From NCBI GenBank assembly GCA_048940645.1, contig JBHLOI010000016.1:1-64000 (forward strand): DNA of 64,000 nucleotides, given 5' to 3'. Below are positions 1 through 64,000 of the stretch, piece after piece (positions within the stretch are counted from its first letter, which is position 1; the number at the start of each line of letters is the position of its first letter). The translations under genes were made by a program, and so were the position numbers. This DNA is from Promethearchaeota archaeon (GTDB lineage: Archaea; Asgardarchaeota; Lokiarchaeia; Sigyniarchaeales; SOKP01). The notes below the pieces were generated by a model. It saw only the letters and a program-made list of their open reading frames with translations, did not search any database and was not told where the DNA came from.

Positions 1-319
1 TTCATAATACAAATAATTTATATTTCCTTTGTCTAAATAAATAAATATGGAAATTTAAATTTTGTTTAAAAAGATAATTATTTTTCAGATTTTCTATAAA
101 GTGTTGTAATTCCGAAGAAGATGATCACAACATTAATGTCCTCTGTGAGTTTTAGAAAAAATCAATCATTTTATTTTTATCAATATAATTTTTTCATATG
201 AAAAATAAAATTGAATTGATCAAAGTGAGATAGTATTTTATATAATCACATCTTAATCTTTAGATATTAGAAGATCGTTTCGATCATAGGTATTAATTTC
301 TAGGGTAAGGTTGAAAAGT

Positions 320-835
320 ATGTTTATGGAGAATCCTGTTTTAAAAGATTATATAATCAATGATATCATGAGAGAAATAGAAGATAATGGCTTTAAAATT
401 GAAAAAGTGTATGTAGAACATTTTATTGAAAATTTTCAGGAAGAATATCATCGATTACCCAAAAAAAATGAAATAAATTCTATTGCAAAGAGTTATATTA
501 AAATTATAAAAGATGACGAGAAGGATCAGTCTATTAAAGTACCAACTGAAGCAGATAAAAGCCTTTCTGAGCAAATGGAACCAGTTATTAAAAATTTCAT
601 AGAAAAAAAGAATTTAATAAAATCAATTGCAAGTAAACCTATTTTTAAATTTTCTGGAGAAATACTAAAAATTCCTAAACCACAAGGTCGAAGAGTATGC
701 CCGATCTGTGGTGATGAAAGCTGGTTTAAAATTCATGAAACTATAGATAAAAGTTATGTTATATGTGATTATCCGCGTATTTATGGCAAAAAATATACTT
801 GTTCAGGTTGTGGATGCCAATGGAGAGAAGGGTAA
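320..835 (+). CDS. Hypothetical protein with C-terminal Zn-ribbon
   Basis: CPICG...CSGCG pairs; ATG at 320 or 326 more likely than TTG at 311. Confidence 0.7.
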   Translation: MFMENPVLKDYIINDIMREIEDNGFKIEKVYVEHFIENFQEEYHRLPKKNEINSIAKSYIKIIKDDEKDQSIKVPTEADKSLSEQMEPVIKNFIEKKNLIKSIASKPIFKFSGEILKIPKPQGRRVCPICGDESWFKIHETIDKSYVICDYPRIYGKKYTCSGCGCQWREG

Positions 836-942
836 ATGTTTTCTCTCATAACTTGTTTTTTTAATATGCTACCTTTATTTAAATAAAAATTTAAATAGTT
901 CAATATTTAAAATTATATTACTAAATAATCTTAGGTCTTTTT

Positions 943-1923
943 ATGGAAGCAGAGCATGCGATTGTTTTTAATCCAATTGCTAATAAAGGTAAAGTAGAAA
1001 AAAATATTGGAATAGTAACTAAATATTTGGATGATTTAAACGTTTCATACAAACTATACTCAACTGAATATCCTGGTCACGCTATTGAATTAGCTAATAA
1101 TCTTGCCAAAGATGGCTATAGAGTTATAGCTGCTGGCGGAGATGGAACCGCAAATGAAGTGCTTCATGGAACAATAACATCAAATTCAGGAGCGCTTTGT
1201 GGATTTATTCCGATGGGTTCTGGAAATGATATTCCTGCTGCGGTAGGATATAGAGCAGATATTAAACGAGCATGCGAAATTATAGCTGAGGGATATTCAA
1301 GTAAATGTGATATTGGATTTGCTATAACTGATGATGAAGTCAAAAGATACTTCCTTGGAATTGGAAGTCAAGGATTTGATTCTGAAGTTGCTCGAAGATC
1401 AAATGAAAATAAAGAAAAAGACTATAATATGATAATTCTTGACTTATTAAGGACATGGGAAAATAAAGAGATTATCGTTAAAATGGATAATGATACCTTT
1501 GAAGGTGAAGCTAATCTTGCGGCTGTAGGACTTTCTGGAGCTTATGGTGGAGGTATGTTTATTTGTCAAAGAGCTAGCATTGACGATGGACTTTTTGATA
1601 TTAGTATCGTAAATATTGATAAAGTTAAATTAGCTAGACAATTTAGAAGAATGTATAACGCTTCACTTCTACCACATCCAAATATCGAGGAATATCAGAG
1701 CAAAAAAGTAAGAGTCGAAATGAGAAACCTTGAAGATGAGCCATACTCAAGTCAAGTAGATGGTGAAGTATTAGGACCACTTCCCGTCACATATGAATGT
1801 ATCCGAGACGGATATGAATTCATTCGACCAAGAACAAATGAGTTTGCTGAAGAATTTAAACAAAGATACGGACATTACATGTGGGAGTGTTGGGACGAAT
1901 TAGAAAAACGTAAAAGTAAATAA
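943..1923 (+). CDS. Diacylglycerol/lipid kinase family (YegS/DgkB-like)
   Basis: NP, GGDGT, PMGSGND, YGGG, QVDGE motifs. Confidence 0.92.
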   Translation: MEAEHAIVFNPIANKGKVEKNIGIVTKYLDDLNVSYKLYSTEYPGHAIELANNLAKDGYRVIAAGGDGTANEVLHGTITSNSGALCGFIPMGSGNDIPAAVGYRADIKRACEIIAEGYSSKCDIGFAITDDEVKRYFLGIGSQGFDSEVARRSNENKEKDYNMIILDLLRTWENKEIIVKMDNDTFEGEANLAAVGLSGAYGGGMFICQRASIDDGLFDISIVNIDKVKLARQFRRMYNASLLPHPNIEEYQSKKVRVEMRNLEDEPYSSQVDGEVLGPLPVTYECIRDGYEFIRPRTNEFAEEFKQRYGHYMWECWDELEKRKSK

Positions 1924-1978
1924 GGATTAAATTATTTATTCAATTCTCTATTTATAATAAATTAAATAATTATTGATA

Positions 1979-2602
1979 ATGAATATTTGGAATTCTATTT
2001 TTACTGAAAAAGGGAAAGTATTCATAGAACCTCATCCTGACATGGAAAAAATTGTAGAGATTTTCCACGAAAAAAAATTCAGAAAGATACTTGATCTTGG
2101 ATGTGGTACGGGAAGACATTTAATTTATTTTTCTAAACATGGTTTTGAAGTATTTGGGTTAGATGCTGCTCCTAGAGGTTTAGAAATTGCCCAGCGATGG
2201 TTAATAAAGGAAAAGTTAAAAGCAAAATTAACCCAACATAGAATCGAAAATCGATTTCCTTTCGAAGATAACTTTTTTGATGTTATTATTTCAATCCAAG
2301 TAATCCATCATAATTTAAGAAAAGACATTTTATTTACAATAAAAGAAATTGAAAGGATTTTAAAAAGAGGGGGCTACATATTTATAACCTTTCCAATTTT
2401 AAATGAAGGAACTAAAATAGATAAATGGGAATTAAAGGAAATAGAAAAAGGGACTTATATTCCTTTAACAGGCCCAGAAAAAGACTTACCTCACCACTTT
2501 TTTACTATAGAAGAGATTCATGAACTATTTAGATCTTTTGATTTATTAGAAGTATATACTGATAAAACAAAACATCGGGCTATTTTAGGAGTGAAAAAAT
2601 AA
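1979..2602 (+). CDS. Class I SAM-dependent methyltransferase
   Basis: ILDLGCGTGRH motif I, PFEDNFFDVI, RILKRGG. Confidence 0.9.
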   Translation: MNIWNSIFTEKGKVFIEPHPDMEKIVEIFHEKKFRKILDLGCGTGRHLIYFSKHGFEVFGLDAAPRGLEIAQRWLIKEKLKAKLTQHRIENRFPFEDNFFDVIISIQVIHHNLRKDILFTIKEIERILKRGGYIFITFPILNEGTKIDKWELKEIEKGTYIPLTGPEKDLPHHFFTIEEIHELFRSFDLLEVYTDKTKHRAILGVKK

Positions 2603-2619
2603 ATATAGTGAACTTTTTT

Positions 2620-3081
2620 TTAACCCAAATCATATTCAGTGAATAATTTTTTAAGAAAAGTTTGCCTTCCGGCTAATTTTCCTAATTCCGTTGCTGCTTT
2701 TGAATACCTCATTATAACACTAACATTTCCTTCAATTTTCAACCTACCTGACATTATAAACTGAGTTGGATTGATTCTTTTTGTGCGCATCTCTTTCCAA
2801 ATATGAAGTGAGGCTCTTAAGATTAGTATGGGTTTTCTTGGAGGATCCTCATTTGGAGCAAGTAATTTTATTGCCAAACATTTACCATCTTTAAGGTCTA
2901 AATATATTCTAACATCATCCTTAATCTCACCACTAGCTCCCATTAACCATAATAGAGACCCCTCAAATCCTACTCCCCACCCTTTTGCTGCTTGATTATA
3001 TTCTAAGCTGTTATTAATAGTTTTGCAAAATTCTTTTGTAAAATTGCCACTTAACTCTAAGAGCCCTTCGTATTTGATCAT
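2620..3081 (-). CDS. SCP2 sterol/lipid-binding domain protein
   Basis: INPTQFIMSGRLKIEGN is the typical SCP2 C-terminal motif. Confidence 0.82.
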   Translation of the reverse strand: MIKYEGLLELSGNFTKEFCKTINNSLEYNQAAKGWGVGFEGSLLWLMGASGEIKDDVRIYLDLKDGKCLAIKLLAPNEDPPRKPILILRASLHIWKEMRTKRINPTQFIMSGRLKIEGNVSVIMRYSKAATELGKLAGRQTFLKKLFTEYDLG

Positions 3082-3124
3082 GGTTCACAAAATTCTTATT
3101 CTTAAAATAATAATATCTCTTATA

Positions 3125-3937
3125 ATGGAGTTTACATGGGATATTATAATTATTTTATTATTATTTGGAGCTTTATTTGGTATACTCAGTACAATGACTG
3201 GAACAGGAGGCGGTGTATTTTATGTTAGTTTTACAACTGTATTTTTCTTGATCCCCATTAATGCTTCAATTGACACCTCTAATTTTATTATTTTGTTAAC
3301 CTCTGCTTCGGGATTTATAATATATTTAAAAGATAAAAGAACAAATGTAAAACTTTCCTTAATATTTAGTGGATTTTCAATATTTGGATGCTTATTAAGC
3401 ACATTGTTGTTGGGATTTGTAAAAATAGATAATTCAATTCTAAGTATATTGTTTGCCACCTTATTAATTATTATTGGATTATATATGGTCTATAAAAGCA
3501 TTCATAAGCATAGAAATTCAACCAATAATAAGATTAACAAATCATTTATTGAAGATTTTTCTTTTTTAAAAAGTTTTGACTATAAAACTAAATTAAAGAA
3601 AACTATACCTCTTTTCTTATTAGCAGGCTTCTCTTCAAACCTATTAGGAATTGGTGGTGGTGTGATTATTACTCCAGCATTAAATATCCTTTTAAATTTT
3701 CCAATTCATTATGCTACAGCAGTTTCAACATCTATAGTATTCTTTTTAGCCATTTATAATTCACTTTCGAAACTAATATTTGGTCAGGTTGAGTTTATAT
3801 TAGGATTATTAATTGGGTTAGGGTCCATTTTAGGTGCGATTATTGGAGCTAAAATTTCAAAAAAAATGCCAAAGTTTTATCTCCAGTTATTTGTAGCAAT
3901 AGTCTTAATAGGTTTTGCTATTAGAATGTATTTTTAA
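3125..3937 (+). CDS. Sulfite exporter TauE/SafE family membrane protein
   Basis: Two GxGGG repeats (TGTGGG, LGIGGG), many TM segments; start moved to ATG 3125 to remove overlap with the SCP2 gene. Confidence 0.88.
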   Translation: MEFTWDIIIILLLFGALFGILSTMTGTGGGVFYVSFTTVFFLIPINASIDTSNFIILLTSASGFIIYLKDKRTNVKLSLIFSGFSIFGCLLSTLLLGFVKIDNSILSILFATLLIIIGLYMVYKSIHKHRNSTNNKINKSFIEDFSFLKSFDYKTKLKKTIPLFLLAGFSSNLLGIGGGVIITPALNILLNFPIHYATAVSTSIVFFLAIYNSLSKLIFGQVEFILGLLIGLGSILGAIIGAKISKKMPKFYLQLFVAIVLIGFAIRMYF

Positions 3938-3940
3938 AAA

Positions 3941-5119
3941 TTAAATTGATTGATTATCTCTTCTCTTAACATAAATCCTTTTGATTATAAGAATCACCAA
4001 TGTAGAAACTCCAATAATTGCAAAGAAAATAATAAGTAGAATCAATAATTCTGTATCTAATACATTGATATCCTGTTTCCATGGAAAGTTACCTTGATAA
4101 TTATTAGATGGAATATCCAAGTAGTTATTATAGATAAATTGCTCGACAGTTCGACCTGTGATCTCAAGGCTCATATTTGAAATATGGGATAAATCGTCTT
4201 GAGTTGTGTGATGATAAGGCCAGTTAGGATTATCCCAAAATTTTATAATTAAATCTGCTGAAGGAGTCCCATTATTGATAAAAGCAACATGATCATCAGT
4301 AATGGTTGCCGAATAAGGATCTGTAGGAAATTGATCTGTATATCCTAGTTGTCTTCCTATCTCAAATAATTCTTCTAATAATGACGAAGTTGAGTGTTGC
4401 TCATTAATAAACTGTAAATTTTCACCTCCAACCATATCTAACAAAAGCATACAATCAAAATACTCTTTTGAGGAATTGTAGAAATTATTGATATTATTTA
4501 CGAAACTTGTTGATCCTTCACACCAATCCCAATCTTCTATTCCAGCACCATAATCATAACCCTGATCTTCTGCATCAAAAAATAAAAACCAAATTTGACA
4601 GCTTAAATTTATCCTTCTTTCATATAAAACTCTTGCTAATTCGATTAATACAGCACAACCACTTGCACCATCATTAGCACCTGGAACTGGCTTTGTTCTA
4701 TTGATAATTATTGAATCTTTTGTCGCTCTTGCTCTAGAGTCATAATGTGATCCTATAATAACGATATTACTGAAATTCTCGTTGAGTTTGAATAAAACAT
4801 TTTGGCATTCTATTGAATGAATTGTAAAATTATGTAAAATGTAAGAAAAATTTGAATCTATTTCATGAAATTTTGTTATAAAATATTGAGCGCACTGCTC
4901 TCTTCCCTGAGTACCCGGAATTCTGAAATGCGTTTGATTTAACTGAATTTGATCCTCGATATAAATAAATGCATTATCCCCTTCAAAATTCAAAACTATA
5001 TCAATATTTTTTAAATCAGACTTTTTAATTAGAAATAATGGTAAAAGAAATCCACCTATCATTGTTAAAATTAGTAGAACTATTATAGTGATTTTGTATG
5101 ATTTTTTTATAAATCCCAC
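3941..5119 (-). CDS. M28 family peptidase / glutaminyl cyclase-like, membrane anchored
   Basis: SHYDSR, GANDGASG, FFDAED, LLDMVG, DDH, HHT; hydrophobic helices at both ends. Confidence 0.88.
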   Translation of the reverse strand: MGFIKKSYKITIIVLLILTMIGGFLLPLFLIKKSDLKNIDIVLNFEGDNAFIYIEDQIQLNQTHFRIPGTQGREQCAQYFITKFHEIDSNFSYILHNFTIHSIECQNVLFKLNENFSNIVIIGSHYDSRARATKDSIIINRTKPVPGANDGASGCAVLIELARVLYERRINLSCQIWFLFFDAEDQGYDYGAGIEDWDWCEGSTSFVNNINNFYNSSKEYFDCMLLLDMVGGENLQFINEQHSTSSLLEELFEIGRQLGYTDQFPTDPYSATITDDHVAFINNGTPSADLIIKFWDNPNWPYHHTTQDDLSHISNMSLEITGRTVEQFIYNNYLDIPSNNYQGNFPWKQDINVLDTELLILLIIFFAIIGVSTLVILIIKRIYVKRRDNQSI

Positions 5120-5196
5120 CTGAAAAATTATTTGTGTAATGTTCTCGTTTCTATTAAAACATAAAAGAAAAAAATAAATAAAAAATGTATTGAAAT

Positions 5197-5619
5197 TTAT
5201 TTAGGTTCAAAACCCAAATCTATTTTAGTTTCCCCCTCCAATTCAGTTTCTAGGAATTTAACTTTTACAGGCATTCCTATATTAATGGTCTCTGGCTTAC
5301 TTTCATTAACACCAACAAGTTGTGCTGAGACCATAGGCCCTTCTTCTAACTTTATAACTGAAAAACAATATGGCTTATTTCTATCGTATCCTTTTTCAAT
5401 AAAATATGGTGTACCCACTGTGATACATGTAAATGCTGCAAGCTCGCCTTTTCCAGACATCTCAACCCATTCCATATTGAGTGAATTACATTTGGTGCAG
5501 AGTTTTCTTACTGGAGTATATAACATACCACAATCTTTACATTTTGAACCCATAAGTTTCTTATTTTGGATAAACTCTAAATAATTTTGAATTGTGAATT
5601 CCTTATCTTCTTCAGACAT
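5197..5619 (-). CDS. DUF35 Zn-ribbon/OB-fold protein (thiolase partner)
   Basis: CKDCG...CTKC, LEEGP, IGMPVKV; directly downstream of thiolase. Confidence 0.9.
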   Translation of the reverse strand: MSEEDKEFTIQNYLEFIQNKKLMGSKCKDCGMLYTPVRKLCTKCNSLNMEWVEMSGKGELAAFTCITVGTPYFIEKGYDRNKPYCFSVIKLEEGPMVSAQLVGVNESKPETINIGMPVKVKFLETELEGETKIDLGFEPK

Positions 5620-5631
5620 TTTTTATTCACC

Positions 5632-6891
5632 TCACTTTTTGTAGATAGTGACAACACATGTTGCTCCACTACCACCTAAGTTATGTGTTAAGGCTTTTTC
5701 AACGTCAAATTTCACTTGTCTATTCCGTTCGGCTCTTCCTCGCATTTGTTTGAAAATTTCCACAGCGTGAGCAGCACCAGTCGCCCCTACGGGATGTCCT
5801 TTTGATTTCAAACCTCCAGAGGTGTTTATTGGTTGCTCACCATCTCTTTTTGTTCTACCTTCTCTTACTGCATCGACTGCCTTACCTTTTTCATAAAAAC
5901 CTAGATCCTCCAAAGCTACAAGTTCAGCTATGGTAAAACAATCATGGACCTCTGCAATCTGAATATCCTTTGGTTTGAATCCAGACATTTCATAGGCCTG
6001 TCTTGCAGCTTCTCTCGTTGCTATAAATCCAGTCAGATCATCACGGTCATGAATTGATAGAGCAGCACTTCCTTGACCTGTTCCTGCAATCCAGATTGGT
6101 GTATCTGTAAAATTTTTAGCAACATCCTCAGCAGCAACAAATACACATGCGGCTCCATCTGTTACCAAACTACAATCAAAAAGTCTAAGCGGATAAGCAA
6201 TCATAGGATTTGAATCACTTTTAAGGTAATCAAACTCATCCTTCCAATCAGGAACATCTCTTCCTTGTTGTTCTAACTTTTTAATTTTACTTTGCATTAA
6301 TTGCTTAATTGTTCTTTGCATTTGAGCGAATGGATTTTCAGCTCCATTTTCATGATTTTTAATTCCAATTCTCATTAAATCTTCGGTGGTTGTTCCATAT
6401 TTATGAAAATGAGCCGAAGCAACAGTTGCATATAATCCCGGAAATGTAGCACCTGCTGGATATTCAAAAAGAGAATCGCTTGCTGTGGCTAATGTATCAG
6501 TAACTAAACTTGTGGGTAATTCATTCATGCATTCTACTCCTGAAACGGCAACAACATCATGTATACCAGATGCTATTGCGATAATAGCCTGTCTTAAAGC
6601 AATTCCAGAACTTGCACATGCACCTTCAAATCTTGATGCAGGTTTAGGACTCAACCCAACTAAATTTGCCATTTGAGGTCCTAAATGTCCTTGATGATTA
6701 AACAAGTCAGAAGAATAATTTCCAACGTAGCACGCATCTATATCTTTTGGTTCTATTCCATTATCAACTGAATTGACAGCATCAACCCAGGCATCAACCC
6801 AAAGATCGGGATTTCGTTTGAGTGGGAAAAGTCTTCCAAATTGAGACATCCCAGCGCCAACTATGGCAACTTTTCTTGCTAATTTTCCCAT
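5632..6891 (-). CDS. Thiolase, archaeal/SCP-x type
   Basis: EGACASS, DCSLVTDGAA, EVHDCF, GGLKSKGHPVGATG. Confidence 0.92.
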   Translation of the reverse strand: MGKLARKVAIVGAGMSQFGRLFPLKRNPDLWVDAWVDAVNSVDNGIEPKDIDACYVGNYSSDLFNHQGHLGPQMANLVGLSPKPASRFEGACASSGIALRQAIIAIASGIHDVVAVSGVECMNELPTSLVTDTLATASDSLFEYPAGATFPGLYATVASAHFHKYGTTTEDLMRIGIKNHENGAENPFAQMQRTIKQLMQSKIKKLEQQGRDVPDWKDEFDYLKSDSNPMIAYPLRLFDCSLVTDGAACVFVAAEDVAKNFTDTPIWIAGTGQGSAALSIHDRDDLTGFIATREAARQAYEMSGFKPKDIQIAEVHDCFTIAELVALEDLGFYEKGKAVDAVREGRTKRDGEQPINTSGGLKSKGHPVGATGAAHAVEIFKQMRGRAERNRQVKFDVEKALTHNLGGSGATCVVTIYKK

Positions 6892-7018
6892 TTTTTGTAC
6901 CTTTTATTTGTTTTTTTTTAATTTAAAAAATTAATAAATTGAATTGTTGGTTTTTTTTATTTCTTTTTCTTTCACTTAATAGTTAATATTTTTATCTATT
7001 TTTTCATTAGTTAAATTT

Positions 7019-7453
7019 ATGTCAAAATTAGAACCAGTTAAATGGGAAGATTATAAAGTAGGAGATTCAGCAGAATTTACTAAAACTATTACCGAAGAGG
7101 ATGTAATGAAATTTGCAGAAGTGACTGGAGATTATAACCCTATACATGTTAATCCTGAATATGCAAAAACTCAGATGTTTGGGAAACAAGTTGCACATGG
7201 TGCTCTGAGTTCTGGTTTAATTTCAGCTGTTTTAGGTACCAAATTGTTTGGACCAGGAATTTTGTATGGTGGACAGACTGTTAAGTTTATTAAACCCGTA
7301 TTTTTTGGTGATACATTAACCGCTGTTGGCACAGTGAAAGAAAAGTTCACGAAAAAAGAAGGTAAATTAAAATTTATTATATGTGATACAATAGTAAAAA
7401 ACCAGAATGAAGAAATCGTTACATCTGGAGAAGGAACAATAGTATTTATGTAA
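7019..7453 (+). CDS. MaoC family (R)-enoyl-CoA hydratase
   Basis: TGDYNPIH..., AHG hydratase-2 motif. Confidence 0.92.
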   Translation: MSKLEPVKWEDYKVGDSAEFTKTITEEDVMKFAEVTGDYNPIHVNPEYAKTQMFGKQVAHGALSSGLISAVLGTKLFGPGILYGGQTVKFIKPVFFGDTLTAVGTVKEKFTKKEGKLKFIICDTIVKNQNEEIVTSGEGTIVFM

Positions 7454-7501
7454 TACCTGACTAAATCTTCATTATTTTTGAACTTATCTGAGGAAGAAAA
7501 T

Positions 7502-7876
7502 ATGATTGAAGTATATGATTATAAGTATAGTAAAGGCAAACTTGCTGGATATATTGACGGTACAAACTATTTAGATAAAAAAAAGAGAGTAAAAGCACAG
7601 TTGGAAGGAAATGAATTTGTTGCACATGATCAAATTTTGCTAATATTGAAAGATGATGGCGTAATTACTTACAGTGAAGGCGAAGAACAAGGATATATTA
7701 AGGATGGAAGAATTTACTGGATAAACGATGAATTACTGTATGAATTTTCAAAAGAAGAAGGTAATATTTTAGATTCAAATCAAAAGGTTGTATTAAAATT
7801 AGAAGGAGATTATAAGAAACTTGATGACAGGGATTTCTTTGGGATAGCAGGATATTTTCTTGAACTCTTCGCTTAG
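7502..7876 (+). CDS. Hypothetical protein
   Basis: Open ORF filling the gap; repeated GYI beta-hairpin-like motifs; start uncertain (TTG 7478 or ATG 7502). Confidence 0.6.
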   Translation: MIEVYDYKYSKGKLAGYIDGTNYLDKKKRVKAQLEGNEFVAHDQILLILKDDGVITYSEGEEQGYIKDGRIYWINDELLYEFSKEEGNILDSNQKVVLKLEGDYKKLDDRDFFGIAGYFLELFA

Positions 7877-7894
7877 AAAATATGACTTAATATA

Positions 7895-8437
7895 TTAATA
7901 TTCTATACCTAATCGCGCATTTATTCCCTTAGAAGCATAATAATGCTTTATCATTCTCATCTCTGTTAATAAATCTGCTCTCTCTTTTATTTTTGGATGC
8001 ATATTTGGCCCCCCTGTTAAAATTAATTCAACATTTTCTGGTTTTTTTTCTATTAACTTTAATACAGGTTCAACTTCAAGTAAACCATACGCGATGGCAA
8101 CACCTATCTCATCTAAAATGACAATATCATAATCATCACTTACAATGATTTTTTCTGCAAACTCTAAGGCTTTCTTAGCTTGCTCATAATCAATATCTCT
8201 TGGTTCACTAATCAAATCTGGAGTACCAAACTGCTTTACTTCAAAATTAGGTGTATTTTTGATTGATTCTAACTCACCATAACGATAATCACCTTTCATA
8301 AATTGCACCATATATACTTTAAAGCCATGACCAATTGCTCTGAATCCTTGTCCTAAAGCGGCTGTAGTTTTACCCTTACCTCTACCAAAATATACTTGAA
8401 CCAGTCCTTGGTTTAACCTTTTCCTATTGGAATTCAT
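7895..8437 (-). CDS. cobO: Cob(I)yrinic acid a,c-diamide adenosyltransferase (CobO/BtuR)
   Basis: GRGKGKTTAALG, VQFMKG, ILDEI, ELILTG, GIEY. Confidence 0.93.
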   Translation of the reverse strand: MNSNRKRLNQGLVQVYFGRGKGKTTAALGQGFRAIGHGFKVYMVQFMKGDYRYGELESIKNTPNFEVKQFGTPDLISEPRDIDYEQAKKALEFAEKIIVSDDYDIVILDEIGVAIAYGLLEVEPVLKLIEKKPENVELILTGGPNMHPKIKERADLLTEMRMIKHYYASKGINARLGIEY

Positions 8438-8551
8438 AATTTTCCTTATCGAATATTTAATTAAATAGTGGAATATTCTATCATTTAATTATTTTTTAAT
8501 CATAGTTAATAAAGTTTAATTATTATCTGATGCAGAAAGAACTGTGATTAT

Positions 8552-9322
8552 ATGGGAAATTTTAAAGAATTAAGTAATGAATTAAATAAATTTCTACGAT
8601 TATCTACTTTTCTTGTAGGAGTAAAATTATTAGAAAATTCAGATGAACTTAATAATATCAGATTTCTAAAAAAGCTGGAAAAAAAAGTAGCTGTTTGTCA
8701 AATTTTCAGCTATGCAAGGTACTATGGGTGGACTATGGGTTGTACTAAAGAAGATAATTTATGCCCACTTGCTGGAATATCTCTTGGGTTGGAAGAAGCA
8801 TATGAATTATTTGAAGAAGGTGCTTTTTTCGTGGGTAGATATAATGAAACTAAAGAAGCTGCCAAAAAAACCACAAATTCAATGCCTAGAATGCCCTTTG
8901 GTAAATTTTCTGCCATTGTAGCTGGTGCTTTACACCGTATCGATTTCACACCAGATTTAATTTTACTTTGGGGAAATTCTGCTCAAATTATGAGGATTAT
9001 TCAAGGATACCTTTGGAAAAAGGGCGGAAGAGTCTCAATGTCAACATTTTGCGATGGAGTATGCGCAGATACTATTTCGAATGCTATAATTACAAATGAT
9101 TTACAAATTGCTTTTCCTTGCCTTGGTGATCGTCGATTTAGTATGGCATTAGATTCTGACTTAATTGCATCTATACCTATTGGAATTATTGATAACATAA
9201 TAGAAGGGCTCGAAAAAACCCATAAAGCAGGCACGCGATATCCAATACCTTTTCAATTATCAACTCCTGAATACTTTGTAAAATTAAAAAAGCAATTAGA
9301 TAAAGTAAGAAGGAAGAATTAA
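8552..9322 (+). CDS. DUF169 family protein
   Basis: VCQ..ARYYG, CPLAG, PDLI, VCAD, PCLGDR motifs. Confidence 0.85.
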   Translation: MGNFKELSNELNKFLRLSTFLVGVKLLENSDELNNIRFLKKLEKKVAVCQIFSYARYYGWTMGCTKEDNLCPLAGISLGLEEAYELFEEGAFFVGRYNETKEAAKKTTNSMPRMPFGKFSAIVAGALHRIDFTPDLILLWGNSAQIMRIIQGYLWKKGGRVSMSTFCDGVCADTISNAIITNDLQIAFPCLGDRRFSMALDSDLIASIPIGIIDNIIEGLEKTHKAGTRYPIPFQLSTPEYFVKLKKQLDKVRRKN

Positions 9323-9323
9323 A

Positions 9324-10340
9324 ATGTCAAAAATTTTAGTAACAGGTGCGAATGGGTTTATTGGAGCTAACATTTTACGTGCAGCCTTAAAAAAGGGGTT
9401 TGAGGTTAGAGCTTTTGTTAGAAAAACATCTGATCTTCGTATGATACAGGATTTACCTGTTGAATTTTCCTACGGAGATTTAAGAGATCCTACTTCTTTA
9501 AGCAGAGCCATAGATAATTGTGATCATATCATTCATAATGGAGGAATTTACGTTTTTTCTCCAAAGTGGTTTTGGGCAGATATGACTAAGATTAATGCAA
9601 TTTATGACGTAAATGTTAAAGCTACAGATAATTTAATGAAATTAGCTAAAAGAAAAGGGATCAAAAAAGTAATTTATACTAGTTCTGAAAGCGCTATAGG
9701 AATGCCTTTAGATGGATCTTTAGGTGATGAAACACATTTTGCTACTAAAAAGGAATTACCAGGTCATTATAAAATTTCAAAATATTTAGGGGAATTAATA
9801 GCATTAAATTGGAACAAGAAAGGTCTTAATGTTTGTTCTATTTTACCAACCACGCCATTTGGTCCATATGACATTAAACCTACACCAACAGGAAGAATCA
9901 TTATGGATTTTATGAATGGGAAGATACCTGGATTTGTAGATTCTAAAATGAACGTTGTCCACGTAAAAGATGTGGCTATGGCACATGTCCTTGCTATTGA
10001 TAATGGAAAAGCAGGAGAGAGGTATATTGCTGGCAATAAAAATATAACATTTAAGGATTTCTTACGTTTAATTGCTGATGTTGCTGGAAAAAAAGCTCCA
10101 TGGCTATCAATACCAAAATTTGTAGCAAAACTATTCGCATTTTCTAATGAATTTATTTCTTGCAAGATAAAACATCAAGATCCAAAAACGCCTTTAGAGA
10201 GTGTAGCGGCTGCTGAATATCGAATATTTAATTGTAATAAAGCTTGGGATGAATTAAAGATGCCAAGAACGAATGTACGCTTAGCAATTAGGGAACAAAT
10301 TGATTGGTTTTATGAAAATGGTTATATCAAACAAAAGTAA
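9324..10340 (+). CDS. NAD-dependent epimerase/dehydratase (HpnA/dihydroflavonol reductase-like)
   Basis: TGANGFIG, YKISK, GPYDIKPTPTGRII, GERYI. Confidence 0.88.
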   Translation: MSKILVTGANGFIGANILRAALKKGFEVRAFVRKTSDLRMIQDLPVEFSYGDLRDPTSLSRAIDNCDHIIHNGGIYVFSPKWFWADMTKINAIYDVNVKATDNLMKLAKRKGIKKVIYTSSESAIGMPLDGSLGDETHFATKKELPGHYKISKYLGELIALNWNKKGLNVCSILPTTPFGPYDIKPTPTGRIIMDFMNGKIPGFVDSKMNVVHVKDVAMAHVLAIDNGKAGERYIAGNKNITFKDFLRLIADVAGKKAPWLSIPKFVAKLFAFSNEFISCKIKHQDPKTPLESVAAAEYRIFNCNKAWDELKMPRTNVRLAIREQIDWFYENGYIKQK

Positions 10341-10350
10341 GCATTAAGCT

Positions 10351-11574
10351 TTAAGGATAAATAGTCTCTTTTACTAACTCAAGTAAATCGACTACTTCAA
10401 TTTTAGATTTTATTTTCAGAGCAGCCTCTTTTAAATTATTTAGACAAAATGGGCAAGTTGTAGATAAATATTGAGCTTCTGTTTCTTCAGCTTCTTTAAC
10501 TCTATCTTCAGCAATCTCTAATGCTAATTCTGAGAAAACTGATTTTACTCCCCCCCCAGCTCCACAACAATAAGAATATTTGCGATTTCTTCTCATTTCT
10601 ATCAATCCATTTTTACTTATCGCATCTATGACATTCCTTGGAGCATTATATATCCCAGAATGTCTACCTAAATGACATGGATCATGATATGTGATATTTC
10701 CATCCAATTTATTTTCAAATTTTATCTTATTTTGGTTAATTAAATCATCAATGAGTTCAATAGAATGCTTAACTTCGAAATTCCAATCATCAATATAATT
10801 AGGATAGTCATGTTTTATAGTCTTATAACAACCTGCGCAAGTGGTGATTATTTTTTGAGAATTACTGTTTTTAAAAACATTGTAATTATGTTCTGCTACT
10901 TTCTTAAATAACTTTTGGGTACCTGTTCTTAGATTTATTGATCCACAACACCATTCTTCAGGGGAAATAGCTAACTTAAGATTTATTTTCCTGGCAATTT
11001 CTAAAAATGTGATACTTAATTGATTTATGCGATAGGAGGAAGTGCACCCCACAAAAAAGAAGTATTCACCACCCTTCTGTGGAAATTTTGCTTCTTTTGG
11101 GATCCAATTTGTACGATCAGCATGCCTTTCGAAATAGGGATTATGTTCTAATTTTTCATGTTCAAAAATTTCCTTGTGATAAGGCAAGGGTGCAACTCCA
11201 ATATCAACTAAATCTGCCCTTAGACCTTCCCAAATCTCGATATGATCCCCGATGCTTTCCCTAGCGGGAACTGACATGCATGGATTTTCAGGATTATTGC
11301 ATACCTCCCTACAAGCACCACATAAATTACATTGATATATGACCTCTGAAAGTCCATTAGTAGGCTTTATTTTTTCGTTAAGCAGAGCTCTTGCAATTGT
11401 AAATCTCCCCCGAGCGAAAAAAGCCTCAAAACCAGGCCCGTGATCACGCATAGGGCATGTTGACTCAAGTATAGGATTAGAATAGGAGCCTTTTAAAGCT
11501 CCTCGACAATCACCAATCGATACACATGAAAGAATTCTATCTTCTAAATCATGAAGTCTTTTTAATTTACTCAT
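10351..11574 (-). CDS. GlcF/HdrD-like Fe-S oxidoreductase with CCG domains
   Basis: CNLCGACREVC, WCCG, YHDPCHLGR, CCGAGGG, CPFC. Confidence 0.9.
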   Translation of the reverse strand: MSKLKRLHDLEDRILSCVSIGDCRGALKGSYSNPILESTCPMRDHGPGFEAFFARGRFTIARALLNEKIKPTNGLSEVIYQCNLCGACREVCNNPENPCMSVPARESIGDHIEIWEGLRADLVDIGVAPLPYHKEIFEHEKLEHNPYFERHADRTNWIPKEAKFPQKGGEYFFFVGCTSSYRINQLSITFLEIARKINLKLAISPEEWCCGSINLRTGTQKLFKKVAEHNYNVFKNSNSQKIITTCAGCYKTIKHDYPNYIDDWNFEVKHSIELIDDLINQNKIKFENKLDGNITYHDPCHLGRHSGIYNAPRNVIDAISKNGLIEMRRNRKYSYCCGAGGGVKSVFSELALEIAEDRVKEAEETEAQYLSTTCPFCLNNLKEAALKIKSKIEVVDLLELVKETIYP

Positions 11575-11629
11575 TTTTATTAGTAATTTCTTTTTAATGT
11601 TTTTAATTATAAAACTCGATTATTATTTA

Positions 11630-13105
11630 TTATAATCTAAACTTTCCAGGACTTATAATATTATTTGGGTCTACAACTTTCTTAATTTCTCTGAATAAGT
11701 TATAAAAATTATCATTATATATTCGTGAATCTACAAGAATGTGAGATCCAATCTGACCACACATATAAAGTACACAACCTTGTTTCATCAAGAATTCAAG
11801 TTGCTTTTTCCATAATTGGATTACTCCGTCTTTAAGTTCATCATCAGAAGTAGCAGCTAAACCACTACCAATATAACAACTATTATGATTTAACATGACA
11901 ATATGACTTGTTCCAGCTACAGCATCATATTCATTTAAATCCTCATGATGGTTTTCCTCCCATTGATCTAGTTTAATTAAAATTTCTGGATATCTAGATA
12001 TTGGCACAATAACCTCTGTTGTAGCAGCATAATAATCAGGACCTAAAAGTGAAAATCCTGCATGGTATACTTGCCAATGGCCTTGTTCCTCATAAAACCA
12101 TGAGGTTATATTACCCTTTTCTGGAGTTGGTCCTAACTCCCTTGTTGTATGTTTTTTCGCAATATTTTCTAAAATTTCTGAATTTCTTTCCAGAATTTTC
12201 TCATCGAAGGCTTCAGTGACGTAGAAAATTACACCCCCTTTTATATCTCCCCATGGCTTTATTAATCCTTCAGTGGTAATAGCCATCACTTCAGGGGGAG
12301 GCGTAAAAAAGAAGTCATAGATTCCTAAAGACTTAGACCAGCCTTTTTTTATCATTTCTAATACAATTTTTTGGGAGTTTAGATATGAATTATCTTTTAT
12401 AAAAAACGTTTTCCCTGAAAAATACGGGGGTCTCGGATAAATTTTCAATGTTGCCGTCGTTTTTATTCCCATCGTACCATTATCTCCAAGAAAAATTCCC
12501 ATCAAATCAGGACCTAAACCAAGTCGATTAAAAGGGTTCTTTATGAATTGACTTTCTTGAGATCCAAACGTAATTATTTCACCATTTCCTAAAACAATCT
12601 CCAAACCAATACAGTTCTCAGAGCATTTTCCATATTTTGCACAGCCTCCTCCACCTCCAGAGTGATGAGACAACCCTCCTCCAATTGAAGCGTTCAGGCC
12701 TGAACCGGGTCCCATATTTCCGGTATAATAATCTTTATCAAAGAGTAAGGCGTTAAGCCTTGACCAATTAATTCCGCATTGAACCGTAACAGTGTGATTT
12801 TCCTCATCTATATTTAAAATTTTATCCATTCTAGTTAAATCTAGAAGGATTGTTTCTTCAGTAATCGGTTTACTTCCCCCCATCAATCCACAACCACCCC
12901 CACGTGGTAAAATAGGTGTTTTATATTTATTAGCAATGCTAATAATTTCAGATACCTGCTCTGTAGATTCAGGACGAATGGCAATCTGGGGAATTATTTC
13001 TGGCAAACAAGGATTTAAACCCCTTGAATAGGCAACGCAAACATAATCTTTATCAGAACAATACTTATTTCCAACTACATTAACCAAATCATCAATAAGA
13101 GTCAT
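11630..13105 (-). CDS. GlcD-like FAD-binding oxidoreductase
   Basis: PRGGGCGL, ASIGG, GTMGI, DPNNIISPGK. Confidence 0.9.
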   Translation of the reverse strand: MTLIDDLVNVVGNKYCSDKDYVCVAYSRGLNPCLPEIIPQIAIRPESTEQVSEIISIANKYKTPILPRGGGCGLMGGSKPITEETILLDLTRMDKILNIDEENHTVTVQCGINWSRLNALLFDKDYYTGNMGPGSGLNASIGGGLSHHSGGGGGCAKYGKCSENCIGLEIVLGNGEIITFGSQESQFIKNPFNRLGLGPDLMGIFLGDNGTMGIKTTATLKIYPRPPYFSGKTFFIKDNSYLNSQKIVLEMIKKGWSKSLGIYDFFFTPPPEVMAITTEGLIKPWGDIKGGVIFYVTEAFDEKILERNSEILENIAKKHTTRELGPTPEKGNITSWFYEEQGHWQVYHAGFSLLGPDYYAATTEVIVPISRYPEILIKLDQWEENHHEDLNEYDAVAGTSHIVMLNHNSCYIGSGLAATSDDELKDGVIQLWKKQLEFLMKQGCVLYMCGQIGSHILVDSRIYNDNFYNLFREIKKVVDPNNIISPGKFRL

Positions 13106-13143
13106 TTCTTTTCGCTTAAATATTTATTTTGTATTATTAAAAT

Positions 13144-14334
13144 TTAATTTTCAATGTCAAGTTTTTTTATTACCTGCATACAAACTTTATATGCATTAAT
13201 TAAATTTTCAAAATTTAAATTTTCAAATATATCACCCCTAGTATGGTAATAAAATTCTTTCATTGAATGGGGTTTGCTAGTAATGGAAGTAGCAGAGAGA
13301 TTTCTCCTACAGAAACTTAATGAGTCTGTATAAGCAAACAAATTTTTTATTTGTATATTAATATTGAGCTCATGAGCAGATTCTTTTATTAGTTCAATCA
13401 TTTCTTCATTCATCTTTACCAAACCATAAATTTCTGACTTCCCAATTACAAGAGGAGGGTATCTAAATCCAAGCATATCAAGATTTATTATCTTAGCTTT
13501 TTGTATTTCTTCTAAATGCATCATAATGAATGCCTTACTACCTTTTGCACCAATTTCCTCACAACCATAAGTATTAATCCATACCTCAACATTATTTAAT
13601 TTGTTAGAAGATAGATTTTTAGCAATTTCATAACAAACAGCCATTCCTGATAAGTTATCATTAGCACCCATTACAGGATGATTCGATATAATGAATAATA
13701 ATTGGATTAAAGGAGATGGGAGGGTTATAATTAAAAATGTAAATATAATTAGCTCCAAATTATAAAGGTTACCCCCAAACTGGTATATTAGCAATAAGCT
13801 TTTCATTATTAATAGAATTATCAAAATTAAATTTAGTAAAAAGTTAATAGCAATTATAAGTATAAATCCATATTTTAACTTTCTAATTATAGGGAACTCC
13901 CAATTTGAATCTATATGACTTCCTATTATTACCAAAATTTTAGTTTTAGTTTTTGGTTTTATTTTTGCAATAACATTCTGAGATGATTTATTAGGAAAGA
14001 AGATTCTTATGATCTCTTTTACTAAATATACTTCAAAAAAAAAAATCACAAAAGATAACACTGCAAATATTAAACTCAACCACCAAAAATACCAATATGA
14101 AATAACAGCCATACAATATAAAAATGGGGGTAATCTAAATGATGCTTTATAAGCACCAGGAGTTGTATGAAATTCATCGATTATGATCTCATCAGAAAAA
14201 ACCTTTAGCTTACTATGAAGTAATCGTGCGCATTTAGCTTCTTTTTTACTACAAGGTATGCGAGGACCTACTTTCTCACATATTTCAACGATAAAATCCC
14301 TCATACTATTAATAAGCTCTTTATTAACAGACAT
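13144..14334 (-). CDS. Membrane-embedded M28 family peptidase
   Basis: SHIDS, GANDNLSG, CEE, NLD, TD, YHT plus TM segments. Confidence 0.85.
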   Translation of the reverse strand: MSVNKELINSMRDFIVEICEKVGPRIPCSKKEAKCARLLHSKLKVFSDEIIIDEFHTTPGAYKASFRLPPFLYCMAVISYWYFWWLSLIFAVLSFVIFFFEVYLVKEIIRIFFPNKSSQNVIAKIKPKTKTKILVIIGSHIDSNWEFPIIRKLKYGFILIIAINFLLNLILIILLIMKSLLLIYQFGGNLYNLELIIFTFLIITLPSPLIQLLFIISNHPVMGANDNLSGMAVCYEIAKNLSSNKLNNVEVWINTYGCEEIGAKGSKAFIMMHLEEIQKAKIINLDMLGFRYPPLVIGKSEIYGLVKMNEEMIELIKESAHELNINIQIKNLFAYTDSLSFCRRNLSATSITSKPHSMKEFYYHTRGDIFENLNFENLINAYKVCMQVIKKLDIEN

Positions 14335-14464
14335 CTTTATTTTTACTTTTCGAAGAATAAATCAATATTTTTAATTTAGTATGTATAAATTCTAAATATT
14401 ATTTTATAATTTATATTTAAGATTAGATTTCATGAGGGGACTATAAATCAGAAAACCTAAACTT

Positions 14465-15307
14465 ATGTCTTTAGAGGAGGCAATCTCTACTAGTATTCAA
14501 GATGGTGATTTAGTTGGAATAGGAGGTCTCTCTTTTTGGAGGAAGCCAATAAGTGGTTGTCGAGAAATAATAAAACAAAACATAAAAGATTTAACAATAT
14601 GTACATTTGTTGGTGGAATTGAGGTTGATATGCTAGTTGGCGGAGGATGTGTTTCTGAAGTTAGATCGTGTTTTGTAGGAATGGAAATTTTTGGAATGGC
14701 TCCACATTATAGAAAAGCAGTGGAAAATGGCTCTATAAAGATATCTGAAGAAAGTGAAGCAACAATAGCACTAGGATTAAGGAGCTCCTATCTTAAAGTA
14801 CCCTTTATGCCCTTAAAGGGTATAATAGGAACAGACCTTCCAAAAGTTAGAAATGATATCAAACAAATTGAAGACCCGTTAGGATCTGGAACTCAATTAA
14901 TGGCTGTACCTAAAATCGATTTAGATGTAGCAATATTGCACGTACCTTATGCAGATGAGTTTGGTAATGGGAATATAGCAGGAGCAGTATGGATGGACGC
15001 TGATATGGCAAAAACAGCCAAAAAAACAATAATTACTTGCGAAAAAGTAGTGGAAACGGAAGATATACGCCATCTACCCGGTAAAGCACAATTACCAATT
15101 CAAACAACGAGTGCTGTCGTTAAAATGCCTTTTGGAGCACATCCCACTTCATGTTACAACTACTATACATTCGATGCATTACATATTCAAGAATATCTTA
15201 AAATGAATTTTAGTGAATATAAAAAGAAGTTTATCGATGTTAAATCTCATGCGGAATACTTAGAAAATGCAGGTGGAATTAAAATGATATTAAATATTTT
15301 GTTATAA
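14465..15307 (+). CDS. gctA: Family I CoA-transferase subunit A (glutaconate CoA-transferase-like)
   Basis: DGDLVGIGG, PFMP, DLDVAILH, ADEFGN, PFGAHPTSC. Confidence 0.85.
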   Translation: MSLEEAISTSIQDGDLVGIGGLSFWRKPISGCREIIKQNIKDLTICTFVGGIEVDMLVGGGCVSEVRSCFVGMEIFGMAPHYRKAVENGSIKISEESEATIALGLRSSYLKVPFMPLKGIIGTDLPKVRNDIKQIEDPLGSGTQLMAVPKIDLDVAILHVPYADEFGNGNIAGAVWMDADMAKTAKKTIITCEKVVETEDIRHLPGKAQLPIQTTSAVVKMPFGAHPTSCYNYYTFDALHIQEYLKMNFSEYKKKFIDVKSHAEYLENAGGIKMILNILL

Positions 15308-15502
15308 TTATAAACTATTTTTAAGTTACTTTTCTTATCTTCAATCTAAATAGCGGTTTAGGCATTAATTTTTCAATTTTTATGAATAATTCGAAAGATT
15401 AAAAAGTGTACTTAGATAAACTAATTGCAAAATGAATAGGTTTTGATTTATCAACTTAAATCTTTAATCTATTTCTTATAAAAATTAGGAGTAATCTTCA
15501 AA

Positions 15503-15994
15503 ATGATTTATTTGGAAGTCAAATTACCAGACATTCCAGGAAGTTTAATCGAAATAATTAAACCAATCTCCCAAAATGGTGGTAATATTTATGGTATATT
15601 ACACCACCATGATAAAAAAATAAAAAATATGATTCCTGTTAATGTTTGGTTTGAATTAAACGAGGAATATATTGATTTATCTATAAAAAATATTCAAAAG
15701 GATTTATTTGAAAAAAATATAGAAATCACTAAAATTTCCATAGGTTCTAAAAATAAGACGTTGTCTTTTATATTATCTGGGCATGTTTTTGATACTGATA
15801 TAACAGAAACATTTAAACAGTTGGATTCAAAACATATTAAAGTTCTTGAACTGCAAGCAAAATTTACAAGATTAGATGAAATAAGTGATGTAAAAATGAA
15901 GGTAGAGTTTCCTGAATCAATGGCAAAATCTGAATTAATTCATGAAATTGAAAAAATCTGTAAAGAAAAAGGTCTCTTCTTAATAAAATCTTAA
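15503..15994 (+). CDS. Tandem ACT-domain protein (homoserine dehydrogenase regulator)
   Basis: LPDIPGSL..IIKPISQNGGNI, GHVFDTD; upstream of hom. Confidence 0.82.
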   Translation: MIYLEVKLPDIPGSLIEIIKPISQNGGNIYGILHHHDKKIKNMIPVNVWFELNEEYIDLSIKNIQKDLFEKNIEITKISIGSKNKTLSFILSGHVFDTDITETFKQLDSKHIKVLELQAKFTRLDEISDVKMKVEFPESMAKSELIHEIEKICKEKGLFLIKS

Positions 15995-16075
15995 TAGATT
16001 AAAGATATTCTATCCAAGAAATTGGGAATTTTTTTTGAGAAAATATTCTGTTATAACCTAACTAAGTGTATCAAT

Positions 16076-17107
16076 ATGGAATTAAAAATATGTTTAATCG
16101 GAAAAGGTAATGTAGGTACATGCTTCATACAATTATTAAAGAAAAAAAAAGAAATTATTAGAGAGCTTTATAATTGCAATTGTAAATTAGTAGCAGTTTT
16201 TGAATTCGATGGCGCTCTAATTAATGAAAATGGAATAAATTTAGATGAGTTATCAACCAATAACAATTTTAAAAAGAGTGAATTTTGGAAAAAAAGTTTA
16301 AAAGCTATAGATTTAATTCCTAAATTAAACATAGATATCTGCATCGATACTACACCTACTAATCCAAATACTGGAGAACCCGCACTTACACATATTTTAG
16401 AAGCTTTAAATAACAATATTGACGTAATTTCATCAAATAAAGCACCTTTTTTTTTGCAATATAAAAGAATTAAAAATTTAGCAGACAAAAAGAAATGCTT
16501 TATAAAGTATGAAGCAACAGTGGCTAGTTGTGTTCCTGCTTTATCTATTAAAAATAATCTCATAGGAAATACAATTATTCGAATTAAGGCAATATTGAAT
16601 GGTACTAATAATTATATTTTAAGTCGAATGACATCTGAGAGAATTCCTTTCGAAGTAGCATTAAAAGAGGCACAAGAGTTAGGATATGCTGAAGCAGATC
16701 CTAGCTTAGATGTGGGAGGATATGACACAGCTGGAAAATTAGTAATTCTAGCAAATGAATTACTTGGATGGTCGAAATCTATTAAAGATGTAAAAATTGA
16801 AGGGATCACTAAAATTACGCTGAATGCTTTGGAACTAGCTAAATTAGATGGTTATGTCATAAAACATCTAGCTATTGCAGAAGAAAATAATTTAATTGTA
16901 GAACCTAGGTTGGTTAGAAGAGATTCACCTTTAAATATAGGAGGGATATTAAATCTTATAGAACTTCAAACGAAATATGCAGGACCTATAATTTTAATGG
17001 GAAAAGGGGCCGGAGGTTTTGAAGCAGCCTCAGCAATACTTAACGATCTCATCAATATCATTAAAGAAAGAAATAAAATAAATAGAATCTTAATTAATAA
17101 CTTATAG
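16076..17107 (+). CDS. hom: Homoserine dehydrogenase
   Basis: GKGNVG, SNKAP, YEATV, ILNGTNNYIL, AQELGYAEADP, GKGAG. Confidence 0.95.
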   Translation: MELKICLIGKGNVGTCFIQLLKKKKEIIRELYNCNCKLVAVFEFDGALINENGINLDELSTNNNFKKSEFWKKSLKAIDLIPKLNIDICIDTTPTNPNTGEPALTHILEALNNNIDVISSNKAPFFLQYKRIKNLADKKKCFIKYEATVASCVPALSIKNNLIGNTIIRIKAILNGTNNYILSRMTSERIPFEVALKEAQELGYAEADPSLDVGGYDTAGKLVILANELLGWSKSIKDVKIEGITKITLNALELAKLDGYVIKHLAIAEENNLIVEPRLVRRDSPLNIGGILNLIELQTKYAGPIILMGKGAGGFEAASAILNDLINIIKERNKINRILINNL

Positions 17108-17118
17108 AGTTATTTAAT

Positions 17119-18483
17119 ATGAAATTTCATTCTACAAATTATAATTCTAAAGAGGTAGATTTTAAAACTGTTATTTTGCAAGGTCAAGCCTTTGATAAAG
17201 GTTTATACATGTTAAATAAAATCCCAAAACTAAATAAAAAGATACTTGATTCTCTTAAAAACATGGATTTTGCTGAAATCGTGTTAAAAATAATTTCAAA
17301 ATTCATTAGAAATATTATACCGGAAGATAAACTTAAAAAATTGGTTAAAACTGCCTTAAATTTTAAAATTCCTATTGAGAAAATTACAAATAACGATTAT
17401 TTATGCTATTTAGATCATGGTCCTACATGTAGCTTCAAAGATTTTGGAGCACGAATGCTGGCTAAAATAATGGAACATTTTCTTGAAATTGAAAATAAAA
17501 AATTGACAATATTAACAGCAACTTCAGGAGATACAGGAGGAGCTGTTGCTCACGCTTTTTATGAAATACCTAGAATTAATGTTATTATTTTATATCCTAA
17601 AAATGAAATTAGCGATTTACAGAGAAAACAAATGACAACTCTAGGTAAAAATGTAATTGCTTTAGGGATAAACAAGAAATTTGATGATTGTCAAAATTTA
17701 GTAAAGATTGCTTTTACAGATAAAGATTTACAAAGTATTAATCTATCTTCTGCGAATTCTATAAACTTTGGGCGATTATTCCCTCAAACTTTATATTATT
17801 TCTGGAGTTATTCCCGCATTATCGAAAGAAAAGAGGAGGAAGTTATATTTTCTGTTCCTTCAGGAAATTTCGGAAATCTTACTGCAGGTTTAATTGCTAA
17901 GAGAATGGGGCTTCCAGTTAAGAGATTTATTGCAGCTGTTAATGAAAATGATGAATTTCCCAAATTTTTAAGAGCTGGAATTTATAAAAAAGTTGAACCC
18001 TCGAAAAATTGCATATCTAACGCTATGAATGTGGGGCATCCTTCAAATTTAGCTAGAATATTTGATCTTTATGGAGGTCAAATAGATGAAACTGGTTACG
18101 TTCATAAAACACCAAATATGGAAGAAATTCGGAAAGACATCATTTCATATTCCATAAGTGATACCGCTACTAAAGATACAATTATTGAATTTTATGATAA
18201 ATATAAAAAAATAATAGAGCCTCACGGAGCCGTAGGATGGGCTGCTCTTCAGATTTATCGTATTAATTATCTAGAACAAAAAAGCGTTAAATCGATAACA
18301 TTTGAGACTGCCAATCCATCAAAATTTCCAGATGAGATAATTTCATCAATAAATATTATTCCAGAAATACCAAATTCATTAAAAAAAATAAGAGGTAACA
18401 AAGAACTCCCAAATCTAACAAAAATTAGAAATTATCAAGATTTTAAGAGCTTTTTATTGGAAGAATTAAGTAATAAAAATTAG
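17119..18483 (+). CDS. thrC: Threonine synthase (bacterial/E. coli-like class)
   Basis: HGPTCSFKDFG, ATSGDTG, SANSINFGR, VPSGNFGN. Confidence 0.95.
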   Translation: MKFHSTNYNSKEVDFKTVILQGQAFDKGLYMLNKIPKLNKKILDSLKNMDFAEIVLKIISKFIRNIIPEDKLKKLVKTALNFKIPIEKITNNDYLCYLDHGPTCSFKDFGARMLAKIMEHFLEIENKKLTILTATSGDTGGAVAHAFYEIPRINVIILYPKNEISDLQRKQMTTLGKNVIALGINKKFDDCQNLVKIAFTDKDLQSINLSSANSINFGRLFPQTLYYFWSYSRIIERKEEEVIFSVPSGNFGNLTAGLIAKRMGLPVKRFIAAVNENDEFPKFLRAGIYKKVEPSKNCISNAMNVGHPSNLARIFDLYGGQIDETGYVHKTPNMEEIRKDIISYSISDTATKDTIIEFYDKYKKIIEPHGAVGWAALQIYRINYLEQKSVKSITFETANPSKFPDEIISSINIIPEIPNSLKKIRGNKELPNLTKIRNYQDFKSFLLEELSNKN

Positions 18484-18493
18484 TATTTATTAT

Positions 18494-19105
18494 CTAATCA
18501 GATAATCCTAAATAGTTGGAAATTAAAGTTTTTAACTCAGAATACTCATTAACCACTTTAAATTGTGGAAATTCATCAACAACATTTTTTGGAGGTCTGA
18601 AAAGAATACTATGTCTAGCCTCTAATAACATTGGTACGTCATTGTAAGAATCTCCAGCCGCAATTACTTCATAATTTAGCATTTTAAGAGCTAAAACTGT
18701 TTTCTTTTTCATTTCCTTAATACGTATTTTATAATTAAGTATTATCCCATCTTTATCAGTTTCAAGATTATGACAAAAGCAAATAGGATAGGATAACTTT
18801 TTCATAAAAGGCATTACAAATTCAATAAAACTATCAGTTACTATAACTACTTGGGCAATGGTTCGAATATAATCAAGGAATTCTTTTGCTCCTGGTAATA
18901 GTTCCATATTCAAAATAATATCTTGAATCTCTTTTAATGAAATTTCATGTTTTCTTAATAATTCTATTCTATTTTTCATAAGTACGCCATAATCAGGAAT
19001 ATCTCTTGTAGTCAACTTAAGTTCACCAATTCCAGTTGATTTACTTACTGCAATCCATATTTCAGGCGTTAAGACTCCCTCTAAATCAAAACAGACAATA
19101 TACAT
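18494..19105 (-). CDS. thrH: Phosphoserine phosphatase / phosphoserine:homoserine phosphotransferase
   Basis: DLEGVLTPEIW, TTRDIPDY, AAGDSYND. Confidence 0.92.
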   Translation of the reverse strand: MYIVCFDLEGVLTPEIWIAVSKSTGIGELKLTTRDIPDYGVLMKNRIELLRKHEISLKEIQDIILNMELLPGAKEFLDYIRTIAQVVIVTDSFIEFVMPFMKKLSYPICFCHNLETDKDGIILNYKIRIKEMKKKTVLALKMLNYEVIAAGDSYNDVPMLLEARHSILFRPPKNVVDEFPQFKVVNEYSELKTLISNYLGLSD

Positions 19106-19304
19106 AACAAACCTTTTATATAACTTTTTATATTGACTTTTATTAAATCCCAATTAATATGGATTATTTTAAGATTGTATTTTTATAATATCTTAAACCT
19201 TTTATATATAATGAACAAAATTTAAGTTGAATCACTTGAGGAATAAGCTGGATTAAAAACAATTTTAAATATTTTATCATATTAAGAATGAAAAGTGTTA
19301 TTAT

Positions 19305-20117
19305 ATGAATAAAACTGAAAAAATAAATCAAACATTAGAAATAATCAAAAACCGAAGAACTATTCGTGCATATAAACCAATACCATTATCTCAGGAAGAA
19401 ATTGATACTATTATTTATGGGGCAATGAGAGCTCCCACAGCAGGAAATATGATGTTATATTCCATCATTCAGGTGACAGAACAAAAAAACAAGGAAAAGT
19501 TGGCAATAACTTGTGATAATCAACCTCATATCGCAAAATCTCCTTTAGTTCTAATTTTCTTAGCAGATATGCAACGTTGGTGGGATTATTTTCAATTTAG
19601 TAAGGTTTCCAATCTATGTAAAGAAATGGGTATTAAATTTGAAATTCCACAAGAATCAGACTTATTACTTGCATGTTGCGATGCCTTAATCGCTGCACAA
19701 AACGCAGTCATCACAGCTGAGTCATTAGGAATAGGTTCTTGTTATATAGGTGATATTATGGAAAACATCGAAATACACCGTGAAATGTTTGATCTACCTA
19801 AATGGGTATTTCCTATTACAATGGTCTGTTTTGGATATCCTAAGGGTGATAAAGAAAAGATACCACTAAAAGAACGATTCCCCAAGAAATTCATCCATTT
19901 TATCGACAATTATAAGAGACTATCAAAAGAAAATTTTACTGAAATGTTTCTTAATGTAAATAGAGATTTTAATATAAAATTTGCAAAGAATTTAGGACAA
20001 CAATTTTATTTTGGGAAATCAGGCGCTGATTTTTCAAAAGAAATGCGTCGATCTGTTAAAGTTGCTATTAATGATTGGATTACAAAAAATAATGAAAGAG
20101 GCTTAAAAAATGAGTGA
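19305..20117 (+). CDS. Nitroreductase family (NfsA-like)
   Basis: RRTIRAY, APTAGN, AAQN..AESLGIGSCYIG. Confidence 0.9.
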   Translation: MNKTEKINQTLEIIKNRRTIRAYKPIPLSQEEIDTIIYGAMRAPTAGNMMLYSIIQVTEQKNKEKLAITCDNQPHIAKSPLVLIFLADMQRWWDYFQFSKVSNLCKEMGIKFEIPQESDLLLACCDALIAAQNAVITAESLGIGSCYIGDIMENIEIHREMFDLPKWVFPITMVCFGYPKGDKEKIPLKERFPKKFIHFIDNYKRLSKENFTEMFLNVNRDFNIKFAKNLGQQFYFGKSGADFSKEMRRSVKVAINDWITKNNERGLKNE

Positions 20118-20988
20118 AATCTCAAAAGATTATACTATGGATGAAATGATGACAGTTTTAATGGCAAGAGAGGTACGAAACGATGATGTTATGATTGTTG
20201 GAGTTGCCACTCCAATGGTTTGGGCTGCATTTACATTAGCAAAAGTAACTCATGCGCCTGATGCAATATACCATTATATTATGGGTAATACTTTTGTGAT
20301 GGAAGCTCGTCAAGTTTCTTTATTATATCTTGAAATGAATACAGCAAGAGCATATCGATTTCAAGATAGCGTAGAATGTACTCTTGAATCTCTACCCTCC
20401 GATAAACTAACTACTATTGAATTCTTTAGACCCGCCCAAATTGACCAATATGGAAATAGTAATAATATATGTATAGGAGATTGGAATAAACCCAAAATAA
20501 GGCTTCCAGGGGCAGCAGGCATTTTAGATTTTAGCATGTTTTATACACGTGGGTCTTTCCTCTATACACCGAGACACAATACAAGAACGTTCGTCCCTAC
20601 TGAAAAACTTGATTTTATCTCCGGTGTAGGCTTTCCCAATGGAAAATACTCTATATGTGGTGGTTCAGGCCCTCAGTGTGTTATAACAAATTTGGCCTAT
20701 TTAGATTTTGATGATGTTTCCAAAAGGATGAGATTAGGATCACTTCATCCTGGAGTGACCCTTGAAACTCTTAAAGATTCAACTGGATTTGATTTAATTA
20801 TCCCAAAAAAAGTAAAGTTGACTGATCCACCTACAGTTTCTGAAATCTCTATATTAAGAAAAAAAGTGGATCCTTTAAATATTAGAAAGTTAGAGGTATT
20901 ATCTGGAAAAGAACGTGAAGATCTGTTGAATGAAGTTATTGAACTTGAATTGAGAAGAGAAAATAAATTTCCCAAATTACTAATTTAA
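20110..20988 (+). CDS. gctB: Family I CoA-transferase subunit B
   Basis: AQIDQYGNSN, RLPGAAG, LDFISG, LHPGVT, TGFDL. Confidence 0.85.
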   Translation: MSEISKDYTMDEMMTVLMAREVRNDDVMIVGVATPMVWAAFTLAKVTHAPDAIYHYIMGNTFVMEARQVSLLYLEMNTARAYRFQDSVECTLESLPSDKLTTIEFFRPAQIDQYGNSNNICIGDWNKPKIRLPGAAGILDFSMFYTRGSFLYTPRHNTRTFVPTEKLDFISGVGFPNGKYSICGGSGPQCVITNLAYLDFDDVSKRMRLGSLHPGVTLETLKDSTGFDLIIPKKVKLTDPPTVSEISILRKKVDPLNIRKLEVLSGKEREDLLNEVIELELRRENKFPKLLI

Positions 20989-21011
20989 AGGATTAAAAAA
21001 AATGATGTAAA

Positions 21012-21617
21012 TTATTTTGCGTCTCGAACCATAAACCAAAATGGTAAATTCATTGGTTCTCCAAGATCTTTTTTCTTATAAACATAAAATCCATACTTTT
21101 CATAGAGTGAAACATTCTTTTCAGTTTGAGTCTCTAAATACATGGGTTTGCTTTCTATATCCGCTTTTTCAACCAATGCTCTTAATAATTTTCCTCCGTA
21201 ACCCTTCCCCTGAAATTCCTGTGAAACACCAACAATAAACAGATATATATAGGGGCCAATATCAAGGTTTTTCTTCACATCTTCTATTGCTTCAATATTT
21301 TGCTCCATCACCTTTCTAAATTTCATTAATTTCAAAGAAAGAAAAAAACCACCACTTAGGAAAATTCTAGATACTGACATATCACTTTTATCATGAGGTA
21401 AAATTGCCATTACTCCTTCAAAATCATCAGACGTTGCAAAAACACTTCCATATTTAATACAAAACTTAAGCATAACCTTAAACTGTATACGGCGATCATC
21501 ATCTTCTTTAAATACTATTTGCATCACTGGATCTTCTGTATATGCACTCACAAGTACATCTGCTGCTTTCCTAACGTCTTTTTTACTTAATTTAAATAAT
21601 TCACTCATTAATGACAT
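21012..21617 (-). CDS. GNAT acetyltransferase
   Basis: QGKGYGG, YLET, NVSLYEKYGF. Confidence 0.9.
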   Translation of the reverse strand: MSLMSELFKLSKKDVRKAADVLVSAYTEDPVMQIVFKEDDDRRIQFKVMLKFCIKYGSVFATSDDFEGVMAILPHDKSDMSVSRIFLSGGFFLSLKLMKFRKVMEQNIEAIEDVKKNLDIGPYIYLFIVGVSQEFQGKGYGGKLLRALVEKADIESKPMYLETQTEKNVSLYEKYGFYVYKKKDLGEPMNLPFWFMVRDAK

Positions 21618-21703
21618 AATGATTAAGTTAGATGAGAAGAGATTTAAACTTAATTAACATTTTTAAATCTTCAATTGAAGAAGTAATTAGAAAATAGAAA
21701 TTA

Positions 21704-22411
21704 CTATTCTTTAGGGAATAGCTCTAATTTTCGACCATTTTTTTTAAATAGAATTAAATTGTTCTCAGATAGTTTATCGACGTGATATTTAACAGTATTT
21801 CGTGCAAGATTAATTTTATCAGAAATCTCAGAAGCTGAAATCCCTGGGTTTTTCTGAATTAATTTGAAAATTTTTGTAGTAGTTTCTGATTTTGCTAATC
21901 CATTCTCAAACAATTCTAATGTTTCAATACTATTCATTATTGGAAAATATACCGAATATTGTCCAAATTTTTCTTTCCTAATGATATTATATTTCAAAAG
22001 TACATCTAAATGCCACTGCAATTGTCCTTTTTGGATATTACATTCTCTCAATAATTCATTATGGTGAATCCCTGGACTTTCAAGAATCAACTTTATAATT
22101 GCTTTACGATTTTCATTTTCGAATATTTCTTTTAAAGTTAATCTTGATCTACCACTATAAAAATATTGTTTGCGCATAAATCGATTTTTATACTCCTTAA
22201 CAGAGATAACAGCGGAAAGAGACAGTAAGATAATCACTGTAATTGAAAGAATAATTATAAAAAATGTAATGACAGGATTTATTGGTACACCAAATACATC
22301 TTCCAAGGAAAAAAATACGTGAAGAGTTAAAATTAATAAAATTAGAGAAATTGGGATTAATATTAGATTTATTAATAAAATCTTATTTGACTTAAGTTTA
22401 TAATTTACCAT
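21704..22411 (-). CDS. Membrane-anchored double winged-helix transcriptional regulator
   Basis: Two N-terminal TM helices, then two PGI...HL/HV wHTH repeats. Confidence 0.82.
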   Translation of the reverse strand: MVNYKLKSNKILLINLILIPISLILLILTLHVFFSLEDVFGVPINPVITFFIIILSITVIILLSLSAVISVKEYKNRFMRKQYFYSGRSRLTLKEIFENENRKAIIKLILESPGIHHNELLRECNIQKGQLQWHLDVLLKYNIIRKEKFGQYSVYFPIMNSIETLELFENGLAKSETTTKIFKLIQKNPGISASEISDKINLARNTVKYHVDKLSENNLILFKKNGRKLELFPKE

Positions 22412-22417
22412 TTGCGT

Positions 22418-23005
22418 CTATTCATTTCTTTTCTTGTTCAATCTCAATAATGGAAACATAAAAGGTACTTTATCTGCATATTTTAGGTATTCATCCTTAT
22501 ATTTAGATTTTAATGCAATATCTTCAATTTTACCTAATATTGCATATGCCAAGACTTCTCCTATCCAAATGAATAAGATAATCGTATAGCTACTAATATT
22601 CAAAGGATTAAAATCTACAATTGGGTAAGTCTGAAAAGCAACTAAAGTCATACCAAATGTCATTACTATAAAAGCTAAATATTGGGGATGCCTGACAAAT
22701 TTATATGGACCATTACGAATTAACTGTTTTCTATGAGATATTTGAAAAATTAGAGCGTATATGAAGAAAGTAAAGCCAACTAGGGCGATGTAAGTTCCTG
22801 GAATTCTGAACAAAAAGCGGAGATCATATAGTAAAATTCCTGGATTTTGAAAGAAAAGTGCTATATATGTGATTACAGGAACACTCATTATACCAAACCA
22901 CACAGCAGTGCAAGGCACATATTGGAAAATTGGGATTAAAAATGAAGATATACTGGTTGAAATTGATACAATTTTATTTTTAATTTTATTTTCTTTTTGA
23001 TTCAT
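22418..23005 (-). CDS. Isoprenylcysteine carboxyl methyltransferase/PEMT family membrane protein
   Basis: GPYKFVRHPQY, IEDIAL...Y...VP. Confidence 0.82.
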   Translation of the reverse strand: MNQKENKIKNKIVSISTSISSFLIPIFQYVPCTAVWFGIMSVPVITYIALFFQNPGILLYDLRFLFRIPGTYIALVGFTFFIYALIFQISHRKQLIRNGPYKFVRHPQYLAFIVMTFGMTLVAFQTYPIVDFNPLNISSYTIILFIWIGEVLAYAILGKIEDIALKSKYKDEYLKYADKVPFMFPLLRLNKKRNE

Positions 23006-23115
23006 TTATATTCATTTTAATTTTTAATATCATTGTAAAATAAGAAAAAAATCTATTTATAAAGGTTTAAGGTGCACTTTTCGAACAATTCAATAAAATA
23101 TTATGAAAAAAAGAG

Positions 23116-24093
23116 CTAACTTTTCTTTTTTATCTCGAAATTAACATCTTCGAATTTATTATGAATTGTTTGATAAATCTTAAATTTTCCATCATCCAAA
23201 GCGTTTTTGATTATGTCTTCAATTTCGTCTTCATTGATAAGGCTCTTGGAGACTAAATCTTCTATTTTAGTATAAACTAATTCTTTTATTTTATATTTAA
23301 AACGGTTCTTTTTCTTTTCATTAATAAGGTCTGAAAGCTCAACGTGTTCTTTATGATCCCAAATATTTTGTAAAAGATCATCAATGCCCTCTCCGTTAAT
23401 GGCATCTGTCATTGAAACAGGTGGTCTCCATCCAGATTTAAAGGTTGTATCATCAAGCATCATTTCGATTTGAACAGCAATATCTTCCCCACCTAAATCT
23501 TTTTTATTGATATCATAAACATCTCCAATTTCTATTATGCCTGCTTTTTGCATTTGAATAGCATCACCATATCCAGGAACAAGAACGACAACAATAGTAT
23601 ATGCTAAGTTATAAACATCGAATTCAGCTTGTCCAACACCCACAGTTTCAATAATAATTACATCCATTCCCCATGCTTCATATAATAAACTGATATCAAA
23701 TACTGCTCTCGAAATTCCTCCTTTATATCCTCTTGAAGCAAGACTACGTAAAAATACGTTCGGATGCAGAGTAATATTAGTCATTCGTACTCTATCTCCT
23801 AAAAAAGCACCTCCACTGAAAGGAGATGTGGGATCCACACAGATTATTCCTACAGATTTACCTTGATCTAGTAATTTCTGAGTAATGGCTCCAGTTAAAG
23901 TACTTTTCCCCACACCAGGGGATCCAGTAATTCCAATGATATATGAATCATTTTTAATACCTTCAAAGTGTCTAAATATCTCATATACCCTTTCAGGTTC
24001 ATTTTCAATAACAGAGATTAGCTTTGCTAACGCAATTTTATCTTTATTCTTGAATTGGTTAACTAGTGTGTCAATATGATGGGATTTTTCCAA
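23116..24093 (-). CDS. meaB: Acyl-CoA mutase-associated GTPase MeaB
   Basis: GSPGVGKST, VDPTSPFSGGAFLGDRVRM, ETVGVGQ, NKKD. Confidence 0.93.
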   Translation of the reverse strand: MEKSHHIDTLVNQFKNKDKIALAKLISVIENEPERVYEIFRHFEGIKNDSYIIGITGSPGVGKSTLTGAITQKLLDQGKSVGIICVDPTSPFSGGAFLGDRVRMTNITLHPNVFLRSLASRGYKGGISRAVFDISLLYEAWGMDVIIIETVGVGQAEFDVYNLAYTIVVVLVPGYGDAIQMQKAGIIEIGDVYDINKKDLGGEDIAVQIEMMLDDTTFKSGWRPPVSMTDAINGEGIDDLLQNIWDHKEHVELSDLINEKKKNRFKYKIKELVYTKIEDLVSKSLINEDEIEDIIKNALDDGKFKIYQTIHNKFEDVNFEIKKKS

Positions 24094-24162
24094 TTATTCA
24101 CATCCCCGGGAAGAAATAAGCCACATTATATAAATTATATAAAAAAATATTACATGTCTTTT

Positions 24163-24561
24163 TTATTTTTTGACATGTGTTTGAATAAATTTAACAATAT
24201 CTGAAGTCATTGAACCAGGTCCATAGATATTTGCAACACCCATCTCTTTTAACTTAGTGAAATCTTTGGCAGGGATCACACCCCCTAGTAGAATCATAAT
24301 ATTGTCTAATACTCCTCGTACCTTCAAAAGATCAAGGAGTTGTTGAGTGTATGCAAAATGAGCACCAGAATGTATACTTAAACCAATTACATCTACATCT
24401 TCTTGAATAGCGGCCTCAACAATTTGTTGAACGTTTTGAAAACCCCCAAAAATAAGTTCCATGCCGGCATCTCTTATAGCTCGAGAGACAACAATACCTC
24501 CACGCCAATGCCCATCTATTCCTGGTTTACTCATTAATACCCTTATCTTTTTGTCAGTCAA
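24163..24561 (-). CDS. Acyl-CoA mutase cobalamin-binding small subunit
   Basis: DGHWRG (DxHxxG), SIHSGAH, GGVIP; SD AGGAGGTG before TTG. Confidence 0.93.
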   Translation of the reverse strand: MTDKKIRVLMSKPGIDGHWRGGIVVSRAIRDAGMELIFGGFQNVQQIVEAAIQEDVDVIGLSIHSGAHFAYTQQLLDLLKVRGVLDNIMILLGGVIPAKDFTKLKEMGVANIYGPGSMTSDIVKFIQTHVKK

Positions 24562-24578
24562 TATTTACACCTCCTAAA

Positions 24579-26252
24579 TTAAATGGCAAGCGGTGGTTCC
24601 CAAATTCCATAGATTTCTCGATAGATATCACAAACCTCTTGAACTGTTGCTCCCTCCTTTGTGGCTTCCATAACAATTGGCATAACATTTTCCTCTTTTT
24701 CACAGGTGTTTCTTAGTTTATCTAAGATTCTTTCCAATTTTTCATTATCTCGACGTTCTTTTAATTTCATGATCCTATTAACTTCAATTTCAATTGCTTT
24801 TTCATTAGTTCTAAAAACATCAGTGACAGTATCATAAGATACAGGATACTTATTCACTCCAAGCATAATTTCCTCACCAGTTTCAAGACGGATTCTTCTT
24901 TTATGAAACGCATCTCTCATTTCTTTGTATAACCACCCCGTAGACAATGCTTTATCAATTGTACCAACTTTTTCAATCCTGTCCATATATTTCCATACTC
25001 TTTCCTCTACCTCATCGGTGAGCCATTCGACATAATAAGAACCCGCTAATGGATCAATAGTGTTAGTAATTCTAGTTTCATCTGAAATAACCTGCTGTGT
25101 CCTTAAAGCTACTAGTGCTGCTTCCTCGGAGGGTAAACAAATTGCTTCATCATAAGAATTTGTATGGAGTGATTGACACCCTCCTAAATTAGCTTCTAAT
25201 CCTTGTATTGCAGTCCGCACAATGTTTATCATTGGTAATTGAGCAGTTAAGGAACTTCCAGCGGTTTGTACATGAAATCGAAATTGTAAACTTCGTGTAT
25301 CTTGAGCATTATACCTATCCTTCATCAATTTTGCCCAGATTCTTCTTGCCGCTCTATATTTAGCGATTTCCTCGAAAAAATCTTTATGAGCTGCTAAATG
25401 GAATGCTAATCTGTTAACAAAATCATCAATTTTCCATCCTCTCTCAACTAAATTATCAATGTGAGAACAAGCACTTGCAAAAACAAATCCTAACTCTTGA
25501 ATTGCATCTATTCCGCCCTCACGGTAATTATATCCAGTAAAATTAATAGGATGCCATTTTGGTACGTTTTTCATTGGAACCGTCCATTCAATAAAATCAC
25601 AGGCCAATCTTAGTAAATGGTTAGGAGGGCTATTTTTATAAGGAATATATCCAACAGTCATAGTTAGAATGTCATTTTGAGTTGTTCCCATTAACTGACT
25701 TATATCATAACCTCGCATTTTTGCCATATTAAAATACATAGAGCATACAGGAGCACAAGTAAATGGTTCGACTACTAATGCTACACTAATTTTATCAATT
25801 GGGATATCTTCTGTTAAAGCGAATAAACTATCAATACAATAAAGAGGCACTCCAGAGGTTCCAACTTCAGGTGCTCCATCGGGATTAGTTGGGTCAATTC
25901 CATTGAATGTGAGTGCATCAACAGCAGCACTAAATCCTGTTTCTCCATTTTCATATAAATATTTCCATCTCTTATTGGTTTCTTCTGGTGTCCCATGACC
26001 AGAGAACAATCTCATAGTCCAATGCCTCCCTCTATACATGTTTGGATACGGACCTCTAGTATATGGTGGTTCTCCTGGAAATCCAATTTTTTCAAAATAA
26101 TCGCCTTTTACATCCAAAGGCGTGTATAGCGGTTTAATTGGAATTTCAGAATCAGTAACGAATTTCACATCTCTCTCTTTAAATTTCTTATACTTTTCTT
26201 CCCATTCCTGTTTTTTTAATTCTAACTTATATAGATAATTTTTGTCAAACAC
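24579..26252 (-). CDS. B12-dependent acyl-CoA mutase large subunit (MCM family, atypical specificity residues)
   Basis: PGEPPYTRG, QNDIL, FFEEIAKYRAARRIW, QSLHTNSYDEA, DPLAGSYYVE. Confidence 0.93.
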   Translation of the reverse strand: MFDKNYLYKLELKKQEWEEKYKKFKERDVKFVTDSEIPIKPLYTPLDVKGDYFEKIGFPGEPPYTRGPYPNMYRGRHWTMRLFSGHGTPEETNKRWKYLYENGETGFSAAVDALTFNGIDPTNPDGAPEVGTSGVPLYCIDSLFALTEDIPIDKISVALVVEPFTCAPVCSMYFNMAKMRGYDISQLMGTTQNDILTMTVGYIPYKNSPPNHLLRLACDFIEWTVPMKNVPKWHPINFTGYNYREGGIDAIQELGFVFASACSHIDNLVERGWKIDDFVNRLAFHLAAHKDFFEEIAKYRAARRIWAKLMKDRYNAQDTRSLQFRFHVQTAGSSLTAQLPMINIVRTAIQGLEANLGGCQSLHTNSYDEAICLPSEEAALVALRTQQVISDETRITNTIDPLAGSYYVEWLTDEVEERVWKYMDRIEKVGTIDKALSTGWLYKEMRDAFHKRRIRLETGEEIMLGVNKYPVSYDTVTDVFRTNEKAIEIEVNRIMKLKERRDNEKLERILDKLRNTCEKEENVMPIVMEATKEGATVQEVCDIYREIYGIWEPPLAI

Positions 26253-26626
26253 TTAAATATCACACAGTCTTGTTTAATTGAATTAATTAGATATAACATA
26301 TAGAATTATAATTATTTACTAAAATATTTAATCTTTTAAAATAGTTAAAGTATTATCAAAATTATAGAGAGTTATTTTGAGAGAACAGCTTATACTCTCT
26401 ATATTTGCATATTTATTAATGGATATGCTGAATAGAATCAAGAAAAACTATTTTTAATGGTTACCTGAATTTTTTGTTATATCTAATAAAGAGATAATAT
26501 CTAAAACTTTTCTAAATTGATAATTTCTTGTTATTTCTAATTAAAATATTATAGGAACATTTAAAAACTAAGTTCTAGCCTAGATTATAGCTAAATATTA
26601 GATTTTTAAAAAAAGGTGATTAATAA

Positions 26627-26806
26627 ATGAGTTTAAAATGTAGTGCATGTGGCAAAATTGTTGAAACTCTCCCGCTTGATTGTGGTTATAGCATTTCATT
26701 TAACGAAGAAAAGAATCTATGGGAATGTTATATGGAAAATTGTGGATTCATATCATTTACAGAGTTCCTCTGTGAAAATTGCTGTAAAAATAGAGGAAAT
26801 AAATAA
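26627..26806 (+). CDS. Small Cys-rich protein, 59 aa (not in ORF track)
   Basis: Hand translation MSLKCSACGKIVETLPLDCGYSISFNEEKNLWECYMENCGFISFTEFLCENCCKNRGNK; SD AGGTGA upstream. Confidence 0.72.
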   Translation: MSLKCSACGKIVETLPLDCGYSISFNEEKNLWECYMENCGFISFTEFLCENCCKNRGNK

Positions 26807-26892
26807 TTAAATTAACTTTTTCCATTTATAGTAGAAAATATTTCTATATTTCTGATTAAAAAATTCTATTCCCTCTTTTATGGGATAACTAA

Positions 26893-27258
26893 TTAAAACC
26901 ATTGAGTTGCATCTGCGTCTAAAACTAAATCATTCAATGTTGCGGCACCCACTATTTTTACTCCTGGAATAAGATCTACTTTTTCCCACCCTAACATTCT
27001 TTTTGAGGCTTCACATACTAAGATTTCAATGCCCATACCTAAAGTTTTGTCAATCATTTCCTTTACACTTGGAAAAGATCCAAGCTTAATCCTCTCTGCT
27101 TCTCCAGGTTTCAATATTCTTAATCCTGTACCCAAGTAATATATTGTTGGAGCTAAATCCATTGCCTTAGCAGTTTGTGCTAACACTAATGGAGAATATT
27201 GACGTTCTGGATCGTCACTTGTTTGAACATATAAAATTGATTTTTTTTCTTTACTCAT
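26893..27258 (-). CDS. DsrE/DsrF-like family protein
   Basis: PLVLAQTA.AMD, GIEILVCEAS, IVGAAT. Confidence 0.85.
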   Translation of the reverse strand: MSKEKKSILYVQTSDDPERQYSPLVLAQTAKAMDLAPTIYYLGTGLRILKPGEAERIKLGSFPSVKEMIDKTLGMGIEILVCEASKRMLGWEKVDLIPGVKIVGAATLNDLVLDADATQWF

Positions 27259-27310
27259 GTATTTTCAACTCCAAATTGTAATTAAAATAAAAGCGGTGGT
27301 TAATCAATTC

Positions 27311-27568
27311 TTAAATAAGACTTTCAAAAATGCTTATACGTTTATCTGCTTTCCCCTTAGATTTTCTAATAAAATTTTTCTCTTGAAGCTTTTTCAAGGC
27401 ATAAGCAACTGTACGTTTAGGAAGAAGAGTTTTGTTCAAAATCTCCCTCTCCTTTAAAGGACCTCTTTGCTTTAATAAATACAGAATAAATTTACTTGAT
27501 GGAGATAAGGAAAACAAGTCGTTTTTTTCTTCATAACTCGTGATAAAATATAAATCCTCTACTATCAT
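27311..27568 (-). CDS. Small winged-helix regulator (MarR/TrmB-like)
   Basis: LSPSSKFILYLL..GPL...TLLPKRTVAYALKKL. Confidence 0.8.
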   Translation of the reverse strand: MIVEDLYFITSYEEKNDLFSLSPSSKFILYLLKQRGPLKEREILNKTLLPKRTVAYALKKLQEKNFIRKSKGKADKRISIFESLI

Positions 27569-27685
27569 CTAACCACCTATGTTGGAATAATGTAGATACC
27601 TATTTAATTGTTCAATTTATAAAAAATAATATTCTTATATAATATTTACCTAATTCGATAAATTTAAACAATCAATTAGGGTTCA

Positions 27686-27730
27686 GTTTCAACTTAAAAC
27701 ATTATTTGATTTTTAGTTTCAAATTGAATC
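27686..27730. promoter_or_regulatory. Two 15-bp palindromic boxes (consensus GTTTCAAnTTGAAAC), 30 bp apart
   Basis: GTTTCAACTTAAAAC at 27686-27700 and GTTTCAAATTGAATC at 27716-27730. Confidence 0.55.
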
Positions 27731-27772
27731 TCAATTATAAATATAAAAATGTTGTTAATAAAAGGAGTTTTA

Positions 27773-28336
27773 TCAAAAATTGCCACATCCATCACATTTA
27801 CCATCTAAAAAAGCTTCGCATTCATTACATATGTTTCCACATTTAACTTCTTGACTTTTTTTACTAAAAAGATTCAACGGAAGAAACTCTGGAGTTTTTA
27901 AATCAGAGATAAATAATATCTCCGAATGTAGAATGCCATCTTTATTAGTAGGGCCGCAATAGTTTATATATCTGTGTAAGATATCTATATTTTGGCCAAT
28001 TATGCCCATAATTAGATTATATTGTCCCGTGATTTGAGCCAAAATAAAAACTCTCGGGCAATCAGAATAAGATTTGATGATTTTCTTAACCTCATCATAA
28101 TTTTTCATTTCTAAAAGGACTAAACAAGCTTTATAATCTAATTCACTAATGTTAATATTTCCTTGAATCTTAAGAATTTTTGAATTTTTCAATTTTCTAA
28201 TTCGTTTTTTAACGCCTGTATGACTCATAATAGATTGATCTATTTTAGTCACTTTCTCACCAATATTTATTAAATTTTCACGTCCATTATTAAATAGAAT
28301 ATTTATAATTTGCTTATCGATATTATCTAATTTCAT
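27773..28336 (-). CDS. Lrp/AsnC family regulator with C-terminal Cys cluster
   Basis: LDNIDKQII..L..NGR HTH, ITGQYNL RAM domain, C-terminal CGNICNECEAFLDGKCDGC. Confidence 0.88.
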   Translation of the reverse strand: MKLDNIDKQIINILFNNGRENLINIGEKVTKIDQSIMSHTGVKKRIRKLKNSKILKIQGNINISELDYKACLVLLEMKNYDEVKKIIKSYSDCPRVFILAQITGQYNLIMGIIGQNIDILHRYINYCGPTNKDGILHSEILFISDLKTPEFLPLNLFSKKSQEVKCGNICNECEAFLDGKCDGCGNF

Positions 28337-28870
28337 AATATAATTAATGTAATTCTTAATATAAAAAAAAAGTGTTAATGAATATAGAAATATCTCCGTT
28401 TAATTCAATTAATTAAATTAGATATTTTTAAAAAGCTGCCTAAATAACAAATAAAATGATAAAGATTAGGAAATTAATTTATAGATGCAAAAATTGCATT
28501 TAACCTTTTAAATTTAAGAAAACAAAAATTGGAGAAAGGAAAAATTAAATTCAATTTATTACTGAATTCAACCCTTAATGAATTTCTTCATAACTTACTT
28601 GTTAATTTTATTATATTGAATTTTTTTTTCTTTTCTCTTTTTTTGATTGAAGATAAATACTTAGGTTTAGTGTTAATTACATGAATTTTTTACCATAAAG
28701 ACTAACGAAAATGTAATAGATTCAATCACGTCTTAGATTCCCCCCTTAATAAAGCAAAAGTTTATTCTTCCCTCGAATAATTGATATAGATTGAATTAAA
28801 ATTTTTTTTCTATTTTTTTCATAATTTTAGCAATAAATCTTTACTTAAAGTGAAGTTAAAGAAATTAATT

Positions 28871-29818
28871 TTACTTTAAATAATGATTCTCCTCAGGATG
28901 TATTTTTTGAACAAACTCAGTAAGGAAAATATCACTTTTTTTAAGCTTTTTTTTAATATAACCTAATTCATGAAGTTTGTTTACAAATTCCATTGTTGTA
29001 TTTATATATTCTTTTGAAAGTGATACACAATATTTTGGTGAAATTTTTAAAACTGATTCTGCATAACTTTTATCAATAATTTCAAAAGATTTAGCAATTT
29101 TCTCTGCAGCTAATGATTGTGAAGTTCTGAGTAGATATGAAGCATTTTTATGATACTCAAGAAATTTAATGATTAACTGAGGCTGATTTTTAATGAAATT
29201 TAAATGGAAAAAAATACCATAACTTGGATTATTTGGCCATAAATGGTTAGGTTCGATAATTATTTGGGAATCTAGAATTGTGGATGCAAATACTGCTAAT
29301 GCTGGAGTGCCCACTCCTCCATCTATGACACCTTCTTTCATATCAACAGCAATAAATTCTGCCTGTCCATAATTTCTTATTTCTACTTCCTCTAATAATT
29401 TATACTTTTTTAAGTAATAATTCAAAATAACATCATGTATGGATCCCTTACTAGGGACACCAATAACTTTTCCCTTAAATTGAGAGAGTACTTTTTCCAT
29501 ATTATTGTTTAAATCCACCATGTTTTTGTATAGTTTTTTCGCAATCATAATAGTCCCCTCAATGTGACCCCCAGCGACACATTTTATTGGGACTCCTTTA
29601 TCAATACCGATAATCGCAGGAGGCAATCCCATATAACCAATATCTAATTCCTCATTCTTGAAAGCTTTAACCATAGCTGGTCCTGTCCCAAATAAAATCC
29701 AATTGATTTTTCTATTAATTTCTTTTTCCAAATGCTCACTTTCCATTAAAATAAAATTAGTATGATAAGCAGTAGAAAGGTGCCCAATATTCAATTTATC
29801 TTTCTTAATAACTATCAC
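28871..29818 (-). CDS. SsuA/THI5/NMT1-like substrate-binding protein
   Basis: FGTGPAMV, LDIGYMGLPP, IGVPSKGSIHD; no signal peptide or adjacent permease seen. Confidence 0.82.
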   Translation of the reverse strand: MIVIKKDKLNIGHLSTAYHTNFILMESEHLEKEINRKINWILFGTGPAMVKAFKNEELDIGYMGLPPAIIGIDKGVPIKCVAGGHIEGTIMIAKKLYKNMVDLNNNMEKVLSQFKGKVIGVPSKGSIHDVILNYYLKKYKLLEEVEIRNYGQAEFIAVDMKEGVIDGGVGTPALAVFASTILDSQIIIEPNHLWPNNPSYGIFFHLNFIKNQPQLIIKFLEYHKNASYLLRTSQSLAAEKIAKSFEIIDKSYAESVLKISPKYCVSLSKEYINTTMEFVNKLHELGYIKKKLKKSDIFLTEFVQKIHPEENHYLK

Positions 29819-29948
29819 TTGATTTGATTATTCGATATTTGTTTTTTACTAGATATAATTTAAATTTTATAATGAAAATAAATAATTACCTAAATTACTA
29901 ATTATTTAATGAATTTAATTATAATTTAGATCTCTATATGATAATTTA

Positions 29949-30236
29949 ATGATTGATGTAAAAATTGCGTTTTTATCTTTATTAGCAGATATTACAGGTA
30001 AAGGTGTTATTGTTCTCTCTATTGATGAGAACTCAAGAATTAAAGATGTAATTAAAAAGTTGAATTTAAAGTTTGGTAAGGAATTTGAGAAAACTATCCT
30101 GAATTCTCCAGGTGTATTAAGTAAATATATAATCTTAGGATTAAATGGAAAAGATGTTCGTTCTTTTGATGGATTAGATACTATTATTCATCAAGGAGAT
30201 GAAATTTCTTTTCTTCCTGCAATAGCAGGTGGGTAA
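29949..30236 (+). CDS. MoaD/ThiS/SAMP ubiquitin-like sulfur carrier
   Basis: LNGKD, GDEISFLPAIAGG C-terminal diglycine. Confidence 0.92.
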   Translation: MIDVKIAFLSLLADITGKGVIVLSIDENSRIKDVIKKLNLKFGKEFEKTILNSPGVLSKYIILGLNGKDVRSFDGLDTIIHQGDEISFLPAIAGG

Positions 30237-30330
30237 AAAGAAGATTTTTTCAATATATATGAAAAAGTTGCACTTAATTTTTTATTAGAAAATAAAATCC
30301 TTTACTTAAAACTCATTTTGAATTTGAAAA

Positions 30331-31167
30331 ATGGAAGAATTTTTAAAATGCTTAAATTGTGGGAAAACCTTAGGTTCTAAGGAAAAAGAGTATTATAATT
30401 ATTGTGCTGAATGTATTTTAAATCTACAATTCCAAATAACTGAATTAAATCATAATGAAATTGATAGAAATCTCCAAAAAATTTTAGATTTCTTTGTTTC
30501 TGATGTCAGTGCTGCTTTTAACAAAGATCCAGCAGCGCATTCTATTTTAGAAGTATTAACCAGTTACCCGGGAATAAAAGCAATTTTAATACATCGCATT
30601 GCTCATTTTTTTTGGAAGCTTGGAATGCCTTTTGTTCCAAGATATCTTTCAGAAATCGCAAGAGAAATAAGTGGTATAGAAATTCATCCTGGAGCTGATA
30701 TTGGAAAAGACTTTTTCATCGATCATGGAGGTGGAGTAGTTATTGGTGAAACTACAAAAATTGGTGATAATGTTACAATTTATCAAGGAGTTGTTTTAGG
30801 AGGTACCTTAACAGATCGTTTTAAAAGACATCCTACTGTTGGAAATGATGTGGTTGTAGGAACTGGTGCTAAATTATTAGGACCCATAAAAATTGGAAAT
30901 AACGTAAAAATCGGAGCAAATTCTGTAGTTATTTCTGATGTTCCAGAAAATTCCGTTGTTGTAGGCGTTCCTGGGAGGATTATCTCTCGCAATGGTCAAA
31001 AAATTAATAAAATTGATTTATCCCACGGTGATCTACCCGATCCTCTCGCCATTACGCTCTCAATTATTAATTCAAGAATTGAATATTTAGAAAAAGAATT
31101 AAATATCGAAAGAGAAACAAAAGAAAAAACTATTCAGATATACTATCAAAATGGAGATGGGATATAG
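30331..31167 (+). CDS. cysE: Serine O-acetyltransferase with N-terminal Zn-finger
   Basis: [31 protein letters not shown]; N-terminal CLNC..CAEC. Confidence 0.93.
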
Positions 31168-31200
31168 ATCTTAATAAATTATTAATGAGTGAATCTGATT

Positions 31201-32130
31201 ATGGGAAGAGTATATAATAATATTATCGAAACAATTGGTAATACACCATTAGTTAAATTAAATAGAATAACAAAAGAGATTGCACCGGATATATATGTAA
31301 AACTTGAGTTCTTTAATCCGGGTTCTAGTGTTAAAGATAGGATTTGTATGTCAATGATTGAGAAAGCTGAACAGGAAAATATTATTAATACAAATACAAT
31401 CATCGTTGAGCCTACTTCAGGTAATACCGGTATAGGTTTAGCATTAGTTTGTGCTGCCAAGGGTTACAAATTAATTCTTACAATGCCTGACAGTATGTCA
31501 ATTGAAAGAAGAAAGATTTTAAAAGCATACGGAGCTGAATTAGTATTAACCCCAGGGGCTAAAGGAATGAAAGGAGCTATTGAAAAAGCTGAAGAATTAT
31601 CTAAAGAAAATGATAAAGTATTCATACCTCAACAATTCAAAAATAAGGCAAATCCTGAAATTCACCGTAAGACAACTGCTGAAGAAATATATAATGATTT
31701 GGATGGTAAAATTGATGGGTTTGTAGCAGGAATAGGAACAGGGGGAACAATCACTGGTGTAGGCGAAATACTTAGACAGAGAATTGGAGATCATGTGAAA
31801 ATATATGCAGTGGAGCCAAAAGATTCTCCAGTATTATCTGGAGGCCAACCTGGGTCCCATAAAATTCAAGGAATAGGTGCTGGATTTGTACCTGATGTAT
31901 TAAATACTGAAATTTATAGTAAGGTAATTCAAGTCGAGTATAAGGATGCTGTAGAGACTACAAGAAAATTAGCCAAGTTAGAGGGCATTTTTGTAGGAGT
32001 CTCTGCTGGAGCAGCAGCATGGGCAGGTATTTACATTATCTCAAAAGAATTTAAGAAAGGTGAAAATATTGTGATAATTTTACCTGATACTGGAGAAAGA
32101 TATTTATCTATGGATGTATTTGAAGCTTAA
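31201..32130 (+). CDS. cysK: Cysteine synthase A
   Basis: IGNTPLV, NPGSSVKDR, PTSGNTG, GTGGT, HKIQGIG, PDTGERYLS. Confidence 0.96.
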   Translation: MGRVYNNIIETIGNTPLVKLNRITKEIAPDIYVKLEFFNPGSSVKDRICMSMIEKAEQENIINTNTIIVEPTSGNTGIGLALVCAAKGYKLILTMPDSMSIERRKILKAYGAELVLTPGAKGMKGAIEKAEELSKENDKVFIPQQFKNKANPEIHRKTTAEEIYNDLDGKIDGFVAGIGTGGTITGVGEILRQRIGDHVKIYAVEPKDSPVLSGGQPGSHKIQGIGAGFVPDVLNTEIYSKVIQVEYKDAVETTRKLAKLEGIFVGVSAGAAAWAGIYIISKEFKKGENIVIILPDTGERYLSMDVFEA

Positions 32131-32210
32131 AGCTAAAATTTTTGATGACAAAATGAGGGTAGCTTTAAATAAAATAAGTATAGTTATTTGACTTTCAAAA
32201 AAGTGATTTT

Positions 32211-32609
32211 ATGTATTCTGAAAAAGTTTTAGAACATTTTAAAAACCCTAAGAATATGGGGGAAATGAAAGATGCTGATGCCGTAGGTATTGTTGGAAAT
32301 CCAGTATGTGGTGATTTTATGCATATCTATATTAAAATAGAAGATAGTAAGATAAAAGATATTTCATTTCAAACATTTGGATGTGCTGCAGCAATAGCTA
32401 CATCTTCAATGATTACTGAATTAGCAAAAGGAAAAACTTTAGTGGAAGCTATGAAACTAACTAAAAAGGATGTGGCAGATGCGTTAGATGGTTTACCACC
32501 AATCAAAATGCATTGTTCTAACCTTGCTGCTGAAGGATTACATGAAGCTATTAGGAATTACCAAAAAAAAATTAATTCCAAATACACAAATATGCCATTC
32601 AATAGCTAG
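32211..32609 (+). CDS. iscU: Fe-S cluster scaffold IscU/NifU
   Basis: GNPVCGD, FGCAAAIA, KMHCSNLA. Confidence 0.95.
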   Translation: MYSEKVLEHFKNPKNMGEMKDADAVGIVGNPVCGDFMHIYIKIEDSKIKDISFQTFGCAAAIATSSMITELAKGKTLVEAMKLTKKDVADALDGLPPIKMHCSNLAAEGLHEAIRNYQKKINSKYTNMPFNS

Positions 32610-32692
32610 ATTTTTATCCATAGGCTTTAGAAATAACTCCTTAATTTTTCTGAAATTAATAAACCCATTTAAATTTTTATTAAAAAGCAAAA

Positions 32693-33712
32693 TTATATTA
32701 TATGATTTTCTATTTCATCCATACTTGCTTTGTAATTATTTATACCTTTAACTAGCGAATGATAATTCCTGCCATATCTAACTTGACCATAAGGAGTTTG
32801 AACATCTGAATATCTTAATGTCAATTTTGCTGCAAAACTCAATATTTCACTATTTAAATTTCCGTGAATAACGGTTATTGGTCCTGGAACATTCTCAACT
32901 TCCATAATGATATCTTTTGGATTTTTTAATTTAATTAACTTCTTATTTTCAGATTGATTTCTTCCTACAATTATTTTAGAATCTTTGAATCGAAAGTGCC
33001 TCCCAAGTTTTAAAAGATTTATATCTTTCATGTTATAATTTTTGTTATATTCAAGATAATCTTCCATTCTTCTTGTAAATCCACTATCAGTCAACAAACA
33101 ACCTCCGCACGCATAATATTCATTCAATAAGCCATAATTTCTGGCTATATCAAGTTGAGTCTTTCTACTTCTACCATGTATTCCTAATAATTTTGATCTA
33201 TTAATCATCCCCTTTTTCTCTAAAATCGTTGGTTCTAATAATAATGCAGATAATGGCCTAAGTAGCTTTCCCTTCATACCAGTTTCTTCTTCAATAATGT
33301 TAAGTGCTTTTCTATTTTGAGATTTCGGTCTCTGGTTTAAAACTTCACCAGTAAATATAAAATCTGCTTCAATTTTTTTAGCTATCTTTTTTGCTTTTTT
33401 TAAAATATAAATTCGACAATCAATACAAGGATTTAAGTGACGTCCATAACCAAATTTTGGATTATTTACTATTTTTAAATAATCATCTTCTTTTTGACAA
33501 AAAAGAATTTCCATACCAAATTTTGAATAAAAAGTTTGCAGGCCACATTCTGAATTTTTATAAGCTTTATCGCATATACAGAAAGGTGATTTGAAATTTA
33601 AACCAATGACTTCAATATTTTGTAATTTTAGAATATGAGTTGCTATTAAACTATCTAGTCCCCCCGAGATAAGACCAAGCCCTAGAATTTTATTATTCCT
33701 AATTATGTTCAC
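32693..33712 (-). CDS. PP-loop tRNA thiolase (ThiI/MnmA-like) with DUF814-like C-terminus
   Basis: SGGLDS, NPCIDCR, GEVLNQRPKSQ, GGCLLTD, GRHFR, IVGRN. Confidence 0.82.
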   Translation of the reverse strand: MNIIRNNKILGLGLISGGLDSLIATHILKLQNIEVIGLNFKSPFCICDKAYKNSECGLQTFYSKFGMEILFCQKEDDYLKIVNNPKFGYGRHLNPCIDCRIYILKKAKKIAKKIEADFIFTGEVLNQRPKSQNRKALNIIEEETGMKGKLLRPLSALLLEPTILEKKGMINRSKLLGIHGRSRKTQLDIARNYGLLNEYYACGGCLLTDSGFTRRMEDYLEYNKNYNMKDINLLKLGRHFRFKDSKIIVGRNQSENKKLIKLKNPKDIIMEVENVPGPITVIHGNLNSEILSFAAKLTLRYSDVQTPYGQVRYGRNYHSLVKGINNYKASMDEIENHII

Positions 33713-33732
33713 TTAAATCGATTTTAATTCCT

Positions 33733-33996
33733 TTAGATCCTTTTTAATCTTAATATCCATGTATCTTCCTCAGTATTTATGCGCTTTATTTCTAATACTT
33801 CGGCAAGTTTTTGTCTAGTACAACTATCTGGAATATTTTTTAACGCAGGTGTATAATCTAACATAACTTCCAGAATTTCTCCTTCTTTAAGCTTTTCAAG
33901 AGCTAATTTGGTATAAACAAAAGTCATAGGACAAACTCTACCTCTTATATCTATACTTTTTACATTTTCAGAGGTTAGACTATTATTTATTGACAG
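33733..33996 (-). CDS. tusA: TusA/SirA sulfurtransferase, probable CTG start
   Basis: Frame is open upstream of ATG 33927 and contains IDIRGRVCPMT (catalytic Cys); CTG at 33996 follows GGAGGGG. Confidence 0.85.
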   Translation of the reverse strand: MSINNSLTSENVKSIDIRGRVCPMTFVYTKLALEKLKEGEILEVMLDYTPALKNIPDSCTRQKLAEVLEIKRINTEEDTWILRLKRI

Positions 33997-34793
33997 ATAT
34001 TACCCCTCCCATAATCTAATATCTCAACTAAATCGAGAGCATCTTTTTTACATGCTAAACAATCTGGATCCTTATACAAATCAATGAAGTTAAAACTATA
34101 GTTTAGAAGATCTACATATAAAATCCTATTAATTATTAAATCTCCAATGTTTAAAATATATTTAATCGCCTCGTTTGCCTCAAGACATCCTATAACCCCT
34201 GGAATTAAGCCAATTACTCCTGCTTGAGAACAAGACATTCCTTCATCACCAATGGAAACATCACCAAAAACACATCTGTAGCAAGCAGTTTCCCTTTCAG
34301 GGATAACTGTTATTATCTGACCGTGGAACCTTAAGACACCAGCAATAGTAAATGGTATTCCTAAATTGATGCAAGTATCATTAACCAACATTTTTGTCGG
34401 AAGATTATCAGAACCTTCTATTACAAAATTAGAGTCTTTCAAGAGCTCTTTTGAGTTAGATGATGTTAATCTTTCATTAATTATTTCAATATTACAATCA
34501 GGATTCAACAACTTTAATTTTTGAAAAGCACTATAAGTCTTCTTTCTATGGATATCATTTGTGTAATGAAGTATTTGGCGATGTAAATTCGAAGATTCGA
34601 CCCTATCGAAATCAATTATTCTTAAATTACCAATACCTGCTGCTGCTAAATAATAGGCTGCGGGGGATCCCAAAGCACCTAAACCAATTAAGGTAATTTT
34701 CGAAGATAATAACTTTTCCTGACCAATTCCTCCAACTTCTTTTAAGACAATTTGTCTTGAATACCTTTCAATTTGCTCTTCAGATAATTCCAT
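33987..34793 (-). CDS. moeB: MoeB/ThiF/UbaA E1-like adenylyltransferase
   Basis: RYSRQI, GLGALG, SNLHRQ, DNLPTK, CYRC, SCSQAG, CLAC. Confidence 0.92.
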   Translation of the reverse strand: MELSEEQIERYSRQIVLKEVGGIGQEKLLSSKITLIGLGALGSPAAYYLAAAGIGNLRIIDFDRVESSNLHRQILHYTNDIHRKKTYSAFQKLKLLNPDCNIEIINERLTSSNSKELLKDSNFVIEGSDNLPTKMLVNDTCINLGIPFTIAGVLRFHGQIITVIPERETACYRCVFGDVSIGDEGMSCSQAGVIGLIPGVIGCLEANEAIKYILNIGDLIINRILYVDLLNYSFNFIDLYKDPDCLACKKDALDLVEILDYGRGNICQ

Positions 34794-34946
34794 TATTTAA
34801 AATATTCAGTAAATTTCTTGATACAGATATACCTTTAAACTATTTAAAAATAAGTGCAATAATTACAATAAAATTTTTTTCTATACCCTAAATCTGATTA
34901 AATTTATTATCCTGTTTGATTTCTAGCTTTAGTTTACATTTATTTA

Positions 34947-35162
34947 TTAATAAGCTATTAAATATGTATGCTTTGTTAAATCAAACGGTTCAATAATGAT
35001 ACCATTATGCTTTTCCTTATCAATATTTAAAGGAATTTTTAAAACAAACTTTTCCTCTTTTAAATAGACATTTTCATAAAATCGATTCATTGATTTATCA
35101 TAATCAAGAAATTTATTCAGGTTTATTTTTTTTCTTTTATTAATTATTGAATACATTATCAA
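34947..35162 (-). CDS. Possible small hypothetical protein
   Basis: 71-aa ORF in an otherwise empty gap, no motif. Confidence 0.3.
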   Translation of the reverse strand: MIMYSIINKRKKINLNKFLDYDKSMNRFYENVYLKEEKFVLKIPLNIDKEKHNGIIIEPFDLTKHTYLIAY

Positions 35163-35406
35163 ATCCTTGATTAATTATTTGAAATAAAATCACATAGTTT
35201 TAGAGAAAATACCCTAAATAAATTAACGCATTATATCATATCAAACAGTTATAATTTTGTCTTATATGATAGAAAGTATTGATTTTATAAATGAAAAAAA
35301 CTGTTTATAAATGTAAAAAAACTTATTTTTTAAATTATAGACCATGCATGGAAGGTATAATCAGGATACTTACTCCTATTGACAACTTGTAAATTAAATT
35401 TTTTCT

Positions 35407-36354
35407 CTAAAAAGGGAATCTTTTTATTTTATCTATGGTCTCTGAATCAAATTTAGAAAGAGCATAAGAGGCAACAGGCACAATACACCCACAATTTTCG
35501 CATAATAGTGGAGAATTACCCATTACACAAAATTTCCGTTGACCATTAGGGTAATAACTTTTTACACCTCCCCTTTTAAAAATGCAATATGGTACAAACT
35601 CTTTTGTAATATATAATTCAAGCATTTTCTTAGAAATTAAAATAAAATCACCATAATCCCTCAAAACTTTTAATATACTCCCAGCTACAGATTTTAATCT
35701 TTCTCCCTTTACTAATAAGGGATCATAAGGATATCCTGTATAAATCAAAAAGAATATACCTGATACGCCTGTCTCATAAGCAATTTTTACTACGCTTCCA
35801 ACTTCTTTATAATTTAACGCTGTTATGGTAGTGGATATTAAAACCCTCTTATCATTTTCAATATTTTCAATTACTTTATGAAAAATATTCGCACCACGAA
35901 TAGAATTATGCATTTTTTCTCCACCATCCAAACTAACCCAATAAACAGGCTGTTTTTGATGTTTAAACCATGGTAGTTTTAAAATTCCATTTGAAGCGAT
36001 TTGTACAGAGGGAAAAAGTTTTACGGCTTTATGCAATAAGCCCATTCTAAGAGTAGGCTCTCCTCCTGTTAATGATGCACTTATGATCCCCATATCACTA
36101 TGATATTTAAAAACTTTAAGCCATTGGTCATCTGTCAACTCTTGTCTACTTTTTGCTGAATTAGACTTCAATTCTTTAGTAGAAGCTATGAAGTAACAAT
36201 GTTTACATCTTAAATTGCACTGCCATGTTAAATCATAGTTTACACTTAAAGGAATTTTCCTTGATCTGTATTTTAAAAAATAGAATCCCCCTAAGATCCC
36301 TTTTCTAATATTTTCTAATGTCAGTAATTTAGGTTTGGGGTTCGAGTTTACCAC
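35407..36354 (-). CDS. Radical SAM protein with C-terminal auxiliary Cys cluster
   Basis: CNLRCKHC, TGGEP, SLDG, C-terminal C..CVM..CENCGC. Confidence 0.9.
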   Translation of the reverse strand: MVNSNPKPKLLTLENIRKGILGGFYFLKYRSRKIPLSVNYDLTWQCNLRCKHCYFIASTKELKSNSAKSRQELTDDQWLKVFKYHSDMGIISASLTGGEPTLRMGLLHKAVKLFPSVQIASNGILKLPWFKHQKQPVYWVSLDGGEKMHNSIRGANIFHKVIENIENDKRVLISTTITALNYKEVGSVVKIAYETGVSGIFFLIYTGYPYDPLLVKGERLKSVAGSILKVLRDYGDFILISKKMLELYITKEFVPYCIFKRGGVKSYYPNGQRKFCVMGNSPLLCENCGCIVPVASYALSKFDSETIDKIKRFPF

Positions 36355-36451
36355 CTATTTTATTATCAAACATATTAATCAGAAATAATCTATTTTACTT
36401 TATTACTTTATTTCAAAAAACATTTAATATAATTGTATTGTAGTTAAGATT

Positions 36452-36787
36452 ATGGATAATAAAGTTGAGGAGTATATAGAAAACCAAAAATCTCCCCAAA
36501 AAGAGATTTGCCAAAAATTGAGGGAAATTATATTAAACAAATTCCCTAATATTAAAGAAGAAATGAAATATGGAGTTCCTTATTATGGAAATAAATATTA
36601 TATTGTTGCTCTAAAAACTCATGTCAATCTGGGTTTCTCAATTACGGATTTAACAAAAAAAGAGTTATCTCTTTTAGAAGGTAAGGGTAAAACAACGAGG
36701 CATCTTAAAGTTAATTCCTTTGAAGAAATTGATGAAGGACAAATCTTGAAGTTGTTAAAAATGGTAATGGATAAACAATCTTTATAA
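36452..36787 (+). CDS. DUF1801 (YdhG-like) protein
   Basis: KEEMKYGVPYY, HVNLGF, LEGKGKTTRHLK. Confidence 0.85.
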   Translation: MDNKVEEYIENQKSPQKEICQKLREIILNKFPNIKEEMKYGVPYYGNKYYIVALKTHVNLGFSITDLTKKELSLLEGKGKTTRHLKVNSFEEIDEGQILKLLKMVMDKQSL

Positions 36788-36807
36788 AATACTTTTTTTC
36801 TTAAGAA

Positions 36808-37623
36808 TTACATTTTGGAGACAAAATATCTGAATTTATTACTCTCATCATTAATTTCCCATGCGTGAAAAAAGTCAAATGGAATTTTACTTTCCCAAAG
36901 AATTTCAATATTTTTTACTCCACTGTAAAGATCTGTTAAAAGCGTCTTATCACATGGATATTTTCTATGTGAAGGATAAAGCTCAACAATTTTTTGTTTT
37001 TCACATAATTTTATTAATCTAGAAAGAGTATCAAGAACTTGAGGAAAATTTTCTCGTTTAGGTAAAAATTGATCACCATAGTAGGCTACATCACTTGTAA
37101 AAAGTTCGCTTTTGCTTGTAAGTAGACATATTGAACCAGGAGAATGTCCTGGACAATGGATAACTTCTATTTCTAATCCTCCTAAATCAAAAATATCCTT
37201 ATCTTTTAAAGTTTTAATCAATTTTGCTGGAGGAATTAAAAAGTTTTGTTTCGCATAGTGATTAACAATTTCATTAGGAGAATCTTTTAAATATGAAACA
37301 TCATAAGGTTTCGAAACAATATCAGATTCATTTTCATGAACATAAATTTCTCCAAATTCAACATTTCCTAAAACATGATCCCAATGAGTGTGTGTATTGA
37401 AAACTAATAACTTTCTTTTACCAATTAAATCATCCACAACTGGTTTTAAAGGATAAAGTCCACATCCTGTATCAAGTAAAAGAGCAGTGTGAGCTCCTAA
37501 AATTAAATACATATTGAGAGGATCGTTAGTATAAACAGGATGGACAATGGATATATTTTCTTGAATTACAAATAAGTAATCCTTATGTTTTGAAGTTTTA
37601 AAATACTGTTTATTATTACTCAT
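36808..37623 (-). CDS. Metallo-beta-lactamase fold hydrolase
   Basis: LDTG, THTHWDH, PGHSPGS, SD, PSH. Confidence 0.9.
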   Translation of the reverse strand: MSNNKQYFKTSKHKDYLFVIQENISIVHPVYTNDPLNMYLILGAHTALLLDTGCGLYPLKPVVDDLIGKRKLLVFNTHTHWDHVLGNVEFGEIYVHENESDIVSKPYDVSYLKDSPNEIVNHYAKQNFLIPPAKLIKTLKDKDIFDLGGLEIEVIHCPGHSPGSICLLTSKSELFTSDVAYYGDQFLPKRENFPQVLDTLSRLIKLCEKQKIVELYPSHRKYPCDKTLLTDLYSGVKNIEILWESKIPFDFFHAWEINDESNKFRYFVSKM

Positions 37624-37742
37624 AGTTCAACTAATGTATAAAGCAGATTTAATTATAATTGTTTATTACATTATTTAATTGCTTAAAATAATATAAATTC
37701 ATAAGAAAATTTAAGTAAAAAAAATTTAATTTGCTGATATTT

Positions 37743-38897
37743 ATGGATTTTTCGTTAACAGAAAAACAGAAAATGATTAGAGAGAAAACCCGAGAATTTT
37801 GCGAGGAATGTATTATCCCTGTAGCTGAGGAATCAGACCAAAAACAGGAATTAGATCCTATTGTTATGGAGAAAATGAAAGAAATGAACTATTTTGGCTC
37901 ATGTATCCCTGAAGAGTATGGGGGTGCGGGTTTACATAATGATACGATAGCTTTTGCCATAGTTACAGAAGAGATTGGGAGAGTAGATGCTTCTTGGTCT
38001 ATTACAACTGGAGTTCATTGTAGTGTTTGCACATATCCTATTTATAGGTTTGGCACTGAGGAACAAAAGCAACAATTTCTTATTGATCTTGCTAAAGGTA
38101 ATAAAATTGGTGCATTTTGTTTAACTGAAGCCAACGCTGGTTCTGATGCTGGAGGTGTCCAATTGACTGCAGAAAAAGATGGTGATGAGTATATTTTGAA
38201 CGGATCTAAAATATTTGCTACTAATGGAGGAATTGCAGAAACTTTATTAGTTGTTGGTAAAACTGGTGAAAAAGGTGGTAGAAAGGAATTGACAGTGTTT
38301 ATCGTAGATACAAATACTCCAGGATATTCTGTTGGTGTAAAAGAAGATAAATTAGGTGTCAGAGCATCAAATACTTCAGAACTCGTTTTTGACAATGTAA
38401 TAGTGCCAGAAGAAAATATTTTAGGTCAAGTAGGTGCAGGATTCAGATTGGGGCTCCAAATTCTGGATTATGGCAGAATTACGATTGCTGCTCAGTGTCT
38501 TGGGCTAGCTCAGGGTTGTTTAGAAGCTGCTGTTAAATATGCAAACGAACGAGAACAATTTGGACAAAAAATTGCCAGATTTCAAGGGATTCAATGGAAG
38601 ATTGCTGATATGACTACAGCTGTAGAATCATCGCGATTACTTACTTATAAAGCAGCGTGGATGTGTGATCAAGGTATGGATTATGGATTAACAGCATCAA
38701 TGGCGAAATTAGTTGCTTCTGAAGCAGGAATGATGGCAGCACATCAAGCAGTGCAGATCCATGGTGGATATGGTTTAATGAAAGCTTACCCTGTTGAAAG
38801 AATGTTTCGAGATGCGAAGATGGGTGAGATTTATGAAGGTACAAGTGAAATCCAAAGAATGGTTATAGCAAATCACATGTTAAGACAAAAATATTAA
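37743..38897 (+). CDS. Acyl-CoA dehydrogenase (butyryl-CoA dehydrogenase-like)
   Basis: CLTEANAGSDA, NGSKIFATNG, REQFG, QIHGGYG, IYEGTSEIQR. Confidence 0.95.
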   Translation: MDFSLTEKQKMIREKTREFCEECIIPVAEESDQKQELDPIVMEKMKEMNYFGSCIPEEYGGAGLHNDTIAFAIVTEEIGRVDASWSITTGVHCSVCTYPIYRFGTEEQKQQFLIDLAKGNKIGAFCLTEANAGSDAGGVQLTAEKDGDEYILNGSKIFATNGGIAETLLVVGKTGEKGGRKELTVFIVDTNTPGYSVGVKEDKLGVRASNTSELVFDNVIVPEENILGQVGAGFRLGLQILDYGRITIAAQCLGLAQGCLEAAVKYANEREQFGQKIARFQGIQWKIADMTTAVESSRLLTYKAAWMCDQGMDYGLTASMAKLVASEAGMMAAHQAVQIHGGYGLMKAYPVERMFRDAKMGEIYEGTSEIQRMVIANHMLRQKY

Positions 38898-39002
38898 TTT
38901 TGAATTTTTTATATTCTTTTATTTATTAGTTTTATATCTTTCTTAGCACACCAAATTGAGATTTCAAATTTATGCTATTCAAGGTAAATGGTATTAATAT
39001 TA

Positions 39003-39045
39003 ATGAATTTTTCATTGAAATTAGATGCTGAATTTATCTTTCCAT
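39003..39045 (+). repeat. Dispersed repeat copy A (core CTGAATTTATCTTTCCAT at 39028)
   Basis: 34/42 identity to copy B by hand alignment; core shared with copy C. Confidence 0.7.
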
Positions 39046-39168
39046 TCCAATTTCACAGAAAATTGGGACACAATTCATTTTATTAATGATACATTGGAAT
39101 ACTATAAACCCAAATGAGGATAAATATATAATATAATATATTGTAATATTAATAACAAAACTTCAGAA

Positions 39169-40008
39169 GTGAATCATTTTATAACTATCCTTAAAAACCC
39201 AAATCAGACTGAAATTGAATATGCAATTGAATTCAATCTTTATGAATTTTTTAGATCGATGGTACATAGTGATCTTAAAGATAACCTATATGAAGAGTCT
39301 GAGGGGTTCTCCAGATTCTCAACGGGTGTCTCATTTTTTTTCTTTAATGGGGTAATAGATAATCATATTTCCTCAGAAAATATCACGAAAACAATAAAGG
39401 AAAACATTACTTTCTTTGAAAAGAGACAAGTACCCTTTCTCTGGGTACTTGGCCCATCAAGTACTCCTAAAAATATGGGAGAACTATTAATTAAAAATGG
39501 ATTCATCGTTGATAAACTTCAGGGTATGGCTTATAACCTAAAAATGATGAACACAGAAAGAGAACTTTTAAATAAAGTAAAGATAGTGAAGGTTGAAAGT
39601 ATGGATAATCTAAAAGTGTGGAATAACATAATTTTAACGGGTTTTGATTTTCCAGAAGAAGTACGACCTAATTTCTTTTTCGAAGCGTTCTTATTTATAC
39701 TTTTGAACAATAGAGCCTCTGCAAGTGCATTCTTAGCATATTATGATGGAAATCCTGTCGCTTCTTCATTAGTATTATATAAAGCAGGTGTTGCAGGTAT
39801 TCATATGGTTACTACATTAGAAGAAGCACGTAGGAAAGGGATTGGTACTGCTATAACTCTTGGCTCCCTAAGCGAGGCTAAGAAATTAGGATATGAGATT
39901 GCAATTCTTCACTCAACTGAGATGGGTTTAAATATGTATAAATGGATGGGTTTTAAGGAATATTGCCCGATAGAATTGTTTATATGGCAACTTGACTCGA
40001 AGGACTAA
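39169..40008 (+). CDS. GNAT acetyltransferase
   Basis: PFLWVLGPS, VTTLEEARRKGIG, LHSTEMG..MY..MGF. Confidence 0.88.
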   Translation: MNHFITILKNPNQTEIEYAIEFNLYEFFRSMVHSDLKDNLYEESEGFSRFSTGVSFFFFNGVIDNHISSENITKTIKENITFFEKRQVPFLWVLGPSSTPKNMGELLIKNGFIVDKLQGMAYNLKMMNTERELLNKVKIVKVESMDNLKVWNNIILTGFDFPEEVRPNFFFEAFLFILLNNRASASAFLAYYDGNPVASSLVLYKAGVAGIHMVTTLEEARRKGIGTAITLGSLSEAKKLGYEIAILHSTEMGLNMYKWMGFKEYCPIELFIWQLDSKD

Positions 40009-40015
40009 TCTTTTC

Positions 40016-40058
40016 ATTAAATTTTTATTGAAATCAGACTCTGAATTTACCTTTTCAG
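40016..40058 (+). repeat. Dispersed repeat copy B (core CTGAATTTACCTTTTCAG at 40041)
   Basis: Core forms CTGAA-N8-TTCAG inverted repeat. Confidence 0.7.
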
Positions 40059-40108
40059 CGAAGATTACTGAATTATAGCCCATCTTTATGCACTTGCTTA
40101 CATCTTTC

Positions 40109-41032
40109 TCAATAGTAATAGAAATATTTACCCTCACGGTATCCTCGGTGTACATCGTCACGAGAATACAACTTATCTAATCCATCTCCGATTTGCTCTG
40201 GAGTTGTTCCATTGAATTCCTGAGGCATACCCAATTTATCTTTTCTTTTCCAAATTGCATCAGGAGTGAAAGCACTTCCTTGATTGTTGACCAGAAATTC
40301 GAATAAATAATACTCAAAGTCAGAAGGTTTTAATCGGGATTCATAATTAATTTCATACTTACTTAATTCATGAGTTTTTAATAGGGTTTTTTCTATTAGG
40401 TCAAAAATCATGGCTCTTCTACAACGGAAATCTTGCTTATTTTCTTGTTTATCTCTTGTTGAAGCAATCGTGAATCTGATCTCTTTCAAGCCTGATTCAT
40501 ACAGAGGATAAAGAGGTATGGAATAAGTTAAAGTAGACGTTCTTTCTATGTTAAATGCCTTAATAATGGGCAGATTACAATTAAAATTTTGCAGCATCTC
40601 TTTTGAAAGTGTCTTTGCAAGCTCATTCTCTATTAAATCTTCAAACGAGTGTATTTCTCGTTCAACATCAGATTTTACTATTGATGACAATGCGCCTGTT
40701 CCAATAGGTCCGGCCAATAGTCCGGCTGCAATAATTGCAGCTGTCTGCTTTCCAGTAAATTTTGATCTCACTTCTTTAGTAAACCCAATCCCAGCAATCC
40801 TTAAATTTGTAAGGAGTAATTTTCCTTCAAAAACTTTGTTACCCCAATTTGCCTTCCCCTTAAAAGAGGCCACTAGATGTTCTCGTTCATTATTTTCGAA
40901 ATATGAATTATCCTGCTCGCTTTCTATCAGAACTCTGCTCCCTTCTTGGTCGATATGAGGAGTACCACACTCAGGACAGATATTCCAGTCATCGAGTATT
41001 TCCTTTCCACAATTTGTACAATATTTGCTCAT
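40109..41032 (-). CDS. Zn-ribbon + PH/GRAM-like + hydrophobic Gly-rich segment + C-terminal winged-helix-like protein
   Basis: CTNCG..CPECG, EGKLLLTNLRI, AAIIAAGLLAGPIG, C-terminal LFEFL..NQGSAFT...GKYFYY. Confidence 0.7.
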   Translation of the reverse strand: MSKYCTNCGKEILDDWNICPECGTPHIDQEGSRVLIESEQDNSYFENNEREHLVASFKGKANWGNKVFEGKLLLTNLRIAGIGFTKEVRSKFTGKQTAAIIAAGLLAGPIGTGALSSIVKSDVEREIHSFEDLIENELAKTLSKEMLQNFNCNLPIIKAFNIERTSTLTYSIPLYPLYESGLKEIRFTIASTRDKQENKQDFRCRRAMIFDLIEKTLLKTHELSKYEINYESRLKPSDFEYYLFEFLVNNQGSAFTPDAIWKRKDKLGMPQEFNGTTPEQIGDGLDKLYSRDDVHRGYREGKYFYYY

Positions 41033-41125
41033 TTTTTTCTACACAAAATTTTTACCACTTGATTATATGACTCCTGATTTAATAAAGATTCGTATCTATA
41101 ATTATATTTTAATTCACTAAATTCA

Positions 41126-41143
41126 CTGAATTTACCTTTCCAT
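41126..41143 (+). repeat. Dispersed repeat copy C (CTGAATTTACCTTTCCAT)
   Basis: 17/18 identical to core A; first 14 nt identical to core B. Confidence 0.7.
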
Positions 41144-41240
41144 ATCAAAAGAAATTCATGTGTTCAAGTTTCACAATTATTAAGGTTCTGCTTGAGATTC
41201 TTGAATTCTTATAATTTCTTAATTTTTTAGAAATAGGTTT

Positions 41241-41726
41241 TTATTCTTTAATATCAATATTTTTTATCAATTCTTCAAATTCTTTCTTTAAAAGAAAACC
41301 CTTATAGGATAAAGTTTCCTTAATTTCTTCTAATATATTGTCTAAATTTGAAAAACTTAATTTTTTAATTTGAGATTCTATCTGGTTGAATTTTTCCTTT
41401 AGCGTTTTATTTTCTAAATTAAAATTGGATACTTCATGTTCTTTTGATATAACGTTATTTCTTATTTCTTCAATCTCTTTATCAATAAAAGCTAATTTTA
41501 ATTTTGATTTTTCTAAAATAATTTCTAACTTTTTAATTTCTTCTTCTACATATCCTAATTTTGCCTTTATTTCTCTAGATTTGTTTCTATGTTCCCCCAA
41601 TGATGTTATTAATTCACTTATCAGTTGATTTTGTTGTTTGATTTCTATCTCTTTTTTGTTCAGTTCTTTCTCTAAATTGGTAATTATTCCATTAATATCC
41701 TCGGATTTAACAGGCCAATCGAACAT
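41241..41726 (-). CDS. Coiled-coil protein, paralog of 43379-43861
   Basis: MFDWP start, heptad-rich middle, KETLSYKGFLLKKEFE end; ATG 41726 gives 161 aa. Confidence 0.8.
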   Translation of the reverse strand: MFDWPVKSEDINGIITNLEKELNKKEIEIKQQNQLISELITSLGEHRNKSREIKAKLGYVEEEIKKLEIILEKSKLKLAFIDKEIEEIRNNVISKEHEVSNFNLENKTLKEKFNQIESQIKKLSFSNLDNILEEIKETLSYKGFLLKKEFEELIKNIDIKE

Positions 41727-41804
41727 TTGAATATGGTATTTAATATTTCTATTAAGAATTAGTATAAACAATCCTAAAAAAATTTAATCCTATATGTAAA
41801 AACT

Positions 41805-43172
41805 TCAAATTTTTCTCATTTTCATAACTTTCTTTTTTTTAAAGATGGAATTAAGAAATAAATTTTGATTATTAGAATAAGTTAAAGGAATAACATCTGA
41901 AATAACTTCTTTTTTAAGTATTTGATGGGTTTTCTCTTCCACATTTGAAACAATTTTATGGACTGTAATTATTGGAATGGTAGGGGTTATTAAACAATAG
42001 TAACAAAAGCAACGTCTCCTTGTAATGTCTAAAATTTCCAATAATTTTTCTACACTTGCATCACTATCAACAGTTAATTCAATTTGATAATTATCAATCA
42101 TAGGAATATAATCTTCAATCCCAAAACCAGTTGTTAAGTCGATATATTGTTTTACCTTTATTTTCATGCTTCTTAACTCAATTCCCTCAATTGCAGCCCA
42201 TTTAGCAAATGCAGCGGAAAAGTTTCCAGCAAGACCTGCCATACAAAGATGGACCGGGTGAAATGAAGTTCCTCCGCCCCCTAATATTGTTGTTTCATCT
42301 GTTTGGATAAGTATGTCTCCTGCCCTTTCAGTTGGTAAAGTTGTTTGATATTGGGGACCATATTCCACGTCTAATCTCCATGTACCTTCAACATCTAAAA
42401 CTTTCTTACATAAGGAACGATTTTGAGAATACTTTCCTTGAATATCTTTAAATCCTTTCACGTTTATCCGGTTTAGGATGTAATTATCAGACTCAGGATT
42501 TCTAACCTCTAAACTTTTAGTTCTACCTTCAAGACCAGAATACTCTTTATTTAAAAGTATAGTTGGAAAGACAGCTGTTGCGGCACAATAATAGCAAAAG
42601 CAGCGTAGTTTGGTGAGTTCTACTATTTCACGGAGTTTTTCCATATTAGTATCACTTTCAATAAATAAATCTAAATGATAACTATCTATCATTGGGACAT
42701 AATCCTCAATTCCAAAACTACTTGTTAAATCAATATTTGCTTTTGCTCTTATTTTTAAAGTTTTTAATTCTATTCCCTGCATTGCTGCCCATTTTGCGAA
42801 AGCTGCGGTAAAACAACCCCCAAACCCTGCCATACATAAAGAAATTGGGTGAATTGCAGTACCCCCTCCACCTAATAAGGTCGTTTCATCAGTTTGTACG
42901 AGTATTGCCCCTGCTTTTTCAGTTCGTAATTGTGTCTCGAATTGTGGTCCATATTGAACTCCTAATCGCCATATGCCTTCAATTTCTAAGTACTTTTTAC
43001 AAAGAGATCGATCTTCTGTATACTTTCTCTTTATTGCTTTAAAACCTTCTAAATTTATCCTATTAAGAACGTTTTTCCTTTGACGAGATGCTTTACTCTC
43101 ATAATAAAGCATTTTTTCTTCAAGTTTTCTCAATATTTCATTGAAGCCTTCTTTATCTGCCTGATTATCCAT
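41805..43172 (-). CDS. Tandem OsmC/Ohr-like domain protein
   Basis: Two internal repeats with TDE..LGGGGT..HP...MAG..GC and RCFCYYC. Confidence 0.82.
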   Translation of the reverse strand: MDNQADKEGFNEILRKLEEKMLYYESKASRQRKNVLNRINLEGFKAIKRKYTEDRSLCKKYLEIEGIWRLGVQYGPQFETQLRTEKAGAILVQTDETTLLGGGGTAIHPISLCMAGFGGCFTAAFAKWAAMQGIELKTLKIRAKANIDLTSSFGIEDYVPMIDSYHLDLFIESDTNMEKLREIVELTKLRCFCYYCAATAVFPTILLNKEYSGLEGRTKSLEVRNPESDNYILNRINVKGFKDIQGKYSQNRSLCKKVLDVEGTWRLDVEYGPQYQTTLPTERAGDILIQTDETTILGGGGTSFHPVHLCMAGLAGNFSAAFAKWAAIEGIELRSMKIKVKQYIDLTTGFGIEDYIPMIDNYQIELTVDSDASVEKLLEILDITRRRCFCYYCLITPTIPIITVHKIVSNVEEKTHQILKKEVISDVIPLTYSNNQNLFLNSIFKKKKVMKMRKI

Positions 43173-43378
43173 GTTCTATCGTTCTTTTCTACTTTATAAT
43201 ATTCGAATTGAATTTAATTCAATTATTAGTTTTTTTAATTATTGATAAAAATACTATTTTTTATAATTAACGAGTTTATGATTTTTATACTAAAAAAATC
43301 TTAGAAGTTAAATTAAAACTTTTTTATTATTAGCTTTTAATTGTTAAAAAGAGAGATAATTAAGTAGAAATTTTTTTT

Positions 43379-43861
43379 TTATATTTCTTCTCCCTTTTCT
43401 AATTTTTCATATTCTTTATCAGATAAAAAACCTTTTTGAGCTAAAATTTCCTTGATTTTATTTAATAAAATCTCAAATTTAGAGCCATTTATTTCTTGAG
43501 TTTCCTTCTCCTTTTTGGAAATTAACTCTTTTAAATCAGTGTTATTTGAACTTAAATTTGATAGTTCTTCATCAAGTTCTTTTATTCTATTTAGTAGTTC
43601 TTCCTTTTCTGCTATTAATGAGGATAATTTTGTATTAGAAGATATTAATTCTTCTTCTAAATCTGATATCTTTTGTGTTGCAAAATCTAATTTAGCTTCT
43701 ATCTCATTAAGATTATTCATAGATATTTCTAAATCTTTATTTAAACTTTCTATTTTTTCGTTTTTTTGTTTTAATTCGATTTCTTTTTGAGATATTAGTT
43801 TTTCAAAATCCTCTATTATCTCATCTGGTTCCCTTTTTACGTAAGGCCAATCATCTGACAT
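43379..43861 (-). CDS. Coiled-coil protein, paralog of 41241-41726
   Basis: MSDDWP start, heptads, KEILAQKGFLSDKEYE end. Confidence 0.82.
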   Translation of the reverse strand: MSDDWPYVKREPDEIIEDFEKLISQKEIELKQKNEKIESLNKDLEISMNNLNEIEAKLDFATQKISDLEEELISSNTKLSSLIAEKEELLNRIKELDEELSNLSSNNTDLKELISKKEKETQEINGSKFEILLNKIKEILAQKGFLSDKEYEKLEKGEEI

Positions 43862-43871
43862 TTTATTATTG

Positions 43872-43964
43872 TATTTTGATTAATGAATAATTGATTTTGA
43901 TTAAATCAATATTTTGATTAATGAATAATTGATTTTGATTAATGATTAATGAATAATCATTAAT
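43872..43964. repeat. 33-bp direct repeat plus 11-bp-arm palindrome upstream of coiled-coil gene
   Basis: TATTTTGATTAATGAATAATTGATTTTGATTAA at 43872 and 43910; ATTAATGATTA-N5-TAATCATTAAT at 43938-43964. Confidence 0.85.
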
Positions 43965-44026
43965 ATGATTATTATAAATTCTTCTTATAAATATATCTAA
44001 ATTAATACTAGTAAATAGTTCTTGAA

Positions 44027-44419
44027 TTAACCATATTCTTTTAGTGAATCTTGAATAACATCTTCAAAGCAAAGAAATGGTTTAATGTTACAATCCCAAT
44101 TATTAAATATCTCTGGAGGATAGGCATTAAAGAATTTTTCTATTACTTTATCTAATTCTTTTACGATCTTTTTTTCTTTTTTTTTTTCTGAATGATCAGT
44201 TACAAATAAAATGTCATTCTTCTTTTTAAGAAAAATTGTTTTATCACTAATTACAAAATTTGAGATAATATCTTCAAATAATCCTGTTTCTGCAAAAGTA
44301 TTAAGCGATGAAATAATTGCTCCAAAAAGTTGTTCATCAATAATTGGTTCATATTTACGATGAAATATAACTGATCCTGTATTTGTCAGAATCCAGATAT
44401 TTTGTAATATTTTTCCCAT
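44027..44419 (-). CDS. Longin-like domain protein
   Basis: IWIL..TG..IFHR...DEQLFGAIISSLNTFA, then beta strands and helix ending F..W.C..F. Confidence 0.75.
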   Translation of the reverse strand: MGKILQNIWILTNTGSVIFHRKYEPIIDEQLFGAIISSLNTFAETGLFEDIISNFVISDKTIFLKKKNDILFVTDHSEKKKEKKIVKELDKVIEKFFNAYPPEIFNNWDCNIKPFLCFEDVIQDSLKEYG

Positions 44420-44519
44420 AATTAAAATCGTTGTTAGAATTTCAAATTAAACTAACTATTTACTCTATTTAATGAGTGTTATTTCACACTTTTAAATAAT
44501 TTCATTTATATAAAGTTTT

Positions 44520-45389
44520 TTAAATATTAATTAATTCTTCAGATAGGGAAACTGTATTACTTTTTTCATCGACTTTTAAGAGTTCTTTTACTTCCATTTG
44601 CTTAATAGTTCTTACAGCTAAAATTGGGGGTAAATCAATGTGTTTTTTTAATTCATCTAAATTACAATATTGTTTTTCTATTAACATTGTAATTATATCT
44701 AACTCAGGGATTTTCTCATCAGAATTTTCAATTAAAAACAAAGAAAAGAAATCATTTCTCTTAAATTCATTAAATTGCTTTTCCACTTCTTCAAGCTTTT
44801 TTGACCATTGATCTTTAATTTCTTTAATTTTATTTAAACCCATTTGGTCAAATTCCTTTAAATTCTTTTCATTTTTTATTTTAAATTCATCCAATTCTTT
44901 AGAATGAGCCGATAATGCATTTCTATGCTTTTCTTCATTGTCTCTTCTTTTTTGCTCTAAAGCTTCCTTCTCTGATTCTTTTGCAGACAAAGTTGATTCC
45001 ACAGTTTTTAATTTTAATTTAATACTTTCTAAGTCCTCTTTACAATCACTCAAATTTTTATCAATTTTATTATAAGAATCTTTTAGGGTATTAATTTCTG
45101 ATTTTAATTCATCAGTTCTATTCTGTGAATCCTGAAAATTCCTATTAATATCTTCATATTGAATTTGTAGCTTGAATAATTCTGAATCCAGATCCCGAAG
45201 CTCATCTTCTAATTTTTCATTTTCACTTTTCTCATCTTTCAATCTGATTAAGATACCCTTTAAGTTTTCAATGATCTTCTGACTATTATCTTGAAAAGAT
45301 TGATTGGCTTCTCCACTGCTTGAGATTAAGAACAATTGCTTAATTATCTTCTCTGAAAATTGTTCAATTAAATCAAGATTTATGCTCAT
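44520..45389 (-). CDS. Long coiled-coil protein with C-terminal winged-helix-like domain (B)
   Basis: Heptads to about aa 210, then IPELDII..CNLDELKKHIDLPPILAVRTIKQM..LLKVDE..TVSL. Confidence 0.78.
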   Translation of the reverse strand: MSINLDLIEQFSEKIIKQLFLISSSGEANQSFQDNSQKIIENLKGILIRLKDEKSENEKLEDELRDLDSELFKLQIQYEDINRNFQDSQNRTDELKSEINTLKDSYNKIDKNLSDCKEDLESIKLKLKTVESTLSAKESEKEALEQKRRDNEEKHRNALSAHSKELDEFKIKNEKNLKEFDQMGLNKIKEIKDQWSKKLEEVEKQFNEFKRNDFFSLFLIENSDEKIPELDIITMLIEKQYCNLDELKKHIDLPPILAVRTIKQMEVKELLKVDEKSNTVSLSEELINI

Positions 45390-46240
45390 CGCTTAAATTC
45401 AACCTCTTTCTGTAAGGTTATTAATCCATTTTTCTCATTAAAATTAACAGGTCCTCCCTCAGCTATCATCTTTTTTATTATCTTTTCTGCTTTTTGAGGA
45501 TCATAATTTAACGTTTGGCAAATGAAACTTAGTTCCATGGGTTTATCTTTTTCTAAGGCACTAATAAAATTAAATAACTCTGAATTAATCATTCTATTTC
45601 TTATTAATAGATTTATAGCTTTAGTTTTAACTTTAAATGGTTTAAAACCCTCTAGGCATTTTTTATATTCTTGTTCGTTTTCAACTTCTATTTCCTTTAT
45701 TTTACTATTCAGTTCTTCTTCTTTTTTTGTTAAGATTTGATTATAACCTAATTTTAAAGCATTTATTTCTTGAATAATCTTTTCTTCTGCTTTTGATATA
45801 TCTTGGGTTTTTTCTTCCACTTTCTTCCAAGAATTATTGAGTTCTGATTTTAAATCTTCAATAAGTTGTTCTTTTTTGTCATATTCTCCTTTAAATTTCT
45901 CTTTTTCAGATTGAATCTCTTCTAATTCCTTCTTCTTTATTTCTAAATTCTTTTGAATTTCTTCTTGTCTTTTGGATAATTCACTGACCTCTGAATCAAC
46001 TTTCGGAATATCTTGGTTTAGTTGAAAGATTTTTACTTTTAAAGATTCAATATTATCTTTATTTGATTTGATTTTTTCAATATTACTATTTTTTTCTCTA
46101 TTAAAACTTTCTATCGCATCAAATATTTCATTTGGTTCTGCATCTAAACTAAGCTTATCATCTTTGATTGAATCATTAATTTTTTTTATAAATAAAAATA
46201 CTTTTTGCAAATTTGGAATTAAGTCAATAATTTGAGACAT
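45386..46240 (-). CDS. Long coiled-coil protein with C-terminal winged-helix-like domain (A)
   Basis: Heptads, then ELSFICQTLNYDPQKAEKIIKKMI..GPVNFNE..LITL; ATGA overlap with B. Confidence 0.78.
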   Translation of the reverse strand: MSQIIDLIPNLQKVFLFIKKINDSIKDDKLSLDAEPNEIFDAIESFNREKNSNIEKIKSNKDNIESLKVKIFQLNQDIPKVDSEVSELSKRQEEIQKNLEIKKKELEEIQSEKEKFKGEYDKKEQLIEDLKSELNNSWKKVEEKTQDISKAEEKIIQEINALKLGYNQILTKKEEELNSKIKEIEVENEQEYKKCLEGFKPFKVKTKAINLLIRNRMINSELFNFISALEKDKPMELSFICQTLNYDPQKAEKIIKKMIAEGGPVNFNEKNGLITLQKEVEFKR

Positions 46241-46401
46241 CTTTTTTCCAGCTCAAGATTTGATTAAACTTTCTAATAATATAGAAAAGTGCGATTATTA
46301 AAATCTTCTGATTCAAAAAGGATTAAACTAGATGATTAAGTGATTAGGCATTTATATTAAAAAATAAAACAATAAAAATTTGTATATTTACTACAAAAAA
46401 A

Positions 46402-48426
46402 TTAGACATTTAATTTCCACGTAGAATAATCTTCAAATAATATACCTAAGTTACTGATACGATAGAAAATTTTTCCTTTTTCTGTTTCACCTATCAAAAA
46501 TCTTGCCTTACCCAGATTTCTGATACCTCTCATAATCCTAATTATTCTCATATGCGGCATATAAAAGGGAAATATCCTTTTTGTTATTCCAATCTCATCA
46601 GGAGTCATCCAACCTTTATTTTCATCTTTATAAAGGTATAAGGTATGGATAATTTTTATTTGATCTTCATTTAATTGATGATGAATTTCATCAAAATTAG
46701 TTTTTTCTTTTATATAGCGTTGAGGGAGTTCTTCTTGGTTATATAATAAATTTTCATCAATCGATTCCATATTGAAAATATCAGTTAGCAAAGTGGAAAT
46801 GTTATAGGTATTTTCATTCTCACTCCAAAAGTTTAAATCTTTATCTAAGCTAAAATTAATTTTATTTTGGGTACAGCCTCCGTAGTAAAAACAAAATAGT
46901 ATTTTTTCATCTGGCAAAGAACCTAATCTGTAAATAAAACCCATCAATTCTAATCTAGATATTAGATCTTTACTTTTAATCGTATTGTCATCGATGATAA
47001 AGAAACCATTAGGTTTTCCTTTAAAATCTTCTTTCATAACCCTAATTAATTTATCAATAAGATACTTGTCATGAATAATATCATGTTCAGAAAAATAATA
47101 GTTTGATTTTGATTCTTTTAAAAGTGAACTGAAATAATCTTTATAGAGAAACTCCCTATAAACAAATTCAGATGCTTCTATAATTCTATTAATTGATAGT
47201 TTACTTTTCATTTTTAAGGACATAATGCATTTAGGATGACTTAGAATTAATCCAATTAGCCTTGGAACATTCATAGACATAAAAAACAGATGTTTAAAAA
47301 AAGAAGATACATCATCGAAAAGGATATTTAACGTTTTAACATCTCTAAAAATATCAGCTAATTCAGAATTAAGGCTTTTAAATACTAATTGGATTGATGC
47401 ATCAATACCTCTCTGAATTCTTCTCTCATAAGGCTCATCTGAACATAACTTGCAATAATCTAATTCTATAGTTTGATAATCTTGTTGTTTTTTCAAAGAA
47501 CCTGTGTAATAGAGTTCAGGATAACACGCAATACAAAAGCATAAATCACTAACATCTTTAAATAAAGGTTCAACAAAACTTTCAATAATTATTTTCTGGT
47601 TAATAATTGAAATTTCTGAAAAATCATCTATAAAAAAATGAATATAATTTAATGGAAATTCTTTAATTAATTTTAAATCATTAAAAAGTTCTTTAAAACC
47701 GTTAATATCGAATAAATTTTTAAAAATAGTTGATAGTCCTTCATATTTCCCCGATTCTAATAATAATTTATTGTTATCACTAAAGTAAGAGATCTCTTCT
47801 ATACTCCTTTTTAAGATAGCATAATAATCTCTTAATTCTTCGGCATTAACCTTTGAAATAGGTAGATTTCTGTTTACTAAGTTATCTATCTGCTTATTAA
47901 TCAGATCTTCAATTTTAAGAAACATTGAATCACTTATAACACCCAATCCTCTCAACTCATCATAAGTATTTTCGACTTGTCGTATTAATTCTATATTTAA
48001 ATTTCTAATTAAATAAACGAGATCTTCAATATCATCTCCTTTTAACGAAATTTTATCAAGGACGTTTAAGAATAAATTTTTAATTTCAATATATATAGGT
48101 AGAACCATTTTTTCTTGTTTTAAATAATCCAAATCTTTTTTTATGAAAAAGGATTCAAGACACTCTGTTCTTGCTCTTTTTAAAATAGTAGTTTTACCAG
48201 TGCCTCTCCTACCGATTACGTAGTTTACTTTTCTTTCTTTTATAGTTTGGAAAAGGGCTTTAATGCAAATATCGTCAGGAATGAGTTGGACATAAGCTTT
48301 CTTTTGTTTTAATATCTCATCATAGCTTTCTCTTTCAAGGTTATTGTATCTTGCTAAATCTTTAAAAACTTTAATAACTTTTTCAATATCTGCATCTTTT
48401 AAGTTATCTAATGACATTAAATTCAC
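46402..48426 (-). CDS. P-loop ATPase, STAND/ORC-CDC6-like, with C-terminal wHTH
   Basis: Walker A GRRGTGKTT, Walker B FFIDDFSE, MNVPR motif, C-terminal MTPDEIG...IFYRIS..G. Confidence 0.75.
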   Translation of the reverse strand: MNLMSLDNLKDADIEKVIKVFKDLARYNNLERESYDEILKQKKAYVQLIPDDICIKALFQTIKERKVNYVIGRRGTGKTTILKRARTECLESFFIKKDLDYLKQEKMVLPIYIEIKNLFLNVLDKISLKGDDIEDLVYLIRNLNIELIRQVENTYDELRGLGVISDSMFLKIEDLINKQIDNLVNRNLPISKVNAEELRDYYAILKRSIEEISYFSDNNKLLLESGKYEGLSTIFKNLFDINGFKELFNDLKLIKEFPLNYIHFFIDDFSEISIINQKIIIESFVEPLFKDVSDLCFCIACYPELYYTGSLKKQQDYQTIELDYCKLCSDEPYERRIQRGIDASIQLVFKSLNSELADIFRDVKTLNILFDDVSSFFKHLFFMSMNVPRLIGLILSHPKCIMSLKMKSKLSINRIIEASEFVYREFLYKDYFSSLLKESKSNYYFSEHDIIHDKYLIDKLIRVMKEDFKGKPNGFFIIDDNTIKSKDLISRLELMGFIYRLGSLPDEKILFCFYYGGCTQNKINFSLDKDLNFWSENENTYNISTLLTDIFNMESIDENLLYNQEELPQRYIKEKTNFDEIHHQLNEDQIKIIHTLYLYKDENKGWMTPDEIGITKRIFPFYMPHMRIIRIMRGIRNLGKARFLIGETEKGKIFYRISNLGILFEDYSTWKLNV

Positions 48427-48605
48427 TTTATATTAAGAAAAATTATAATATTTTACTAATTTATCTGATTAAAGGATTCTAAATATAAGTAATAATAAAT
48501 AGTTTAACAATTGCTTCTTTAAAAAAAATATTAATTATCAAAAAATTAAAAAAGTTAAAGAAATATTTCTATTTTTATTAAATTTATCCCGCTTTATCTC
48601 AAGAG

Positions 48606-49004
48606 TTATAAATCTGCCATTTTAAAATATAGATCTACTTTATCCTTAAATTTATCAAAAAAAGAAACATCACCATCCCAATTATTAATATCTTCAAGAC
48701 TGAACATATCATCAAAAATATCTGCTATAATTTTGGTAATTTTTTGAATTTTCTTATCTTTTACCTCCAATGGGGATTTACAGACAAGGATAACTTCATT
48801 TTGAATACATGTAGTAAACGTATATTTATCATTTCCTACATTTAATGACCTTAATTGCCCTTTTGAAACTTCTTTAACAAAAACTTTTATAGCAGAAATA
48901 AAGCTACCTAACATAGATTTATCTACACCGCCAATTCTGGCAAAATCAACAATAGGAATGCCGTCTTTCGAAAAAATCCAAATCTCGTCGAGGGTTGATG
49001 ACAT
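48606..49004 (-). CDS. Longin-like domain protein
   Basis: IWIFSKDGIPI...DKSMLGSFISAIKVF, NWDGDVSFFDKF; clear paralog of 44027-44419. Confidence 0.78.
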   Translation of the reverse strand: MSSTLDEIWIFSKDGIPIVDFARIGGVDKSMLGSFISAIKVFVKEVSKGQLRSLNVGNDKYTFTTCIQNEVILVCKSPLEVKDKKIQKITKIIADIFDDMFSLEDINNWDGDVSFFDKFKDKVDLYFKMADL

Positions 49005-49020
49005 TTTTTTACAACTTTAT

Positions 49021-49356
49021 TTATTTTTCTTTTTTTGAAACTGGTTCTCGAAGAATAGTTTTATATGTTTTAAAACTAAGATTTATCACAATTAATACAA
49101 ATAACGCCCCAAAAATATATACAATAGCAGTCATAACAGCAATAATTTCCGGCATATTTAATGCTAAGAATACAATGTTAAAAACATAGCCAAAAAGAAA
49201 TAGAACTATTAACAATTGTATTATTATCCATTTCTGATTAATCTTAGACCCAGGGAACAATCCTTTTATTTTTGTAATAATGAATAAACCAATTACAAAA
49301 AAAGCTGCTCCACCGATAGAACATATAAAACTAAAAATATAGACAATCTCATCCAT
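49021..49356 (-). CDS. Small 3-TM membrane protein
   Basis: Three hydrophobic helices, W..LI.LFLFGY and IFGALFV motifs. Confidence 0.78.
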   Translation of the reverse strand: MDEIVYIFSFICSIGGAAFFVIGLFIITKIKGLFPGSKINQKWIIIQLLIVLFLFGYVFNIVFLALNMPEIIAVMTAIVYIFGALFVLIVINLSFKTYKTILREPVSKKEK

Positions 49357-49506
49357 TGAATATCTACCTTTATTTAGATTTTTTTTGTGTTTTAATTATT
49401 TAATTAATCTTTTATATAAATTTAAAATTTTTTTATCTATAATTTTGAAAACAAGGCAACTATTTCAAAAGATATAATATTGAATTATTACCTTGATCAA
49501 AATTTA

Positions 49507-59701: not shown

Positions 59702-59968
59702 AGTGTACCACCTCTACCTCCTAATCTCGCTAAACCACTAATCTTTAATTTTTTTAGTGGAGTGGGAATTTGTGCCCACATTTTCAACAGAAATAAATCA
59801 AGAAGGTAAATTTTAAGTTGTATTCACTTCAAAAATTAAATAAATTAACTTTTTATTTAAAGTTTCCATTAGATTTAAATAAATCAAAGAAAAACTAATA
59901 TAATATAATTAGTGTTAAAACTCATAAATAACTAAACTTAACATTTAGAAAAAATATGTGATTTATAT

Positions 59969-60124
59969 ATGAGTGAAGATTTAAAATGTAGATGTTTAAA
60001 TTGTCTTAAACGGTTTCCAGTTCAATCTAATGTTAAAGAAGCCACATGTCCTCACTGTAATATAACATACAGAGTCTCCTGGCCATGGCCCAATCAACCT
60101 AAGATTCGAGGATTAGCAAAATAA
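59969..60124 (+). CDS. Small Zn-ribbon protein, 51 aa (not in ORF track)
   Basis: Hand translation MSEDLKCRCLNCLKRFPVQSNVKEATCPHCNITYRVSWPWPNQPKIRGLAK. Confidence 0.78.
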   Translation: MSEDLKCRCLNCLKRFPVQSNVKEATCPHCNITYRVSWPWPNQPKIRGLAK

Positions 60125-60187
60125 TATATTGAAAAATTAATAAAAGTGAGAGAAAACAGAAAAAGAAATAATTCTCAAATTAAAAAT

Positions 60188-61750
60188 TCAATTAAAATTC
60201 TCACTATTCATAGCTAATTCAATCATTTCTGTAATATCATAGACTTGTATTAAATTATTGGTTAAAGAATTCCTACGAGAAGCAAACCGAAAGTTTAATT
60301 GACATTGTGGACAAGCTGTTGTTAAAATATTAACATTTGTGGGAATTAGATCTTCATTAAGCCTTATTTGTGTTGCTTCTAAACTTACTTTGTTACTAAA
60401 TGTCCAAAGTCCAGCTCCACCTCCGCAGCAACGTGCACAATTTCTATTCAGTGGCATTTCAATCAGCTCAAGGTTTGGGATTGCTTTCAATACATTACGT
60501 GGTGGGTCGTAAACTTTACTATGTCTTCCAAGTGAGCATGGATCATGATAAGTTACCTTTAAATTTAATGGTTTAAGTCTAATTTCTTTTTCATTAATCT
60601 TTTTTTCAAGAAATTGGGATGTATGAAGGATTTCACATGGTATATTTACGTCAAGAATTTCAGGATAAAGCCTTGTAAAGGTGTAATAACATCCAGAACA
60701 AGGTGTAATAATAGTCTTTGCTCTTACTTTTTCAATCTTTTTAACGAGTTCATTAGCAACTTTTTCAGCTTGTTCCCATAATCCCGTTGAGAGTAAAATA
60801 TATCCACAGCATCCTTCACTTTTCCCTAACATTGTGAAATCAAGGTTTAATCGAGTTAAAATGTTGATAAATGCATCAGCTGTTTTGGGTGTTCTGGTTG
60901 CTGTAGTACAGCCTAAAAAACAAAGAGTTTCTGCTGTTTCTGGTAAAACTAAATTAGACATACTTTTTACTCTTAAGAGCCTACGATCAATAGAAATTGC
61001 GCTAGGATCTCCATGTTCAGAAATATTATTAGCAGCTGCATAAAAAACCTGTGGAGCTAAGTTGTTTTCAGCAATTTTTCTCCTTAAATAAAGTATTGCT
61101 TCGTGAAACTCCAAATCTTGATAGCATTGAGCAAAGCAAAGTCCACATTTAGTACATGAATAGAGAGTGTCAATTACTTTATTCGAAAAAGCAATATCTC
61201 CTTTCATTACTCCTCTGGCTATAAGCATTTTTCCTTTAGAGTTCCATGTCTCAATTCCATTAAAGGAAGGAGATACTGTACAATAACCAGAACACGTGAT
61301 ACATTGTTGGCACTTATTTAAAATAGTTCCGGATAATTGGTTTTGAACTGCTAAAGCAAGATTCCTATAGGTACTATAACCATTTTTATACATTTCATAA
61401 ACTTTTTTAATAAATTCATCTTTATTTTCTATCTCTTCAATACAATCTTCCAAGTTGGGAAGTTCTACATCATCTAAGAGAAGAACTGTATCTTTATTAA
61501 AGTAAGGCGGATGTTGTTCCCCTCTTTTAATCACTACTATAGAATTCTTTTTAGCCAATTCCAAGATTTTTTTTTCTTCTTTTAAAGAGGATATTTTGAC
61601 TACAATATCAAGATTGGGATAGATTTGGTCTAAAAAAGTTTTTTCAAAAGAATATACATAAAGGTCTTCAAAATCTGTCAATATCTGACTTTCATTTAAA
61701 ATCAATTTTAGTTGTTCAATAAATTCACTTTTAGATTTCATCCACTTCAC
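60188..61750 (-). CDS. GlcF/HdrD-like CCG Fe-S protein with truncated GlcD-like N-terminus
   Basis: N-terminal LTDFEDLYVYSFE..DIVVK..IKRG; CQQCITCSGYC, CTKCGLC, GCCG, YHDPC, CCGGG, CPQC. Confidence 0.85.
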   Translation of the reverse strand: MKWMKSKSEFIEQLKLILNESQILTDFEDLYVYSFEKTFLDQIYPNLDIVVKISSLKEEKKILELAKKNSIVVIKRGEQHPPYFNKDTVLLLDDVELPNLEDCIEEIENKDEFIKKVYEMYKNGYSTYRNLALAVQNQLSGTILNKCQQCITCSGYCTVSPSFNGIETWNSKGKMLIARGVMKGDIAFSNKVIDTLYSCTKCGLCFAQCYQDLEFHEAILYLRRKIAENNLAPQVFYAAANNISEHGDPSAISIDRRLLRVKSMSNLVLPETAETLCFLGCTTATRTPKTADAFINILTRLNLDFTMLGKSEGCCGYILLSTGLWEQAEKVANELVKKIEKVRAKTIITPCSGCYYTFTRLYPEILDVNIPCEILHTSQFLEKKINEKEIRLKPLNLKVTYHDPCSLGRHSKVYDPPRNVLKAIPNLELIEMPLNRNCARCCGGGAGLWTFSNKVSLEATQIRLNEDLIPTNVNILTTACPQCQLNFRFASRRNSLTNNLIQVYDITEMIELAMNSENFN

Positions 61751-61913
61751 TTGATATGAGAATTTTACTGCAATTCAGTTTATTCGTTTATGAAATTAAC
61801 TGATAATTTAAGTATAGATTAGATAAGATTAGTAAAAATTTTTAATCTTTTGATTAACTTTTAAAAATCTATTGGAAAAAATTTTTAACAGACATTTTAT
61901 TATTTAGAGTTTA

Positions 61914-62195
61914 ATGGTAAATGTCATATTAAAATTGATGGCTACATTTTCGACTGATATTGGATTAACACAGATTAACTATTCAGATGTAGTTACACTA
62001 GGGGATGTAATCGATCAATTTATGAATAAGTATGGTAAGAAATTAAGGAAAAGTTTTGTTGATGCTCAGGGTAATTTGGAAACACATGTAGTCATTCTAG
62101 TAAATGGGAGAAATTATCTATTTTTGGATGAATTAAACACAAAATTAAAGGATGGAGATCAAATAGTTATTTCTCCTCCTTTAGTAGGAGGTTAA
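61914..62195 (+). CDS. MoaD/ThiS/SAMP ubiquitin-like protein
   Basis: ILVNGRN, LKDGD, PPLVGG. Confidence 0.92.
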   Translation: MVNVILKLMATFSTDIGLTQINYSDVVTLGDVIDQFMNKYGKKLRKSFVDAQGNLETHVVILVNGRNYLFLDELNTKLKDGDQIVISPPLVGG

Positions 62196-62203
62196 AGTAT
62201 GTT

Positions 62204-62671
62204 TTATAAAATAAGTAAATTTATCCAATCTGCTATAACTGCAGGTTTTTCTTGGCCCTTAATTTCAATTGTATGATGCGATGTGAATTTCATACCTTTT
62301 TCAACTAACTCAACCTTAGATATATATGATACATCTCGAATAAAAGAGCCTACTGGAACAGCAGATATAAACCTAATTTTATCGAATCCATAATTTACTA
62401 TAGCTTTTGCATCTGTAATATAAAATTGCATTAAATCCCTTTCACCATCTTGTAAAGTAAAGAACCCCAACATAGATAAAACAAAAAAACCATGAGCAAC
62501 GGTTTTGCCATAAATTGACTGTTCTGCTCTTTCAGGATTAATGTGTATATATTGATGATCTTTTGTGAGATCAGCAAATTTATTTATAGCTTCTTGAGTA
62601 ACTTGATACCATTTTGTAACAAATTTTTTACCAATATAGTTTTTTATTTCAATAGCTTTTATATTTACCAT
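62204..62671 (-). CDS. MaoC family dehydratase (NodN-like)
   Basis: FADLTKDHQYIH, TVAHGF, NYGFDKIRF. Confidence 0.9.
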   Translation of the reverse strand: MVNIKAIEIKNYIGKKFVTKWYQVTQEAINKFADLTKDHQYIHINPERAEQSIYGKTVAHGFFVLSMLGFFTLQDGERDLMQFYITDAKAIVNYGFDKIRFISAVPVGSFIRDVSYISKVELVEKGMKFTSHHTIEIKGQEKPAVIADWINLLIL

Positions 62672-62745
62672 TTTTTATTTAGCTCTTATTTTCAAATCAT
62701 TCTATTAAATTATCACTTAAAAATGTTTTAGTTTAATTCTCTTCT

Positions 62746-63972
62746 TTAACGATCTTCTAGTTGTTCTATAAATGCTTCTATGCTAGTTCTTGATTGTTCA
62801 TCAGATAGGCATCTTAAGTCATTTAAATCTCCATTCAAAATCAATGTAGGAATCTCAAACTCACCTTCAAGTCTTTGAGGCATTCCATAGCGACTATTGG
62901 TGTTATGGGGACATGTTTTTGCATCATGAAAGAGAATACCATCGATTTTAAAGTAGTTTATCATTTTCTTAAGATATATCTCTTTATATTCATCTGAGCG
63001 TGATATAAAGATTTCACTATATGCTTTTGCCATGCTTCTAAATGGGTTTTTTTCATTAAAAGCAGAAAAAATCCAACTATTACAATAAGTTGAAGCAACT
63101 ACACATACTTTAAGACTTGCGAATAACTCTGAATAGTGTCTTAATCTTCCCCAAATTGGCATTCCTTCCCAATAAAGCCTAAACCGCTCATCATCTATAG
63201 CTGCTATATGGTTTTCCACTCTCTCTTGTAATTCTGCTAATAGTATATTGTAATAATCTACAGCTTGTTGCGTTCCTCTCAAAACAACTGCAGGTCCCAT
63301 ATGAATAGTTCCATCAAAAAAAGTAAGGGGTGAAGGGATAGTGGCCGCAGTGTCCAGAACTTTTTTCCAAAGATCAGAACATTCACGTGAGAGAGAGACT
63401 ATTTTTTTAAGCTTATCCATTTCAAATTTAATGGTTGAAATCTTTTCTAAAACTTCGATAAGTTCCTCCATCTGTTTAGCTATGAATGTAATTTGCGTAT
63501 CAGTTACTACTCCCACATTTCTAGGTGTAGAAATACCAACTAAAGGGGCTTTAAATTCGTTTGCATACCAACCAAACCAATCTTGTACCTCTCTACATTG
63601 ATTTGTGTTAAATACCAGTACATCAGGTCTTGGAACGCTTTTAATTGTAGGGTAAATTCGTGTTAATGGTGTAACTTTTTTTAAATAGGCACCTATATCT
63701 GCAGTAAGATAAGAACAAATCTCAGGTGAATATCCTATCGCATTAGCATAAGGAATTAGATCTGTTGCCATTCTAGAGGACCCCAATAGGGCACTATGGT
63801 TTTCTGGGAAATATACTTCAAATCCTAAACTTCTTAAGATTTCTGCAGGACCAACGCTCGAGCACCAAGCAACTTTTTTATCATTACTTTTAGAAAAATG
63901 ATCTAACTTATGATAATAATCAGACATTAATTTTTTTAATTCCTTAGTAGCTGCTATTTCTTTCCTATGCAA
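62746..63972 (-). CDS. 2-hydroxyacyl-CoA dehydratase / class I benzoyl-CoA reductase subunit family
   Basis: VAWCSSVGPAE, FPENH, EICSY, NQC, RLYWEG.P, IDGILFH...C, IEAFIE. Confidence 0.88.
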   Translation of the reverse strand: MHRKEIAATKELKKLMSDYYHKLDHFSKSNDKKVAWCSSVGPAEILRSLGFEVYFPENHSALLGSSRMATDLIPYANAIGYSPEICSYLTADIGAYLKKVTPLTRIYPTIKSVPRPDVLVFNTNQCREVQDWFGWYANEFKAPLVGISTPRNVGVVTDTQITFIAKQMEELIEVLEKISTIKFEMDKLKKIVSLSRECSDLWKKVLDTAATIPSPLTFFDGTIHMGPAVVLRGTQQAVDYYNILLAELQERVENHIAAIDDERFRLYWEGMPIWGRLRHYSELFASLKVCVVASTYCNSWIFSAFNEKNPFRSMAKAYSEIFISRSDEYKEIYLKKMINYFKIDGILFHDAKTCPHNTNSRYGMPQRLEGEFEIPTLILNGDLNDLRCLSDEQSRTSIEAFIEQLEDR

Positions 63973-64000
63973 ATCACACGCCTTAAATATAATTAATTTG

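Follow-up and report, generated by a model that had tools for sequence, protein, structure and literature searches.

The window (the whole stretch of 64,000 nucleotides analysed) contains three exact copies of the 17-mer CTGAATTTAYCTTTYCA, termed A, B and C, at 39028-39044, 40041-40057 and 41126-41142. All three are on the + strand and are spaced 1013 and 1085 nt apart, as the original prediction had it, and no fourth match was found anywhere in the window at up to two mismatches. The chance expectation from shuffled sequences is 0.29 matches, and none of 100 shuffles reached three. The copies are also intergenic, as claimed. Copy A lies between the stop of an acyl-CoA dehydrogenase gene (38897) and the start of a GNAT gene (39169), copy B between the GNAT stop (40008) and the stop of a Zn-ribbon gene (40109), and copy C between the start of the latter (41032) and the stop of the next gene (41241). 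Pfam searches agree with the earlier assignment of one real gene to each repeat interval (GNAT on the + strand, Zn-ribbon protein on the - strand). The features are listed in Table 1.

Table 1. Genes, repeat copies and putative cassettes at the locus, with positions in the window.
Feature	Position	Strand	Evidence
Acyl-CoA dehydrogenase gene, conserved left flank of insertion point	37731-38897	+	Pfam
Putative junction site copy A, full form	39003-39069	+	nhmmer, model positions 2-68, E 4e-13
Putative cassette 1 (GNAT cassette), from behind core A to end of core B	39045-40057	+	
GNAT acetyltransferase gene, 279 aa, cargo of cassette 1	39169-40008	+	Pfam PF00583/PF13508
Putative junction site copy B, upstream arm and core, without downstream dyad	40016-40057	+	nhmmer, E 7e-11
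Putative cassette 2 (Zn-ribbon cassette), from behind core B to end of core C	40058-41142	.	
Zn-ribbon protein gene, 307 aa, orphan cargo	40109-41032	-	Pfam PF13240, N terminus only
Putative junction site copy C, core intact	41104-41142	+	nhmmer, E 3.6e-4
Coiled-coil protein gene, conserved right flank	41241-41771	-	tblastn synteny

Orthologues of the dehydrogenase are present in 34 genomes of the genus at 74-97% identity. In relatives without the site the coiled-coil gene directly adjoins the dehydrogenase gene; synteny of this right flank was followed by tblastn in G022, G013, G020, G045, G047 and G010. The GNAT gene has a patchy distribution across the genus, where six close orthologues were found (46-87% identity). 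No homologue of the Zn-ribbon protein was found in 41 genomes of the genus, and a search of 5.8 billion proteins returned one, on a contig that does not carry the repeat. The cassettes were also considered as foreign-looking DNA, which was rejected, their GC content (0.32-0.39) being like that of the genes around them. There are no tRNA genes in the window and, as predicted, no tyrosine recombinase, and no Rfam family matched across 36000-44000 at E values up to 5. The array had been placed at the edge of a SIR2/ATPase cluster. This proved incorrect: the SIR2-TPR and ATPase genes lie 5-8 kb rightward and are separated from the array by a conserved six-gene block.

A longer site, TTTTCAAAGGAATTTTCATTGAAATCAGACTCTGAATTTACCTTTC, has the 17-mer as its core, and some copies have a downstream dyad in addition. 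The conserved cassette end is ~48 bp long and consists of a T-run, the dyads TTTC-att-GAAA and TCAG-nnn-CTGA, and then the core GAATTTACCTTTC. A third dyad, CCAATTTC-nnnn-GAAATTGG, stands at the start of many cassettes together with a TATA-like stretch, which in full copies is AAAATTTAAAAAGG and follows that dyad. In copy A, which was aligned with 49 other full copies, the upstream arm with its two small dyads occupies 39003-39027, the core 39028-39044 and the downstream dyad CCAATTTCACAGAAAATTGG 39045-39069. Copies A and B are 80% identical across 45 nt, in line with the 34 identities over 42 nt first reported, and copy C stands at 67% over the same span. The upstream arm of copy C lacks the two small dyads, with ~17 nt gone in comparison with the TTCACTAAATTTTCATTGAAATCAG class of copies; copy C and several others have just ~17-20 nt in common with the rest, and most copies lack the left-end palindrome. 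The site sequence is 76% column-identical over 50 copies. Conservation drops sharply behind ACCTTTC, the centre of the second dyad is variable, and the right border of the site is sharp whereas the left side fades gradually.

Copy B had been read as CTGAA-TTTACCTT-TTCAG, with the arms and 8-nt spacer of a tyrosine-recombinase core. The reading of the letters is right, but B shares the inverted arm with only a minority of the other copies, the AG after CCTTTC being found in only 9 of 194 family members of the repeat, and such a core is not a conserved feature of the site. Single-stranded DNA folding was weak and no better than that of shuffles (z -0.4 to -2.2), the hairpins being just 4-8 bp and AT-rich, and there was no covariation (score 0.053, against 0.050 in shuffles). 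A folded DNA or RNA site, modelled as a three-way junction plus hairpin, was rejected on this lack of covariation and on an outer stem that is broken in 30-44% of copies.

The source genome carries ~17 copies of the site at 8 loci, and the single-contig genome G112 has 17 copies in at least six arrays. Of the 134 genomes of the Lokiarchaeia family to which the source genome belongs, 106 have the site, compared with 1 of the 26 genomes from outside this family; species without the site include G005, G023 and G003. A reversed control for the scan gave 14 matches as against several hundred. Its sequence is retained across genera whose other intergenic DNA cannot be aligned. Cassettes in arrays hold one to five genes in either orientation, though mostly one, and the 444 ORFs neighbouring copies fall into 340 clusters, 280 of them singletons. 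Acetyltransferases, methyltransferases, hydrolases and orphans are prominent among the cargo. A 26-mer of the site gave no hits in 2.9 million viral contigs; the 93 hits to the 15-mer core contain the bare core only (nhmmer E ~5e-4) and were read as chance. No published description of this cassette junction site was found.

Neighbouring copies were co-oriented in all 38 pairs counted (29/29 in 80 metagenome contigs and 9/9 in the source genome). The genes in arrays were on the same strand as the site in 33 cases and on the opposite strand in 33, and the genes next to the site were split 71:55 downstream and 76:66 upstream. The presence of the downstream dyad is not associated with the strand on which the following gene lies (p = 0.36). 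Since cassette genes face either way, a promoter or terminator is ruled out. A fixed distance between the motif and transcription starts, which had been named at the outset as evidence against a cassette array, was not found, there being no tie to gene starts or strand.

Comparison with relatives shows that genes are gained and lost precisely at the site and that the same cassette moves between loci. In the closest relative, G022, whose flanking dehydrogenase is 97% identical, one copy lies between the same two flanking genes. The 130-nt left flank of this copy matches that of copy A (119/131 identical, compared with ~55% to B and C), and its 110-nt right flank matches that of copy C (100/116 identical, compared with ~52% to A and B). 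In G013, G020, G045 and G047 a gap of 44-68 nt without any copy of the site separates the flanking genes, and contigs from the source-study runs bridge positions 38900 to 41259 and 38910 to 41224, representing site-less alleles. Some ~200 bp around the single site of G022 and the source genome is missing in G013, G045 and G047. The flanked genes are thus not syntenic and invariant, the other arrangement held at the outset to count against an array, as G022 has an empty site and four relatives have none. The GNAT cassette is missing at the orthologous locus in G022, G013, G020, G045 and G047, and the Zn-ribbon cassette in all relatives examined.

The GNAT cassette, including the downstream dyad and leader, was found in G019 and G047 too, bracketed by repeats but at different loci. 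The G019 locus corresponds to C7 in the source genome, where the flank behind a single copy is 92% identical over 5.1 kb. In G047 it is a carboxylesterase array that holds the cassette. In four species the carboxylesterase locus has stable synteny and no copies beside the gene, two of the four having a single opposite-strand copy two genes upstream, and in nine species the carboxylesterase is itself a cassette or lies beside copies, with neighbours that differ in each. The variant CTGGATTTA that is proper to the carboxylesterase cassette is common to the source genome (G000) and G047, and divergence begins right behind it. Twenty pairs of copies have one flank in common and the other not, with homology ending inside the repeat. 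The distance from gene end to upstream arm differs among copies of the same cassette.

The source-study runs were also checked for circular cassette junctions, and none was seen. In run X1, a joint going back 990 nt (39991 to 39002) and several joints skipping ~940-980 nt have short sides of 22-54 nt with a likeness of 88%; they fit related cassettes that have a full site behind them in other strains, and were rejected as evidence of circles. In run X5 both flanks are covered at ~98% identity and the two cassettes are not; as no contig bridges the gap, this run was not used as evidence.

We think it rather probable that the repeats are the junction sites of a gene-cassette system of one Lokiarchaeia family, in which a circular cassette recombines with a chromosomal site. 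The central reading of the original prediction, a cassette array with a non-attC site that is served in trans, is supported. A circular cassette with one site would recombine with a chromosomal site inside the 27-bp stretch GAAATCAGACTCTGAATTTACCTTTC, probably near TTTA/CC, and would come to be bracketed by two co-oriented sites. Repeated insertion would build arrays, and the reverse reaction would remove cassettes. At the source locus, the GNAT and Zn-ribbon cassettes may have been added to a single site or, in the case of G022, lost from it. Linkage of private variants (6 and 14 pairs) bounds the crossover to this dyad-plus-core stretch, and it could not be narrowed further because the core hardly varies and the pairs are too few. 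We infer that an enzyme acting in trans would recombine double-stranded DNA at the site conservatively and in a site-specific manner. It counts against the proposal that many scattered sites would expose the chromosome to deletions if recombination were frequent. The proposal is also weakened by the ~200 bp around the single site that three relatives lack, as it gives no account of how a site would first arrive at a new locus, and by the lack of a circular junction, of a positionally linked recombinase and of a clear dif-like core.

The source genome has a single PF00589 match, a XerA-type gene at 2645-3568 of contig C54, and the PF00589 match of G112 is also XerA-type only. A XerA-type gene is found in 38 of 42 genomes of the genus, one per genome and with few other recombinases, and genomes with up to 39 copies of the site have this gene only. 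PF00239, PF01797, PF01548 and PF07282 are absent from the source genome and G112, neither of which has TnpB, and the Y1 transposase domain PF01797 is absent from five genomes including the single-contig one. When G000, G112, G128, G140 and G101 were searched for IntI (TIGR02249), the best matches were XerA-type genes, which scored 46-56 bits against a cut-off of 265 and skip model positions ~188-232. A tblastn search of 512 kb of DNA around 177 copies, with XerA and seven integrases as queries, found no recombinase positionally linked to the site. The sole exception was metagenome contig L134, in which a 72-residue N-terminal fragment of a tyrosine integrase of ~305 aa lies on the strand of a repeat and stops 15 nt short of it. 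The genus has 12 accessory integrase loci, and no copy of the site was found in the ~2-16 kb examined around each. The only classical candidate is the chromosomal XerA-type tyrosine recombinase, which might be involved. However, XerA is also present in families and species without the site, and its presence therefore proves nothing. No 11-6-11 dif-like core was evident around the exchange region when judged by the general layout, and no palindromic dif-like variant of the core occurs elsewhere in the source genome.

Homologous recombination at 45-65 bp of portable homology might have the same outcome. It would need the general machinery after DNA uptake and no dedicated enzyme, and constant exchange would keep the repeat uniform. 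This predicts direct repeats and precise gain and loss equally well, and the lack of a linked recombinase in the 512 kb searched, the single-contig genome without an accessory recombinase and the varying gene-end to upstream-arm distances within the same cassette all speak for it. However, conservation is position-specific, with dyad arms that are invariant and centres that vary, and a sharp right border is set against a gradual decay on the left. Moreover, the sequence is kept across genera with otherwise unalignable intergenic DNA, and the ~17-20 nt common to copy C and several others is short for homologous exchange. We therefore regard homologous recombination as unlikely.

It is less likely still, and quite improbable, that the repeat is the attachment site of small integrase-bearing elements which stacked in tandem and later lost the integrase (CIME-like accretion). 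Accretion of this kind produces tandem co-oriented sites, and the L134 integrase fragment next to a repeat fits it. Set against this, none of the 12 accessory integrase loci has a nearby copy, the tblastn search revealed nothing beyond that fragment, genomes with up to 39 copies have the XerA-type gene only, the site is absent from the viral contigs beyond chance 15-mers, and the arrays stand at many loci rather than at a single tRNA or gene end. An element with a regulatory or punctuating role (a promoter, terminator or transcription factor site) or a REP/MITE-like selfish repeat, its place between variable genes being incidental, would account for sites that are always intergenic, the T-run ahead of them, the TATA-like stretch behind the third dyad and dyads that could bind a regulator, but is very improbable given that the neighbouring genes are randomly oriented on both sides, that genes and repeats are gained and lost together rather than repeats between conserved genes, that neither terminal inverted repeats at the borders of the site-bearing piece nor target duplications were seen, and that there is no Rfam match.

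The proposed cassette system shares features with several known ones. Clusters of attC sites without an integrase (CALINs) and integron arrays have been reported in Asgard archaea (Ghaly et al. 2022, PMC9668308). The likeness to these lies in rows of mostly single-gene cassettes, a conserved, co-oriented end site whose far edge is the point of exchange, content that differs between close relatives, arrays without a neighbouring integrase, and cargo types (acetyltransferases, methyltransferases, hydrolases and orphans). However, the site lacks attC ends, as first noted, with no GTTRRRY or RYYYAAC on either strand. Whereas attC is conserved in fold, the Lokiarchaeia site is conserved in sequence and has no R''/L''/L'/R' palindrome or stable hairpin. 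The genomes searched have no IntI and there is no attI/Pc platform. Integron cassette ORFs are mostly co-oriented and served by the platform promoter, but here both directions are equal (33:33), and in place of one platform there are many short arrays per chromosome.

Xer modules (IMEX at dif, such as Vibrio TLC/CTX and Neisseria GGI, and the pdif modules of Acinetobacter plasmids) likewise have no recombinase of their own. They use the housekeeping Xer of the host, and here the XerA-type gene is the only classical recombinase found and might play that part. They differ in that no 11-6-11 dif-like core could be recognised here, and the arrays are at many chromosomal loci and not at dif. A pdif module has inverted sites at its ends, but the Lokiarchaeia sites are direct. 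Tandem accretion and CIMEs at tRNA genes also feature stacked units, co-oriented attachment sites and integrase-less units mobilised in trans, but no integrase-bearing parent was found here, the sites are outside tRNA and gene ends, and the units are mostly of one gene. Finally, IS200/IS605 elements and PATEs resemble the present system in a TTAC just before the likely exchange point, small palindromes near both ends and a uniform orientation. They are unlike it in that no Y1 transposase (PF01797) or TnpB was found here, the hairpins are weak and the left-end palindrome is mostly missing.

Taken together, we put the chances as even that this family has a cassette-capture system of its own on a non-attC double-stranded site, which uses XerA away from dif or an unrecognised type of enzyme and exchanges orphan and accessory genes, hundreds of them, between species at many chromosomal loci. 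Lokiarchaeia now include cultured members, and a short, portable and conserved site could become a genetic tool for them. The site shows, to the base, where the chromosomes of more than 100 species in a single family gain and lose accessory genes, and is a searchable tag for the flexible gene pool of that family, many orphans included. This raises the question of what protein carries out recombination at a 48-bp site which is not attC and not obviously a dif. If it is XerA that acts here, a housekeeping archaeal Xer enzyme would have been exploited for gene capture; if it does not, a new recombinase would await discovery.

The 17-mer CTGAATTTAYCTTTYCA occurs in the window as three exact matches (copies A, B and C from left to right), of which 0.29 would be expected by chance in shuffled window sequence and three were never found in a shuffle. 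The copies occupy the three spacers around a GNAT acetyltransferase gene and a gene whose product has a zinc ribbon at its N terminus (Zn-ribbon). The original prediction of same-strand repeats that each bracket a single gene was borne out. Within the genome of the host, a Loki-type Asgard archaeon of 30% GC (G000; 3.8 Mb in 126 contigs, the window being contig C5), there were 10 matches at up to one mismatch, against none for a reversed control. A profile built from the copies extended this to around 17 members at 8 loci. The 17-mer represents the core of an extended site, for which 50 full copies gave the consensus TTTTTTCAAAGGAATTTTCATTGAAATCAGACnCTGAATTTACCTTTCCATnCCAATTTCAnAGAAAATTGGGACAAAATTTAAAAA. 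Across 194 distinct copies, conservation climbs gradually over ~45 nt on the left side, is nearly complete within CTGAATTTACCTTTC and drops abruptly directly behind it, at a sharp GAAAG/CTTTC edge, with a third dyad (CATTCCAATTTC...) continuing approximately 74 of these copies. The centre of the TCAG-nnn-CTGA dyad is freely variable, and the third dyad exists as two variants with matching arms (CCAATTTC..GAAATTGG and CCAATTTTC..GAAAATTGG), so that both of its arms have changed together. Of the three window copies, A is full and shares 80% identity across 45 nt with copy B, which lacks the third dyad, while copy C has kept the core and lost the ~17 nt with the first two dyads. Many full copies carry GGGACAAAATTTAAAAAGG behind the third dyad (e.g. 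L098:2676-2765, and in copy A). This stretch looks like an archaeal BRE/TATA element pointing at the next cassette, which it could drive, although a general role of this kind is unsupported by gene strand.

Features of the window, site copies in the host genome and features at compared loci
Feature	Location	Strand	Remark
Copies A, B, C	39028, 40041, 41126	+	Exact CTGAATTTAYCTTTYCA
GGGACAAAATTTAAAAAGG region	39045-39084		Behind third dyad
GNAT acetyltransferase gene	39169-40008	+	Between copies A and B
Zn-ribbon protein gene	40109-41032	-	Between copies B and C
Gene block	41241-46240	-	Coiled-coil, double-OsmC (455 aa), coiled-coil, longin-like and two further genes
33-nt AT-rich unit (TATTTTGATTAATGAATAATTGATTTTGATTAA)	43872-43963		In tandem, between 160-aa coiled-coil and longin-like genes
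ORC/Cdc6-like ATPase	46402-48426	-	674 aa
SIR2-TPR protein	49507-52347	-	946 aa; SIR2-like domain fused to long TPR repeats
Site copies in G000	C5		3
Site copies in G000	C88		5
Site copies in G000	C55		3
Site copies in G000	C92		2
Site copies in G000	C7, C107, C30, C68		One each
79-nt duplicated segment	C7 (reverse complement of 26001-36000), local 2840-2930 and 3880-3968		Just left of single junction site at C7:31130
Insert in relative G010	G010:C101 (L051, local 4218-4915)		700 nt
Integrase fragment	L134 (Ga0114925_10030789), ~705-930	-	72 residues, N-terminal

Another 34 genomes of the genus have clear orthologues of the acyl-CoA dehydrogenase gene that flanks the array on the left, and 20 of these loci were fetched for comparison. 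The dehydrogenase of one relative, G022, is 97% identical to that in the window and is followed by a single site, behind which come the three genes that also follow copy C (coiled-coil, double-OsmC, coiled-coil). The 130 nt left of the G022 core match the copy A flank (119/131 identical, compared with ~55% to B or C), whilst the 110 nt to its right match the copy C flank (100/116). A single copy with these flanks marks G022 as the empty site, and on this alignment the window is read as the same site with two cassettes added and the site regenerated at each joint. The ~200 bp around the single site are present only in G022 and G000. Four relatives (G013, G020, G045, G047) have no site between the two flanking genes, which lie 44-68 nt apart. 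Repeat-less alleles, bridging 38900 to 41259 and 38910 to 41224, were also recovered on contigs from the source-study runs, and these come from co-occurring relatives. In G010 the dehydrogenase/coiled-coil junction is occupied by an insert that contains a small ORF but lacks a site copy, showing that this spacer also gains DNA by other means. The gene block behind the array is syntenic in G013, G020, G045 and G010, and the coiled-coil genes flanking its OsmC gene (176 and 160 aa) are paralogues of 37% identity. A possible defence-type pair, made up of the ORC/Cdc6-like ATPase and SIR2-TPR genes, lies at a distance of 5-8 kb from the array.

GNAT orthologues (46-87% identity) were found in only six other genomes of the genus and are absent from the closest relatives. 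G019 has the GNAT gene between two sites of a three-copy array, complete with the third dyad and leader seen in the window; the counterpart of this locus on contig C7 of G000 has a single site, followed by a flank that is 92% identical across 5.1 kb. In G047 it lies within a seven-copy array adjoining a carboxylesterase gene. For the Zn-ribbon gene, 41 genomes of the genus yielded no homologue and a set of 5.8 billion proteins a single one (67% identity), on a repeat-less contig; its product is almost an orphan. A 79-nt gene-tail segment on C7 is duplicated ~960 nt apart, and is present once in G019, directly before the first repeat; the duplication may reflect a second, repeat-independent mode of gene stacking.

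A second variable locus was compared at the carboxylesterase gene, which adjoins the C88 array in G000. In four species (G014, G015, G044, G048) the gene has a fixed neighbourhood and no adjacent copies, with G014 and G048 each carrying one opposite-strand site two genes upstream. Site copies adjoin the gene in nine species. Three of these have a copy on each side, enclosing the carboxylesterase by itself in G047 and G004 and together with one extra gene in G055; in the others there is a copy on one flank, or the gene belongs to a longer multi-gene unit. Nearly all genes neighbouring the site-linked carboxylesterase are species-unique. In the site to the right of the gene, G000 and G047 have a private variant in common, CTGGATTTA, and their sequences diverge immediately behind it. 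The exchange would accordingly fall near TTTA|CC, a point that is also midway between the first dyad and the similar third dyad. Moreover, 20 copy pairs have one flank in common and not the other, with homology stopping inside the repeat, and the linkage profile confines exchange to the 27-bp dyad-plus-core stretch, no finer.

Adjacent sites were co-oriented in all 9 pairs in G000 and in 29/29 pairs from the 80 metagenome contigs found with a site, where spacing ranged from 369 to 2288 nt. The only neighbouring copies facing each other ([R-][R+]) were in the G055 carboxylesterase array (contig C48, L209), which could reflect an inversion or the junction of two arrays. The 444 ORFs near copies formed 340 clusters, 280 of them singletons. 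Recurrent cargo included beta-helix surface proteins, GNATs, hydrolases, radical SAM enzymes and methyltransferases, besides an FAD oxidoreductase, a kinase and DUF285 proteins, with no recombinase-like protein among it.

The mechanism is most likely conservative site-specific recombination, as we infer from conservation that is position-specific, a border that is sharp on one side, and the copies with only the core in common. Alternatively, exchange could proceed by homologous recombination. An integron was rejected: IntI was not found, the sole match to TIGR02249 being the XerA-type gene (scoring 46-56 bits where the cut-off is 265), whose alignment skips the IntI-specific insert. As had been claimed for the site, attC ends are absent, and there is neither a hairpin signal nor covariation, which weighs against a folded junction; the site is conserved in sequence and not in shape, the opposite of attC in bacterial and archaeal integrons (PMC9668308). 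An IS200/IS605-like element shares the TTAC at the border and similar palindromes at both ends, but no Y1 transposase or TnpB was found in G000 or the single-contig genome G112. A promoter or terminator is excluded by in-array genes lying on the same and opposite strands in equal number (33:33) and by the lack of strand preference either side of a site; the third dyad likewise showed no association with next-gene strand (p = 0.36). Copies are tied to neither the starts nor the strand of genes, which counts against a transcription-factor site. A REP or MITE is excluded since genes and repeats are gained and lost together. The site had no match in Rfam, and a full-text literature search returned archaeal integrons (PMC9668308) and Asgard mobile-element studies but nothing on the site.

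Genomes of the genus encode one conserved XerA-type tyrosine recombinase each and a few accessory integrases, around which no site was found within the ~2-16 kb fetched. A tblastn search of 512 kb around copies with XerA and seven integrases gave only one fragment, on the metagenome contig L134. This derives from a ~305-aa tyrosine integrase of the family found at G008:C32 and G017:C82, stops 15 nt short of a co-oriented junction site, and is the sole integrase trace among 177 copies. G112 (3.3 Mb) holds 17 site copies in at least 6 arrays, and its recombinase inventory consists of the XerA-type gene only, with no serine recombinase, Y1 transposase, IS110-type enzyme or TnpB. The lack of a recombinase near copies, together with this inventory, indicates an enzyme acting in trans; candidates are XerA, a protein of unrecognised type and one that is not encoded on the chromosome.

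With up to 2 mismatches allowed in 19 fixed bases, the site was found in 106/134 genomes of the family, including 36/41 of the host's genus and 53/54 of a second genus, compared with 1/26 from the other families of the class. The survey gave several hundred matches against 14 for a reversed control. Ordinary intergenic DNA is unalignable even within the genus; a site so widely kept amid such DNA would be under constraint, or spread by transfer.
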